Shown one piece after another: positions 1 to 41,603 of a DNA stretch of 41,603 nucleotides. Within the stretch, counting starts at the first letter, position 1. The number at the start of each line of letters is the position of its first letter. The translations under genes were made by a program, and so were the position numbers. Under the pieces are notes generated by a model. It worked only from the letters and a program-made list of their open reading frames with translations, did no database searches and was not told where the DNA came from. The DNA comes from Chloroflexota bacterium (GTDB taxonomy: Bacteria; Chloroflexota; Limnocylindria; QHBO01), in the NCBI GenBank assembly GCA_005879775.1, contig VBJX01000001.1, positions 12,671 through 54,273 on the forward strand. Reading direction: 5' to 3'.

Positions 1-546
1 CGTCGCAAGCGACTCGATCAGCGTCAGGTCGTGCGTCTGCCCGTGCTCCGGGAACAGCCGAAGACCGTCCCCAACCACCACGGGCACGACCCGCAGGTTG
101 AGCTCGTCGACAAGGTCGCGCTCGAGCAGCCAGCGGAGCAGCTTGCCGCTGCCATGAACCTGAAGCTCGCGCCCGGGCTTCGCCTTGAGCTCGCGCACCG
201 CCGCCTCGACGTCGCCGGAGATGACGTGGGTGTTCTGCCACGTTGGGTCCGTGAGCGTGGTCGAGGGCACGTACTTGGGCAGGACGTTGATGCCGTGGGA
301 GACCGGATCACCCGCGTCATGGTGCGGCCAATATGCGTCCCAGATCTCCCAGGTCCGGCGCCCGAGCAGCAGCGCATCCGCGCGCTCGAAGTAGGAGGTG
401 ACGAACTGCCAGGACTCCTCGTCGGCGTGCGACGCGGTCCAACCACCGCGGTCGAACCCGCCGCGCCGGTCCTCATCGGGGCCGCCCGGGCCCTGGTACA
501 CGCCGTCCACGCTCAGCATCATGGTTGCGGTCAGCTTCATGGTCAT
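1..546 (-). CDS. dihydrofolate reductase-family protein (RibD C-terminal domain type); C-terminus cut by window edge
   Basis: Not in the ORF track because it runs off the window. The reverse complement from ATG (546..544) reads in frame to base 1: MTMKLTATMMLSVDGVYQGPGGPDEDRRGGFDRGGW...LLLGRRTWEIWDAYWP...ELQVHGSGKLLRWLLERDLVDELNLRVVPVVVGDGLRLFPE. This is the typical layout of bacterial RibD_C/DHFR-like reductases. Track ORFs 24..476(-) and 31..576(+) are other frames of the same DNA. Confidence 0.8.
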   Translation of the reverse strand, partial: MTMKLTATMMLSVDGVYQGPGGPDEDRRGGFDRGGWTASHADEESWQFVTSYFERADALLLGRRTWEIWDAYWPHHDAGDPVSHGINVLPKYVPSTTLTDPTWQNTHVISGDVEAAVRELKAKPGRELQVHGSGKLLRWLLERDLVDELNLRVVPVVVGDGLRLFPEHGQTHDLTLIESLAT

Positions 547-655
547 CGCTCCGTGCAATTCATCGTCGATGGATAGACTACCGTTCGGACGGATCACCGC
601 CTTGACCTCGGACGGCCGGCATCGGTCAATCCCGACCTGGTGGGTAGGAGTTCCT

Positions 656-684
656 TTGACGGCGCCCAACCCTTCCAGTAGCCT
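656..684 (+). promoter_or_regulatory. candidate sigma70-type promoter for the FTR1 permease gene
   Basis: TTGACG (656-661), a 17-nt spacer, then TAGCCT (679-684, TAnnnT type) in the divergent intergenic region. Sequence match only. Confidence 0.3.
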
Positions 685-714
685 GAGCGGGCCCGTCGAG
701 CAGGCGCTTCGGCG

Positions 715-1635
715 GTGTCATCTGCCCCTTTTCGAGCGGAGACCGTCTTGGACTACGGCTTCTTCACGACCGGGCTGCTGACCGGCCTCCGCGAGGGGGT
801 GGAGGCAGCCCTCATCGTCAGCATCATCCTGGCCTACCTGGCCCGCACCGGGAACAGCCGGCACTTCGGCCGCATCTGGTCCGGCACCGCCGCAGCCGCG
901 GCGCTGAGCCTGGCGGTGGGCCTGCTCCTCTTCCTGACCATCGGCGAGCTGTCCGCTCCCGCCGAACAGATCTTCGAGGGGAGCGCCATGTTGCTGGCGG
1001 CCGCCGTGGTCACCTGGATGCTCTTCTGGATGCGGCGGACCTCGGCCAACATCCGCGGGGAACTGCACGCCGAGATCGACCGCGCCCTCAGCCACGGGAG
1101 CCTCTGGGGTCTGGCAGTGCTCGCCTTCGCGGCGGTGATCCGCGAGGGGATCGAGACCTCCCTCTTCCTGCTCGGTCAGGTGACCGCCGCCACCCGAGCC
1201 GATGCCGGAGCCTCCAGCACGCTGATCGGCGCACTCCTGGGGCTGCTGGTCGCAGCGCTGATCGGCTACGCCTTCTACCGCGGCGCGCGGGTCATCAACC
1301 TGCGGATCTTCTTCACCTGGACCGGCGTGGGGCTGGTCTTCATCGCGGCTGGGTTGGTGGCCAATGCCGCACATGAGCTGCTGGAAGCCGGGATCATCCC
1401 GATCGGGGCCGGGATCGCGTTCGACATCAGCGGGGTCCTGCCCCATTCCGAGCAGAGCGGCAACATCCTCGGACAGCTGCTGCGTGCCCTGTTCGGCTAC
1501 ACCAGCACGCCGGAATGGGGCGCATTGATCGCCTGGATCGTGTACCTGGGGACGGTCCTCACCCTCTACCTGCGCCCGATGCGGCCCGTCGCGGCAACGG
1601 GTCCGGCAACCGAGCACCGACCCGCCTCGACCTGA
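715..1635 (+). CDS. efeU: FTR1/EfeU-family high-affinity iron permease
   Basis: Polytopic membrane protein with the two family-defining REGxE motifs (LREGVEAAL and IREGIETSL). The GTG at 715 is the track start. TTG at 748, preceded by GGAGA (736-740), is an equally good or better start. Confidence 0.85.
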   Translation: MSSAPFRAETVLDYGFFTTGLLTGLREGVEAALIVSIILAYLARTGNSRHFGRIWSGTAAAAALSLAVGLLLFLTIGELSAPAEQIFEGSAMLLAAAVVTWMLFWMRRTSANIRGELHAEIDRALSHGSLWGLAVLAFAAVIREGIETSLFLLGQVTAATRADAGASSTLIGALLGLLVAALIGYAFYRGARVINLRIFFTWTGVGLVFIAAGLVANAAHELLEAGIIPIGAGIAFDISGVLPHSEQSGNILGQLLRALFGYTSTPEWGALIAWIVYLGTVLTLYLRPMRPVAATGPATEHRPAST

Positions 1636-1661
1636 CCGCCGCGGCGGTCTCGCCCCCCGGC

Positions 1662-2429
1662 TCAGCCCGCGGGCAGCTCGATGAACTCGAGCATCTGGCG
1701 CCAGGCATCGGTCGCAGCGTCCGCGTGGTCGCTCGCGTGCCGATCGAAGAACGAGTGCGGGGCGCCGCGGTAGATGACCGAGCGATGCTCGACCCCCGCC
1801 TCCTCGAGCGCTGCCTCGAAGGCGCCCACCGCCTCGGGCGGGATCCCCTGGTCGGCGCCTCCCCACAAGGCCAGCACGTCGGACTCGAAGCGATCGACCT
1901 CATCGATCGGCGCGGGGAGGCCGCCCCGTCCGACCCCCACCGGCGGCCCATAGAAGCCGATCACGCCTGCCAGCCCGAGCCCTCGCGTGGCCTGCAGGTA
2001 GCTGAGCCGTCCACCGAAGCAGAAGCCAACCGTGTAGACCCGTTCGGGCGCTCCACCGTCGGCGGTGCGCAGGTAGGCGACGCCGGCGGCCGCATCGGCG
2101 CACAGCGTTTCGTACGTCAGCTTGGCGAGGTGGGGCGCGTAGTCGAAGTCGGCTTCGCGCGGCTCAATCCCCGCCGTGCGGCCGAAATAGTCGATCGCCA
2201 GCGACTGCGCGCCAGCCTCGGCGAAGCGCAGGGCGAGCTCCTCGTAGAACGGATGCAGGCCCCGCACGTCGGGCAGGATGACGATCCCCGCGCCCCCTGC
2301 TTGCTGCGCCCGTGCGCCGTGTGCGTGGAACCGTGCTCCGTCCGCGGAGGTCAGGATCACGTCGCCCGAGTCGAGCGCCGCACCGCGGATTGGAGGGAAG
2401 GGTGGCCTGGCTTCCGCGTCGTAGCACAT
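1662..2429 (-). CDS. dienelactone hydrolase family protein
   Basis: From the internal ATG at 2429: MCYDAEARPP...GIVILPDVRGLHPFYEELALRFAEAGAQSLAIDYFGRTAG...VYTVGFCFGG...YRGAPHSFFD, the DLH alpha/beta-hydrolase pattern. The upstream 63 codons of track ORF 1662..2618 run out of frame across the rhomboid gene and are Arg/Pro/Cys junk. Confidence 0.85.
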   Translation of the reverse strand: MCYDAEARPPFPPIRGAALDSGDVILTSADGARFHAHGARAQQAGGAGIVILPDVRGLHPFYEELALRFAEAGAQSLAIDYFGRTAGIEPREADFDYAPHLAKLTYETLCADAAAGVAYLRTADGGAPERVYTVGFCFGGRLSYLQATRGLGLAGVIGFYGPPVGVGRGGLPAPIDEVDRFESDVLALWGGADQGIPPEAVGAFEAALEEAGVEHRSVIYRGAPHSFFDRHASDHADAATDAWRQMLEFIELPAG

Positions 2430-2433
2430 CGGC

Positions 2434-3606
2434 CTAGGCCAGCCGCTGGACGGCGACGTAGGTGCCGGCCACGAGCAGGGCGGTGACCGCCAGGTAGGCG
2501 CTGGCGCGCAGGATCGGGGACATGCGCGTCGCCAGCAGCGAGCCGTCGGCCGCCCGCCACATGGCGCCCATGGTCGGCACGTTGGCCGGCGGCAGGAGCA
2601 GGCCGATGGCGGCACCAACCACCAATCCGCCGACGTGGCCGGTCCAGCTGATTCCCGGGAAGGTGAAGGTGATCACCAGGTTCAACACGAGTAGGAACCC
2701 GACCTGGGAGAGGATGGCGCGCGCCTGGGGTCCGAGCAACAGATGCCGGCGCCGGGACACGACGAAGGCGAGCCCGAAGAGCCCGAAGATCGCGCCCGAT
2801 GCGCCCGCTGCCGGCACGTCGGGCGCGGCCAGGATGGTCAGCACGCTGCCACCCAGCGCACAGAGCAGATAGGTGGCGAGGTACTCGATATGGCCGTACA
2901 TCTGCTCGACGATCGGGCCGAAGAGCCATAGGGCATACATGTTGAACAGGATGTGCAGCGCGCTGAGGTGCAGGAAGGCGCCGGTCAGGAGGCGCCACCA
3001 CTCGCCGTGGGCCACGGCGGGTCCGTAGACAGCGCCTGCTTCGAGGAGAGGTCCGCCCCCGCCGCCCAGCAGCGAAAAGCTTCCCCTGGCACCCAGCAGC
3101 GAATCGATGAGGAAGACCGCGACGTTGATCGCGACGATGCCCCAGGTCATGTACGCCGGGTAGGCTGCGTATGCACCGCGCGCGCGGTTGAACTGACGCC
3201 GCGAGGCGAAGTCGTGTCCGGTCTCCTTGAGCAGCCAGGCGATGCGGTTGGCGATCGCTCCCCGCTCAGTGGGAGGCGCTCGGCGATCGGCCTCCCGATA
3301 GGCCTCCACCGCCTCTTCGAGGTTGCCCTCGCGGACGTGCTGCTCGGCCACCGATTTCCAGCCGAGCCAGGCTGTCGAGCCGCCCGCATCGGCGGCGTGC
3401 TGCCAGGCATCGAGCGCCCCCGGCTCGTCGTCGAGCCGGTAGCGAGCAGCGCCGATCGCCTGCCAGGCGGACCCGGCGACCTCAGGGTCGCCTTCGGCGG
3501 TCAGCGGGGAGAGGGCAGCAATCGCCGCTTCGAGGTCACCGGAGTCGAGGAGTCGCTGCCCCTCGGCGAGGCGAAGCTGGGGTGTCTGGTCCATGGGTCG
3601 GCGCAT
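2434..3606 (-). CDS. rhomboid-family intramembrane serine protease with N-terminal TPR-like domain
   Basis: The C-terminal half has rhomboid hallmarks: WRLLTGAFLHLSALHILFNMYALW, the catalytic GASGAIFG, and the His in WTGHVGGLVVG. The N-terminal ~150 aa is helical-repeat/TPR-like (GDLEAAIAAL, GNLEEAVEAYREA). An alternative start is ATG 3594 (MDQTPQ). Confidence 0.85.
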   Translation of the reverse strand: MRRPMDQTPQLRLAEGQRLLDSGDLEAAIAALSPLTAEGDPEVAGSAWQAIGAARYRLDDEPGALDAWQHAADAGGSTAWLGWKSVAEQHVREGNLEEAVEAYREADRRAPPTERGAIANRIAWLLKETGHDFASRRQFNRARGAYAAYPAYMTWGIVAINVAVFLIDSLLGARGSFSLLGGGGGPLLEAGAVYGPAVAHGEWWRLLTGAFLHLSALHILFNMYALWLFGPIVEQMYGHIEYLATYLLCALGGSVLTILAAPDVPAAGASGAIFGLFGLAFVVSRRRHLLLGPQARAILSQVGFLLVLNLVITFTFPGISWTGHVGGLVVGAAIGLLLPPANVPTMGAMWRAADGSLLATRMSPILRASAYLAVTALLVAGTYVAVQRLA

Positions 3607-3622
3607 TATGGCCCCAGATACG

Positions 3623-3660
3623 AAACGACCGCCGAGAACTTGGCACCTCGGCGGTCGTTT
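3623..3660 (-). terminator. intrinsic (bidirectional-looking) terminator hairpin
   Basis: Perfect 14-bp stem AAACGACCGCCGAG / CTCGGCGGTCGTTT with a 10-nt loop. On the minus strand it is followed by TTTCGTATCT. It lies downstream of the HTH gene stop (3726). Confidence 0.55.
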
Positions 3661-3683
3661 GCGCCCCCTGGCGGGGAACGGGG

Positions 3684-3708
3684 CTGTCCCGGCCGTAAGC
3701 CGGGACAG
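3684..3708 (-). other. second GC-rich stem-loop in the same intergenic region
   Basis: 10-bp stem CTGTCCCGGC / GCCGGGACAG with a 5-nt loop. There is no U-tract. Confidence 0.3.
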
Positions 3709-3725
3709 GCATCAATCGGGTCTGA

Positions 3726-3911
3726 CTATTTGTCGCGGCGCAGGAAGTCGAGCACGTCGTCGTAGCGGAAGCGGCGGTCGCCGCGCTTGCAGACCCGATA
3801 GAACGGGATCTCGCCGCGGTCTCCCAGGCGCTTCACGGTGTTGACGTGCAGGTGGAGCAAGTCGGCGACCTCGGTCGCCGTCAGCAGCTTCCCGACCTCG
3901 TTGCTGATCAT
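3726..3911 (-). CDS. small excisionase/MerR-like helix-turn-helix DNA-binding protein
   Basis: MISNEVGKLLTATEVADLLHLHVNTVKRLGDRGEIPFYRVCKRGDRRFRYDDVLDFLRRDK matches the excisionase-family HTH pattern (LT..EvA..L.v...Tv.r....G.ip...). The start is taken at the internal ATG 3911, which has GAGGGAA upstream. The track ORF extends to 3959. Confidence 0.7.
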   Translation of the reverse strand: MISNEVGKLLTATEVADLLHLHVNTVKRLGDRGEIPFYRVCKRGDRRFRYDDVLDFLRRDK

Positions 3912-4092
3912 CGGTAAATCGGTTCCCTCACACCCTACGCCGGAGTGCTGTCTGTCCACGCGGGCACCGATTGGGTGCAGACCGCGCGGCTTCTGGCCGG
4001 ATAGTAGGGTTGAGGTGCGTTCCCGAGCCCCGGTACTTTCGGTCGCGGCCCGGGGTACATTCCGCGAAGGCGGAGGCCGGAGGTCGCTCGCC

Positions 4093-4896
4093 TCAGCGCG
4101 TGACGCCCGCGGTCTCGCCGCCGCTGATTCGCTGCGCGAGGTAGACCGGCACCACCGAGAGCAGAATCAAGACGGTGGCCACGACGTTGACCACCGGCAG
4201 CGCATTCGGGCGCTGGATGGCGGAGAGGACCCAGAGCGGCACGGTGTCGACGCCGGCACCGGCGGTGAAGTTGGTGACGATCACCTCGTCGAAGGAGAGG
4301 GCGAAGGCCAGGAGCGCCCCCGACAGGAGTGCCGTTCGGAGCGACGGCAAGAAGACGTGGCGGAAGGTCTGCCAGGTGTCCGCCCCCAGATCCATCGAGG
4401 CCTCTTCGAGGGAGCGAGCGGTGCGGCGCAGGCGCGCCAGCACGTTGTTGTAGGCGATCACCACGCAGAAGGTGGCGTGGCCCACGATGATGGTCGGAAG
4501 ACCGAAGTCGATCCCCAGCGTCTGGAAGGTCGCGCTCAGCGCCACGCCGGTCACCACCCCCGGCAAGGCGATCGGCAGGATCACCAGGAAGGTGACCGCC
4601 TCGCGCCCGAAGAAGGCAAAGCGCTGCACCGCCAGCGCGGCCATGCTGCCCAGTACGAGCGCAATCGCGGTCGCTCCGCTGGCCGCGATGATCGAGTTGA
4701 GGAAGGCCTGGCGCACCGATCCGTCGGCTGCCGCCCTCGCGAACCACTCGAGCGAGACGCCGGCAATCGGCCACGCCTGCACCCGGCTGGCGTTGAAGGC
4801 GTAGACCACGATCACCAGCAGCGGCACATAGATGAAGAGCAGCACCACTGCGGTCGCCAGTCGAAGGCCGATGCGCACGAGGCGCGAATCCTCCAT
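4093..4896 (-). CDS. ABC transporter permease, PotC-like (spermidine/putrescine-type importer)
   Basis: Six-TM binding-protein-dependent permease with an EAA-loop region (LEEASMDLGADTWQTFRHVFLPSLRTALLSG). It is the last gene of the A-D-B-C operon. Confidence 0.9.
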   Translation of the reverse strand: MEDSRLVRIGLRLATAVVLLFIYVPLLVIVVYAFNASRVQAWPIAGVSLEWFARAAADGSVRQAFLNSIIAASGATAIALVLGSMAALAVQRFAFFGREAVTFLVILPIALPGVVTGVALSATFQTLGIDFGLPTIIVGHATFCVVIAYNNVLARLRRTARSLEEASMDLGADTWQTFRHVFLPSLRTALLSGALLAFALSFDEVIVTNFTAGAGVDTVPLWVLSAIQRPNALPVVNVVATVLILLSVVPVYLAQRISGGETAGVTR

Positions 4897-4898
4897 GG

Positions 4899-5807
4899 CT
4901 AGAGCGATTCGAAGGCGCCGAGGCGCCGGGCGACGAGGAGATAGGCAACGATGACCACCACTGGAATCGACGCAATCGCGGCTGCGAGCGGCAGGTTCGG
5001 GACGCCGAGGGCGTCGTAGATGGCGTTACCGAGCAGCTTCGTGTTCGAGACCAGCTGCGGCGTGATGTAGTCCCCCAAGGTCAGGCTGAAGGTGAAGATC
5101 GAACCGGCAACCACCGCCGGCAGGACGAGCGGCAGCACCACCCGACGGAACGTGAAGCCGGCGCGCGCACCAAGGTCGGACGATGCTTCCAGCAGGCTGC
5201 CCGGGATCCTTTCGAGCCCGGCGTAGATCGGCAGCACCATGTACGGCAGCCACAGGTAGGTGAAGACGAGCCAGATCGCCACCTCGCCGGTTCCGGGACC
5301 GTGGAGCCCGAAGGGCGCCAGCGCCCAGTTGATGACCCCGTGGCCGAGCAGCATCGTCCGCCAGGCGTAGACCTTCACCAGGTAGCTGGCCCACAGAGGC
5401 ATCAGGACCGCCACCACCAGCAGGCCGCGCACCCGTCGCGACGCGATGCGGGCCATGTAGTAGGCGATCGGGAATGCCAGCGCGATGCAGGTCGCCGTGA
5501 CCAGTACCGCCATTCCGACCGTGCGCAGCGCCAGCGTGCGATAGACGGCGGTGCTGAAGAGGGTGACGAAGTTGTCCAGGGTCGGCTCGAAGACGACCTT
5601 GCCGGTGAACGAGTCGAGGCGCCAGAACGCGTTGGCGAAGAGGACCGCCAGCGATCCGACGTAGGCGACCACCACCCACGCCAGTGGAGCGGCCAGGAGC
5701 AGACGCAGCTGCAGCCGCGGATGCCGGTAGAGGAAAGCGGCCAGACGGCGTCGAACGCCGGGAGGCCGAGCGAAGGCTGCCGAGGTCATCGACTCACTCG
5801 ACCCCAC
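4899..5807 (-). CDS. ABC transporter permease, PotB-like
   Basis: Permease with an EAA loop (LLEASSDLGARAGFTFRRVVLPLVLPAVVAG). There is a 2-nt gap to the downstream permease gene. Confidence 0.9.
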   Translation of the reverse strand: MGSSESMTSAAFARPPGVRRRLAAFLYRHPRLQLRLLLAAPLAWVVVAYVGSLAVLFANAFWRLDSFTGKVVFEPTLDNFVTLFSTAVYRTLALRTVGMAVLVTATCIALAFPIAYYMARIASRRVRGLLVVAVLMPLWASYLVKVYAWRTMLLGHGVINWALAPFGLHGPGTGEVAIWLVFTYLWLPYMVLPIYAGLERIPGSLLEASSDLGARAGFTFRRVVLPLVLPAVVAGSIFTFSLTLGDYITPQLVSNTKLLGNAIYDALGVPNLPLAAAIASIPVVVIVAYLLVARRLGAFESL

Positions 5808-5870
5808 GAGATGACGCCCGGAGTCGCATGGGGGCCCCCGGGCGCCCCATCCTGAACCGATCAGCCCTGG

Positions 5871-7031
5871 CTAGGAGCCGGTGATGTCGGTCCAGGCGTT
5901 GGTCCAATCGGTGAAGTCCTTGCAGACCGCACCGCGATCGTCGCCGCACTCCTTCTGCGGCGTGTTCCAGTAGGCGATCTTCGAGAAGTACGCCTCGTCC
6001 GTGGCGTGGAACGTGTCGCAGTGGCCGGGCGAGAGCTTCTCCGCCTCGTCACACGCCGCCTTGCTGACGGGAGCCTCCCCGAACCAGACGGTGGCCATCG
6101 CGTTCGCCTTGGGCGAGATGATCCAGTCCATCCACTTGTACATGCAGTTCGGATGCTTGGCGTGCGCGCTGATCATCCAGGTGTCGGACCAACCGGTCGA
6201 GCCCTCGTCGGGAAGGGTGGCCGCAACCGGCGCATCGGTAAGCTGGTTGACCTGGTACTGCCAGGTGGTGCCTGCGAGCATGTCGCCGGCGCTAAAGCTC
6301 TCGATCTGCTGAGTGGCGGTGGACCAGTACTCGCCGATGATCTTGTTCTGCTGCTTGAGCAGGTCGACGGCGGCGTTGAACTGATCCTCGTCGAGCTCGT
6401 ATGGGTTCTTGATCCCCAGGTCGGCCTTGTGCTTCGACAGGTAGAGCGCCGCGTCGGCGATGTAGATCGCCGAGTTGTAGATGCTGATCTTGCCCGCGGC
6501 CGGCGAGTTGCTGTCCCATACCACGGACCAGCTGGTCGGGGCGGTGGTGAAGGTATCGGTGTTGTAGATCAGCAGGTTGGCGCCGCGGCCGTGCGGCACC
6601 CCGTACGGGACCCCGTTGACGGTGTTATGCGGCTGGCCCTTGAGGCCGGCAAAGACGTTGGCGTAGTTCGGGATCAGGTCCGTGTTGACCGGCGCGACGT
6701 CACCGCCGGCAATCAGGCGCAGGGTCGCGTCGCCGGAGGCAGAGACCCCGTCGTAGTTGCCGGTATGCATGAGTTGCACCATGTTCGCTGAGTCGGTCCC
6801 GTCCTGGGTCTTGACCTGGCAGCCGGTCGCGTCCTGGAAGGGGGTGACCCAGTCGTACGCAGGGTCATTCGATCCGTTCTCGGCGTATCCGGTCCAGATG
6901 ACCAGGTCGACTTCCCCCTCACCGGGTCCGACCGACGCCTGCATGCCGCTGGGCGCGCTGCTCGCCGAGCTGCAGGCGGCAACGAGCATGGCGGTGGTCG
7001 CCACCGTGGCCAGGATCCTCAGGTTCGTCAT
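5871..7031 (-). CDS. ABC transporter substrate-binding lipoprotein (PotD/PotF-like, SBP_bac_8 type)
   Basis: Sec/lipoprotein signal [22 protein letters not shown] (lipobox LVAAC) followed by a periplasmic-binding-protein-like sequence. Its ATG overlaps the upstream ATPase stop as ATGA (7028-7031). Confidence 0.85.
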
Positions 7032-8125
7032 GCGCTCTCCGCTCCCTCTCCATCCCCCGTCGGTCCCGAGCTCCCGCCCAGGGTCAACACGTGCTGCCGC
7101 TTCCAGACCAGGCGAACCGGTCTGTCCTGAGCGGCGAGTGCCTCCATTGACGACGTCTCGAGGTTCTGCTGGGTCACGACCAGCGCGCCACCGACGTCGA
7201 GCTCCACGATGTAGCGCGTATCCGAGCCAAGGTACACCACTTCTCGCACGTGACCGAGCGCCGACTGCTCGTCAGGCGCCGGTTCCGCATCGGGGCTCGC
7301 GAGGCGGATCTTCTCGGGCCGAACGGTGTAGATCCCATCTGAGCCGATCACCGCGCGCGCCGTCTCTCCCCGGAGCAGGTTCGAGGTGCCGACGAAGCCG
7401 GCCACGAAGGTCGTCGCCGGTCGCTCATAGACGTCTGCGGGGGAGCCGACCTGCTCGATCTGGCCGCGATTGAAGACGGCCAGCCGATCGCTCATGGTGA
7501 GCGCCTCCTCCTGGTCGTGGGTGACGTAGATGAAGGTGATCCCCACCTGCTGCTGGATCGCCTTGAGCTCGATCTGCATCTCCTCGCGCAGCTTCAGGTC
7601 AAGGGCGCCCAGCGGCTCGTCCAGGAGGAGGATCCGCGGGCGGTTGATCAGCGCGCGCGCCAGCGCCACGCGTTGCCGCTGGCCTCCCGAGAGCTGGCCG
7701 GGCCGCCTCCCCTGGTAGCCCTCCAGGCGAACCATGCGCAGCGCCTCGGTCAGGCGTTCCTCGCGCTCGAGGCGCGGCACGCGACGAACCATCAGGCCAT
7801 ACGCCACGTTCTCCCCGACCGTCATGTGCGGGAAGAGGGCGTAGTCCTGAAAGACGGTGTTCACATCCCGATCGAAGGGCGGCACCCCGGTCACGTCGCG
7901 ACCGTAGAGCAGGATCTGCCCGCTGCTGGGTGTCTCGAAGCCGGCGATCATGCGGAGGGTGGTGGTCTTCCCCGAGCCCGATGGCCCGAGCATCGAGAAG
8001 AACTCTCCGTCGCGGATCTCCAGGTCGATGCCGGCGACTGCGTCCACGTCGCCGAAGCGCTTGGTGAGCTGCTCGAGTCGGACGGCGGCCACGTTGGCCT
8101 GCGTCATTCCAGGGGCTGCGGTCAT
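7028..8125 (-). CDS. potA: ABC transporter ATP-binding protein, PotA-like
   Basis: Walker [10 protein letters not shown], signature [15 protein letters not shown], Walker [12 protein letters not shown] and the H-loop YVTHDQ. The start is set at ATG 8125 (or 8107). The 78-codon N-terminal extension of track ORF 7028..8359 is Pro/Ala/Thr-rich and overlaps the divergent EamA gene. Confidence 0.9.
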
Positions 8126-8261
8126 CGGGTCGGCGGCCACGTGCTCCCTCGGGTAGGCTGCCGGGGACCTGCCGGCAGTAGAGCCCGGCCCCCAGACGGT
8201 GGCCGGATTGGCGGCACTCTGCGATCGGGCCGTCCGCCTGTCAAGCCATTTCGGAGGTGTC

Positions 8262-9101
8262 GTGCTCGGAGTCGGGGTGGGGTTCGGCGTCGCGGCGGCA
8301 CTCGCCTGGGGGATGGGCGATTTCGCCGGTGGGCTGGCCGCGAAACGGATCGGCGCCATGGCGGTGGCTGCGGGTTCCCAGCTCGCCGGACTCGCACTCC
8401 TGGGCCTCCTCGTCGTTGCGCTCCACCCCGAGGCGCCGAGCGCCGCGACGGTCCTCCTCGGCGCCGCGGGTGGCGTCTGCGGCGGCCTGGGACTGGCGGC
8501 CCTCTACCGGGCGCTGGCGATCGGCAACATGGGGATCGTCTCGGCCCTCTCCGGTGTGGGTTCGGCGGCGATTCCGCTGGCCGTTGGTGTCGGGCTGCAG
8601 GGCGACGTTCTCGGGCCGTTCCAGGTTCTCGGCATCGGCTGCGCGCTCGTCGCGGTCGCAGCTGCCAGCGGCGCAACCACCCGCGGCCTGGGGCGCGAAT
8701 CCCTGCTCCTGGCTGGCCTTGCGGCACTCGGCTTCGGCCTCTGGTTCGTGCTGCTCGACCTCGCCTCCGAACAGAACAGGCTCTGGGCGCTGGTCGCCAG
8801 CCGTGGCACGGCTGCCACGCTCATCGGCATCGTGGCGCTGCCGCGCATCGGACGTGTCGCACTGCGCACCAATGCAGGCCTGATCGTCACGGCCGGGGTT
8901 GCCGACGTGAGCGCCAACGGCCTGGTCGTGCTGGCCTTCGCGCTCATACCGGTCGGCGTGGTGGCCTCGGTCGCCGGCCTCTACCCGCTGGCCACCATGC
9001 TCATGGCCCGAGTCGTGCTGCACGAGGCGGTCCCACGCCTCGGGATGGTGGCCATCGTCGTCGCCATCGCCGGCATCGTGCTCATCTCCGTCGGAGGCTG
9101 A
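8262..9101 (+). CDS. EamA/DMT-family transporter
   Basis: About 10 hydrophobic helices with a duplicated EamA-like architecture ([14 protein letters not shown]...; ...[16 protein letters not shown]). GTG 8262 is preceded by GGAGG (8253-8257). The track ORF starts at 8199. Confidence 0.8.
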
Positions 9102-9284
9102 ACCGGGCGGCGGATCCCATCCGCCTCCGCGCCAGGCTCAGTTCGGCCAGCTGCCGCCGGTCGAGGCCAGGCGAAGTCCAGGACGAACTGCCATCGGTCG
9201 GGCTCCTGCTGCGCTTGCTCGCCACCTGGTGGTCCCACGGGCGAGAGAGGGGCAGAGGAGACACCGGGCGGCCTTACCCGCCGC

Positions 9285-9313
9285 TTACCGTTCGCTTATT
9301 CGGGCGCTATGAT
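9285..9313 (+). promoter_or_regulatory. candidate promoter for the E1/acyltransferase/glycosylase operon
   Basis: TTACCG (9285-9290), a 17-nt spacer, then TATGAT (9308-9313), about 45 nt upstream of ATG 9358. Sequence match only. Confidence 0.3.
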
Positions 9314-9357
9314 GGCCGGACCCCCACCGCCGTCCGCCAGTCGAGAGCCTGATCCGC

Positions 9358-11616
9358 ATGACCTTCGATCGCGTGGCCATCGTTGAGGCAGCCCTGGACG
9401 CTTCGCTGGAGCAGGCTGCCGCCCCGGCCGCGCGCCTGGCGCCCGACGCGCCACTCCGCGACGGGAGCAGCCTCACCGCCCGCAAGGCGCTCGAGCTCTT
9501 CGAGGACCAGGTCACCTCTCGCCAGCTCGACGTGGCCGCCAGAGAGCTGAAGAAGGAGAACCGCTCTTTCTACACCATCGGCAGCGCCGGACACGAGAAC
9601 AACGTGGTGCTGGGCGCCCAGCTGCGCATCACCGATCCCGCGTTCCTGCACTACCGGTCCGGTGCCTTCATGATGGCCCGCGCTCGCCAGCTGCCGGGGA
9701 CCACCCCGGCCTTCGACACGCTGCTCGGAATCGTGGCCAGCAGCGAGGATCCGATCGCGCAGGGACGTCACAAGGTATGGGGCAGCCGGCCGCTCTGGGT
9801 GCCTCCCCAGACCTCGACCATCGCCAGCCATCTCCCCAAGGCGATGGGCCTGGCGTTCAGCCTGGCGCGGGCGCGGCGGCTGGGCGTGGCGATCGACCTG
9901 CCTGACGACGCGATCGTGGTCTGCTCGTTCGGCGACGCCAGCGTCAACCACGCCACCGCCCTGTCGGCGATCAACACCGCCCGCTACGCCGTCCGCATCG
10001 GGCTCCCCATGCCGATCCTGTTCCTCTGCGAGGACAACGAGACCGGGATCAGCGTTCCGACTCCCGAGGGCTGGATCGCCGGCACCTTCTCGCAGATGGA
10101 GCACCTGCGCTACGACCTCGCCGACGGCGAGATCGACGAGGTCTGGGATACGGTCAGCGAGGCGGTGCGCTTCGTGCGCGGCGCCCGCCGGCCCGCGTTC
10201 CTGCATCTGCGGACGGTGCGCCTGTGGGGCCATGCCGGCAGCGACGCCGAGACGAGCTACCGGTCGGCGGCCGAGATCGCCGCCATCGAGGCGCGTGACC
10301 CGCTGGTGCGCAACGCCCGGCGCCTGATCGAAACGGGGGCCGCCACGGCCGAAGAGATCGCTGCTCTCCTGGAGGAGACCCGCACGAGGGTTCGGGCAGC
10401 CGCGGAGGAGGCGACCCATCGCCCGCGGCTGTCGACCACCGAGGAGGTGGTCGCTCCCCTCGCCCCATGGCACTCGGAGCGGGTCGCGGGCCGCGCGGCG
10501 CGGCCGGTCCTTGACCCCGCAGCCCGGCGCGAGCTCTTCGACGGCACGCTTCCCGAGGAGGTGCCCGGCCCGAACGCACGCACCCTGGCCGGCTGCCTGA
10601 ACGCGGCCATGGCCGATGAGCTGGCGCGCCGGCCGGAGCTGATCGTGTTCGGCGAGGACGTGGGCCGTAAGGGCGGCGTCTACAACGTCACCAACGGCCT
10701 GCAGCGCCGATTCGGAGTCGGGCGGGTCTTCGACACCCTGCTCGACGAGACGAGCATCCTGGGTATCGCGCAGGGTGCGGCCCACATCGGGATGCTGCCG
10801 ATGCCAGAGATTCAGTACCTGGCCTACCTGCACAACGCCCTTGACCAGCTGCGCGGCGAGGCAGCGACCCTCCAGTTCTTCAGCTCGGGCCAGTTCCGCA
10901 ACCCGATGGTGGTGCGCGTCCCAGGGCTTGCCTATCAGAAGGGCTTCGGAGGCCACTTCCACAACGACAACAGCGTTGGGGCGCTGCGGGACATCCCGGG
11001 CCTGATCCTGGCCGTCCCGGCCCGCGGCGACGATGCGGCACGCATGCTGCGCGGGGCGATCGCGGCAGCCGCGGAAGAAGGGCGGGTGGTGGTCTTCCTG
11101 GAGCCGATCGCGCTCTACCACGAGAAGGACCTGTACGCCGATGGGGACGGCGGCTGGCTGACGGAGTACCCCGCTCCGCCATCGACGTTGCTGCCGGGGC
11201 AGATCGGCGTCTACGCGCCGCCCGATACCGAGCCGGCGGACGTGATGATCGTCAGCTATGCGAACGGGTTGCGCCTCTCGCTGCAGGCCGCGCGGCGTCT
11301 GCGCGAGAACCACGGGATCAGTGTCGAGGTGCTCGACCTGCGCTGGCTGAGCCCGCTCCCCTTCGAGGCGATCCGCGAGCACGCCGCCGTCACCGGCTCC
11401 GTGCTGATCGTCGACGAGTGCCGCCGAACGGGCGGCGGGGTGGCCGATGCGCTGGTGGCCGACCTCGCCGAGGCAGGCATCGGGCATCGGCTTGCCTCGA
11501 TCCGAGCGGTCGACAGCTTCGTGCCGCTGGGAAGCGCCGCGAACGCCGTGCTGGTGGGGACCGACCAGATCGTGGCCTCGGCCTTGACTGCCGTGACCGG
11601 GCTCGCTCGGACATGA
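9358..11616 (+). CDS. fused alpha/beta E1 component of a 2-oxoacid dehydrogenase (ThDP-dependent)
   Basis: The N-terminal half resembles E1-alpha, with a ThDP motif (SFGDASVNHA...LFLCEDNETGIS). The C-terminal half resembles E1-beta/transketolase-Pyr plus a C-terminal domain (VFGEDVGRKGGVYNVTNGL...VFDTLLDETSILG...VEVLDLRWLSPLP). It is one uninterrupted 752-aa frame. Confidence 0.9.
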   Translation: MTFDRVAIVEAALDASLEQAAAPAARLAPDAPLRDGSSLTARKALELFEDQVTSRQLDVAARELKKENRSFYTIGSAGHENNVVLGAQLRITDPAFLHYRSGAFMMARARQLPGTTPAFDTLLGIVASSEDPIAQGRHKVWGSRPLWVPPQTSTIASHLPKAMGLAFSLARARRLGVAIDLPDDAIVVCSFGDASVNHATALSAINTARYAVRIGLPMPILFLCEDNETGISVPTPEGWIAGTFSQMEHLRYDLADGEIDEVWDTVSEAVRFVRGARRPAFLHLRTVRLWGHAGSDAETSYRSAAEIAAIEARDPLVRNARRLIETGAATAEEIAALLEETRTRVRAAAEEATHRPRLSTTEEVVAPLAPWHSERVAGRAARPVLDPAARRELFDGTLPEEVPGPNARTLAGCLNAAMADELARRPELIVFGEDVGRKGGVYNVTNGLQRRFGVGRVFDTLLDETSILGIAQGAAHIGMLPMPEIQYLAYLHNALDQLRGEAATLQFFSSGQFRNPMVVRVPGLAYQKGFGGHFHNDNSVGALRDIPGLILAVPARGDDAARMLRGAIAAAAEEGRVVVFLEPIALYHEKDLYADGDGGWLTEYPAPPSTLLPGQIGVYAPPDTEPADVMIVSYANGLRLSLQAARRLRENHGISVEVLDLRWLSPLPFEAIREHAAVTGSVLIVDECRRTGGGVADALVADLAEAGIGHRLASIRAVDSFVPLGSAANAVLVGTDQIVASALTAVTGLART

Positions 11617-12632
11617 CCGATCGCGCCGTCCTGGCCTGTCCCGGGCGCGGCTCCTATTCCTCGACCTCGCTTGGCTCCCTGCCGGACAACCATCCATGGG
11701 TCGTCCGCGCCGAACAGCTGCGCGCCGAGTACAAGCTCGAGCCGCTCCTCTCCCTCGACCAGTCCCCGCGCTTCGACCCGGCGCGCCACCTGCAGCCGGT
11801 CAATGCCTCGCCGCTCATCTTCCTGGTGTCGCTCATCGATGCGGAGGCAGCTGCCCATGACTACGACATCAGCGCGGTGATCGGCAACTCGCTGGGCTGG
11901 TACACGGCCCTGGCCGTGACCGGAGCGCTCGCCTTCGACGACGCCTTTCGCCTCGTCCAGGAGATGTCGATCCTGCAGCAGGAACCACTCCCGAAGGGCG
12001 GCCCGGGGGGCCAGGTCATCTACCCACTGACCGATGCGGCCTGGCGGCCCGACCCGCGGCTCCGCGCCGCGATCAGTGCGGTGCTCGAGGCCCCCAGCCG
12101 CAACGGGGACGGCCACGTCCACGAGAGCATCGACCTGGGCGGCTATGCGGTCCTGGCCGGCGACGAGGCCGGCGTGGCGCGGCTGCTGAACGGCCTCACA
12201 CCCGTCCGCGTCGGCGAGCGGCTCTTCCCGCTGCGCCTGTCGCAGCACGGCCCGTACCACACGCCGCTCGTCGCCCACGTGGCGCGCGCGGCCAGGAAGC
12301 GCCTCGGAGGGCTCGGCTGGCGAGCGCCATCGGCCACCATGGTCGACGGCCGTGGGGCGCGCTGGACGCCGCTCTCCACCGATCCCGCTGCGCTGCGTGA
12401 CTACACGCTCGGGCAGCAGGTGACCACCCCATACCGATTCGCGCTGAGCGTGCACGTCGCGCTCCGCGAGGACGCGCCCGACGTCCTCCTCCTCCCCGGA
12501 CCGGGCAATTCGCTGGGAGGGATCTGCGGGCAGCTGGTCGTGGCCGAGGGCTATCGCGGCGTCCGATCCCGCGAGGAGTTCGAGGCGGCGCAGCGCTCGG
12601 AGGCACCGATCGTCCTGAGCATGCGGCGCTGA
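11613..12632 (+). CDS. FabD-like acyltransferase (malonyl-CoA:ACP transacylase superfamily), atypical
   Basis: LACPGRGSY (cf. FabD FPGQGSQ), the nucleophile elbow GNSLGWYTA (cf. GHSLGEYSA) and the His motif GPYHTPLV (cf. FHSPLM). Its ATG 11613 overlaps the E1 stop as ATGA. Confidence 0.8.
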   Translation: MTDRAVLACPGRGSYSSTSLGSLPDNHPWVVRAEQLRAEYKLEPLLSLDQSPRFDPARHLQPVNASPLIFLVSLIDAEAAAHDYDISAVIGNSLGWYTALAVTGALAFDDAFRLVQEMSILQQEPLPKGGPGGQVIYPLTDAAWRPDPRLRAAISAVLEAPSRNGDGHVHESIDLGGYAVLAGDEAGVARLLNGLTPVRVGERLFPLRLSQHGPYHTPLVAHVARAARKRLGGLGWRAPSATMVDGRGARWTPLSTDPAALRDYTLGQQVTTPYRFALSVHVALREDAPDVLLLPGPGNSLGGICGQLVVAEGYRGVRSREEFEAAQRSEAPIVLSMRR

Positions 12633-12634
12633 GC

Positions 12635-13552
12635 ATGTCCGTTCCCCGCGCGACGATGGGCCCCGATGCCGAGCTGCTCGTCCCTTTGAGTGACCCGATT
12701 GATCTGATCCGCACCCTGGCGCCCATCGCCCATGGTTCGGGTGACCCGACGATCCGCTTCGAGTCCGATGGGATCTGGCGCGCCACGCGAACAGCTGGCG
12801 GGCCGGCAACGCTGCGCCTCGCCGAAGCCGACGGCGGCATCTCCGTCACTGCCTGGGGACCGGGTGCCGGCAGGGCGCTTGATGGCGCCGCCGACCTGAT
12901 CGGCGCCAACGACGATCCGTCGCAGCTGAAGCCGCGCCACCGGCTCATCGCCGAGCTTGCGCGACGCAATCGCGGGCTGCGCCTGCCCCGCACCAACCGC
13001 CCATTCGAGGCTCTCTTGCCGGCGATCTGCGAGCAGAAGGTGACCGGCACCGAGGCGCGGGCGGCGTTCCGCGGTATCGTGCGTGCATACGGCGAGCCGG
13101 CTCCGGGGCCCGGGGGGTTGCGACTGGCGCCGACCGCATCGGTCCTGGCCGGGCTACCCTACTTCGCCTTCCATCGCTTCGGGCTGGAGCGCCGCCGCTC
13201 CGAGGTGATCATCGCGGCCGCACGGCTCGCTCCGCGCCTGGAGGGACTGGACGACCACGAGGCCCTCCGCCGCCTCCGGGCGGTGCCGGGCATCGGTCCG
13301 TGGACCATTGCCGAGGTGGCGAGGGTGGCCTTCGGTGATCCGGACGCGGTCAGCGTCGGCGACTACCACCTGCCGAACCTCGTCGGCTGGGCCCTGGCTC
13401 GCGAGCCGCGCGCCGACGACGCTCGGATGCTTCAGCTCCTGGAGCCGTACCACGGTCAGCGCGGGCGGGTGCAGCGGCTCCTGGAGGCGAGCGGGCTGCA
13501 GGCGCCCCGCTACGGACCGCGCATGGCACCACAGCGCATCGCCGAGATGTAG
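12635..13552 (+). CDS. DNA-3-methyladenine glycosylase II family protein (AlkA-like, HhH-GPD)
   Basis: HhH-GPD signature LRAVPGIGPWTIAEVARVAFGDPDAVSVGDYHL (Gly/Pro hairpin plus catalytic Asp). It starts 2 nt after the acyltransferase stop. Confidence 0.8.
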   Translation: MSVPRATMGPDAELLVPLSDPIDLIRTLAPIAHGSGDPTIRFESDGIWRATRTAGGPATLRLAEADGGISVTAWGPGAGRALDGAADLIGANDDPSQLKPRHRLIAELARRNRGLRLPRTNRPFEALLPAICEQKVTGTEARAAFRGIVRAYGEPAPGPGGLRLAPTASVLAGLPYFAFHRFGLERRRSEVIIAAARLAPRLEGLDDHEALRRLRAVPGIGPWTIAEVARVAFGDPDAVSVGDYHLPNLVGWALAREPRADDARMLQLLEPYHGQRGRVQRLLEASGLQAPRYGPRMAPQRIAEM

Positions 13553-13553
13553 G

Positions 13554-14528
13554 TCAGCGGCGTCGCAGGACGCGCGACATCCACTTGAGCGCCACCTGAA
13601 ATCGCTCGTTCCGACGACCACCGTGGTTCCCCGGGTTCTCGGTGGCTCTGTGCGCGATCCCCGCCTCCCGGAGCCGATGGCTGAGGACGCGATGACCCCA
13701 GTGCAGGCTGTAGTCGTCCTGGTCCCCGACATCGAGCAGGATGCCTGCCAGCTGCCGGAGGTTGTCCAGTCGGTCGTGGACATTGACCACCGGATCGAAC
13801 CTCAGCCAGCGATCCCAGACCTCCTGGCGCAGCTCTCCACTGGGCCAGGCCACGGGCAGGTCGACGTGGAACGGCGGGTTATCAGGATTGGGTGAGTAGG
13901 TCGCGGAGTAGTCGTAGACGAGCTCCGACCAGACGTTCCCCTTGACCGGGCCGTTGGGGGCCTTGGGCCAGATGCTGTCGAGGTACTTGTAGAGGATGAA
14001 CTTGTGGGTCAGGTCCAGGAACGAGTCGCCCGACAGCATGGCCAGCGCACCGAAGACGTCCGGATGGCGCGAGCCAAGGTTCCACGCTCCGAAGCCCCCC
14101 GACGAGAAACCGAACACCCCCCGACTGCCTGCGTGCGGGATCGTCCGGTAGGCAGCGTCGACAGTCGGGATCACGTCGTGCAGCACGTACTGCTCGAAGT
14201 CGCCCGTTACCGGCGAGTCCACCCACTGGCCGCACCCCCAGCGCGACGCGCCGTCCGGAATGGCGACGATCATCGGTGGCACGCCCATGCGCCCGAAGAC
14301 CGGGTCGAGGACGTCCTGGATCGGCGGCTTCCAGCGCACCCCATCGCTCGGGGGGCTCACGACCTGCGCAGCGGTCTCGCCGTTGGCGTGCAGCAGGTAG
14401 GCCGTAGGGTATCGGCGCTTCGAGGCCTCATACCCCGGCGGCAGGTAGACGAACAGGTCTCGTTCGGACGGATCACCAAGCAGGTTGCCGGCGAGATGGG
14501 CGCTCTCGACGCGCGTGTGAACGATCAC
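13554..14528 (-). CDS. esterase-family alpha/beta hydrolase (PF00756 putative esterase / enterochelin-esterase-like)
   Basis: LFVYLPPGY...YPTAYLLH...GVFGFSSGGFGAW (GxSxG nucleophile elbow) ...LLDVGDQDDY...GNHG. It is convergent with alkA-like, with a 1-nt gap. Confidence 0.8.
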   Translation of the reverse strand: MIVHTRVESAHLAGNLLGDPSERDLFVYLPPGYEASKRRYPTAYLLHANGETAAQVVSPPSDGVRWKPPIQDVLDPVFGRMGVPPMIVAIPDGASRWGCGQWVDSPVTGDFEQYVLHDVIPTVDAAYRTIPHAGSRGVFGFSSGGFGAWNLGSRHPDVFGALAMLSGDSFLDLTHKFILYKYLDSIWPKAPNGPVKGNVWSELVYDYSATYSPNPDNPPFHVDLPVAWPSGELRQEVWDRWLRFDPVVNVHDRLDNLRQLAGILLDVGDQDDYSLHWGHRVLSHRLREAGIAHRATENPGNHGGRRNERFQVALKWMSRVLRRR

Positions 14529-14569
14529 ATCGAAACCATCCTGGGTGCGGGGCGCGGTCAGCGTCGGAG

Positions 14570-14643
14570 CGTCCCCGGCAGGATTCGAACCTGCGACCCG
14601 CTGCTTAGAAGGCAGCCGCTCTGGTCCACTGAGCTACGGGGAC
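14570..14643 (-). tRNA. tRNA-Arg (anticodon TCT)
   Basis: Hand-folded 74-nt cloverleaf: acceptor GTCCCCG/CGGGGAC, D stem GCTC/GAGC, anticodon stem GCTGC/GCAGC with loop CTTCTAA, T arm GCAGG-TTCGAAT-CCTGC, discriminator G. No CCA is encoded. Confidence 0.9.
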
Positions 14644-14687
14644 CCCGCCAAAGGATAGCCGGGCAACGTTGCTAGACTGCCAGGGAC

Positions 14688-14987
14688 ATGGCCGACGAGC
14701 CGATCATCGCCCCGGTCCAGCTTCAGCCGACCCAGATCGAGGTCGACAAGCAGCTGCTGCGCGACGAGGACCTGCTCAACGAGGAGCACCTTCGGCGCAT
14801 GGACCAGGTCCTCCTGCGCCGCAACCTCGATCATGCCCGGATGTTCAGCCGCAAGCTCTCATTGGAGCTCCAGCAGTTCGTTCATCTCTACACGCCCGAG
14901 GCAAACGAGCTCCGCCGCCGGATCGAGAAGTACCTCGTCATGGAGCGGATGATCGAACGGGAGATGGCCCGCCGCCATACGTACTGA
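14688..14987 (+). CDS. hypothetical 99-aa charged/helical protein
   Basis: An ATG ORF with a strong G/C third-position bias and a non-junk composition (K/E/L/R-rich, predicted helical). I recognise no family. TAGACT (14673-14678) ends 9 nt upstream of the ATG, suggesting a near-leaderless transcript. Confidence 0.55.
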   Translation: MADEPIIAPVQLQPTQIEVDKQLLRDEDLLNEEHLRRMDQVLLRRNLDHARMFSRKLSLELQQFVHLYTPEANELRRRIEKYLVMERMIEREMARRHTY

Positions 14988-15166
14988 GTACCCCCGAGGG
15001 CGCCTCCGGATGCCCGATTGTGGATTAGTGAGGTGCCCAGTACGTACGTATGTGGACAACTTCGCAGGCGCAGAAAGAAGGGCGTTGCCTTTGCGCAACG
15101 GGGGAAGCGTTGTGCGCCGGGTAGCGCCGCCTGCGGGGCCAGTCGGCCTTCGACCAGGGGGTTGCG

Positions 15167-15484
15167 CTAGGCGATGGCCGGGGCCATCGGGACCACCTCG
15201 GTGGGCTCGGACTGCGAGGCGAGGACCGTTCGCACCCAGCCTGCCAGCCTCGGCATCTCGAACAGGCTGAAGGTCAAACCGTGGGCTTCGAATTGATCGT
15301 GATCCCAGCCATTGAACTCGCGACGACCGGCAACTGCACACATTTCGTCGTAGAGCTCGGGCCAGCCGACCCTCCGTCGATGGTGGCAGAAGCGGATGAA
15401 TTCGATCACGTGCGGCGGCGGCGACTCGACAGTTGATCCGTCCGGGAGCGACCCGTTCGAGGCCGCGTGAGGCCGCTGGTACAT
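15167..15484 (-). CDS. hypothetical 105-aa protein
   Basis: Composition looks like a real protein (VIEFIRFCHHRRRVGWPELYDEMCAVAGRREFNGWDHDQFEAHGLTFSLFEMPRLAGW). It uses noticeably more A/T-ending codons than its neighbours. The overlapping plus-strand ORF 15010..15270 is Arg/Pro/Gly junk. No family recognised. Confidence 0.5.
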   Translation of the reverse strand: MYQRPHAASNGSLPDGSTVESPPPHVIEFIRFCHHRRRVGWPELYDEMCAVAGRREFNGWDHDQFEAHGLTFSLFEMPRLAGWVRTVLASQSEPTEVVPMAPAIA

Positions 15485-15611
15485 CCGTCTGCTCCCTGCT
15501 GGCGAGGCTTGAGTTGGGCGAACCGGTCCGGGACCGAGGGTGATCGCGGGGCCGGAGAATACGCGCTGGCGCCGAATAGTATTGGTCCGGATCGGCCTTG
15601 CGAAGGGGGTA

Positions 15612-15662
15612 TGTCCACGAACTTGTCCACATTTATTTCCACAAGGGGGTCCGGGGTGGACA
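15612..15662 (+). promoter_or_regulatory. candidate operator array / promoter region upstream of the copper ATPase
   Basis: Three direct repeats at an exact 12-bp period: TGTCCACGAACT (15612), TGTCCACATTTA (15624) and TTTCCACAAGGG (15636). An inverted copy GTGGACA lies at 15656-15662. All sit in the only AT-enriched patch of this divergent intergenic region. Confidence 0.3.
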
Positions 15663-15731
15663 GGTCTCCAAAACCTGGTGGAGAAGGTTGCCGGATGGCA
15701 CCGAATCTTCCCTGCGATAGCCTATGAGCCG

Positions 15732-15856
15732 ATGAACCACGACGCCCATGCCGGGCATGACATGCCGATGAACCACGACGCCCATGCCGGGCATGACATG
15801 CCGATGAACCACGACGCCCATGCCGGCCATGACATGCCGATGAACCACGACGCCCA
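15732..15856 (+). repeat. 36-bp in-frame tandem repeat, about 3.5 copies
   Basis: Units at 15732-15767 and 15768-15803 are identical. Unit 15804-15839 differs by one synonymous G to C change. A fourth unit matches for its first 17 nt. Confidence 0.95.
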
Positions 15857-17906
15857 CGGCGAGCACCCTGGCCACGCCGGCCACGGGGCGCATGCGGGCC
15901 ACGATCCCGACGCCTTCCGACGCCAGTTCTGGGTCGTTCTCCTCCTGACGCTCCCGGTCGTGGCCTGGAGTCCAGAAGTGCAGATCTGGCTCGGGTACAC
16001 CGCCCCGGTCTTCCCGGGCTCGACGTGGATTCCACCGATCCTGGGAAGCGCCATCTTCCTGTACGGCGGCAGGGTCTTCCTCAATGGGGCGCGGTCAGAG
16101 CTGCGGGATCGGCTGCCGGGGATGATGACCCTGATCAGCCTGGCGATCGTCGTTGCGTTCATCGCCAGCTGGGCGGCCACCATCGGCATCTTCAGCGTCG
16201 ATGTCTGGTGGGAGCTCGCCACCCTGATCACGGTGATGAGCCTCGGCCACTGGCTCGAGATGCGCTCCATCATGCAGGCCCAGGGTGCGCTCGGCGCCCT
16301 GGCCGAGCTCCTCCCCGACTCCGCCGAGCGCCTGACTCCTGACGGCACCGAGATGGCGCCGCTCGACGCCCTTCGCGTTGGCGACGTGGTCCTGGTGCGA
16401 CCGGGCGGTCGCATCCCCGCCGACGGCGATGTGTCCGAGGGTGCGGCCGATGTCGACGAGTCGATGATCACCGGTGAATCGAGGCCGATTCCCAAGGAGC
16501 CGGGCTCGTCGGTCGTAGCGGGTACCGTCGCCGCCGATGGCAGCCTGCGGGTCCGCGTCACCGCGGTCGGGGACCAGACCGCGCTCTCCGGCATCATGCG
16601 GCTCGTCAGCGAAGCCCAGGCCTCGAACAGCCGGGCGCAAGTTCTGGCCGACCGGGCCGCGGCGCTCCTCTTCTTCGTTGCCTTGGGCGCCGGGATCCTG
16701 ACGCTCGCCGTCTGGATCGCGCTCGGCCAACCGGAGGAGGCCCTCATCCGGGCGGCGACGGTGCTGGTCATCGCCTGCCCGCACGCGCTCGGGCTGGCGA
16801 TCCCGTTGGTGATCGCGATCAGCACCACGCTCGGTGCTCGCAACGGCCTGCTCGTCAAGGACCGATTGGCGCTCGAACGGGCGCGCGAGCTGCAGGTGGT
16901 CATCTTCGACAAGACCGGCACGCTGACCCGAGGCGAGCCGCGGGTGGCAGCGGTGGCCTCGACCGGCATGGACGAGAGCGCCCTCCTCGCATTGGCGGCC
17001 GGGGTCGAGGCCGATTCCGAGCATCCCCTGGCTCGGGCTGTCGTGCGAGGGGCATTGGATCGAGGGATCGCCCCCAGCCGGGCGAACGACTTCGAATCGC
17101 TCCCCGGTCGCGGCACCCGCGCCACGATCGACGGACGCCAGGTTCAGGTGGGAGGGCCGGCACTCATGGCCGAGCTTGGCGTCGACGTCCCCGCCGAGCT
17201 GACCTCCACGACCGATGCCTGGGCCGCTCATGGCCAGACGGTCCTCCATGTCCTCGCCAATGGATCGGTCATCGGCGCACTCGCGCTCGAGGATGAGATT
17301 CGGCCCGAATCGGCTCAGGCTGTCCTGACGCTCCGTCGGATGGGGCTGCGGGTGGCGATGATCACCGGCGACGCCCAGTCGGTCGCCGACGCGGTCGCGC
17401 GGCAGATCGGGATCAATGAGGTCACGGCCCAGGTGCTCCCCGGCGATAAGGCCGCTGCCGTCCGGCAGTTCCAGGCGGGCGGGACGAGGGTGGCGATGGT
17501 CGGCGACGGAGTCAACGACGCTCCCGCGCTGGCCCAGGCCGATGTCGGAATCGCCATTGGCGCCGGGACCGACGTGGCCGTCGAGTCGGCCGGAATCGTG
17601 CTGGTCCGGGATGACCCTCGCGACGTGGCGGGCGCCATCGAGCTGAGCCGCGCGACCTACCGCAAGATGGTCGAGAACCTGGTCTGGGCGACCGGCTACA
17701 ACGCGATTGCCATTCCCGTCGCAGCCGGGCTGCTGGCGCCCATCGGCTTCATCTTGCCGATGAGCATCGGCGCCCTGGTCATGAGCGTCTCGACGATCGT
17801 GGTGGCGTTCAACGCTCAGCTGCTGCGCGGTGTCCGGCTGCGCCCCGACGAACCTTCACACCCGGGGGTGCCGCGCAGCCGCAGCGTGGCTCCGAGCGCG
17901 GAGTGA
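15732..17906 (+). CDS. copB: P1B-type copper-translocating ATPase, CopB-like (CPH motif, His-rich N-terminus)
   Basis: TGES (ITGESRP), transmembrane CPH (VIACPHALGLAIP), DKTGTLT, GDGVNDAPAL, and an N-terminal (MNHDAHAGHDMP)x3.5 His-rich domain. The start is set at ATG 15732. The track ORF begins at 15540, but the added 64 codons are low-quality. Confidence 0.9.
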   Translation: MNHDAHAGHDMPMNHDAHAGHDMPMNHDAHAGHDMPMNHDAHGEHPGHAGHGAHAGHDPDAFRRQFWVVLLLTLPVVAWSPEVQIWLGYTAPVFPGSTWIPPILGSAIFLYGGRVFLNGARSELRDRLPGMMTLISLAIVVAFIASWAATIGIFSVDVWWELATLITVMSLGHWLEMRSIMQAQGALGALAELLPDSAERLTPDGTEMAPLDALRVGDVVLVRPGGRIPADGDVSEGAADVDESMITGESRPIPKEPGSSVVAGTVAADGSLRVRVTAVGDQTALSGIMRLVSEAQASNSRAQVLADRAAALLFFVALGAGILTLAVWIALGQPEEALIRAATVLVIACPHALGLAIPLVIAISTTLGARNGLLVKDRLALERARELQVVIFDKTGTLTRGEPRVAAVASTGMDESALLALAAGVEADSEHPLARAVVRGALDRGIAPSRANDFESLPGRGTRATIDGRQVQVGGPALMAELGVDVPAELTSTTDAWAAHGQTVLHVLANGSVIGALALEDEIRPESAQAVLTLRRMGLRVAMITGDAQSVADAVARQIGINEVTAQVLPGDKAAAVRQFQAGGTRVAMVGDGVNDAPALAQADVGIAIGAGTDVAVESAGIVLVRDDPRDVAGAIELSRATYRKMVENLVWATGYNAIAIPVAAGLLAPIGFILPMSIGALVMSVSTIVVAFNAQLLRGVRLRPDEPSHPGVPRSRSVAPSAE

Positions 17907-17913
17907 GGGTCCG

Positions 17914-18180
17914 CTAGGGGGCCCCGTGCTTCGCCCCGGCGTGCGGAGGGTGGGCCGCCCATTCCTCAACCGCCCTGGCGAGGAGGACCATCAGTTGCGG
18001 GGCGTCGCCGGCGGGCAACTGAAACGTCCCGATGCATCGGTCGCCTTCCCACAAGCTCAGCACGACGAGATCAGCTTCGGCGTGCCACGTCGCCTTCAGG
18101 GAGCGGCCGCGGGCATCGACGAACCATCGGCTGCGCGGAGTCGGCAGGTCGACCAGCTCGCCCATGCGCGCAGCGTACAC
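17914..18180 (-). CDS. hypothetical 88-aa protein
   Basis: Plausible composition (MGELVDLPTPRSRWFVDARGRSLKATWHAEADLVVLSLWEGDRCIGTFQLPAGDAPQLMVLLARAV). The competing plus-strand ORF 17830..18219 is Arg/Gly/Ala junk. An alternative start is ATG 18165. Confidence 0.5.
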   Translation of the reverse strand: MYAARMGELVDLPTPRSRWFVDARGRSLKATWHAEADLVVLSLWEGDRCIGTFQLPAGDAPQLMVLLARAVEEWAAHPPHAGAKHGAP

Positions 18181-18215
18181 CCGGCAGCCGTCGCAACCCG
18201 GAGCGGATTTCGACG

Positions 18216-18572
18216 CTAGCGGTCGCGCTCGCGAAATTCCGCAATGCGGAACTCGACGAGCCTGGTGACGAGATCCGCTGGGAGTGGTCGATCGGCCTTG
18301 AAGTTGATGGTCCCCTTCCAGAGCCGATAGCCGCCGAGCTCTGCCTTGAACGCCTCGAGAGGCGCCTTTCCCGCGTACAGGGAGAGGTGGTCCTTGCCGG
18401 CGCCGAAGCCCACGAAGAATCGGCCATCGAGCTTGAACGCCGGCATCCCGTAGCTGATCCCCTCCTCGGCGTCCGGTGCGGCGGTCCGGATCTGGGCTCG
18501 AAGGCGTTCGAGTGCCCCGCGCTGAAGCTCCGGCACCCCGACCAGGTAATCGTCGATCGTTCGTGCCTTCAT
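18216..18572 (-). CDS. DUF1801 (YdhG-like) domain protein
   Basis: MKARTIDDYL...LERLRAQIRTAAPDAEEGISYGMPAFKLDGRFFVGFGAGKDHLSLY matches the YdhG/DUF1801 pattern. Confidence 0.75.
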   Translation of the reverse strand: MKARTIDDYLVGVPELQRGALERLRAQIRTAAPDAEEGISYGMPAFKLDGRFFVGFGAGKDHLSLYAGKAPLEAFKAELGGYRLWKGTINFKADRPLPADLVTRLVEFRIAEFRERDR

Positions 18573-18599
18573 CGGCCGAAGTCTATGGAACCAACGGCC

Positions 18600-19085
18600 T
18601 CAGCGGCGACGCAGTCGGAGGACGGGGATCTCGCGATCGGTCTTCGATCGGTATTTGTCGTACTCGGGCGCCTCGATCGCGATGCGTGCCCAAGCTGACT
18701 CGAGATCCACGCCAGCAAGCGTCTCAGCGCGCACCGGAACGCGGCGCTCGTCCGCAAACTCGATTGTCGCCTCCGGATGCCTGGCCAGGTTGTAGAGCCA
18801 GGCAGGGTGGCGAGCGGCCCCAGCGAGCGAGGCGATCACGAGCCATGTCGAATCCGACTCTTCGATGTAGCCGAGCAGCGCGGTCCGCGGCTGGCCAGAC
18901 CTGGCGCCGATCGTCTCCAGCACGAAGGTGTGGAGCCCGCCCTGGGTGCGCCCGCCGCGACGCCGGCGGAACTGGCGCAGCTGCATCCGGCTGGCGAGGC
19001 TGGCTAACCATCCAGGAAGCCGGGGAAACGGGACGCCGCGCGTCCCCCGCGGCGGGACATTGACGCTCATCTCACGATTCTCCAC
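18600..19085 (-). CDS. deazaflavin (F420)-dependent nitroreductase/DDN-family oxidoreductase
   Basis: LETIGARSGQPRTALLGYIEESDSTWLVIASLAGAARHPAWLYNLARHPEATIEF...REIPVLRL matches the PF04075 pattern. ATG 19070 is an alternative start. Confidence 0.8.
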   Translation of the reverse strand: MENREMSVNVPPRGTRGVPFPRLPGWLASLASRMQLRQFRRRRGGRTQGGLHTFVLETIGARSGQPRTALLGYIEESDSTWLVIASLAGAARHPAWLYNLARHPEATIEFADERRVPVRAETLAGVDLESAWARIAIEAPEYDKYRSKTDREIPVLRLRRR

Positions 19086-19228
19086 CCAGCGCGCCAGATA
19101 CTTCTTGCCTTGGGAAGAGCCTTAGCTGGCACGACATCCTCGCAGCGGGCGCGTGACCGGACCCGAACGTGGGTTCAGCGGCTGAGGTGCGGGCTGAGCA
19201 GACGCCGCTGATAGCGTAGCCTTCCACC

Positions 19229-19687
19229 GTGAGCCGGGAAGTCGAGGAATCGAACCGGCGCCTGTTGCGGGCCCGAGACGCCATGGACCGCGCCTACGCC
19301 GAGCCGCTCGACGTCCGCGCCGTGGCCGCGGTGGCCCACGTTTCCGAGGCGCACTTCATCCGCAGCTTCCGGGCCGTGTTCGGGGAGACTCCGCACCGAT
19401 ACCTGCAGCGCCGGCGGGTGGAGCGTTCGATGTTCCTCCTGCGCGAGACCGACCGCAGCGTGACGGACATCTGCCTCGACGTCGGCTTCAGCAGTCTCGG
19501 TACCTTCAGCCGCACCTTTCGTGAGATCGTCGGCGAGACGCCGTCGGTCTACCGCATAGGGAATGGGCCAATCGTGGCTCCCCATTGCGTTCAGCTGACG
19601 GCGATGCGACCGCGGGTGGGGGCGAACGAGGTCATCCAATCGAGCAGTTTCGGAGAAGCCACTGCCGCGGGAGCTCGCGTAGGGTGA
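19229..19687 (+). CDS. AraC-family transcriptional regulator (HTH-only type)
   Basis: Tandem HTH_18 pattern: LDVRAVAAVAHVSEAHFIRSFRAVFGETPHRYLQRRRVERSMFLLRETDRSVTDICLDVGFSSLGTFSRTFREIVGETPSVYR. GTG start. Confidence 0.85.
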   Translation: MSREVEESNRRLLRARDAMDRAYAEPLDVRAVAAVAHVSEAHFIRSFRAVFGETPHRYLQRRRVERSMFLLRETDRSVTDICLDVGFSSLGTFSRTFREIVGETPSVYRIGNGPIVAPHCVQLTAMRPRVGANEVIQSSSFGEATAAGARVG

Positions 19688-19715
19688 AGGTCACCTCGAC
19701 CGAAGGAGAAACGCG

Positions 19716-20147
19716 ATGATCACGAAGCTCAACGTGGCCTCGATCTACGTCCTCGACAAGGAGGAGGCGCTCGGCTTCTATGTCGACAAGCTTGGCCTCG
19801 AGAAGGGTAACGACGTCCGCCAGGGCGACTACCGCTGGCTGACGGTCCGCGTTCCGGGCCAGCCGGGTACCGAGATCTCGCTGGAGCAGCCGGGCCCGCC
19901 GCTGCACGACGAGGCGACCGCGGCACAGCTCCGCGAGCTCATCACCAAGGGCGCCCTCGGCGGCCTCGTCTTCGTCACCGACGATGCCCGCGGCCTGTAC
20001 GAGACCCTGAAGGCGCGCGGCGTCACCGACTTCACCCAGGAGCCCACCGAGCACTTCTACGGGACCGACATGGGCGTCCGCGATCCGTTCGGCAACGCGA
20101 TCCGGATCCTTCAGCAGGGAGATGTCCCCCAGGAGGCGACCGCCTGA
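19716..20147 (+). CDS. VOC-family (glyoxalase/bleomycin-resistance/dioxygenase) protein
   Basis: ASIYVLDKEEALGFYVDKLGLE...FVTDDARGLYETLKARGVTDFTQEPTEHFYGTDMGVRDPFGNAIRI. It lies immediately downstream of the AraC gene, a common pairing. Confidence 0.85.
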   Translation: MITKLNVASIYVLDKEEALGFYVDKLGLEKGNDVRQGDYRWLTVRVPGQPGTEISLEQPGPPLHDEATAAQLRELITKGALGGLVFVTDDARGLYETLKARGVTDFTQEPTEHFYGTDMGVRDPFGNAIRILQQGDVPQEATA

Positions 20148-20195
20148 AGCCAACAGCCTCGATTCACGCTCGAAATCGGGGCTCGAAGCGGAGGT

Positions 20196-20272
20196 TGGTA
20201 CCGCATACCGGATTCGAACCGGTGGTCTCCGCCTTGAGAGGGCGGTGTCCTAGGCCTCTAGACGAATGCGGC
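20196..20272 (-). tRNA. tRNA-Glu (anticodon CTC), CCA encoded
   Basis: Hand-folded: acceptor GCCGCAT/ATGCGGT (G1-U72 wobble), D stem GTCT/GGAC, anticodon stem CCGCC/GGCGG with loop CTCTCAA, T arm ACCGG-TTCGAAT-CCGGT, discriminator A, CCA. 77 nt. Confidence 0.85.
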
Positions 20273-20281
20273 ATGCGTCCC

Positions 20282-20320
20282 GGGCGGGCCCGAGTATAGC
20301 AACGGTCTCTCGGGCCGCCC
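20282..20320 (-). terminator. GC-rich hairpin between the ABC-2 permease stop and tRNA-Glu; overlaps a candidate tRNA promoter
   Basis: Stem GGGCGGGCCCGAG / CTCGGGCCGCCC (12 bp plus one bulged G) with a 14-nt loop and no U-tract. On the minus strand the same DNA reads TTGGGC (20322-20317), 18 nt, TATACT (20298-20293), ending 20 nt upstream of the tRNA 5' end. It may be a terminator, a promoter or both. Confidence 0.3.
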
Positions 20321-20342
20321 AACGAGCGGGTGGCCGCCGAGC

Positions 20343-21233
20343 TCAGTCGCGGTGGCGGAAGGCCTGGACCGCGAAGGCCAGGAAGACGACCCCGACTGCC
20401 AGCAGGATGAGCGCCTCGACCAGGATCGGCAGCGGGTTTCCGAAAAGGGTCAGTCCGAGCTTGTCGAGCGCGGCGTTCGGCACGCCGGCGCCGCCAAGGA
20501 CGACCCGTCGGATCGGGTCGATCCCGTAGCTGGCGATGTCGAGGCGGGTCAGCACCGTCATCCAGGCCGGCAGGCCCGACATGGGGAAGAGCGCGCCGGA
20601 GAGGAAGAAGATCGGCATCATCAGGAAGTTCATCACCATCTGGAAGCCCTGCATCGACTTCAGGCGGGCCGCGATCACCACCCCCAGCGCCGAGAGGGTG
20701 AAGGCCAGCAGGAAGACGAGCGGCACCAGCTCGATGATGCTCAGGAGGGTGAGCTTGACGCCGATGACGGGCGCCAGGACCAGCAGGATCAGCCCCTGGA
20801 CCATGGCCTGGGTGGCGCCTCCGAGGGCCTTGCCGATGGCCACCGCCGACCGATCGATGGGCGCCACCAGGATCTCCTTGAGGAAGCCGAATTCGCGGTC
20901 CCACACGATCGACATGGCGCCGAACATGGCGGTGAAGAGGACCGTCATGCTGATGACGCCGGGGAAGATGAACTGGGTATAGGTGAGCCCGCCGGAGGTG
21001 CCGGCGAAGCCTCCGCCCAGCGCCGAGCTGAGCCCGGTGCCGAAGATGAGCAGGTAGAGGAGCGGCTGGGCCAGCGAGGCGACGAGCCTGGTCCGATCCC
21101 TGACGTACCGCACCACGTCGCGGTACCAGATGATGTAGATCGCGCGCAGCGTGGCGCGGCCCACCCGGGGCCGTCGCGTCCCGGTTTCGCTCAGGCCGGC
21201 CCGCTGGCCGAGCAGCTGATCCTGTGTCGTCAT
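20343..21233 (-). CDS. ABC-2 type transporter permease (DrrB-like)
   Basis: Six-TM ABC-2 permease (IYIIWYRDVVRYVRDRTRLVASLAQPLLYLLIFG...). ATG 21233 overlaps the ATPase stop as ATGA (21230-21233). The track ORF extends to 21254. Confidence 0.9.
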   Translation of the reverse strand: MTTQDQLLGQRAGLSETGTRRPRVGRATLRAIYIIWYRDVVRYVRDRTRLVASLAQPLLYLLIFGTGLSSALGGGFAGTSGGLTYTQFIFPGVISMTVLFTAMFGAMSIVWDREFGFLKEILVAPIDRSAVAIGKALGGATQAMVQGLILLVLAPVIGVKLTLLSIIELVPLVFLLAFTLSALGVVIAARLKSMQGFQMVMNFLMMPIFFLSGALFPMSGLPAWMTVLTRLDIASYGIDPIRRVVLGGAGVPNAALDKLGLTLFGNPLPILVEALILLAVGVVFLAFAVQAFRHRD

Positions 21234-22222
21234 CGGCGTCCACCTCTTCCCCACATGCGGCCCATCATCCGCAGTTGATCCTTGGAGCTTGACTCTTCCT
21301 CACGGATGGCGTGTCCGGTGAGCTTGATGAACACGTCGTCCAGGCTTGGCCGGTGGAACGAGACCGAGGTCACCGGCACGCTCAGCTCGCGCACGAGCTG
21401 CGGGACGAAGCCGGCGCCATCGGCCACCTCGACCCGGACCGTTCCATTGTCGATCTGGGGCTCGAGGCTGAAGACCCGCCCGAGCTCTGCGGCCGCGGTC
21501 GCGCTGTCGGCGCTCGAGAAGGTGACGATGTCGCCACCGACCATCGCCTTGAGCTCATCGGGCGTGCCCAGTGCCACGATCTTGCCGCCGTCGATGATCG
21601 CGATCCGATCGCAGAACTCCGCCTCGTCCATGTAGTGGGTGGTCATGAAGATGGTGATCCCCGCTCGGCGGCGGAGCTCCTGGAGATAGCTCCAGATGTG
21701 GCGGCGTGTCTGCGGGTCGAGGCCCAGCGTCGGCTCGTCCAGGAAGAGGACGTGCGGGGTGTGGAGTACGCCACGCGCGATCTCGAGCCGCCGGCGCATA
21801 CCGCCCGAGAAGGTGCGTACCTGCGAGCCGGCCCGATCGGTCAGCTCGACCATCTCGAGCACCTCGTCGATCCGCTCCTTGCGCTGGGTGGCAGGCACGT
21901 CGTAGATGAAGGCGTGGAACTCCAGGTTCTGGCGCGCGGTCAGCTGGTCGTCGAGCGAGGGGTCCTGGAAGACGAGCCCGATGTTTGCGCGCACCTCGTC
22001 CGGATGCGCCACCACGTCCAGCCCGGCCACCGTGGCCCGTCCGGCGCTCGGCAGGAGGAGCGTGCAGAAGACGTTGATGGTCGTCGACTTGCCGGCCCCG
22101 TTGGGACCCAGGAAGCCGAAGACCTCGCCCGCCTTGACCTCCAGGTCGATCCCCTTGACCGCCTCGACCTCGCCGTAGCTTTTTACCAGCTGCTCAGCGG
22201 TGATGACCGCGTCGCCGGTCAC
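21230..22222 (-). CDS. ABC transporter ATP-binding protein (DrrA-like)
   Basis: Walker A GPNGAGKST, signature FSGGMRRRLEIARGV, Walker B LFLDEPTLGLD. Its GTG start overlaps the padR stop as GTGA (22219-22222). Confidence 0.9.
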   Translation of the reverse strand: MTGDAVITAEQLVKSYGEVEAVKGIDLEVKAGEVFGFLGPNGAGKSTTINVFCTLLLPSAGRATVAGLDVVAHPDEVRANIGLVFQDPSLDDQLTARQNLEFHAFIYDVPATQRKERIDEVLEMVELTDRAGSQVRTFSGGMRRRLEIARGVLHTPHVLFLDEPTLGLDPQTRRHIWSYLQELRRRAGITIFMTTHYMDEAEFCDRIAIIDGGKIVALGTPDELKAMVGGDIVTFSSADSATAAAELGRVFSLEPQIDNGTVRVEVADGAGFVPQLVRELSVPVTSVSFHRPSLDDVFIKLTGHAIREEESSSKDQLRMMGRMWGRGGRR

Positions 22223-22800
22223 TGCACCGCCTCCTTGTCGCGGCTCGCTGCCTGGAGCGGCTCGCCGTCGTCGTCTGCCAGCAGGCCGTAAATCCGGCGT
22301 CGGGCATCGATCAGGATCTCCCGCGCCTGTGCCTGGGCCTCTTCGGATCCGACCCGGCTCACCTGGATCGCGCCTCCGACCAGCTGTACCGCAAGGCGGC
22401 GCAGGTCCATCGATCGCTTTCCGCCGCGTGCGTCGAACCAGGGATGCCTGCGCAGCGGGCTCCGTTCGGCCTCGGCAGCGCCGGCCACCGTCAGGGTGTA
22501 GACGCGGCGTCCGTCCTGCTCCCGGCTGCGGACCATGCCTTCATCCTCGAGCTGCTGGAGGATCGGGTAGACCGATCCGGCGCTCGGGCGCCATCGGCCT
22601 CCGCTCAGCTGCTCGAGCTCCTGCATGACCTGGTAGCCGTGCATCGGTGCCTTGGCCAGGACAGCCAGAATGGCTGGCCTCACTCCGTGGCGAGCCATGG
22701 CGCGTCCGACGCGCAGCGGGTCGAAGATCTCGCGCAGCCGTGCACGATCCGCTCGGTTCATTGGGTCGACCATCTCGTGTTCCTGCTCTCGTGGCTTCAC
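22219..22800 (-). CDS. PadR-family transcriptional regulator
   Basis: Winged-helix PadR core: ILAVLAKAPMHGYQVMQELEQLSGGRWRPSAGSVYPILQQLEDEGMVRSREQDGRRVYTLT. Alternative starts are ATG 22773 and 22761. Confidence 0.85.
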   Translation of the reverse strand: MKPREQEHEMVDPMNRADRARLREIFDPLRVGRAMARHGVRPAILAVLAKAPMHGYQVMQELEQLSGGRWRPSAGSVYPILQQLEDEGMVRSREQDGRRVYTLTVAGAAEAERSPLRRHPWFDARGGKRSMDLRRLAVQLVGGAIQVSRVGSEEAQAQAREILIDARRRIYGLLADDDGEPLQAASRDKEAVQ

Positions 22801-22833
22801 GTCGTGTCACGATATATCGCGACACTATCGGCG

Positions 22834-23094
22834 TCAAGCGGTCCCTGTGTCGTCCGGGCCGGGTTCGTCATGCTCCTCGCGCGGTCGCGGCTCCTGCGCG
22901 GGCTCGGGCTCCTCCGCGGGCTCGGGCTCCTGCGCGGGCTCCGGCTGCTCAGGCTCCACCGGCTGCTCGGGCTCCTCCGGTGGCGGTACCGAGCCGAGCC
23001 TGGCCCTCAGATCGGAGAGGAGCGTCTCGCGGCGACGCTCCGCCTGTTCCCGCGCGGTCGCCTCGTCGCGCTCACGGTCGCGCTTGCGCTTCAT
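22834..23094 (-). CDS. hypothetical 86-aa protein: basic helical N-terminus plus acidic Pro/Glu-repeat tail
   Basis: An ATG ORF with G/C-rich third positions: MKRKRDRERDEATAREQAERRRETLLSDLRARLGS followed by (EPEPAQ/EPEPAE/EPEQPV)-type repeats. It has no clear SD and its low complexity makes the coding call tentative. Confidence 0.4.
   Translation of the reverse strand: MKRKRDRERDEATAREQAERRRETLLSDLRARLGSVPPPEEPEQPVEPEQPEPAQEPEPAEEPEPAQEPRPREEHDEPGPDDTGTA
22885..22980 (-). repeat. degenerate 18-bp tandem repeat (about 5 units)
   Basis: On the plus strand, GCGGGCTCGGGCTCCTSC-type units repeat head to tail, e.g. gcgggctcgggctcctcc / gcgggctcgggctcctgc / gcgggctccggctgctca. They are in frame with the 86-aa ORF. 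Confidence 0.85.
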
Positions 23095-23131
23095 GGCGAA
23101 CCGAACATGGCTGTGACCGATCCCCAGCGGC

Positions 23132-23964
23132 TCAGCGCGCCGTGCCGGCGGTCATGAGCGCGGCGACCATGGCATGGCGCCGCTCCTCGAGCCAGCCGAG
23201 CACCGAGCCGGCAACCTGCGGCCAGCTCTCCGAGCCCATCACCAGTCCGAAGTGGCTGGCTGACGGGAAGTACTCGTAGGTGGCTCCCAGCAGGTCAGCG
23301 GTGCGTCGCGCCTCGGCAGGATGGATGACGTCATCCAGGCCGGCGCCGATCACCAGGGTCGGGACCGAGATGAGCGAGGCATCGACCGGGACGCCCAGCA
23401 TCCGCTCGCGCCGGGCGCTGCCGGACTCGCGCGCGCCAGCGAGCATCTCCTGCATCTTTTCCAGCTCGTCGTCGTTCATGTCGGGCATCGCGTCAGCCAG
23501 GCGGTCCCATGGCTGCAGCCAGCCCCACCAGGTGGCGTCATAGACAGGAGGCACGGCCTTGAGCTCGTGCTCGGACGGCCTGCGCGGGAGCGCCCCGGCC
23601 GGCGGGGAGGGTGCCAGGAGGACGAGCCCCAGCACCCGGTTGCGCTCGGCGTAGAGCATTCCGGCCAGCGCGCCGATCCCAGCTGGCGGACGGCTATGCC
23701 GATATCGGTCGCGTAGTCGCGCATCGTCGTCTCGCCAAGGTCGGCGACGTCCGAGGTGTAGTGGCCCCTGAGGTTCATGGCGTGGGCTTCCCACCCGCGC
23801 TCGGCGAAATAGGCCCCGAAGCTCGACCAGAGCCACGACCCGGTCAAGGCGCCGTGGACGAGGAGGAGTGGAGGCTTGCGGCTGCGGCGCTCCGGCTGCT
23901 GGGTCTCGACGTAGATCCCCTCCGGCTCGATGTAGACCTCGTCGCGCTTGATGGCCTGGACCAC
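23132..23964 (-). pseudogene. alpha/beta hydrolase disrupted by a frameshift, with loss of the nucleophile-elbow segment
   Basis: Track ORF 23476..23964 gives a good N-terminal part (PPLLLVHGALTGSWLWSSFGAYFAERGWEAHAMNLRGHY...MRDYATDIGIAVRQLG) and then junk. Track ORF 23132..23836, in another frame, becomes good exactly there (IGALAGMLYAERNRVLGLVLLAPSPP...IGAGLDDVIHP...SASHFGLV). The frames join near 23677-23683. No GxSxG motif exists in any frame at the junction. Confidence 0.7.
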
Positions 23965-23967
23965 GGA

Positions 23968-25278
23968 TCAGCTGTCCTCGAGTGAGTGGAAGACCATGCC
24001 CGTCAGAAGCTTGGGGTAAAAGTAGGTCGACTTGTGAGGCATCACCTCGCCGGCGTTCGCCACGGCGGCGAGCTGCTCGAGCTTGGTGGGACGGACGAGG
24101 ATCGCGGCCTTGGCCGCTCCGCGCGCCACGGCGGCGAGAGCCTCCGCCTCGTCCCTAGTGTAGGCCACCCGATCCTCCGCGTCGGAAGACGCCAGATCGA
24201 TCCCCAGCCGATCGCCGAGGATCGCGGTGTGCAGGATCGCCAGGTCCAGGGTGCGCACCGCCTCACCCGTCCGCTCCCGTCGCATTCGCTCGGCGATCGC
24301 GTCCCGATTCCCGACCAGCAGGAACCCCTGATCCCCCGGCAGCACCAGGCCGAAGACTGCCCGGTCGTCGCTGCCCAGGGCTGCCAGGCGTGTGGGCAGC
24401 TCCTCCGGCGCCACGGGTATGGCCGCCCACAACGGGTCTGTCCCCGCTCCCAGCGAGGCAAGCGCCTCCACGTCAGCCTCCAGGAGGAGCCGATGGGTGG
24501 GTCTTATCTCGAGCTCCTCCAACTCGGCGTTGACAAGCACCACCATCACCCAGTCCGCGGGCAGCTCGCCGGGCGGAGCATCTGCCACGTGTGGGTCGGC
24601 TCGCACCTCAGCCTGGTAGGCGAGAGCGGTCTCGTAGCGGTGATGCCCGTCCGCGATGAAGAGGCGCTGCCGCGAGAGGAAGCTGCTCAGCTGCTCATCG
24701 GGGTCCCGGGCGGCGAGCGTGTGCAGCAGCCCGTCGTCGTCGCGGGCGCGCCATGCATCGTTTCCCGGCTGGCTCATCACCTGGCGGTAGTCCTCGGAGC
24801 CATCGAAATAGATGGCCAGGATCGGCGAGAGCTGCGTGTGGGTGGCGCGCAGCAGTGCCAGCCGATCGGCCTTCGGGCCGGCGAAGGTGTGCTCGTGCGC
24901 GCGCACATCGGCGCCGAATGGCTCCAGCAGGACACGCGCCAGGACGCCGTGCACGGCGGGCTCGTCGGGCGTCGCCGGTCGCGCGAAGCTGTAGTCGTAG
25001 GCCGATGGCGCGGCTCGCCGCTCGAGCGTCCCATCCGCCTGCCAGGCGGCAAGGGTCCGGGCGGCAGCCGCGTGGGGATCGGGCTCGGGCGCCAACTCCA
25101 GGCGGACCGCATTGTGGGGGTCCCGGGCGAGCAGCGAGGCCTGCTGTACCGGTGAGATGACGTCGTACGGCGGGCAGACAACGTCCGTCAGGTCTGCGAG
25201 GCGACCACCCGCCGTGGCGTCGACCGCGTATCGGTCGAGCGCGTAGCCGAGGCCGCGGAATGGACGGACGAGGGGCAT
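23968..25278 (-). CDS. DUF1015 domain-containing protein
   Basis: From ATG 25278: MPLVRPFRGLGY...VVCPPYDVISP...LFIADGHHRYETALAY...EVMPHKSTYFYPKLLTGMVFHSL, the characteristic DUF1015 motifs. The 91-codon upstream extension in the track ORF is Arg/Pro junk overlapping the divergent gene. Confidence 0.85.
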   Translation of the reverse strand: MPLVRPFRGLGYALDRYAVDATAGGRLADLTDVVCPPYDVISPVQQASLLARDPHNAVRLELAPEPDPHAAAARTLAAWQADGTLERRAAPSAYDYSFARPATPDEPAVHGVLARVLLEPFGADVRAHEHTFAGPKADRLALLRATHTQLSPILAIYFDGSEDYRQVMSQPGNDAWRARDDDGLLHTLAARDPDEQLSSFLSRQRLFIADGHHRYETALAYQAEVRADPHVADAPPGELPADWVMVVLVNAELEELEIRPTHRLLLEADVEALASLGAGTDPLWAAIPVAPEELPTRLAALGSDDRAVFGLVLPGDQGFLLVGNRDAIAERMRRERTGEAVRTLDLAILHTAILGDRLGIDLASSDAEDRVAYTRDEAEALAAVARGAAKAAILVRPTKLEQLAAVANAGEVMPHKSTYFYPKLLTGMVFHSLEDS

Positions 25279-25328
25279 GGCCCCGAGTGTACCGACCGTC
25301 CGTGCCGCCTCTCTGCCATCATCGGTCG

Positions 25329-27278
25329 ATGGCCGAGCCCGAGATCCTGTGGCAGCCAGCGGCCGACGTGCGAGAGCGCACTCGGATCGGCCGCTACCTC
25401 GAGTGGATGGCGGGCCGTGGCCGAACGTTCGCCGACTACGACGAGCTGTGGCACTGGTCCGTCGACGACCTCGAGGGGTTCTGGCGCTCGGTCTGGGACT
25501 TCGGCGAGGTGCGTTCCAGCACGCCGGTCGGCCGCGTCCTGGCCGATCCACGGATGCCCGGCGCAGTCTGGTTCCCCGAGGTCAGGCTGAACTGGGCGGA
25601 GCACGCCCTGCGGCTTGTGTCGCGCGCTGACAACGACAACGTCCTGATCGCCCATTCCGAGTCACGCGAACGATCAACGCTGACGGTCGGCGAGCTCCGG
25701 GACGCCGTGGCCAGGGTTCGCGCCGGTCTCCAGCGCCTGGGGGTGGGACCCGGCGACCGGGTGGCTGCGATCCTGCCCAACGTGCCGGAGGCGATCGTCG
25801 CGCTGCTGGCGACCGCCAGCCTGGGGGCCATCTGGACTTCCTGTGCGCCCGAGTTCGGCTCCCGCAGCGTGGTCGATCGGTTCAGTCAGGTCGAGCCCAA
25901 GGTGCTGCTCGCGATCGATGGCTATCGGTATGCCGGACGGGTCGTCGACCGGACCGATGAGCTGGCGGCCGTCCGCGCGGCCCTTCCCGGGCTGTCGGCC
26001 ACGGTGGTCCTCCCCTACCTCGACGCCGATGCCCAGCCGCCCGATGGAACGCTCGGCTGGTCCGAGCTCACCGCCCAGATCGGGCCGTTGGAGTTCGAGC
26101 AGGTCCCCTTCGACCATCCCCTGTACGTCCTCTACAGCTCGGGCACCACCGGCCTCCCCAAGCCGATCGTCCACGGCCATGGCGGGATCCTGCTCGAGCA
26201 TCTCAAGATCCACGCGCTGCACCACGACCTGGGGCCGGAAGATCGCTTCTTCTGGTTCACGACCACTGGCTGGATGATGTGGAACTACCTGGCATCGGGC
26301 CTGCTGGTCGATGCCAGCCTGGTGCTCTACGACGGCGCGCCGGGCCATCCCGATCTGAACGCCCTCTGGCGCCTGGCGGCCGATGAGCGGATCACCTTCT
26401 TCGGGACGAGCGCGCCGTTCTTGATGGCCTGCCGCAAGGCCGGACTGACGCCGGGGCGCGATCTCGACCTCTCGGGGCTGCGCGGCATCGGTTCGACGGG
26501 AGCCCCGCTTCCCACGGAGGGCTTCCGCTGGGTCTACGAAGCGGTCGGCGAGCGCCTGCAGCTGCAGAGCGTGTCGGGCGGGACGGATGTGTGCACGGCG
26601 TTCGTCGGCGGCTCCCCGCTCGTCCCGGTGTGGGAGGGCGAGATCAGCTGTCGCCACCTCGGCTGCCGGATCGAGGCCTTCGACCCCGAGGGTCGCCCGC
26701 TCATCGGCCAGCAGGGAGAGCTGGTGATCACCGCGCCGATGCCATCCATGCCGGTGGCCTTCTGGAATGACCCCGATGGCTTGCGCTACCGCGCGGCCTA
26801 CTTCGAGCAGTACCCCGGCGTCTGGCGCCACGGCGACTGGATCACGATCAGCGGGCGCGGGACGTGCGTCATCAGCGGGCGCTCGGACGCGACCCTCAAC
26901 CGCGGCGGGGTGCGGATCGGCACAGCCGAGTTCTACGCAGTGGTCGAGGCGTTGCCCGAGGTGGCCGACAGCGTCGTGATCCACCTGGAGGAGACCGATC
27001 AGCTCCTCCTCTTCGTCGCCCTGCGCGACGGCTCTGAGCTGACCGATGAGCTCCGAGCGCGGATCGTGGCCGAGCTGCGCCGCGCGCTCTCGCCGCGCCA
27101 CGCGCCCGATCGGATCGTGGCCGTGCCGGCCATCCCTCGGACGCTCTCCGGGAAGAAGCTGGAGGTCCCGGTCAAGCGGATCCTGGGCGGCACTCCCCCG
27201 GATGCAGCCGCGTCACGCGGATCCCTCACCAACCCCGAGTCCCTCGACGCGTTCGTGGCATTTGCCCGGGATCTTTGA
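25329..27278 (+). CDS. acetoacetyl-CoA synthetase (acetoacetate--CoA ligase), AMP-forming
   Basis: From ATG 25329: MAEPEILWQPAADVRERTRIGRYLEWMAGRGRTFADYDELWHWSVDDLEGFWRSVWDF, the typical AACS N-terminus. Also the AMP-binding motif YSSGTTGLPKPIVH and C-terminal SGKKLEVPVKRIL. About 650 aa. Confidence 0.85.
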   Translation: MAEPEILWQPAADVRERTRIGRYLEWMAGRGRTFADYDELWHWSVDDLEGFWRSVWDFGEVRSSTPVGRVLADPRMPGAVWFPEVRLNWAEHALRLVSRADNDNVLIAHSESRERSTLTVGELRDAVARVRAGLQRLGVGPGDRVAAILPNVPEAIVALLATASLGAIWTSCAPEFGSRSVVDRFSQVEPKVLLAIDGYRYAGRVVDRTDELAAVRAALPGLSATVVLPYLDADAQPPDGTLGWSELTAQIGPLEFEQVPFDHPLYVLYSSGTTGLPKPIVHGHGGILLEHLKIHALHHDLGPEDRFFWFTTTGWMMWNYLASGLLVDASLVLYDGAPGHPDLNALWRLAADERITFFGTSAPFLMACRKAGLTPGRDLDLSGLRGIGSTGAPLPTEGFRWVYEAVGERLQLQSVSGGTDVCTAFVGGSPLVPVWEGEISCRHLGCRIEAFDPEGRPLIGQQGELVITAPMPSMPVAFWNDPDGLRYRAAYFEQYPGVWRHGDWITISGRGTCVISGRSDATLNRGGVRIGTAEFYAVVEALPEVADSVVIHLEETDQLLLFVALRDGSELTDELRARIVAELRRALSPRHAPDRIVAVPAIPRTLSGKKLEVPVKRILGGTPPDAAASRGSLTNPESLDAFVAFARDL

Positions 27279-27372
27279 CCGGCAGCGGGGCCGTGCTGGC
27301 GCGTCAGACCCCTTCGTGCTGCACGAGCGGCCACGACAGGCCGGCCAGGGGGGCGCCTCCCAGCCGACCCGA

Positions 27373-28524
27373 CTACATCGCCCGGATGCCGAGGAGGTTG
27401 CGGGCGATCACCAGGCGCTGGATCTGGCTGGTTCCCTCGCCGATCTCGGTGAGCTTCGCGTCGCGCAGGTAGCGCTCGACGTGGTACTCGGTGATGTACC
27501 CGTACCCGCCGTGGACCTGGATCGCGTCGTTGGTCACCTGCCGCGCCACCTCTGAGGCGAACAGCTTGGCCATCGCCGCCTCGGTGGTGTACGGCTGCCC
27601 CTGGTCCTTGAGCCACGCCGCGCGGTAGACGAGCAGGCGGGCCGCGTCGATCTGGGTCGCCATGTCGGCGATCATGAAGGCCACGCCCTGGAACGAGGCG
27701 ATCGGCCGCCCGAACTGCTGCCGCTCCTTGGCATAGGCCGATGCCGCCTCGTAGGCGGCCTGCGCCAGCCCGAGGGCCATGGCCCCGATCCCGATCCGGC
27801 CGCCGTCGAGGGTCTTCAGGAAGAGCCGGTCCCCCTCGCCCTCGGCGCCGAGCAGGTTGGCTGCGGGGATGCGGCAGTCATCGAAGAGGAGCTCCCCGGT
27901 ACGGCTGGCATGGAGCCCCATCTTCTCCTCCATCCGGCCGATCGAGAAGCCGGGGGCATCGGCCTCGACGATGAAGGCGCTGATGTGCCCGCTCTCCGCG
28001 TCGCGATCGGTGACGGCGGTGACGATGTAGACGCCGGCCACACCGGCGTTGGTGATGAAGCGCTTGCTGCCGTTGAGGATCCACTCGTCGCCCTCGCGCC
28101 GGGCATGGGTGCGCGTCCCGCGTGAGTCGGATCCCGCCTCGGCCTCGGTGAGCCCGTACGCCCCGAGCCTGGCCCCGCTGGCCAGCGGCCGAAGGAAGTG
28201 TTCCTTCTGCTCATCGGTGCCGGCCAGGTAGAGCGGGTTGCACCCAAGGCTGGTGTGCGCGCTGACGATGATCCCCATGCTTCCCGAGGCGCGCGACAGC
28301 TCCTCGATCGTGATCGCGTACGCCAGCGAGTCGAGCCCGGTGCCGCCCACCTCCTCCGGGTACGGCACGCCCAGCAGGCCGAGCTCGGCAGCCCGCCGCA
28401 CGAGGTCGTGTGGGAACTCGCCGCTGCGCTCCATCTCATCGGCGACCGGCATGATCTCGCGCTCGGCGAAGGTGCGGACGGTGCGCCGGATCTCTTCGTG
28501 CTGCGGGGAGAGGCCGAAGTCCAT
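27373..28524 (-). CDS. acyl-CoA dehydrogenase (short/medium-chain type)
   Basis: YGLTEAEAGSDS, ISAFIVE, QFGRPIASFQGVAFMIADMAT and QVHGGYGYITEYHVERYLRDAKLTEIGEGTSQIQRLVIAR are classic ACAD motifs, including the C-terminal catalytic Glu region. Confidence 0.9.
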   Translation of the reverse strand: MDFGLSPQHEEIRRTVRTFAEREIMPVADEMERSGEFPHDLVRRAAELGLLGVPYPEEVGGTGLDSLAYAITIEELSRASGSMGIIVSAHTSLGCNPLYLAGTDEQKEHFLRPLASGARLGAYGLTEAEAGSDSRGTRTHARREGDEWILNGSKRFITNAGVAGVYIVTAVTDRDAESGHISAFIVEADAPGFSIGRMEEKMGLHASRTGELLFDDCRIPAANLLGAEGEGDRLFLKTLDGGRIGIGAMALGLAQAAYEAASAYAKERQQFGRPIASFQGVAFMIADMATQIDAARLLVYRAAWLKDQGQPYTTEAAMAKLFASEVARQVTNDAIQVHGGYGYITEYHVERYLRDAKLTEIGEGTSQIQRLVIARNLLGIRAM

Positions 28525-28588
28525 CGGTCTGTTCGAAACCCTCGTGGAAACGGTGGGCGAGCGGGTGCGAGTCTAGCAGTCCCCTTCG

Positions 28589-28619
28589 TTGACACCGGCT
28601 CGCCGCACGGTCCTATACT
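28589..28619 (+). promoter_or_regulatory. candidate sigma70-type promoter for the second Pot-like operon
   Basis: TTGACA (28589-28594), a 19-nt spacer, then TATACT (28614-28619). It is followed by a small hairpin (CGCGCC-ctagatc-GGCGCG) and GAGGAA 6 nt before GTG 28681. Confidence 0.4.
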
Positions 28620-28680
28620 CGCGCCCTAGATCGGCGCGGAGGCCCTGCTGCTGGGACTCCCGCTCGCACGAGGAATCGGC

Positions 28681-29835
28681 GTGCCGCCCCAGATCGACGT
28701 CCGGCTCGACCGGGTCACGAAGCGGTTCCACGAAGTCGTCGCGGTCGACGATCTGTCGCTGGAAATTCAACGTGGCGAGTTCTTCTCAATGCTCGGCCCG
28801 TCCGGCTGCGGCAAGACCACGACCCTGCGCATGATCGGTGGCTTCGAGGAGCCAAGCGAGGGAGCGATCTACCTGGGCGAGACCGATGTGACGGGCCTGC
28901 CGCCCTTCAAGCGCGACGTCAACACGGTCTTCCAGAACTACGCTCTCTTCCCGCACCTGACCGTCTTCGAGAACGTTGCCTTCGGCCTGCGGCGCCGCAA
29001 GGTGGCGACCGACCAGATCGCCTCCGAGGTGACCGCCATGCTCGAGCTGGTGGAGCTGCCCGGCTACGAAGCCCGGAAACCGTCGCAGCTCTCAGGCGGC
29101 CAGCAGCAGCGCGTGGCGCTGGCGCGGGCTCTCATCAATCACCCGCGGGTGCTGCTCCTCGACGAGCCGCTCGGCGCACTCGACCTGAAGTTGCGCAAGC
29201 AGATGCAGCTGGAGCTCAAGCGGATCCAGACCGAGGTGGGGATCACCTTCATCTACGTGACCCACGACCAGGAAGAGGCGATGACCATGTCCGACCGGAT
29301 CGCGGTGATGCGCGCCGGCCGGATCGAGCAGCTCGGCAACCCAGAGGAGCTCTACGAGCGGCCGACCACGCCGTTCGTGGCCGGCTTCCTGGGCGTCTCG
29401 AACCTGCTGGAGGGCGAGGTCGCCGGGCACGACGGGGCCCTGGTCAGCATCCGGCTGCGCGATGGCACCGTGCTCCGCGCCCCGGCCGACGGGGTGGCGG
29501 CCAGCGGCCCGGTCCGCGTGGGCGTTCGCCCTGAAAAGCTGCGGGTGGAGGCCGGCGAGGCAGGTCCCTCGGACGGCCTCAACGCCCTGGCCGGCGTCGT
29601 CCTCGACGCCAGCTACATCGGGGTCAGCACCCAGTACGTGATCCAGACAGCCGATGGCCATCGGCTGACGGTCTATGCGCAGAACCTGGACACCGCCGGC
29701 GCCTCCGAGGCGATGGCCGGTGGCCAGCGCGTCCACCTCACCTGGAAGCCACAGCACACCTTCGTCATCAGCGGGCCCGCTGAGCATGTCGCGGGTGACC
29801 CGCACCTACCAGAGGAAGGAGAGACCGATGTCTGA
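28681..29835 (+). CDS. potA: ABC transporter ATP-binding protein, PotA-like (second copy)
   Basis: Walker [45 protein letters not shown]. It shares long identical blocks with the ATPase at 7028..8125. GTG start. Confidence 0.9.
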   Translation: MPPQIDVRLDRVTKRFHEVVAVDDLSLEIQRGEFFSMLGPSGCGKTTTLRMIGGFEEPSEGAIYLGETDVTGLPPFKRDVNTVFQNYALFPHLTVFENVAFGLRRRKVATDQIASEVTAMLELVELPGYEARKPSQLSGGQQQRVALARALINHPRVLLLDEPLGALDLKLRKQMQLELKRIQTEVGITFIYVTHDQEEAMTMSDRIAVMRAGRIEQLGNPEELYERPTTPFVAGFLGVSNLLEGEVAGHDGALVSIRLRDGTVLRAPADGVAASGPVRVGVRPEKLRVEAGEAGPSDGLNALAGVVLDASYIGVSTQYVIQTADGHRLTVYAQNLDTAGASEAMAGGQRVHLTWKPQHTFVISGPAEHVAGDPHLPEEGETDV

Positions 29836-31075
29836 CCCGGAGCGCAGCCAGATCGAGCTTGCCATCGACCAGGTGTTTCGGCGCGAGCTGATCTCCCGCC
29901 GCACCCTCCTGCGGCGCGGCGCGAAGGGTGGCCTGGCGGTCGGAGCGATGCTAACCCTGCCCTCGCTGCTGGCAGCCTGCGCTCCGGCCAAGACCCAGCT
30001 GGAGTGGGCCAACTGGCCGCTCTACATCGACATCGACGAGACCGCCGCTCCCGACCCGACGAAGTACCCGACCCTGAATGCCTTCATCAAGCAGACCGGC
30101 ATCAAGGTCCACTACGTCGAGTCGATCAACGACAACGAGGAGTTCTACGGAACCATCCGGCCCGACCTGGCGGCCGGCAACCCGACCGACTGGGACGTCA
30201 TCAGCCCCACCTCCTGGATGGTCAAGAAGATGGCCGACCTGGGCTACCTGGAGGAGATCGACCACTCCAAGCTGCCCCTTTGGACCGCGAACTGCGCCGA
30301 CTACGCAAAGGGCCTCTGGTTCGATGCCGACAACAAATACAGCGTCTGGTGGCAGGGCGGGATCACCGGCCTCGGCTACGACCCGAACCTGACCGGGCGC
30401 GAGATCACCTCGTTCGATGACCTGTTCGATCCGAAGTTCAAGGGCCGGGTCGGTGGCTTCAGCGACATGCGCGACATGATGACGCTGACCCTGGCCACGC
30501 TCGGCATCAACCCCACGACTGCCACGGTCGCCGACGCGGGCAAGGCGCGCGACAAGCTGCTGGCCGCAGCACAGGCCGGCCAGTTCCGCGGCTTCTACGG
30601 CAACGAGTACTACGACTCGCTGGCCGCAGGGGACCTGGTCGCATCTGTCGCCTGGTCGGGCGACATCACCCAGATGCAGCTGAACGACAACGACAAGGTC
30701 CAGTTCGTGGTCCCCAAGGATGGAGCCCCGCGCTGGAACGACAACCTGTGCATTCCCAAGAAGGCGGCCTGGGTCGACCAGGCCCACAAGCTGTTCAACT
30801 ACTGGTACGACCCGGTGGCCGCCACCACCCTTTCCGAGTACATCGGCTACTTCACCCCGGTGAAGGGGGTTTCGGAGCGGATCAAGGCCGATGCCGACAG
30901 CTATCGCGCCAATGGCGACACCGAAGACGCCGACTACTACGACGCCGTGGCGCCGACGGTCGCCCCTACCGCGGACGACCTGGCCAAGACATTCGACTAC
31001 CCGACGCTGGAGAACCCCGCCGACGAGAAGGCCTGGAACGACATGTTCAACGAGGTCGTCACCGCCCAGGGATGA
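29828..31075 (+). CDS. ABC transporter substrate-binding lipoprotein with Tat-like signal (PotD/PotF-like)
   Basis: From ATG 29828: MSDPERSQIELAIDQVFRRELISRRTLLRRGAKGGLAVGAMLTLPSLLAAC has a twin-arginine motif (SRRTLL) plus a lipobox (LLAAC), followed by an SBP-like body. It overlaps the ATPase 3' end by 8 nt. Confidence 0.85.
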   Translation: MSDPERSQIELAIDQVFRRELISRRTLLRRGAKGGLAVGAMLTLPSLLAACAPAKTQLEWANWPLYIDIDETAAPDPTKYPTLNAFIKQTGIKVHYVESINDNEEFYGTIRPDLAAGNPTDWDVISPTSWMVKKMADLGYLEEIDHSKLPLWTANCADYAKGLWFDADNKYSVWWQGGITGLGYDPNLTGREITSFDDLFDPKFKGRVGGFSDMRDMMTLTLATLGINPTTATVADAGKARDKLLAAAQAGQFRGFYGNEYYDSLAAGDLVASVAWSGDITQMQLNDNDKVQFVVPKDGAPRWNDNLCIPKKAAWVDQAHKLFNYWYDPVAATTLSEYIGYFTPVKGVSERIKADADSYRANGDTEDADYYDAVAPTVAPTADDLAKTFDYPTLENPADEKAWNDMFNEVVTAQG

Positions 31076-31115
31076 GGGATCTCGCCTGGCCAGCCCGGCG
31101 GTAGGGAGGGGCGCA

Positions 31116-31973
31116 ATGCCCCGTACGCGGCGTCGCCTGACGCCCTACCTCCTGCTGCTGCCCGGGACCGCCTGGCTGGTGCTCTTCTTCGCGGTGCCAA
31201 TGGGCTACATGCTCGTCATGTCGCTTCAGCAGGGCTCGCTGAGCGAGGGCTACCACCTCACCTGGAACTGGGGCATCTATCCCGACATCGCGGTCAAATA
31301 CGGCAACCTGTTCCTGCGCTCGGTGAGCTTCGCCCTGGCCACCACCGTGCTCACTCTGGCCATCGGCTATCCGATGGCCTACACCATTGCCTTCTATGGC
31401 GGACGGCTGAAGAACGCGCTCCTGCTGGTGGTGATCATGCCGTTCTTCGTCAGCTTCGTGATTCGCACCCTCAACTGGCGGATGGTCCTCTCGGACAATG
31501 GGCTGGTGTTCGGCACGTTGAAGGATGCCGGGCTGCTGGACCAGTCGTTCCGCTTCCTGGCGACGCCGGCATCGGTCATCTTCGGGCTCACCTACAACTT
31601 CCTGCCGTTCATGGTGCTGCCGCTCTTCGTGGCCCTGGAGAAGATCGACCGCCGCATGATCGAGGCCGCCGCGGACCTCTATGCCAGCCGCGCGCAGGCC
31701 TTCTGGCGGATCACCTTCCAGCTCTCGCTCCCCGGGGTGGTGGCCGGCTCGCTCCTGACCTTCATTCCTGCGGTGGGCGACTTCATCAATGCCGACATCA
31801 TCGGGGCGCGGAGTCCGGACGTGGCGATGATCGGCAACGTGATCCAGCGCCTCTTCCTCAACTCGAATGACTTCCCCGCCGCAGCGGCGCTGGGGTTCGT
31901 GCTGGTCGCCGGGACGATGCTCCTGGTGGGCGTCTACACCCGCATCGTCGGCACGGATCGGCTGACCAGCTGA
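31116..31973 (+). CDS. ABC transporter permease, PotB-like (second copy)
   Basis: From ATG 31116, with GGGAGGG at 31104-31110: MPRTRRRLTPYLLLLPGTAWLVLFFAVP... and EAA loop MIEAAADLYASRAQAFWRITFQLSLPGVVAG. Confidence 0.9.
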   Translation: MPRTRRRLTPYLLLLPGTAWLVLFFAVPMGYMLVMSLQQGSLSEGYHLTWNWGIYPDIAVKYGNLFLRSVSFALATTVLTLAIGYPMAYTIAFYGGRLKNALLLVVIMPFFVSFVIRTLNWRMVLSDNGLVFGTLKDAGLLDQSFRFLATPASVIFGLTYNFLPFMVLPLFVALEKIDRRMIEAAADLYASRAQAFWRITFQLSLPGVVAGSLLTFIPAVGDFINADIIGARSPDVAMIGNVIQRLFLNSNDFPAAAALGFVLVAGTMLLVGVYTRIVGTDRLTS

Positions 31974-32812
31974 TGGGCAGCTCGCTGGGCGGGTCGCGCC
32001 TCCTGCGCTGGCTGCTGCCAGCGTTCACCGGGCTGGTGGTCGCGTTCCTCTTCGCGCCCATCGTGGTGATGATCATCTTCAGCTTCAACAACCCGCGCGG
32101 CCATCAGAACATCACCTGGCAGGGATTCACCCTGGACAACTACCTGAACGTCTGGAGCCGCCCGGACATCACCGACCCGATGGTCACCAGCCTCACGATC
32201 GCCATCGTCTCGACGGTGGTGGCGACCATCTTCGGCACCCTCATCGCCCTCTCGCTGACCCGCTACGAGTTCCGCGGGCGGGGGCTCATGAACCTGCTCA
32301 TCTTCATCCCCATGACCGCCCCGGAGATCATCCTGGGCGCCTCGCTCCTGACCCTGTGGGTGGCGCTGGGGACCGGGCGCGGGCTGCCGACCATCCTGGT
32401 GGCCCACATCATGTTCAACATCAGCTACGTTGTCGTCACCGTGCGGGCCCGATTGATCGGCTTCAATCGGTCCCTCGAGGAGGCCGGCATGGACCTGTAT
32501 GCCAACGAGCGGACCACCTTCTGGAGGGTCACCTTCCCGCTCATCTTCCCCGGCATTCTGGCCGCGGCCCTGCTCGCCTTCGCGCTGTCGATCGACGACT
32601 ACGTGATCACCCTGTTCAGCGCCGGCCACACGGTGACCTTCCCGCTGTGGGTCTACGGCGCCAGCCGGATCGGGATCCCACCCGAGGTAAACGCACTCGG
32701 GACGGTCTTCTTCCTGATCGCCTTCGTCTTCATCGCCGTCCAGATCTGGGCGCAGCGCCGGGGAGGCCGCGAGGCTGAGGGCCCGGCTGTGGCAACGGTC
32801 GCCAGCCGATGA
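31973..32812 (+). CDS. ABC transporter permease, PotC-like (second copy)
   Basis: EAA loop LEEAGMDLYANERTTFWRVTFPLIFPGILAA. Its ATG overlaps the upstream TGA by 1 nt (TGATG). Confidence 0.9.
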   Translation: MGSSLGGSRLLRWLLPAFTGLVVAFLFAPIVVMIIFSFNNPRGHQNITWQGFTLDNYLNVWSRPDITDPMVTSLTIAIVSTVVATIFGTLIALSLTRYEFRGRGLMNLLIFIPMTAPEIILGASLLTLWVALGTGRGLPTILVAHIMFNISYVVVTVRARLIGFNRSLEEAGMDLYANERTTFWRVTFPLIFPGILAAALLAFALSIDDYVITLFSAGHTVTFPLWVYGASRIGIPPEVNALGTVFFLIAFVFIAVQIWAQRRGGREAEGPAVATVASR

Positions 32813-34105
32813 GCGAGCGTACCTCCGGACTGACTGCCGGCCCGCTGCTCGACGAGCGCGCTGACGACAGCGCGGTGTGGCTTGCCCGCCGGGCAGGGGT
32901 GCCCGCCGTCTGGTCGCGCTACACCGATCTGGTGGTCGAGCGCGGCTTCGGCTCGTGGATCGAGACGATCGATGGGGAGCGGTACCTGGACTACACCTGC
33001 GGCATCGCGGTCACCAACACCGGCCACGCCCATCCGCGGGTCGCCACGGCCATCGCGGAGCAGGCGGCGAAGATCATCCACGCCCAGCAGAACATCCTCT
33101 ACCACAAGCCTGGGCTGGAGCTCCACGAGCGGCTGCCCCGCACCTTCCCCGGGCTGGCCGGGGGTGCGACGGCCGCGCTCTTCCTTTCGAACTCCGGAGC
33201 GGAGGCGATCGAGGCGGCCGTCAAGCTGGCCAAGTACGCCACCCGCCGGCCGGGGATCATCGGCTTCCGCGGGGGGTTCCACGGTCGCACCCACGGCGCG
33301 ATGGCCCTCACCAGCTCAGGGATCAAGTATCGCGGCCACTACGAGCCGCTCCTCGGCGGGATCCACTTCGCCCCGTACCCGTACGTCCTGCGCAACCCGA
33401 CCGGACAGACCGACGAGGCTGCCCTGGCCTTCAGCCTGGCGGGGATCGAGGAGATCTTCGCCACCCTCATCTACCCCGATGACGTAGCCGCATTCCTGGT
33501 GGAGCCGATCCTGGGCGAGGGCGGCTACGTGGTCCCACCCGATGGCTTCCTCCCCGCCCTGCGCGAGATCGCCGATCGCCACGGGATCCTGCTCGTCGCC
33601 GACGAGGTGCAGACCCCTGGTCATGGCCAAGGGGATCGCATCGGGGATGCCCCTCTCCGGGATCATGGCTTCGCCCGAGCTCCTGGCTCGATTCGGTCCC
33701 GGGGCGCACGGCGGCACCTACGGCGGCAACGCGGTCGCGTGCGCGGCTGCGGTCGCCACGCTCGACGTCTTCGAGTCGGAGGGCCTCGTCGAGAATTCCC
33801 GCCGCCAGGGTGAGCGACTCATGGCCGGACTGCGCGAGGCGGCGGCAGGCCATCCTCTCGTCGCCGAGGTGCGCGGACGCGGCCTGATGATCGGGCTCGA
33901 GTTCGCCGAAGGCCCTGACCTCAAGCCTCGCCCGGACCTGGCCAAGGCACTCCTCCACGAGGCCTTCGAGCGGAAACTCCTGCTCCTGACCTGCGGGACC
34001 TATGGCCACGTCGTGCGCGTCATCCCGCCGCTGGTGACGACCGATGACGAAGTCGACCTCGCCATGCGGACAATCGGTGACTCACTCGAGGCGATCGGCG
34101 CCTAG
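32809..34105 (+). pseudogene. class-III (GabT/putrescine-type) PLP aminotransferase, disrupted by an internal deletion plus frameshift
   Basis: Track ORF 32809..33813 is good up to ...HGILLVADEVQT (about 33615), then becomes Arg/Gly junk. Track ORF 33542..34105, in the +1 frame, becomes good from PLVMAKGIASGMPLSGI...GGTYGGNAVACAAA... to the C-terminus. The usual ~19-20 residues between ADEVQ and the Lys motif (GFGRTG...) are absent in every frame. Its ATG overlaps the potC-like stop as ATGA (32809-32812). Confidence 0.75.
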
Positions 34106-34324
34106 GGTCGCATTCCAAGACGCACGGTTGCACGTCCAGCCAATAACAGCGAGGCAGCGTGGCCAAATCGGTCTTTTGAGCCGCAATCGCCGCTGATCGG
34201 CTTTCTGGCTGGTCTGTCTTTGCAGCCGAAGCAAACCACCGGGAGGAAGGAGCCGCTGCTTCGCGGTTAGTTGCTCTAGCCGCAAAACGGGAAGCCGCTA
34301 CGCCGAGACTGAGCCGAAGGTCGT

Positions 34325-34885
34325 TCAGCCACCCTCCCGGGCCAGGCGCCGGTACTGCGAGCCGAACCAGAGGAGCGGGTCTCCAGCCTCGTCGTAGCCG
34401 GCGGCCACGATCTCCCCGATGAAGATCACGTGGTCCCCGCCGGGGTGGGTCTCCGTGATCCGGCAGTCGAAGAAGGCGATCGCGCCGTCCAGGATCGGTG
34501 ACCCGGTCTCCGCCTCGTGCCACGGCGCATCGCAGAAGCGCTGCAGCTTGGCCGCGCTGGTCGGTTGGGCGAAACACTCGGCCAGGGCCTGCTGCTCCCC
34601 GGCCAGGACGCTGATCGCGAAGGAGTGGCTGCCAACGATCGCCTTGTGCGTCTCGCTCGACTCGTTGATGGCCACCAGGAGGAGCGGCGGGTCGATGCTC
34701 ACGGAGGCGACCGCGTTGGCGGTCATCCCGGCCAGGAGCGGCCCGTATCGGGCGGCGACGACCGTCACCCCGGTGGCGAAGCGGGCCATCATCGCCCGCA
34801 GCCAGCGGCGCTGCTCGTCGGTCATGGGGGCCACGCTGCCTCCGGCCGGCGCGCGCTCGATCCGCTCAGTCGTCATGCAGCCCAA
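34325..34885 (-). CDS. flavin reductase family protein (HpaC/NtaB-like small component)
   Basis: FATGVTVVAARYGPLLAGMTANAVASVSIDPPLLLVAINESSETHKAI...FAISVLAGEQ...FFDCRITETHPGGDHVIFIGEIV is the flavin_reduct domain pattern. TTG 34885 directly abuts the upstream TGA. ATG 34876 is an alternative start. Confidence 0.85.
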   Translation of the reverse strand: MGCMTTERIERAPAGGSVAPMTDEQRRWLRAMMARFATGVTVVAARYGPLLAGMTANAVASVSIDPPLLLVAINESSETHKAIVGSHSFAISVLAGEQQALAECFAQPTSAAKLQRFCDAPWHEAETGSPILDGAIAFFDCRITETHPGGDHVIFIGEIVAAGYDEAGDPLLWFGSQYRRLAREGG

Positions 34886-35200
34886 TCATCGGTAGCGCTC
34901 GAGCTTCTCGATGATGGCGTTGGCGGTCGCCCACTCCTCCGCGCTCGGCTCGTCGCCGCGCCGCAGGTGGATGAGGGGCACGGCGTTCCACGATGGTCCG
35001 TCCTCGCGCGGGATGTGCACCCCCAGGTCGCCCCGGTCGAGCGCGGCCACAATCGTCGCGCCCCGCTCTCCCCCACGCGCCAGTGACCGATCGAGCGAGT
35101 GCGCGAACTCCTCCACCGAGCCGAACTCGCGGCTGATGCGCATCGTGATCAGCCCGGCGGCCGGCGGCAGGAGACGCTCCTGCTCGTCCTCTACTGCCAC
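34886..35200 (-). CDS. hypothetical 104-aa acidic cytosolic protein
   Basis: GTG start overlapping the upstream gene by 10 nt (GTGGCAGTAG). It has a strong G/C third-position bias. Sequence: ...MRISREFGSVEEFAHSLDRSLARGGERGATIVAALDRGDLGVHIPREDGPSWNAVPLIHLRRGDEPSAEEWATANAIIEKLERYR. No family recognised. ATG 35143 is an alternative start. Confidence 0.55.
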   Translation of the reverse strand: MAVEDEQERLLPPAAGLITMRISREFGSVEEFAHSLDRSLARGGERGATIVAALDRGDLGVHIPREDGPSWNAVPLIHLRRGDEPSAEEWATANAIIEKLERYR

Positions 35201-35568
35201 CCGAGGCCCCCAAAGAGCCAGCCGAAGAAGGTGAGGCTGCCCAGCACGGCAAAGCCAACCAGCGCGATCAGCAGGATGAAGCCGATGGCGCTGGCCCAGG
35301 CCGGCACGGCCGCCTGGGGCGGCCCGATCGAGCCCTGCGTCAGCCAGATCGCGAGCGCGTCACCGTCGATCCGCAGCTCCACGTCGTCATCCAGCGGGAC
35401 CACGACCAGCCGCTCCCGCTCGCCGCTTCCCTTCTCACCGGTGAGCAGGGCACGTGACGCCTCCTCCTGGCGCACCAGGACGGCGTGGTTCCCTACCGCG
35501 TTGGTGAGCGGCAGCGCCTTGAGGCGGCCAGTCACCCCGATCGGGATGGGAGCCCGCTCGTCGTCCAC
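35191..35568 (-). CDS. hypothetical 125-aa tail-anchored membrane protein
   Basis: GTG 35568 lies 19 nt after the LLM stop. A soluble N-domain (DDERAPIPIGVTGRLKALPLTNAVGNHAVLVRQEE...LVVVPLDDDVELRIDGDALAIWL) is followed by one C-terminal TM helix (ASAIGFILLIALVGFAVLGSLTFFGWLFGG). The upstream 120 codons of track ORF 35191..35928 overlap the LLM gene out of frame and are junk. Confidence 0.55.
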   Translation of the reverse strand: MDDERAPIPIGVTGRLKALPLTNAVGNHAVLVRQEEASRALLTGEKGSGERERLVVVPLDDDVELRIDGDALAIWLTQGSIGPPQAAVPAWASAIGFILLIALVGFAVLGSLTFFGWLFGGLGWQ

Positions 35569-35587
35569 GAACCGAGAATAACAGCCG

Positions 35588-36502
35588 TCAGGCGTCGAGC
35601 AGCGCGAGCGCGGGCTCCAGGGCGGCGATCGTGTCGACGGTGATCGGGTCCAGGACGAGCTGCACGTGAGACACGCCCTCGGCCGCGAAGGCCCGCAGCG
35701 CAGCGGCCAGGATGGCCGGCTCGCCGGAGATCGGATCGGCCTCGGCCTCGGCCAAATCGCCGAGCTGTCGACCCTGGGCGCCGGGGAAGGAGACGAACAG
35801 GGCAAGGGTGCGCGCCACCTTCGCGGGGTCCCGGCCGGCTGCCCTGCAGGCGACGTCCACCTTCTCGCGCAGCGGCCGATACCCGTCAGCCGTGTTGCCG
35901 AACCAGGTGAACCAGGCATTCCAGGCATCCACGTGGGGCAGGGTGATCGACAGCATCCGCTCCCCCTCCGAGCCGACCAGCAGCGGCGGACCAGCGGGAC
36001 GCGGCCCGCGGGGGACGAGCTCGCAGTCAGCCAGGTCGAAGAAGGTCCCGTGGAAGTCGCAGCGACCCTCGCGCAGGAGCGTGCGGATGATGGTGAACGC
36101 CTCTTCGAAACGGCTCACCCGCCGGTCGAAGGGGAAGCCGAAGGCCCGGTACTCGACCTCGTTCCAACCCGCCCCCAGCCCCAGCACCAGGCGCCCGCCA
36201 CTGATCTCGTCGAGGGTGGCAGCCTGCTTGGCGATCATCGCCGGGTTGTGGAAGCTCGTCGAAGCCACCAATGGCCCGATCTCCACCTGCTGCGTTACGG
36301 CAGCCAGCGCCGCGAGCGTCGTCCACGCCTCCCACGGGCCTCGCGCCGGTTGGCCGTCGCCACGGTAGAGGAGGTGGTCGCCGACCCAGACCGAATCCAG
36401 CCCGATGCCCTCGGCGGTCTCGGCCATCCAGCGCAGCTCAGGCCACCGCACCACCCGCTCGACCTCGGGGAGCTGGACGCCCACCTTCAGGGGCCGCGCC
36501 AC
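35588..36502 (-). CDS. LLM-class (luciferase-like) flavin/F420-dependent oxidoreductase
   Basis: From GTG 36502, with GGAGAG upstream: ARPLKVGVQLPEVERVVRWPELRWMAETAEGIGLDSVWVGDHLLYR...GPLVASTSFHNPAMIAKQAATLDEISGGRLVLGLGAGWNEVEYRAFGFPFDRRVSRFEEA is the classic LLM TIM-barrel pattern. The N-terminal 350 codons of track ORF 35588..37552 are out-of-frame read-through. Confidence 0.85.
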   Translation of the reverse strand: MARPLKVGVQLPEVERVVRWPELRWMAETAEGIGLDSVWVGDHLLYRGDGQPARGPWEAWTTLAALAAVTQQVEIGPLVASTSFHNPAMIAKQAATLDEISGGRLVLGLGAGWNEVEYRAFGFPFDRRVSRFEEAFTIIRTLLREGRCDFHGTFFDLADCELVPRGPRPAGPPLLVGSEGERMLSITLPHVDAWNAWFTWFGNTADGYRPLREKVDVACRAAGRDPAKVARTLALFVSFPGAQGRQLGDLAEAEADPISGEPAILAAALRAFAAEGVSHVQLVLDPITVDTIAALEPALALLDA

Positions 36503-36504
36503 CC

Positions 36505-37368
36505 CTACAGGTCTCTCCGCTCGAGGCTGAAGATCGCCAGCCCGATGGCCCCGAGGTTCCAGGCCAGCGCCCAGGCGAGGTAGATGAGGGGCGGCGGCGC
36601 CGGCGCGAAGAATGGGAACGCCGCCAGTCCCGGACCGGCCCGCGCACCGGCGGCCAGCACCGCGCCAGGCTCGAGGCTGTAGAGCGCGCCGCGCCACAGG
36701 CCATCGCTCGGAATGACGAGGCGCCCGATGGTGCCCGCCATGGCGGTCGCCGGATCCCCCAGCGCGGTGCCGATGCCGCCCACCACTCCGGCCAGCCAGG
36801 CAAGACCGAACAACAGCATCGCGACGATCCCGGTGGTGACGGGCGCCAGCCGCGTGCTGAGCAAGAGTGTCAATCCCAGCAAGGTGAGACCCATGGTGGC
36901 CAGGTAGAGCGCCGCCTCGAGCGGATGCGGCGGCCGATAGCCGGTCGTCAGCTGCGCCACCGCCAGCTCGAGGGTCGTCGCCAACCCGGCATAGACCACG
37001 ATCACCAGGCCCAGGCCCAGCCACTTCCCGAGGAGCACGTCTCGGCGCCGCACGGGTCGTGCCAGCACGGCCAGGGCCTCGCCGCTCTCCAGCTCCCCGG
37101 CGACGGATGGCGCCGCGGCGAAGACCGCCGACAGGGCGAGCACGAAGCTGAACATGAACATGACCAGGATCAGCAGCTGCGACGCGATCAGCTGGATCTC
37201 CGCCGGCTTCAGCGCACCGTTGCGGCTCGCCGGCAGGTTCCCGAGCTGGCTGTAGCCCCAGGCGGTGAGCGCCACGGCCACCACCGAGAGGCCGAAGAGG
37301 GCCAGCAGCAGCCGGCGTCGGAGCCCCTCGCGCAGCGTCACCTGCATCACGATCCAGGCGGTCCTCAC
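36505..37368 (-). CDS. ABC-2 family transporter permease (NosY/ABC2_membrane_2-like)
   Basis: From GTG 37368 (GTGA overlap with the ATPase stop): RTAWIVMQVTLREGLRRRLLLALFGLSVVAV..., a six-TM profile. ATG 37347 is an alternative start. The upstream part of track ORF 36505..37974 is junk. Confidence 0.8.
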   Translation of the reverse strand: MRTAWIVMQVTLREGLRRRLLLALFGLSVVAVALTAWGYSQLGNLPASRNGALKPAEIQLIASQLLILVMFMFSFVLALSAVFAAAPSVAGELESGEALAVLARPVRRRDVLLGKWLGLGLVIVVYAGLATTLELAVAQLTTGYRPPHPLEAALYLATMGLTLLGLTLLLSTRLAPVTTGIVAMLLFGLAWLAGVVGGIGTALGDPATAMAGTIGRLVIPSDGLWRGALYSLEPGAVLAAGARAGPGLAAFPFFAPAPPPLIYLAWALAWNLGAIGLAIFSLERRDL

Positions 37369-38345
37369 GAGCTGCCGTCCTCCGCTGGTCTCCCGTCCGC
37401 CGGCGGTCCCGCCACCAGCTGGCGGAAGCGCTCCTCCAGGCTCGGATGCAACAGCTCGACGCCGTAGACCTGTCCCCCGCCCTGGACGATGGCTGCCACC
37501 ATGCCGGGGATCGCCTCCTCCACGGCACCAGCGATGCGCAGCCAGGGCCCATCGGAGATCACCTCGTGATGCTCTCGCAACCTGGCCATGATTTCGTCCG
37601 GAATCCCCGTGGCCCGGATCCGCACCCCACCCGGCGTCAGCAGCTCGTCGAGCGTGCCGCTGGCCTGCAGCCGGCCGCGATGGATGATCGCCACCTGGTC
37701 GCACACCTGCTCCACCTCTGAGAGCTGGTGCGAGTTGAGCAGGACGGTGGTGCCCGCATCGCGCAGGCCGCGGATGATCTCGCGCAGCTCCAGCCTGCCA
37801 ATCGGGTCGAGCGCGGTGGTCGGCTCGTCCAGGATCACCAGGGCTGGAGTGCCGATCAGGGCCACGGCCAGGCCCAGGCGCTGCTGCATCCCCTTCGAGA
37901 AGGTCGCGACCCGGCTCTCGGCTCGGCCCTGGAGATCGGCGTTGAGGAGGGCGGTGTCGATCTCGCCCCCCCATCGGTCTCGCGGGATCCCTCCCAGGCG
38001 CAGGTGGAGACCCAGCACCTCGCGTGCCTTCAGCCAGCCTGGATAGCGGAACAGCTCGGGCAGGTAGCCGACCCGCTGTCGCGCCGCTGCGCGCTCGATT
38101 GGCTCACCCAGCAGGCGCCCACTTCCGCCATCGGCGTGCGTCAGGCCCAGGAGGACCTTCACCGCCGTGGTCTTGCCCGCCCCGTTGGGGCCGAGCAGGC
38201 CGAAGACGTGACCGCTTTGAACCTGCAGCTCGAGACCGTCCAGGGCGACGGTCTGGCCGTAGCGCTTGGTGAGGCCGTGCGCCTCGACCGCCAGGCCGTT
38301 CGGTGCCACGGGGAGGATCGGAGCCGATGCCATCGCCATGCCCAT
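37365..38345 (-). CDS. ABC transporter ATP-binding protein
   Basis: Walker A GPNGAGKTT, signature FSKGMQQRLGLAVAL, Walker B LILDEPTTALD, plus a C-terminal accessory domain. The start is uncertain: ATG 38345, 38339 or 38333, a downstream GTG, or the track's TTG 38438. Confidence 0.9.
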   Translation of the reverse strand: MGMAMASAPILPVAPNGLAVEAHGLTKRYGQTVALDGLELQVQSGHVFGLLGPNGAGKTTAVKVLLGLTHADGGSGRLLGEPIERAAARQRVGYLPELFRYPGWLKAREVLGLHLRLGGIPRDRWGGEIDTALLNADLQGRAESRVATFSKGMQQRLGLAVALIGTPALVILDEPTTALDPIGRLELREIIRGLRDAGTTVLLNSHQLSEVEQVCDQVAIIHRGRLQASGTLDELLTPGGVRIRATGIPDEIMARLREHHEVISDGPWLRIAGAVEEAIPGMVAAIVQGGGQVYGVELLHPSLEERFRQLVAGPPADGRPAEDGSS

Positions 38346-38632
38346 CGCAGCCGATTGTGCCAGCGGCCCGCGGACGACGTCGCCGCCTGGCGATCGATCG
38401 CGATAAGTGCCGGCCAATTCGCTGGTAAGCAGGTTCAACGTAGTGTTCAGGTGATCTGATCAGTCCGCGGATGCGGATGCGCCGCGCCGGCGACCGGCAT
38501 GAGCCGTCGGGAGCACGAGGACCCCCTCCCCGGGTGAGTGGAGGGCGCTCGAGTGGCCCAATTGGGAGGCCCCGAATCCTCAGGTCGGGCTGGCCAAGTC
38601 CCAGGCGGCGGCGCTTTGCCAGCGAGCTGCGG

Positions 38633-40663
38633 TCAGGCGACGCGCTTGCGCTTCTTGCTCACGTAGTCGACGAGGACGTACTCACCGAGGTGCTCCGGCT
38701 CTACGTAGAAGGCCCGCCCGCGGTTGATGCGGCTCATCAGGTCCACGAACTCCGACAGGTAGCGCGAGCGCTCGAGCATGAAGGTGTTGATCACGATCCC
38801 GTCGCGCGTGGCGCGCCCGACCTCGCGCAGGGTCGACTGCATGGTGCGCATGGTCGGCGGATAGGCGAACTCGACCTGCCCGTTGGCGATGTGCGCAGTC
38901 GGCTCGCCGTCGGTGATGACCACGATCTCCTTGTTGCCGCCGCGACGTCCAAGCAGTCCGCGCGCGATGATCAGGGCGTGCTGCAGGTTGGTCCCGTACT
39001 CGAACTCGTACGGGGAGAGGGTTGCGATCGCCTCCGGCGCAATCTGCCGCGCGTAGTACGCGAAGCCGACCACGTAGAGCCGGTCGCGGGGGTACTTGGT
39101 GGCGATCAGCGTGTGCAACGCCATCGCCACCCGCTTGGCCGCGGTCGAGCACCCGCGCAGCAGCATGGAGCGGCTCATGTCGAGGAGCAGCACGGTGCTG
39201 CTCACCGTGGTCTCCTCGGAGCGGTGCACCTCGAAGTCCGCGGGACCGATGGCGACCGGAAGGCCCGGCCCCGTGCGCGTCATGGCGTTGAGGAGGGTCC
39301 GATTGATGTCGACGGCGAAGGGATCGCCGAATTCGTACGGCTTGGTCTCGTCAGTGCGCTCGCCGCCCGTGCCGGCCTCTGGCAGCGCGTGGCTGCCGAG
39401 TGACTCGCGCCGGAGGCGGCTGAAGATGTCGGCCAGCGCCTGCGTTCCGAGCCGGCGAGCAGCACGTGCGGTCAGCTCGAGCCTCCCTCCATCGCGTTCC
39501 AGGTAGCCCGCTTCCTCGAGGGCGCGCGTCAGCTCGCGCAGCTGTGCGAGGTCGTCGGTGGCGTCGTCCCCGGCAAGGTCGCGGAGCAGGTCGGGGTCGA
39601 TGCGGCTCAGGCCATCCGGATCGCGCGCGCCGATCAGCTGCTCCTCCATCGCGTCGTAGCGCTGCTGACGGTCGATGGCGGCCATCGCCTCCGGCAGTCC
39701 CATCGGCTCGTCGCCCTCGAACGGGTACGGCTCGCCGAACGCCTGGTCGGGACGCAGCGCCTGGAGGTTGCCTGCCAGGCGAGCCATATCCCACCGCAAG
39801 CGGTCGTCCCGCAGGAGCTCGTCCATCATCCCCTGCAGCTCCTCGCGCATCTCCGGGGAGAGGGAGGCAAGCAGCGAGGCCATCTGTGAGGCCTGTCGGT
39901 GGAGATGGTCGATCAGCTGGTCGACGTTTTCGATGCCCGGCGGGAAATAGTGGCCGTGCTGGGTCATGAAGGCCTCGAAGTCGGCCTGGGTATCGGTGCC
40001 TTCCGCGTGCTTCTCCAGCAGCTGATTGAGGTCGCGCACCATCTCGCGCACGCCGGTGAGGTCCTCCGGCGTCACGCGCTGCACGCCCTCCTTCAGGCCC
40101 TGGAAGAAGTTCTGCAAGACCTGCTGGCGGAGCTCATCGGAGAGGGCATTGAAGGCGTCGCGGGCGTCGGGGTCCATGAATTCGTAGTCGCGCAACCCGT
40201 TGATTCGGCCGGCGAGGTTCGGGGGCAGGGCGTCGAGCCTATCGCGCCGCTGCTGGGCGGTGCGCCTCAGGACCTGCTCGCCCAGCCTGGCCTGGTCCTG
40301 GGCCTCGCCCGGAGGTGCGTCGAGCGATGCCTGCTCCGCGTCGTGCAGGCGCCGCTCGATGCCCGCGCGCTCCTGCTCGATGATCCGTGCCAATCGCTCC
40401 TCGAGGTCGCTGAGCACCGTGTCGAGGTTTGAGCGCTCCAGCTCAGCTTGTCGGCGCCGCCGCAGCTGCTCGAGGATGCGGCGAAGCCCTGGAATGTCGC
40501 CGCCACGCGCGCCGCGCATGCCGCGCTGCATGAGTCGCTGCAAGGCGCGTCGAACATCGCCCTCGGCCAGCACGTCCTCGCTCAGCGCGCGCAGCACGTC
40601 ATCGGCGTCGAAGGGCGGAAGCTGCTGCGAGCCATCCCAGCGCGAATACCGGTACGTGCTCAC
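38633..40663 (-). CDS. von Willebrand factor A (VWA) domain protein, BchD/CoxE-like partner of the upstream AAA+ ATPase
   Basis: N-terminal MSTYRYSRWDGSQQLPPFDADDV, then a long charged helical middle. The C-terminal VWA has an intact MIDAS (LLLDMSRSM ... VVITDGEPT). Confidence 0.85.
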   Translation of the reverse strand: MSTYRYSRWDGSQQLPPFDADDVLRALSEDVLAEGDVRRALQRLMQRGMRGARGGDIPGLRRILEQLRRRRQAELERSNLDTVLSDLEERLARIIEQERAGIERRLHDAEQASLDAPPGEAQDQARLGEQVLRRTAQQRRDRLDALPPNLAGRINGLRDYEFMDPDARDAFNALSDELRQQVLQNFFQGLKEGVQRVTPEDLTGVREMVRDLNQLLEKHAEGTDTQADFEAFMTQHGHYFPPGIENVDQLIDHLHRQASQMASLLASLSPEMREELQGMMDELLRDDRLRWDMARLAGNLQALRPDQAFGEPYPFEGDEPMGLPEAMAAIDRQQRYDAMEEQLIGARDPDGLSRIDPDLLRDLAGDDATDDLAQLRELTRALEEAGYLERDGGRLELTARAARRLGTQALADIFSRLRRESLGSHALPEAGTGGERTDETKPYEFGDPFAVDINRTLLNAMTRTGPGLPVAIGPADFEVHRSEETTVSSTVLLLDMSRSMLLRGCSTAAKRVAMALHTLIATKYPRDRLYVVGFAYYARQIAPEAIATLSPYEFEYGTNLQHALIIARGLLGRRGGNKEIVVITDGEPTAHIANGQVEFAYPPTMRTMQSTLREVGRATRDGIVINTFMLERSRYLSEFVDLMSRINRGRAFYVEPEHLGEYVLVDYVSKKRKRVA

Positions 40664-40702
40664 GCGCCGTCCCCCGGCCGGGCAGCCGGGTCCTCCAATC
40701 GT

Positions 40703-41602
40703 CTAGCGGGCGTAGCGCACCGCGCCGCCGCGGCGCTCCTTGTTGAGACGACGGTTGAGATGCAGGCCCTCGAGGACGAACTCCACCCCACTCGCCAGCG
40801 AGGCCGGCGACTCCCCCACATCGAGGCGGCCGATGACCCGGCGCAGCTCGGCGATCTCGCTCACCAGCTTTTCGTGGGCGCTGCTCGGCACGTACTCCCC
40901 GACCTCCGCGGCGGCGCCCGCCTCGAACCGCTCGATCAGCGGGGCGAGCTCGGACAACGCGAAGCGGCGGTTGAAGACGTTCAAGGTGGCCCGCGCCAGG
41001 AGCTTCTCCACCACGCGGTCCTCGCGCGCCTCGTCGCCGAGCGTCTCGAGCTCGATCTTGCCAGCCGTGGAAGCCACGACCGCCGGCAGGTCGCTGATGC
41101 GGGGCGCGGCGGTGGGCTCGCTGAGGCGCACCGCGCGCTTGAGGGCGGTCGCCGTCAGCGTTTCGGCGTTGTTGATCGTGACCCGCACCGACACGCCCGA
41201 CCGCTGGCTGACCTCCGAGGAGCGCCTCGCCAGCTGCGAGAGCTCTGCCACGATCTCCTTCATGAAGCCTGGCACGTGGACCGCGATCGCGTCGGGTGCA
41301 TCGGCGTCGAAGGTGGTCGCCTCCTGGTCCATGATCGCGATCTCGGTGGCAGCCTCCTCGGGGTAGTGCGTCCGGATCTGCGCGCCGAAGCGGTCCTTGA
41401 GCGGGGTGATAATCCGTCCGCGGCTGGTGTAGTCCTCCGGGTTGGCGCTGGCGATGACGAACAGGTCCAGGTTGAGGCGGACTCGGTAGCCGCGAATCTG
41501 GACGTCGCGCTCCTCCATCACGTTCAGCAGACCCACCTGGATGCGCTCGGCGAGGTCCGGGAGCTCGTTGATGGCGAAGATGCCGCGATGCGTGCGCGGC
41601 AG
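40703..41602 (-). CDS. AAA+ ATPase of the Mg-chelatase ChlI/BchI-like clade; N-terminus beyond the window
   Basis: The frame stays open to the window edge: LPRTHRGIFAINELPDLAERIQVGLLNVMEERDVQIRGYRVRLNLDLFVIASANPEDYTSRGRIITPLKDRFG shows a Walker B/sensor region and BchI-like inserts. The track ORF 40703..41536 starts at an internal Met. Confidence 0.85.
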   Translation of the reverse strand: MPRTHRGIFAINELPDLAERIQVGLLNVMEERDVQIRGYRVRLNLDLFVIASANPEDYTSRGRIITPLKDRFGAQIRTHYPEEAATEIAIMDQEATTFDADAPDAIAVHVPGFMKEIVAELSQLARRSSEVSQRSGVSVRVTINNAETLTATALKRAVRLSEPTAAPRISDLPAVVASTAGKIELETLGDEAREDRVVEKLLARATLNVFNRRFALSELAPLIERFEAGAAAEVGEYVPSSAHEKLVSEIAELRRVIGRLDVGESPASLASGVEFVLEGLHLNRRLNKERRGGAVRYAR

Positions 41603-41603
41603 C

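Follow-up and report, generated by a model that had tools for sequence, protein, structure and literature searches.

A probable composite operon in a Limnocylindria genome: a conserved LLM–p125–p104–flavin reductase core with an apparently inserted ABC-2 transporter pair

The window, i.e., the whole 41,603-nt stretch of DNA analyzed here, contains six tightly packed open reading frames (ORFs), all on the minus strand as read from the window sequence, preceded by an operator-like repeat and by genes for a VWA protein and an AAA+ ATPase (Table 1). The permease GTG lies inside a GTGA (37368–37365), forming a 4-nt overlap with the ATPase gene; the permease stop codon TAG (36507–36505) is followed by GG and then by the LLM GTG at 36502; a 19-nt gap separates the LLM stop codon TGA (35590–35588) from the p125 GTG; p125 and p104 overlap by 10 nt; and the p104 stop codon TGA (34888–34886) is directly followed by the TTG at 34885. 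The junctions across the six genes thus range from -10 to +19 nt, exactly as described in the first-pass annotation of this DNA, which had inferred a tightly coupled set of co-directional genes. All six coordinates were reproduced by an independent GC-frame gene call, the frames having a GC3 of 0.87–0.94 and a second-position GC of 0.47–0.53, and no terminator-like sites were found on the minus strand between 34000 and 38800. Co-directional, with short or overlapping junctions and no internal terminator, the six ORFs have the sequence characteristics of a single operon. One start codon probably needs revision: because the reductase of the close relative L087 begins with MATDRIERAPAG, the ATG at 34876 (MTTERIERAPAG, 183 aa) is more likely to be the reductase start than the TTG at 34885, and the p104/reductase gap would therefore be 9 nt, not 0. 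The TGA-then-TTG positions given earlier are correct, but the TTG is probably not where translation begins.

Table 1. Features at the locus (positions in the window)
Feature	Position	Strand	Remarks
NAD(P)H:flavin reductase (Flavin_Reduct split-barrel)	34325–34885	-	annotated start TTG at 34885; likely true start ATG 34876
p104, predicted soluble, Fe/Mn-SOD C-terminal-domain fold	34886–35200	-	start GTG at 35200
p125, predicted tail-anchored beta protein	35191–35568	-	start GTG at 35568
LLM, luciferase-like TIM-barrel oxidoreductase	35588–36502	-	start GTG at 36502; candidate cofactors F420 and FMN
ABC-2 permease (ABC2_membrane_2)	36505–37368	-	start GTG; accessory
ABC ATPase	37365–38345	-	start ATG; DrrA/NodI type; accessory part of operon
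Operator-like imperfect inverted repeat ACTGATCAGATCACCTGAACACT	38442–38464	-	arms 9-5-9; conserved 23-mer
Rv0959-like VWA protein	38633–40663	-	VWA_2 9e-8
MoxR/ChlI-like AAA+ ATPase	40703–41603	-	incomplete at window end

The inverted repeat occupies part of a 287-nt spacer (38346–38632), roughly 95 nt before the ATPase start codon ATG. It is itself the only match in the window, where 0.05 would be expected by chance, and Rfam gives no match here. With zero to five mismatches, the 23-mer is found 90–125 nt 5' of the LLM gene in nine related loci (L007, L051, L065, L042, L023, L076, L001, L030 and L093), and in L095, a near-identical strain, it precedes the ABC genes; in L076, a mirrored change affects both arms (CAG/CTG to CGG/CCG). 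On account of its sequence conservation, we regard the repeat as a candidate operator. Because it precedes LLM in the relatives but the ABC genes here, a single control region probably serves all six genes in this genome, and they would be transcribed and regulated together; its placement upstream of the first gene, encoding the ATPase, favors the operon that had been proposed for the window genome.

The VWA orthologues have precomputed Mb0984_helical and Rv0959_3rd matches. The AAA gene is syntenic in most loci, and its full-length orthologue in L003 shows weak AAA_5, Sigma54_activat and Mg_chelatase matches. The two genes resemble M. tuberculosis Rv0958/Rv0959 (ChlI/MoxR-like AAA plus VWA) in that VWA orthologues with Rv0959_3rd and Mb0984_helical follow a ChlI/MoxR-like AAA; unlike at the mycobacterial pair, p125/p104 homologues accompany them, and these were found only at Limnocylindria-type loci. 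Among titles and abstracts naming Rv0958 or Rv0959, none addressed the function of the pair.

Synteny was analyzed in 80 Limnocylindria species genomes. Limnocylindria is an uncultured class of soil and freshwater. Almost all named p125/p104 homologues, as well as the 80 genome loci, belong to Limnocylindria or Chloroflexota metagenome-assembled genomes, and no homologue of either protein was found outside Limnocylindria-type loci. The conserved order is MoxR-like AAA, Rv0959-like VWA, LLM, p125, p104 and flavin reductase. The p125–p104 adjacency is never broken (80/80 loci) and is the only junction of this kind; a start codon lies -10 to +11 nt from the p125 stop in 80/81 loci, with overlaps, mostly of 1–10 nt, in 64/81, of which 38/64 are of the 4-nt ATGA/GTGA type. 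LLM and p125 are separated by a median gap of 20 nt. Tight junctions are accordingly a conserved feature and not specific to the window. LLM is positioned upstream of p125 in 71/77 loci and the reductase 3' of p104 in 79/80, so the LLM/reductase synteny on which the first-pass annotation depended does extend to other genomes. An M55 peptidase gene intervenes between p104 and the reductase in 23/79 loci, and a gene for a BFD-like protein follows the reductase in 34. In four loci (L005, L065, L089 and L093), AAA and VWA are missing upstream and the core is intact. Taken together, the gene orders indicate that LLM–p125–p104–reductase is an ancestral, class-wide and translationally coupled core. 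No characterized cluster matching the gene set was found, in agreement with the earlier remark that the gene order is not a described one.

The AlphaFold model of p125 (pLDDT 81) comprises a seven-strand beta domain (residues 8–76) and a conserved C-terminal transmembrane helix (residues 89–121). Conservation is equal in the helix and the beta domain (0.80 for both), and 10 of the 33 helix positions are invariant. Homologues (n=352) are constant in length and share 34 invariant columns. p125 has no match in Pfam or NCBIfam, its model matches no fold in the PDB or BFVD, and an exhaustive HMM search against 1.84 billion representatives returned only 39 matches. p125 is thus predicted to be a tail-anchored beta protein with relatives only inside its own narrow family.

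The window p104 likewise has no Pfam or NCBIfam match. Its model (pLDDT 87, pTM 0.80), however, has recognizable structural relatives: among the Foldseek PDB matches listed, 50/50 are Fe/Mn-SOD-fold chains, comprising 49 SOD structures and, from the spinach plastid RNA polymerase, chain 8xzv_M (best E 4e-4, probabilities 0.97–1.00, TMq 0.45–0.67). Pfam Sod_Fe_C weakly matches 11/62 p104 family members (best E 0.008). The predicted fold is that of the SOD C-terminal domain, and both the FGSxxxF helix and the beta sheet that comes after it align, but the HMMER alignment between p104 and 4br6 covers SOD residues ~94–167 only, and p104, at 104 aa, lacks the N-terminal helical hairpin domain that provides two His ligands. 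The neighboring p125 is all-beta in its model. Neither the Asp nor the His ligand of the DxWEH motif is conserved: the ligand Asp (GID in 4br6) is opposite a variable H/R position (consensus H, R80 in the window), and no conserved His was found four residues after it. p104 also differs from SODs in that its gene is coupled to that of a membrane-anchored partner. The family (n=149 homologues) is constant in length, with 26 invariant columns and an invariant C-terminal EKLERYR; p104 contains no cysteine. Based on the model and the alignments, p104 appears to be a shortened, divergent form of the Fe/Mn-SOD C-terminal domain that has lost the metal ligands; it is therefore not a canonical SOD. Chain 8xzv_M, which resembles p104 by fold, is an example of a SOD-fold protein acting as a structural subunit. 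Of the two small proteins initially described as family-less, p125 retains that description, having no relatives beyond its own family, while p104 acquires a SOD C-terminal fold.

The LLM protein matches Bac_luciferase in Pfam (PF00296; E 1.3e-50, residues 19–238). Its four top NCBIfam matches are all F420-linked subfamilies (187, 158, 125 and 124 bits); the best-scoring families are TIGR03560 (Rv1855c family; 186.7 bits) and TIGR03619 (Rv2161c family; 157.9 bits), but all four scores are below the cutoffs, which for these two are 231.4 and 166.9, respectively. FMN-dependent families score at most 75 bits (RutA 75, SsuD 58, also SfnG), all below cutoffs. PDB sequence matches are a mixture of FMN and F420 enzymes. 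The reductase matches Flavin_Reduct (PF01613; E 2.4e-44), and its top NCBIfam matches, FerA (119 bits), HpaC (113), HsaB (104) and RutF (104), are all below cutoffs. F420-dependent LLM oxidoreductases do not need a flavin reductase partner. Since the LLM scores best against F420-linked subfamilies, its reading as half of a two-component FMNH2 monooxygenase, as put forward in the first-pass annotation, is unproven. The two components co-occur in 71/77 loci, but an M55 peptidase gene stands before the reductase in 23/79, and LLM is lost in six lineages (6/77 loci), all of which (6/6) retain the reductase; the remaining genes are intact there and VWA adjoins p125. The RutA/RutF system of the pyrimidine utilization operon similarly combines an LLM TIM-barrel with a small Flavin_Reduct protein in one operon. 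In contrast to that system, the RutF and RutA scores obtained here are far below family cutoffs, the LLM is nearer to F420-linked subfamilies and dispensable in some lineages, and the halves are separated by two conserved genes that encode no enzyme. No F420 biosynthesis genes were found among the scanned window genes. F420 is produced by some Chloroflexi (PMC8498797), and F420-dependent LLMs constitute a single clade whose ancestor used FMN (PMC6279831).

In Pfam, the ATPase matches PF00005 (ABC_tran; 3e-25) and the permease matches PF12679 (ABC2_membrane_2) over its full length (1e-13); the best NCBIfam match of the ATPase is drrA at 199 bits, below the cutoff of 312. A protein 100% identical to the permease (P0280) is encoded on a 48.8-kb ENA contig, and permease homologues with 50–54% identity are found downstream of ECF sigma and anti-sigma-like genes. 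The label "NosY-like" attached to the exporter holds for the Pfam/COG family, but no nosZ, nosD or nosL neighbor of the pair was found, whether in the window or among the surveyed related loci. The pair is located between VWA and LLM in 7/60 informative loci and is not at the locus in 53/60. It precedes LLM also in L084, L087 and L088, and follows the reductase in two loci, L057 and L060. A TetR gene and a gene for a 157-aa membrane protein precede the pair in seven loci; the close relatives L087 and L088 have the window's arrangement, without TetR. The ABC-carrying loci are the closest relatives of the window by AAA/VWA identity (86–88%), which indicates a clade-specific insertion. Other cargo at the VWA/LLM junction includes APH kinases, alpha/beta-hydrolase-like ORFs and a ~390-aa ORF, APH being the only Pfam assignment among it, and VWA and LLM are separated by 30 nt or less in 28/60 loci. 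Judging from these gene orders, the junction is an insertion hotspot, and the ABC pair appears to be a later addition in one sub-lineage, apparently a drug-efflux-type cassette. It resembles DrrAB-type TetR-regulated cassettes in that the genes for its DrrA-like ATPase and its ABC-2 permease overlap at stop and start, and in the TetR gene directly upstream in seven related loci; unlike these, the window pair has no TetR and follows the LLM operon's operator-like repeat.

We considered three other explanations. That the small ORFs are spurious frames is hardly conceivable. Such frames are common in 69% GC DNA, many long ones occur here on both strands, and Pfam and NCBIfam give no match for p104 or p125; the claimed frames, however, have a GC3 of 0.89–0.90, homologues that number in the hundreds, keep their length and carry invariant motifs, and confident fold predictions. 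Median pairwise dN/dS values are 0.28 for p104 and 0.44 for p125, alongside 0.27 for LLM and 0.29 for the reductase, and these are upper bounds because GC3 is saturated and dS probably underestimated. The purifying selection on which the case for the small ORFs had been made to depend is thus evident, and the spurious-frame explanation was rejected. We also think it quite unlikely that the six genes form an oxidize-and-export module, in which a two-component FMNH2-dependent LLM monooxygenase modifies a substrate, the small proteins serve as carriers or confer specificity, and the product leaves through the ABC-2 transporter. Every junction is 19 nt or less, a single conserved operator-like repeat lies 5' of the first gene, and the LLM together with a PF01613 reductase reproduces the RutA/RutF-type architecture. 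The attachment of the ABC pair at two positions of the same cluster, before LLM and after the reductase, hints at more than chance association, which would favor this module. Against it, the pair is not found at the locus in most species, mostly follows a TetR gene of its own, as a self-contained efflux cassette would, shares its junction with unrelated cargo and has distant homologues in unrelated contexts; the LLM is F420-like by score and missing in six lineages; and p104, a folded SOD-like domain without cysteine, is not an obvious carrier. The proposal of one six-gene module is not upheld by these observations.

Somewhat less improbable, but still unlikely, is that the genes are neighbors without a shared function, the LLM being F420-dependent, the reductase a general flavin or ferric reductase, and p125/p104 acting with the AAA–VWA chaperone pair or alone. 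Synteny by itself says little about a common function because gene order in Limnocylindria is broadly collinear, and a convergent aminotransferase–pot cluster is equally conserved in these loci. M55 peptidase, APH and hydrolase genes are inserted co-directionally between members, the rest persists after LLM loss, LLM often adjoins VWA, which itself adjoins p125 where LLM is lost, and F420 is widely used among Chloroflexi (PMC8498797). However, start/stop overlaps or near-overlaps are retained across LLM–p125–p104–reductase in most species, exceeding what collinearity demands; in several lineages the VWA/LLM interval holds the repeat, a sign that the core has its own control region; and the core is intact where AAA/VWA are missing upstream.

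Based on these observations, we propose as the probable arrangement a composite operon, in which a class-wide core behind AAA/VWA has received an inserted ABC pair and p125/p104 may serve as a membrane adaptor for the redox enzymes. The ABC cassette, with TetR and the small membrane protein in most carriers, would have entered the VWA/LLM junction in one sub-lineage, and in the window genome the pair would have landed downstream of the core operon's operator-like repeat. p125 and p104 would be made in a fixed ratio and form a complex at the cytoplasmic membrane face, held there by the sequence-conserved helix of p125. The neighboring redox enzymes may use this complex as their adaptor or scaffold, with the reductase supplying reduced flavin or electrons, which in many relatives may go to the BFD-like [2Fe-2S] protein encoded next door. 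The LLM, where present, would use reduced flavin or F420H2 on a small, probably hydrophobic substrate, and the ABC pair would be an add-on rather than an obligatory part.

The operon runs on the minus strand from 38345 to 34325 and comprises six ORFs, encoding a DrrA-like ATPase, an ABC-2 permease, a luciferase-like oxidoreductase (LLM), two small proteins of 125 and 104 residues (p125 and p104) and a flavin reductase. Direct reading of the sequence bears out the six genes and the near-absence of untranslated DNA between them, as described in the first-pass annotation (Table). All six have the codon-position composition expected of true genes at the 69% GC of this genome (GC3 0.87–0.94, GC2 0.47–0.53), and a crude GC-frame gene caller returned identical coordinates. 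Pfam matched ABC_tran, ABC2_membrane_2, Bac_luciferase and Flavin_Reduct in four of the products, and Pfam and NCBIfam returned zero families for p125 and p104. Comparison with a close relative (locus L087) suggests that the true start of the reductase is ATG 34876, leaving a gap of 9 nt to p104. Read-through of the p104 TGA, or a p104–reductase fusion, was considered and rejected: the two genes share a frame here, yet the corresponding junctions in relatives measure −4, −1 and +4 nt and lie in other frames, and the p104 C-terminus in relatives reads ERYR every time. A scan for sigma-70 promoters and terminators yielded one weak promoter-like site, which is intragenic, and Rfam gave just one chance miRNA match, well under threshold, for the operon and its upstream spacer. 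Elsewhere in the window, a 339-aa ORF that has zero Pfam families, and whose GC3 of 0.89 gives a strong coding signal, overlaps a preceding E1 dehydrogenase/transketolase-like gene by 4 nt.

Table. Positions and frequencies of the operon junctions and associated features (positions are in the window unless a locus, L, is named)
Feature	Position	Strand	Loci	Basis
ATPase stop / permease start	GTGA 37368-37365, common to both	-		sequence
Permease stop / LLM start	TAG 36507-36505, then GG, then GTG 36502	-		sequence
LLM stop / p125 start	stop 35590-35588, 19-nt gap, GTG 35568	-		sequence
p104 start	GTG 35200, 10-nt overlap with p125	-		sequence
p104 stop	TGA 34888-34886, TTG 34885 immediately after	-		sequence
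p125 adjoins p104			80/80	
Reductase 3' of p104			79/80; the other contig ends early	
LLM immediately 5' of p125			71/77	
LLM absent			6/77	
Co-directional M55 D-aminopeptidase gene	between p104 and reductase		23/79: L004, L008, L018, L021, L027, L030, L033-L035, L037, L043, L052, L056, L068, L069, L071-L073, L077, L079, L081-L083	Pfam 7.5e-89
Antisense ORF in VWA-to-p125 gap	L015 9357-9599, L068 9307-9549, L083 9308-9673 (minus strand)			
BFD-like/SO_alpha_A3 gene	L084 10076-10699		L084 + 33 others	
Walker A protein gene	L084 456-1421		L084 + 44 others	
23-mer repeat	38442-38464			
Identical 23-mer, FAH-family-like gene	L090 8164-8186, L091 2764-2786 (minus strand)			
Second ABC ATPase/permease pair	20343-22222	-		
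Class-III aminotransferase gene	32809-34105; frames 32809-33813 and 33542-34105	+		
339-aa ORF	11613-12632	+		

We compared the operon with related loci, taking one genome per species; 130 genomes encode p104, and 80 loci were kept. Nearly all are from Limnocylindria, and a few carry other phylum labels. Mapping the window proteins onto these loci gave the ancestral order P-loop protein, MoxR/ChlI-like AAA protein, Rv0959-like VWA protein, LLM, p125, p104 and reductase, often followed by a BFD-like [2Fe-2S]/SO_alpha_A3 protein and then by a convergent aminotransferase–pot transporter cluster. The association of the small ORFs with LLM and reductase, first noted in this one genome, recurs throughout the survey at the frequencies listed in the Table. 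In 80 of 81 loci the p125 stop has a p104 start within −10 to +11 nt, with 64 overlaps, 38 of them of 4 nt; the LLM-to-p125 gap is typically 19–21 nt, and p104 and reductase are −4 to +13 nt apart in all loci without an insertion. LLM, p125, p104 and reductase are a class-wide four-gene core, within which the p125–p104 pair is unbreakable.

Several further features of these loci were recorded. Six typical clusters (L041, L042, L049, L060, L075 and L081; p104 identity 64–73%) occur in MAGs labelled Methylomirabilota, Zixiibacteriota or Steroidobacteraceae, and these contigs are probably mis-binned. The M55 gene found inside some cores is DppA-like (~280 aa) and is not present in the window. Among the LLM-less loci, L015, L068 and L083 have a short gap with a small, conserved antisense ORF (~81 aa, GC3 0.86–0.89, zero Pfam matches), L037 holds an APH-family kinase ORF (Pfam 1.7e-36), and the gap in L062 and L069 is similar in size. 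A Walker A protein (PQAGKTTTL; ~300–320 aa, zero Pfam matches) is encoded 5' of the AAA–VWA genes, in a region beyond the window; in L005, L065, L089 and L093 it lies directly 5' of the LLM operon and AAA–VWA is absent. The BFD-like protein (~205 aa, CxC...CxxC) is encoded directly 3' of the reductase and is not found in the window. The class-III aminotransferase gene of the window is split over two overlapping frames, corresponding to Aminotran_3 positions 5–229 and 256–401; in relatives it is a single intact gene of 434–450 aa, and the split is a frameshift, reflecting either a pseudogene or an assembly error.

Both small ORFs behave as genuine, constrained genes. Detectable homologues number 149 for p104 and 352 for p125, nearly always of constant length, and those with a named source come from Chloroflexota or Candidatus Limnocylindria MAGs. 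At a mean identity of ~70%, 26 alignment columns are invariant in p104 and 34 in p125, and p104 and p125 have median pairwise dN/dS values of 0.28 and 0.44 over 80–82 orthologues, compared with 0.27 for LLM and 0.29 for the reductase. When the p125 profile HMM was searched exhaustively against 1.84 billion representative proteins, just 39 matched, which marks p125 as a narrow, lineage-specific family. The few long proteins among these matches were rejected: P0244 (279 aa), an apparent p125–reductase fusion, is in fact a frameshifted read-through across three genes, and the giant RTX and Ig-repeat proteins P0271 and P0279 match through composition, not homology.

The predicted structure of p104 (pLDDT 87, pTM 0.80) was compared with the PDB using Foldseek, and all 50 listed matches were Fe/Mn-superoxide dismutase (SOD)-fold chains aligned over the C-terminal domain, namely 49 SOD structures and 8xzv_M, a chain of spinach plastid RNA polymerase (best E 4e-4, probabilities 0.97–1.00, TMq ≤ 0.67). 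The link is weak yet consistent at the sequence level: Sod_Fe_C was matched weakly by 11 of 62 family members (best E 0.008), and SODs made up 5 of the 14 best matches in a PDB profile search, aligned at SOD residues ~94–167. The common segment consists of an FGSxxxF helix and a three-stranded sheet. The SOD N-domain is absent from p104; the SOD Asp ligand lies opposite a variable H/R position, and four residues on there is no conserved His. In the absence of the N-domain and of these Asp/His ligands, p104 is therefore not a canonical SOD. Its conserved residues include H62, H78, D55, D58 and D67 and an invariant C-terminus, EKLERYR. The p125 model (pLDDT 81) displays a seven-strand beta domain followed by a single long, strongly hydrophobic C-terminal helix (residues 90–121). 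In conservation the helix equals the beta domain, and 10 of its 33 positions are invariant, which suggests that it makes specific contacts within the membrane rather than acting as a mere anchor. Foldseek searches of PDB and BFVD gave no relative of p125 at E < 0.05. The earlier description of both small proteins as family-less consequently holds for p125, within PDB and BFVD, and gives way for p104 to a SOD C-domain fold.

The ABC pair has a different history from the core. It lies between VWA and LLM in only 7 of the 60 loci showing both genes and is absent from that position in the other 53, and in 28 of these 60 the distance from VWA to LLM is no more than 30 nt. Immediately ahead of the ABC genes, 6 of 7 genome loci and the metagenome locus L084 encode TetR and a divergent 157-aa membrane protein; the window, L070, L087 and L088 lack TetR. 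The loci that carry the pair are the nearest relatives of the window by AAA and VWA identity (86–88%), which fits a single insertion in one sub-lineage. Permease homologues at 50–54% identity occur in unrelated surroundings, preceded by genes for an ECF sigma factor and an anti-sigma-like protein. In other species the VWA/LLM junction contains APH-like kinase ORFs, alpha/beta-hydrolase-like ORFs or a ~390-aa ORF without an assigned family (the APH of L037 was named by Pfam scan, all others by reading translations), and on account of this varied cargo the junction behaves as an insertion hotspot. Based on these observations, the ABC cassette, which mostly brings its own TetR gene, is accessory to the core operon rather than an original part of the six-gene unit of the first-pass annotation. 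A second, unrelated pair, comprising a DrrA-type ATPase with a DrrA1-3_C domain and an ABC-2 permease, is present elsewhere in the window.

VWA and ATPase are separated by 287 nt in the window, and this spacer contains the 23-mer ACTGATCAGATCACCTGAACACT, an imperfect inverted repeat (9-5-9) that matches the window once (0.05 expected by chance) and has zero Rfam matches. In eight genome loci and the metagenome locus L093, the 23-mer (0–5 mismatches) precedes LLM, and not ABC genes, by 90–125 nt; in L095, a strain near-identical to that of the window, it precedes the ABC genes. In L076 a change in one arm is mirrored in the other, and in L023 the arms are near-perfect. In L090 and L091 an identical 23-mer precedes a FAH-family-like hydrolase gene (labelled from its translation alone) by ~35 nt, suggesting that the repeat may be the operator of a small regulon. 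In L090 the hydrolase gene has a second LLM gene (36% identity) as its immediate divergent neighbour; in L091 a cupin-cyclase-like gene takes that position, and the second LLM lies downstream of it. The position of the repeat, 5' of the ABC genes here and of LLM elsewhere, indicates that insertion of the ABC pair took place 3' of the core control region, so that the six genes in this genome probably have one common promoter, in agreement with the initial proposal.

The four best NCBIfam matches of LLM are F420-linked subfamilies (TIGR03560 at 186.7 bits, TIGR03619 at 157.9, then 125 and 124), every one under its curated cutoff, and FMN-dependent families scored ≤ 75 bits. Matches to PDB sequences mix FMN and F420 enzymes, and two published LLM classifications provided no sequence motif telling the two apart. 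F420-dependent LLMs form one clade that arose from an FMN-using ancestor (PMC6279831), and some Chloroflexi produce F420 and have many F420H2-dependent reductases (PMC8498797). The LLM cofactor may therefore be either F420 or FMN, with F420 somewhat favoured. This weakens the reading of LLM and its co-encoded flavin reductase as a two-component monooxygenase. The reductase is a standard PF01613 protein, with FerA, HpaC, HsaB and RutF as its nearest named families, all under cutoff.

How the core functions can be approached from several sides. Functionally unrelated neighbours might simply be kept together by collinearity, an unlikely account to which the equal conservation of the convergent cluster and the co-directional insertions between members nonetheless lend weight, and against which the conserved overlapping junctions count. 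The integrated oxidise-and-export module first proposed could draw on the upstream repeat common to the genes and on the ABC pair occupying two positions in one cluster, as a related pair (56–57% identity) follows the reductase and BFD-like gene in L057 and L060; with the pair missing from most VWA/LLM junctions, we regard this module as quite improbable. An anti-phage defence role for AAA, VWA and the small proteins was dropped, PADLOC having given nothing relevant.

We favour a scheme in which p125 and p104 would form a complex at the membrane face that serves the adjacent redox enzymes, with the reductase feeding either LLM or the BFD-like ferredoxin; the BFD-like gene right after the reductase in 34 loci hints at such an iron–sulfur partner. 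In a bolder reading, which we consider a long shot, the pair would be a membrane-tethered, SOD-derived module not recognised before, in which p104 has rebuilt a metal or radical site from H62, H78, D55, D58 and D67. Its partners would be the FerA-like reductase, the BFD-like [2Fe-2S] protein and possibly the chelatase-like AAA–VWA pair, and together they would carry out class-specific reduction and insertion of a metal such as iron, or keep in check, at the membrane, the reactive oxygen that free reduced flavin generates.

Two of the elements are well known: LLM encoded with a flavin reductase, and the TetR/ABC-2 cassette. The novelty lies in two class-specific proteins encoded as a pair between LLM and reductase, one a tail-anchored beta protein and the other a SOD C-domain protein devoid of the ligands. 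As for the gene order, which the first-pass annotation did not recognise as a described cluster, zero characterised pathways were found to match it, and the literature on Rv0958/Rv0959 and on Limnocylindria yielded nothing about the cluster.

Limnocylindria are abundant, uncultured Chloroflexota of soil and freshwater, and p125–p104 is among the gene pairs that are specific to this class and strongly conserved in it. The locus illustrates that a tight operon read in one genome can be a mosaic, here combining an ancient core with a recently inserted efflux cassette, and its candidate operator connects it to at least one other locus. For one of two orphans there is now a first structural lead, in the form of a SOD C-domain fold that lacks the ligands and is coupled to a tail-anchored partner. 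At present the locus offers specialists a well-defined target for expression and co-purification work more than it offers them a surprise; if p125–p104 do organise flavin/F420 redox enzymes at the membrane, they would represent a new accessory principle in LLM/flavin-reductase systems.
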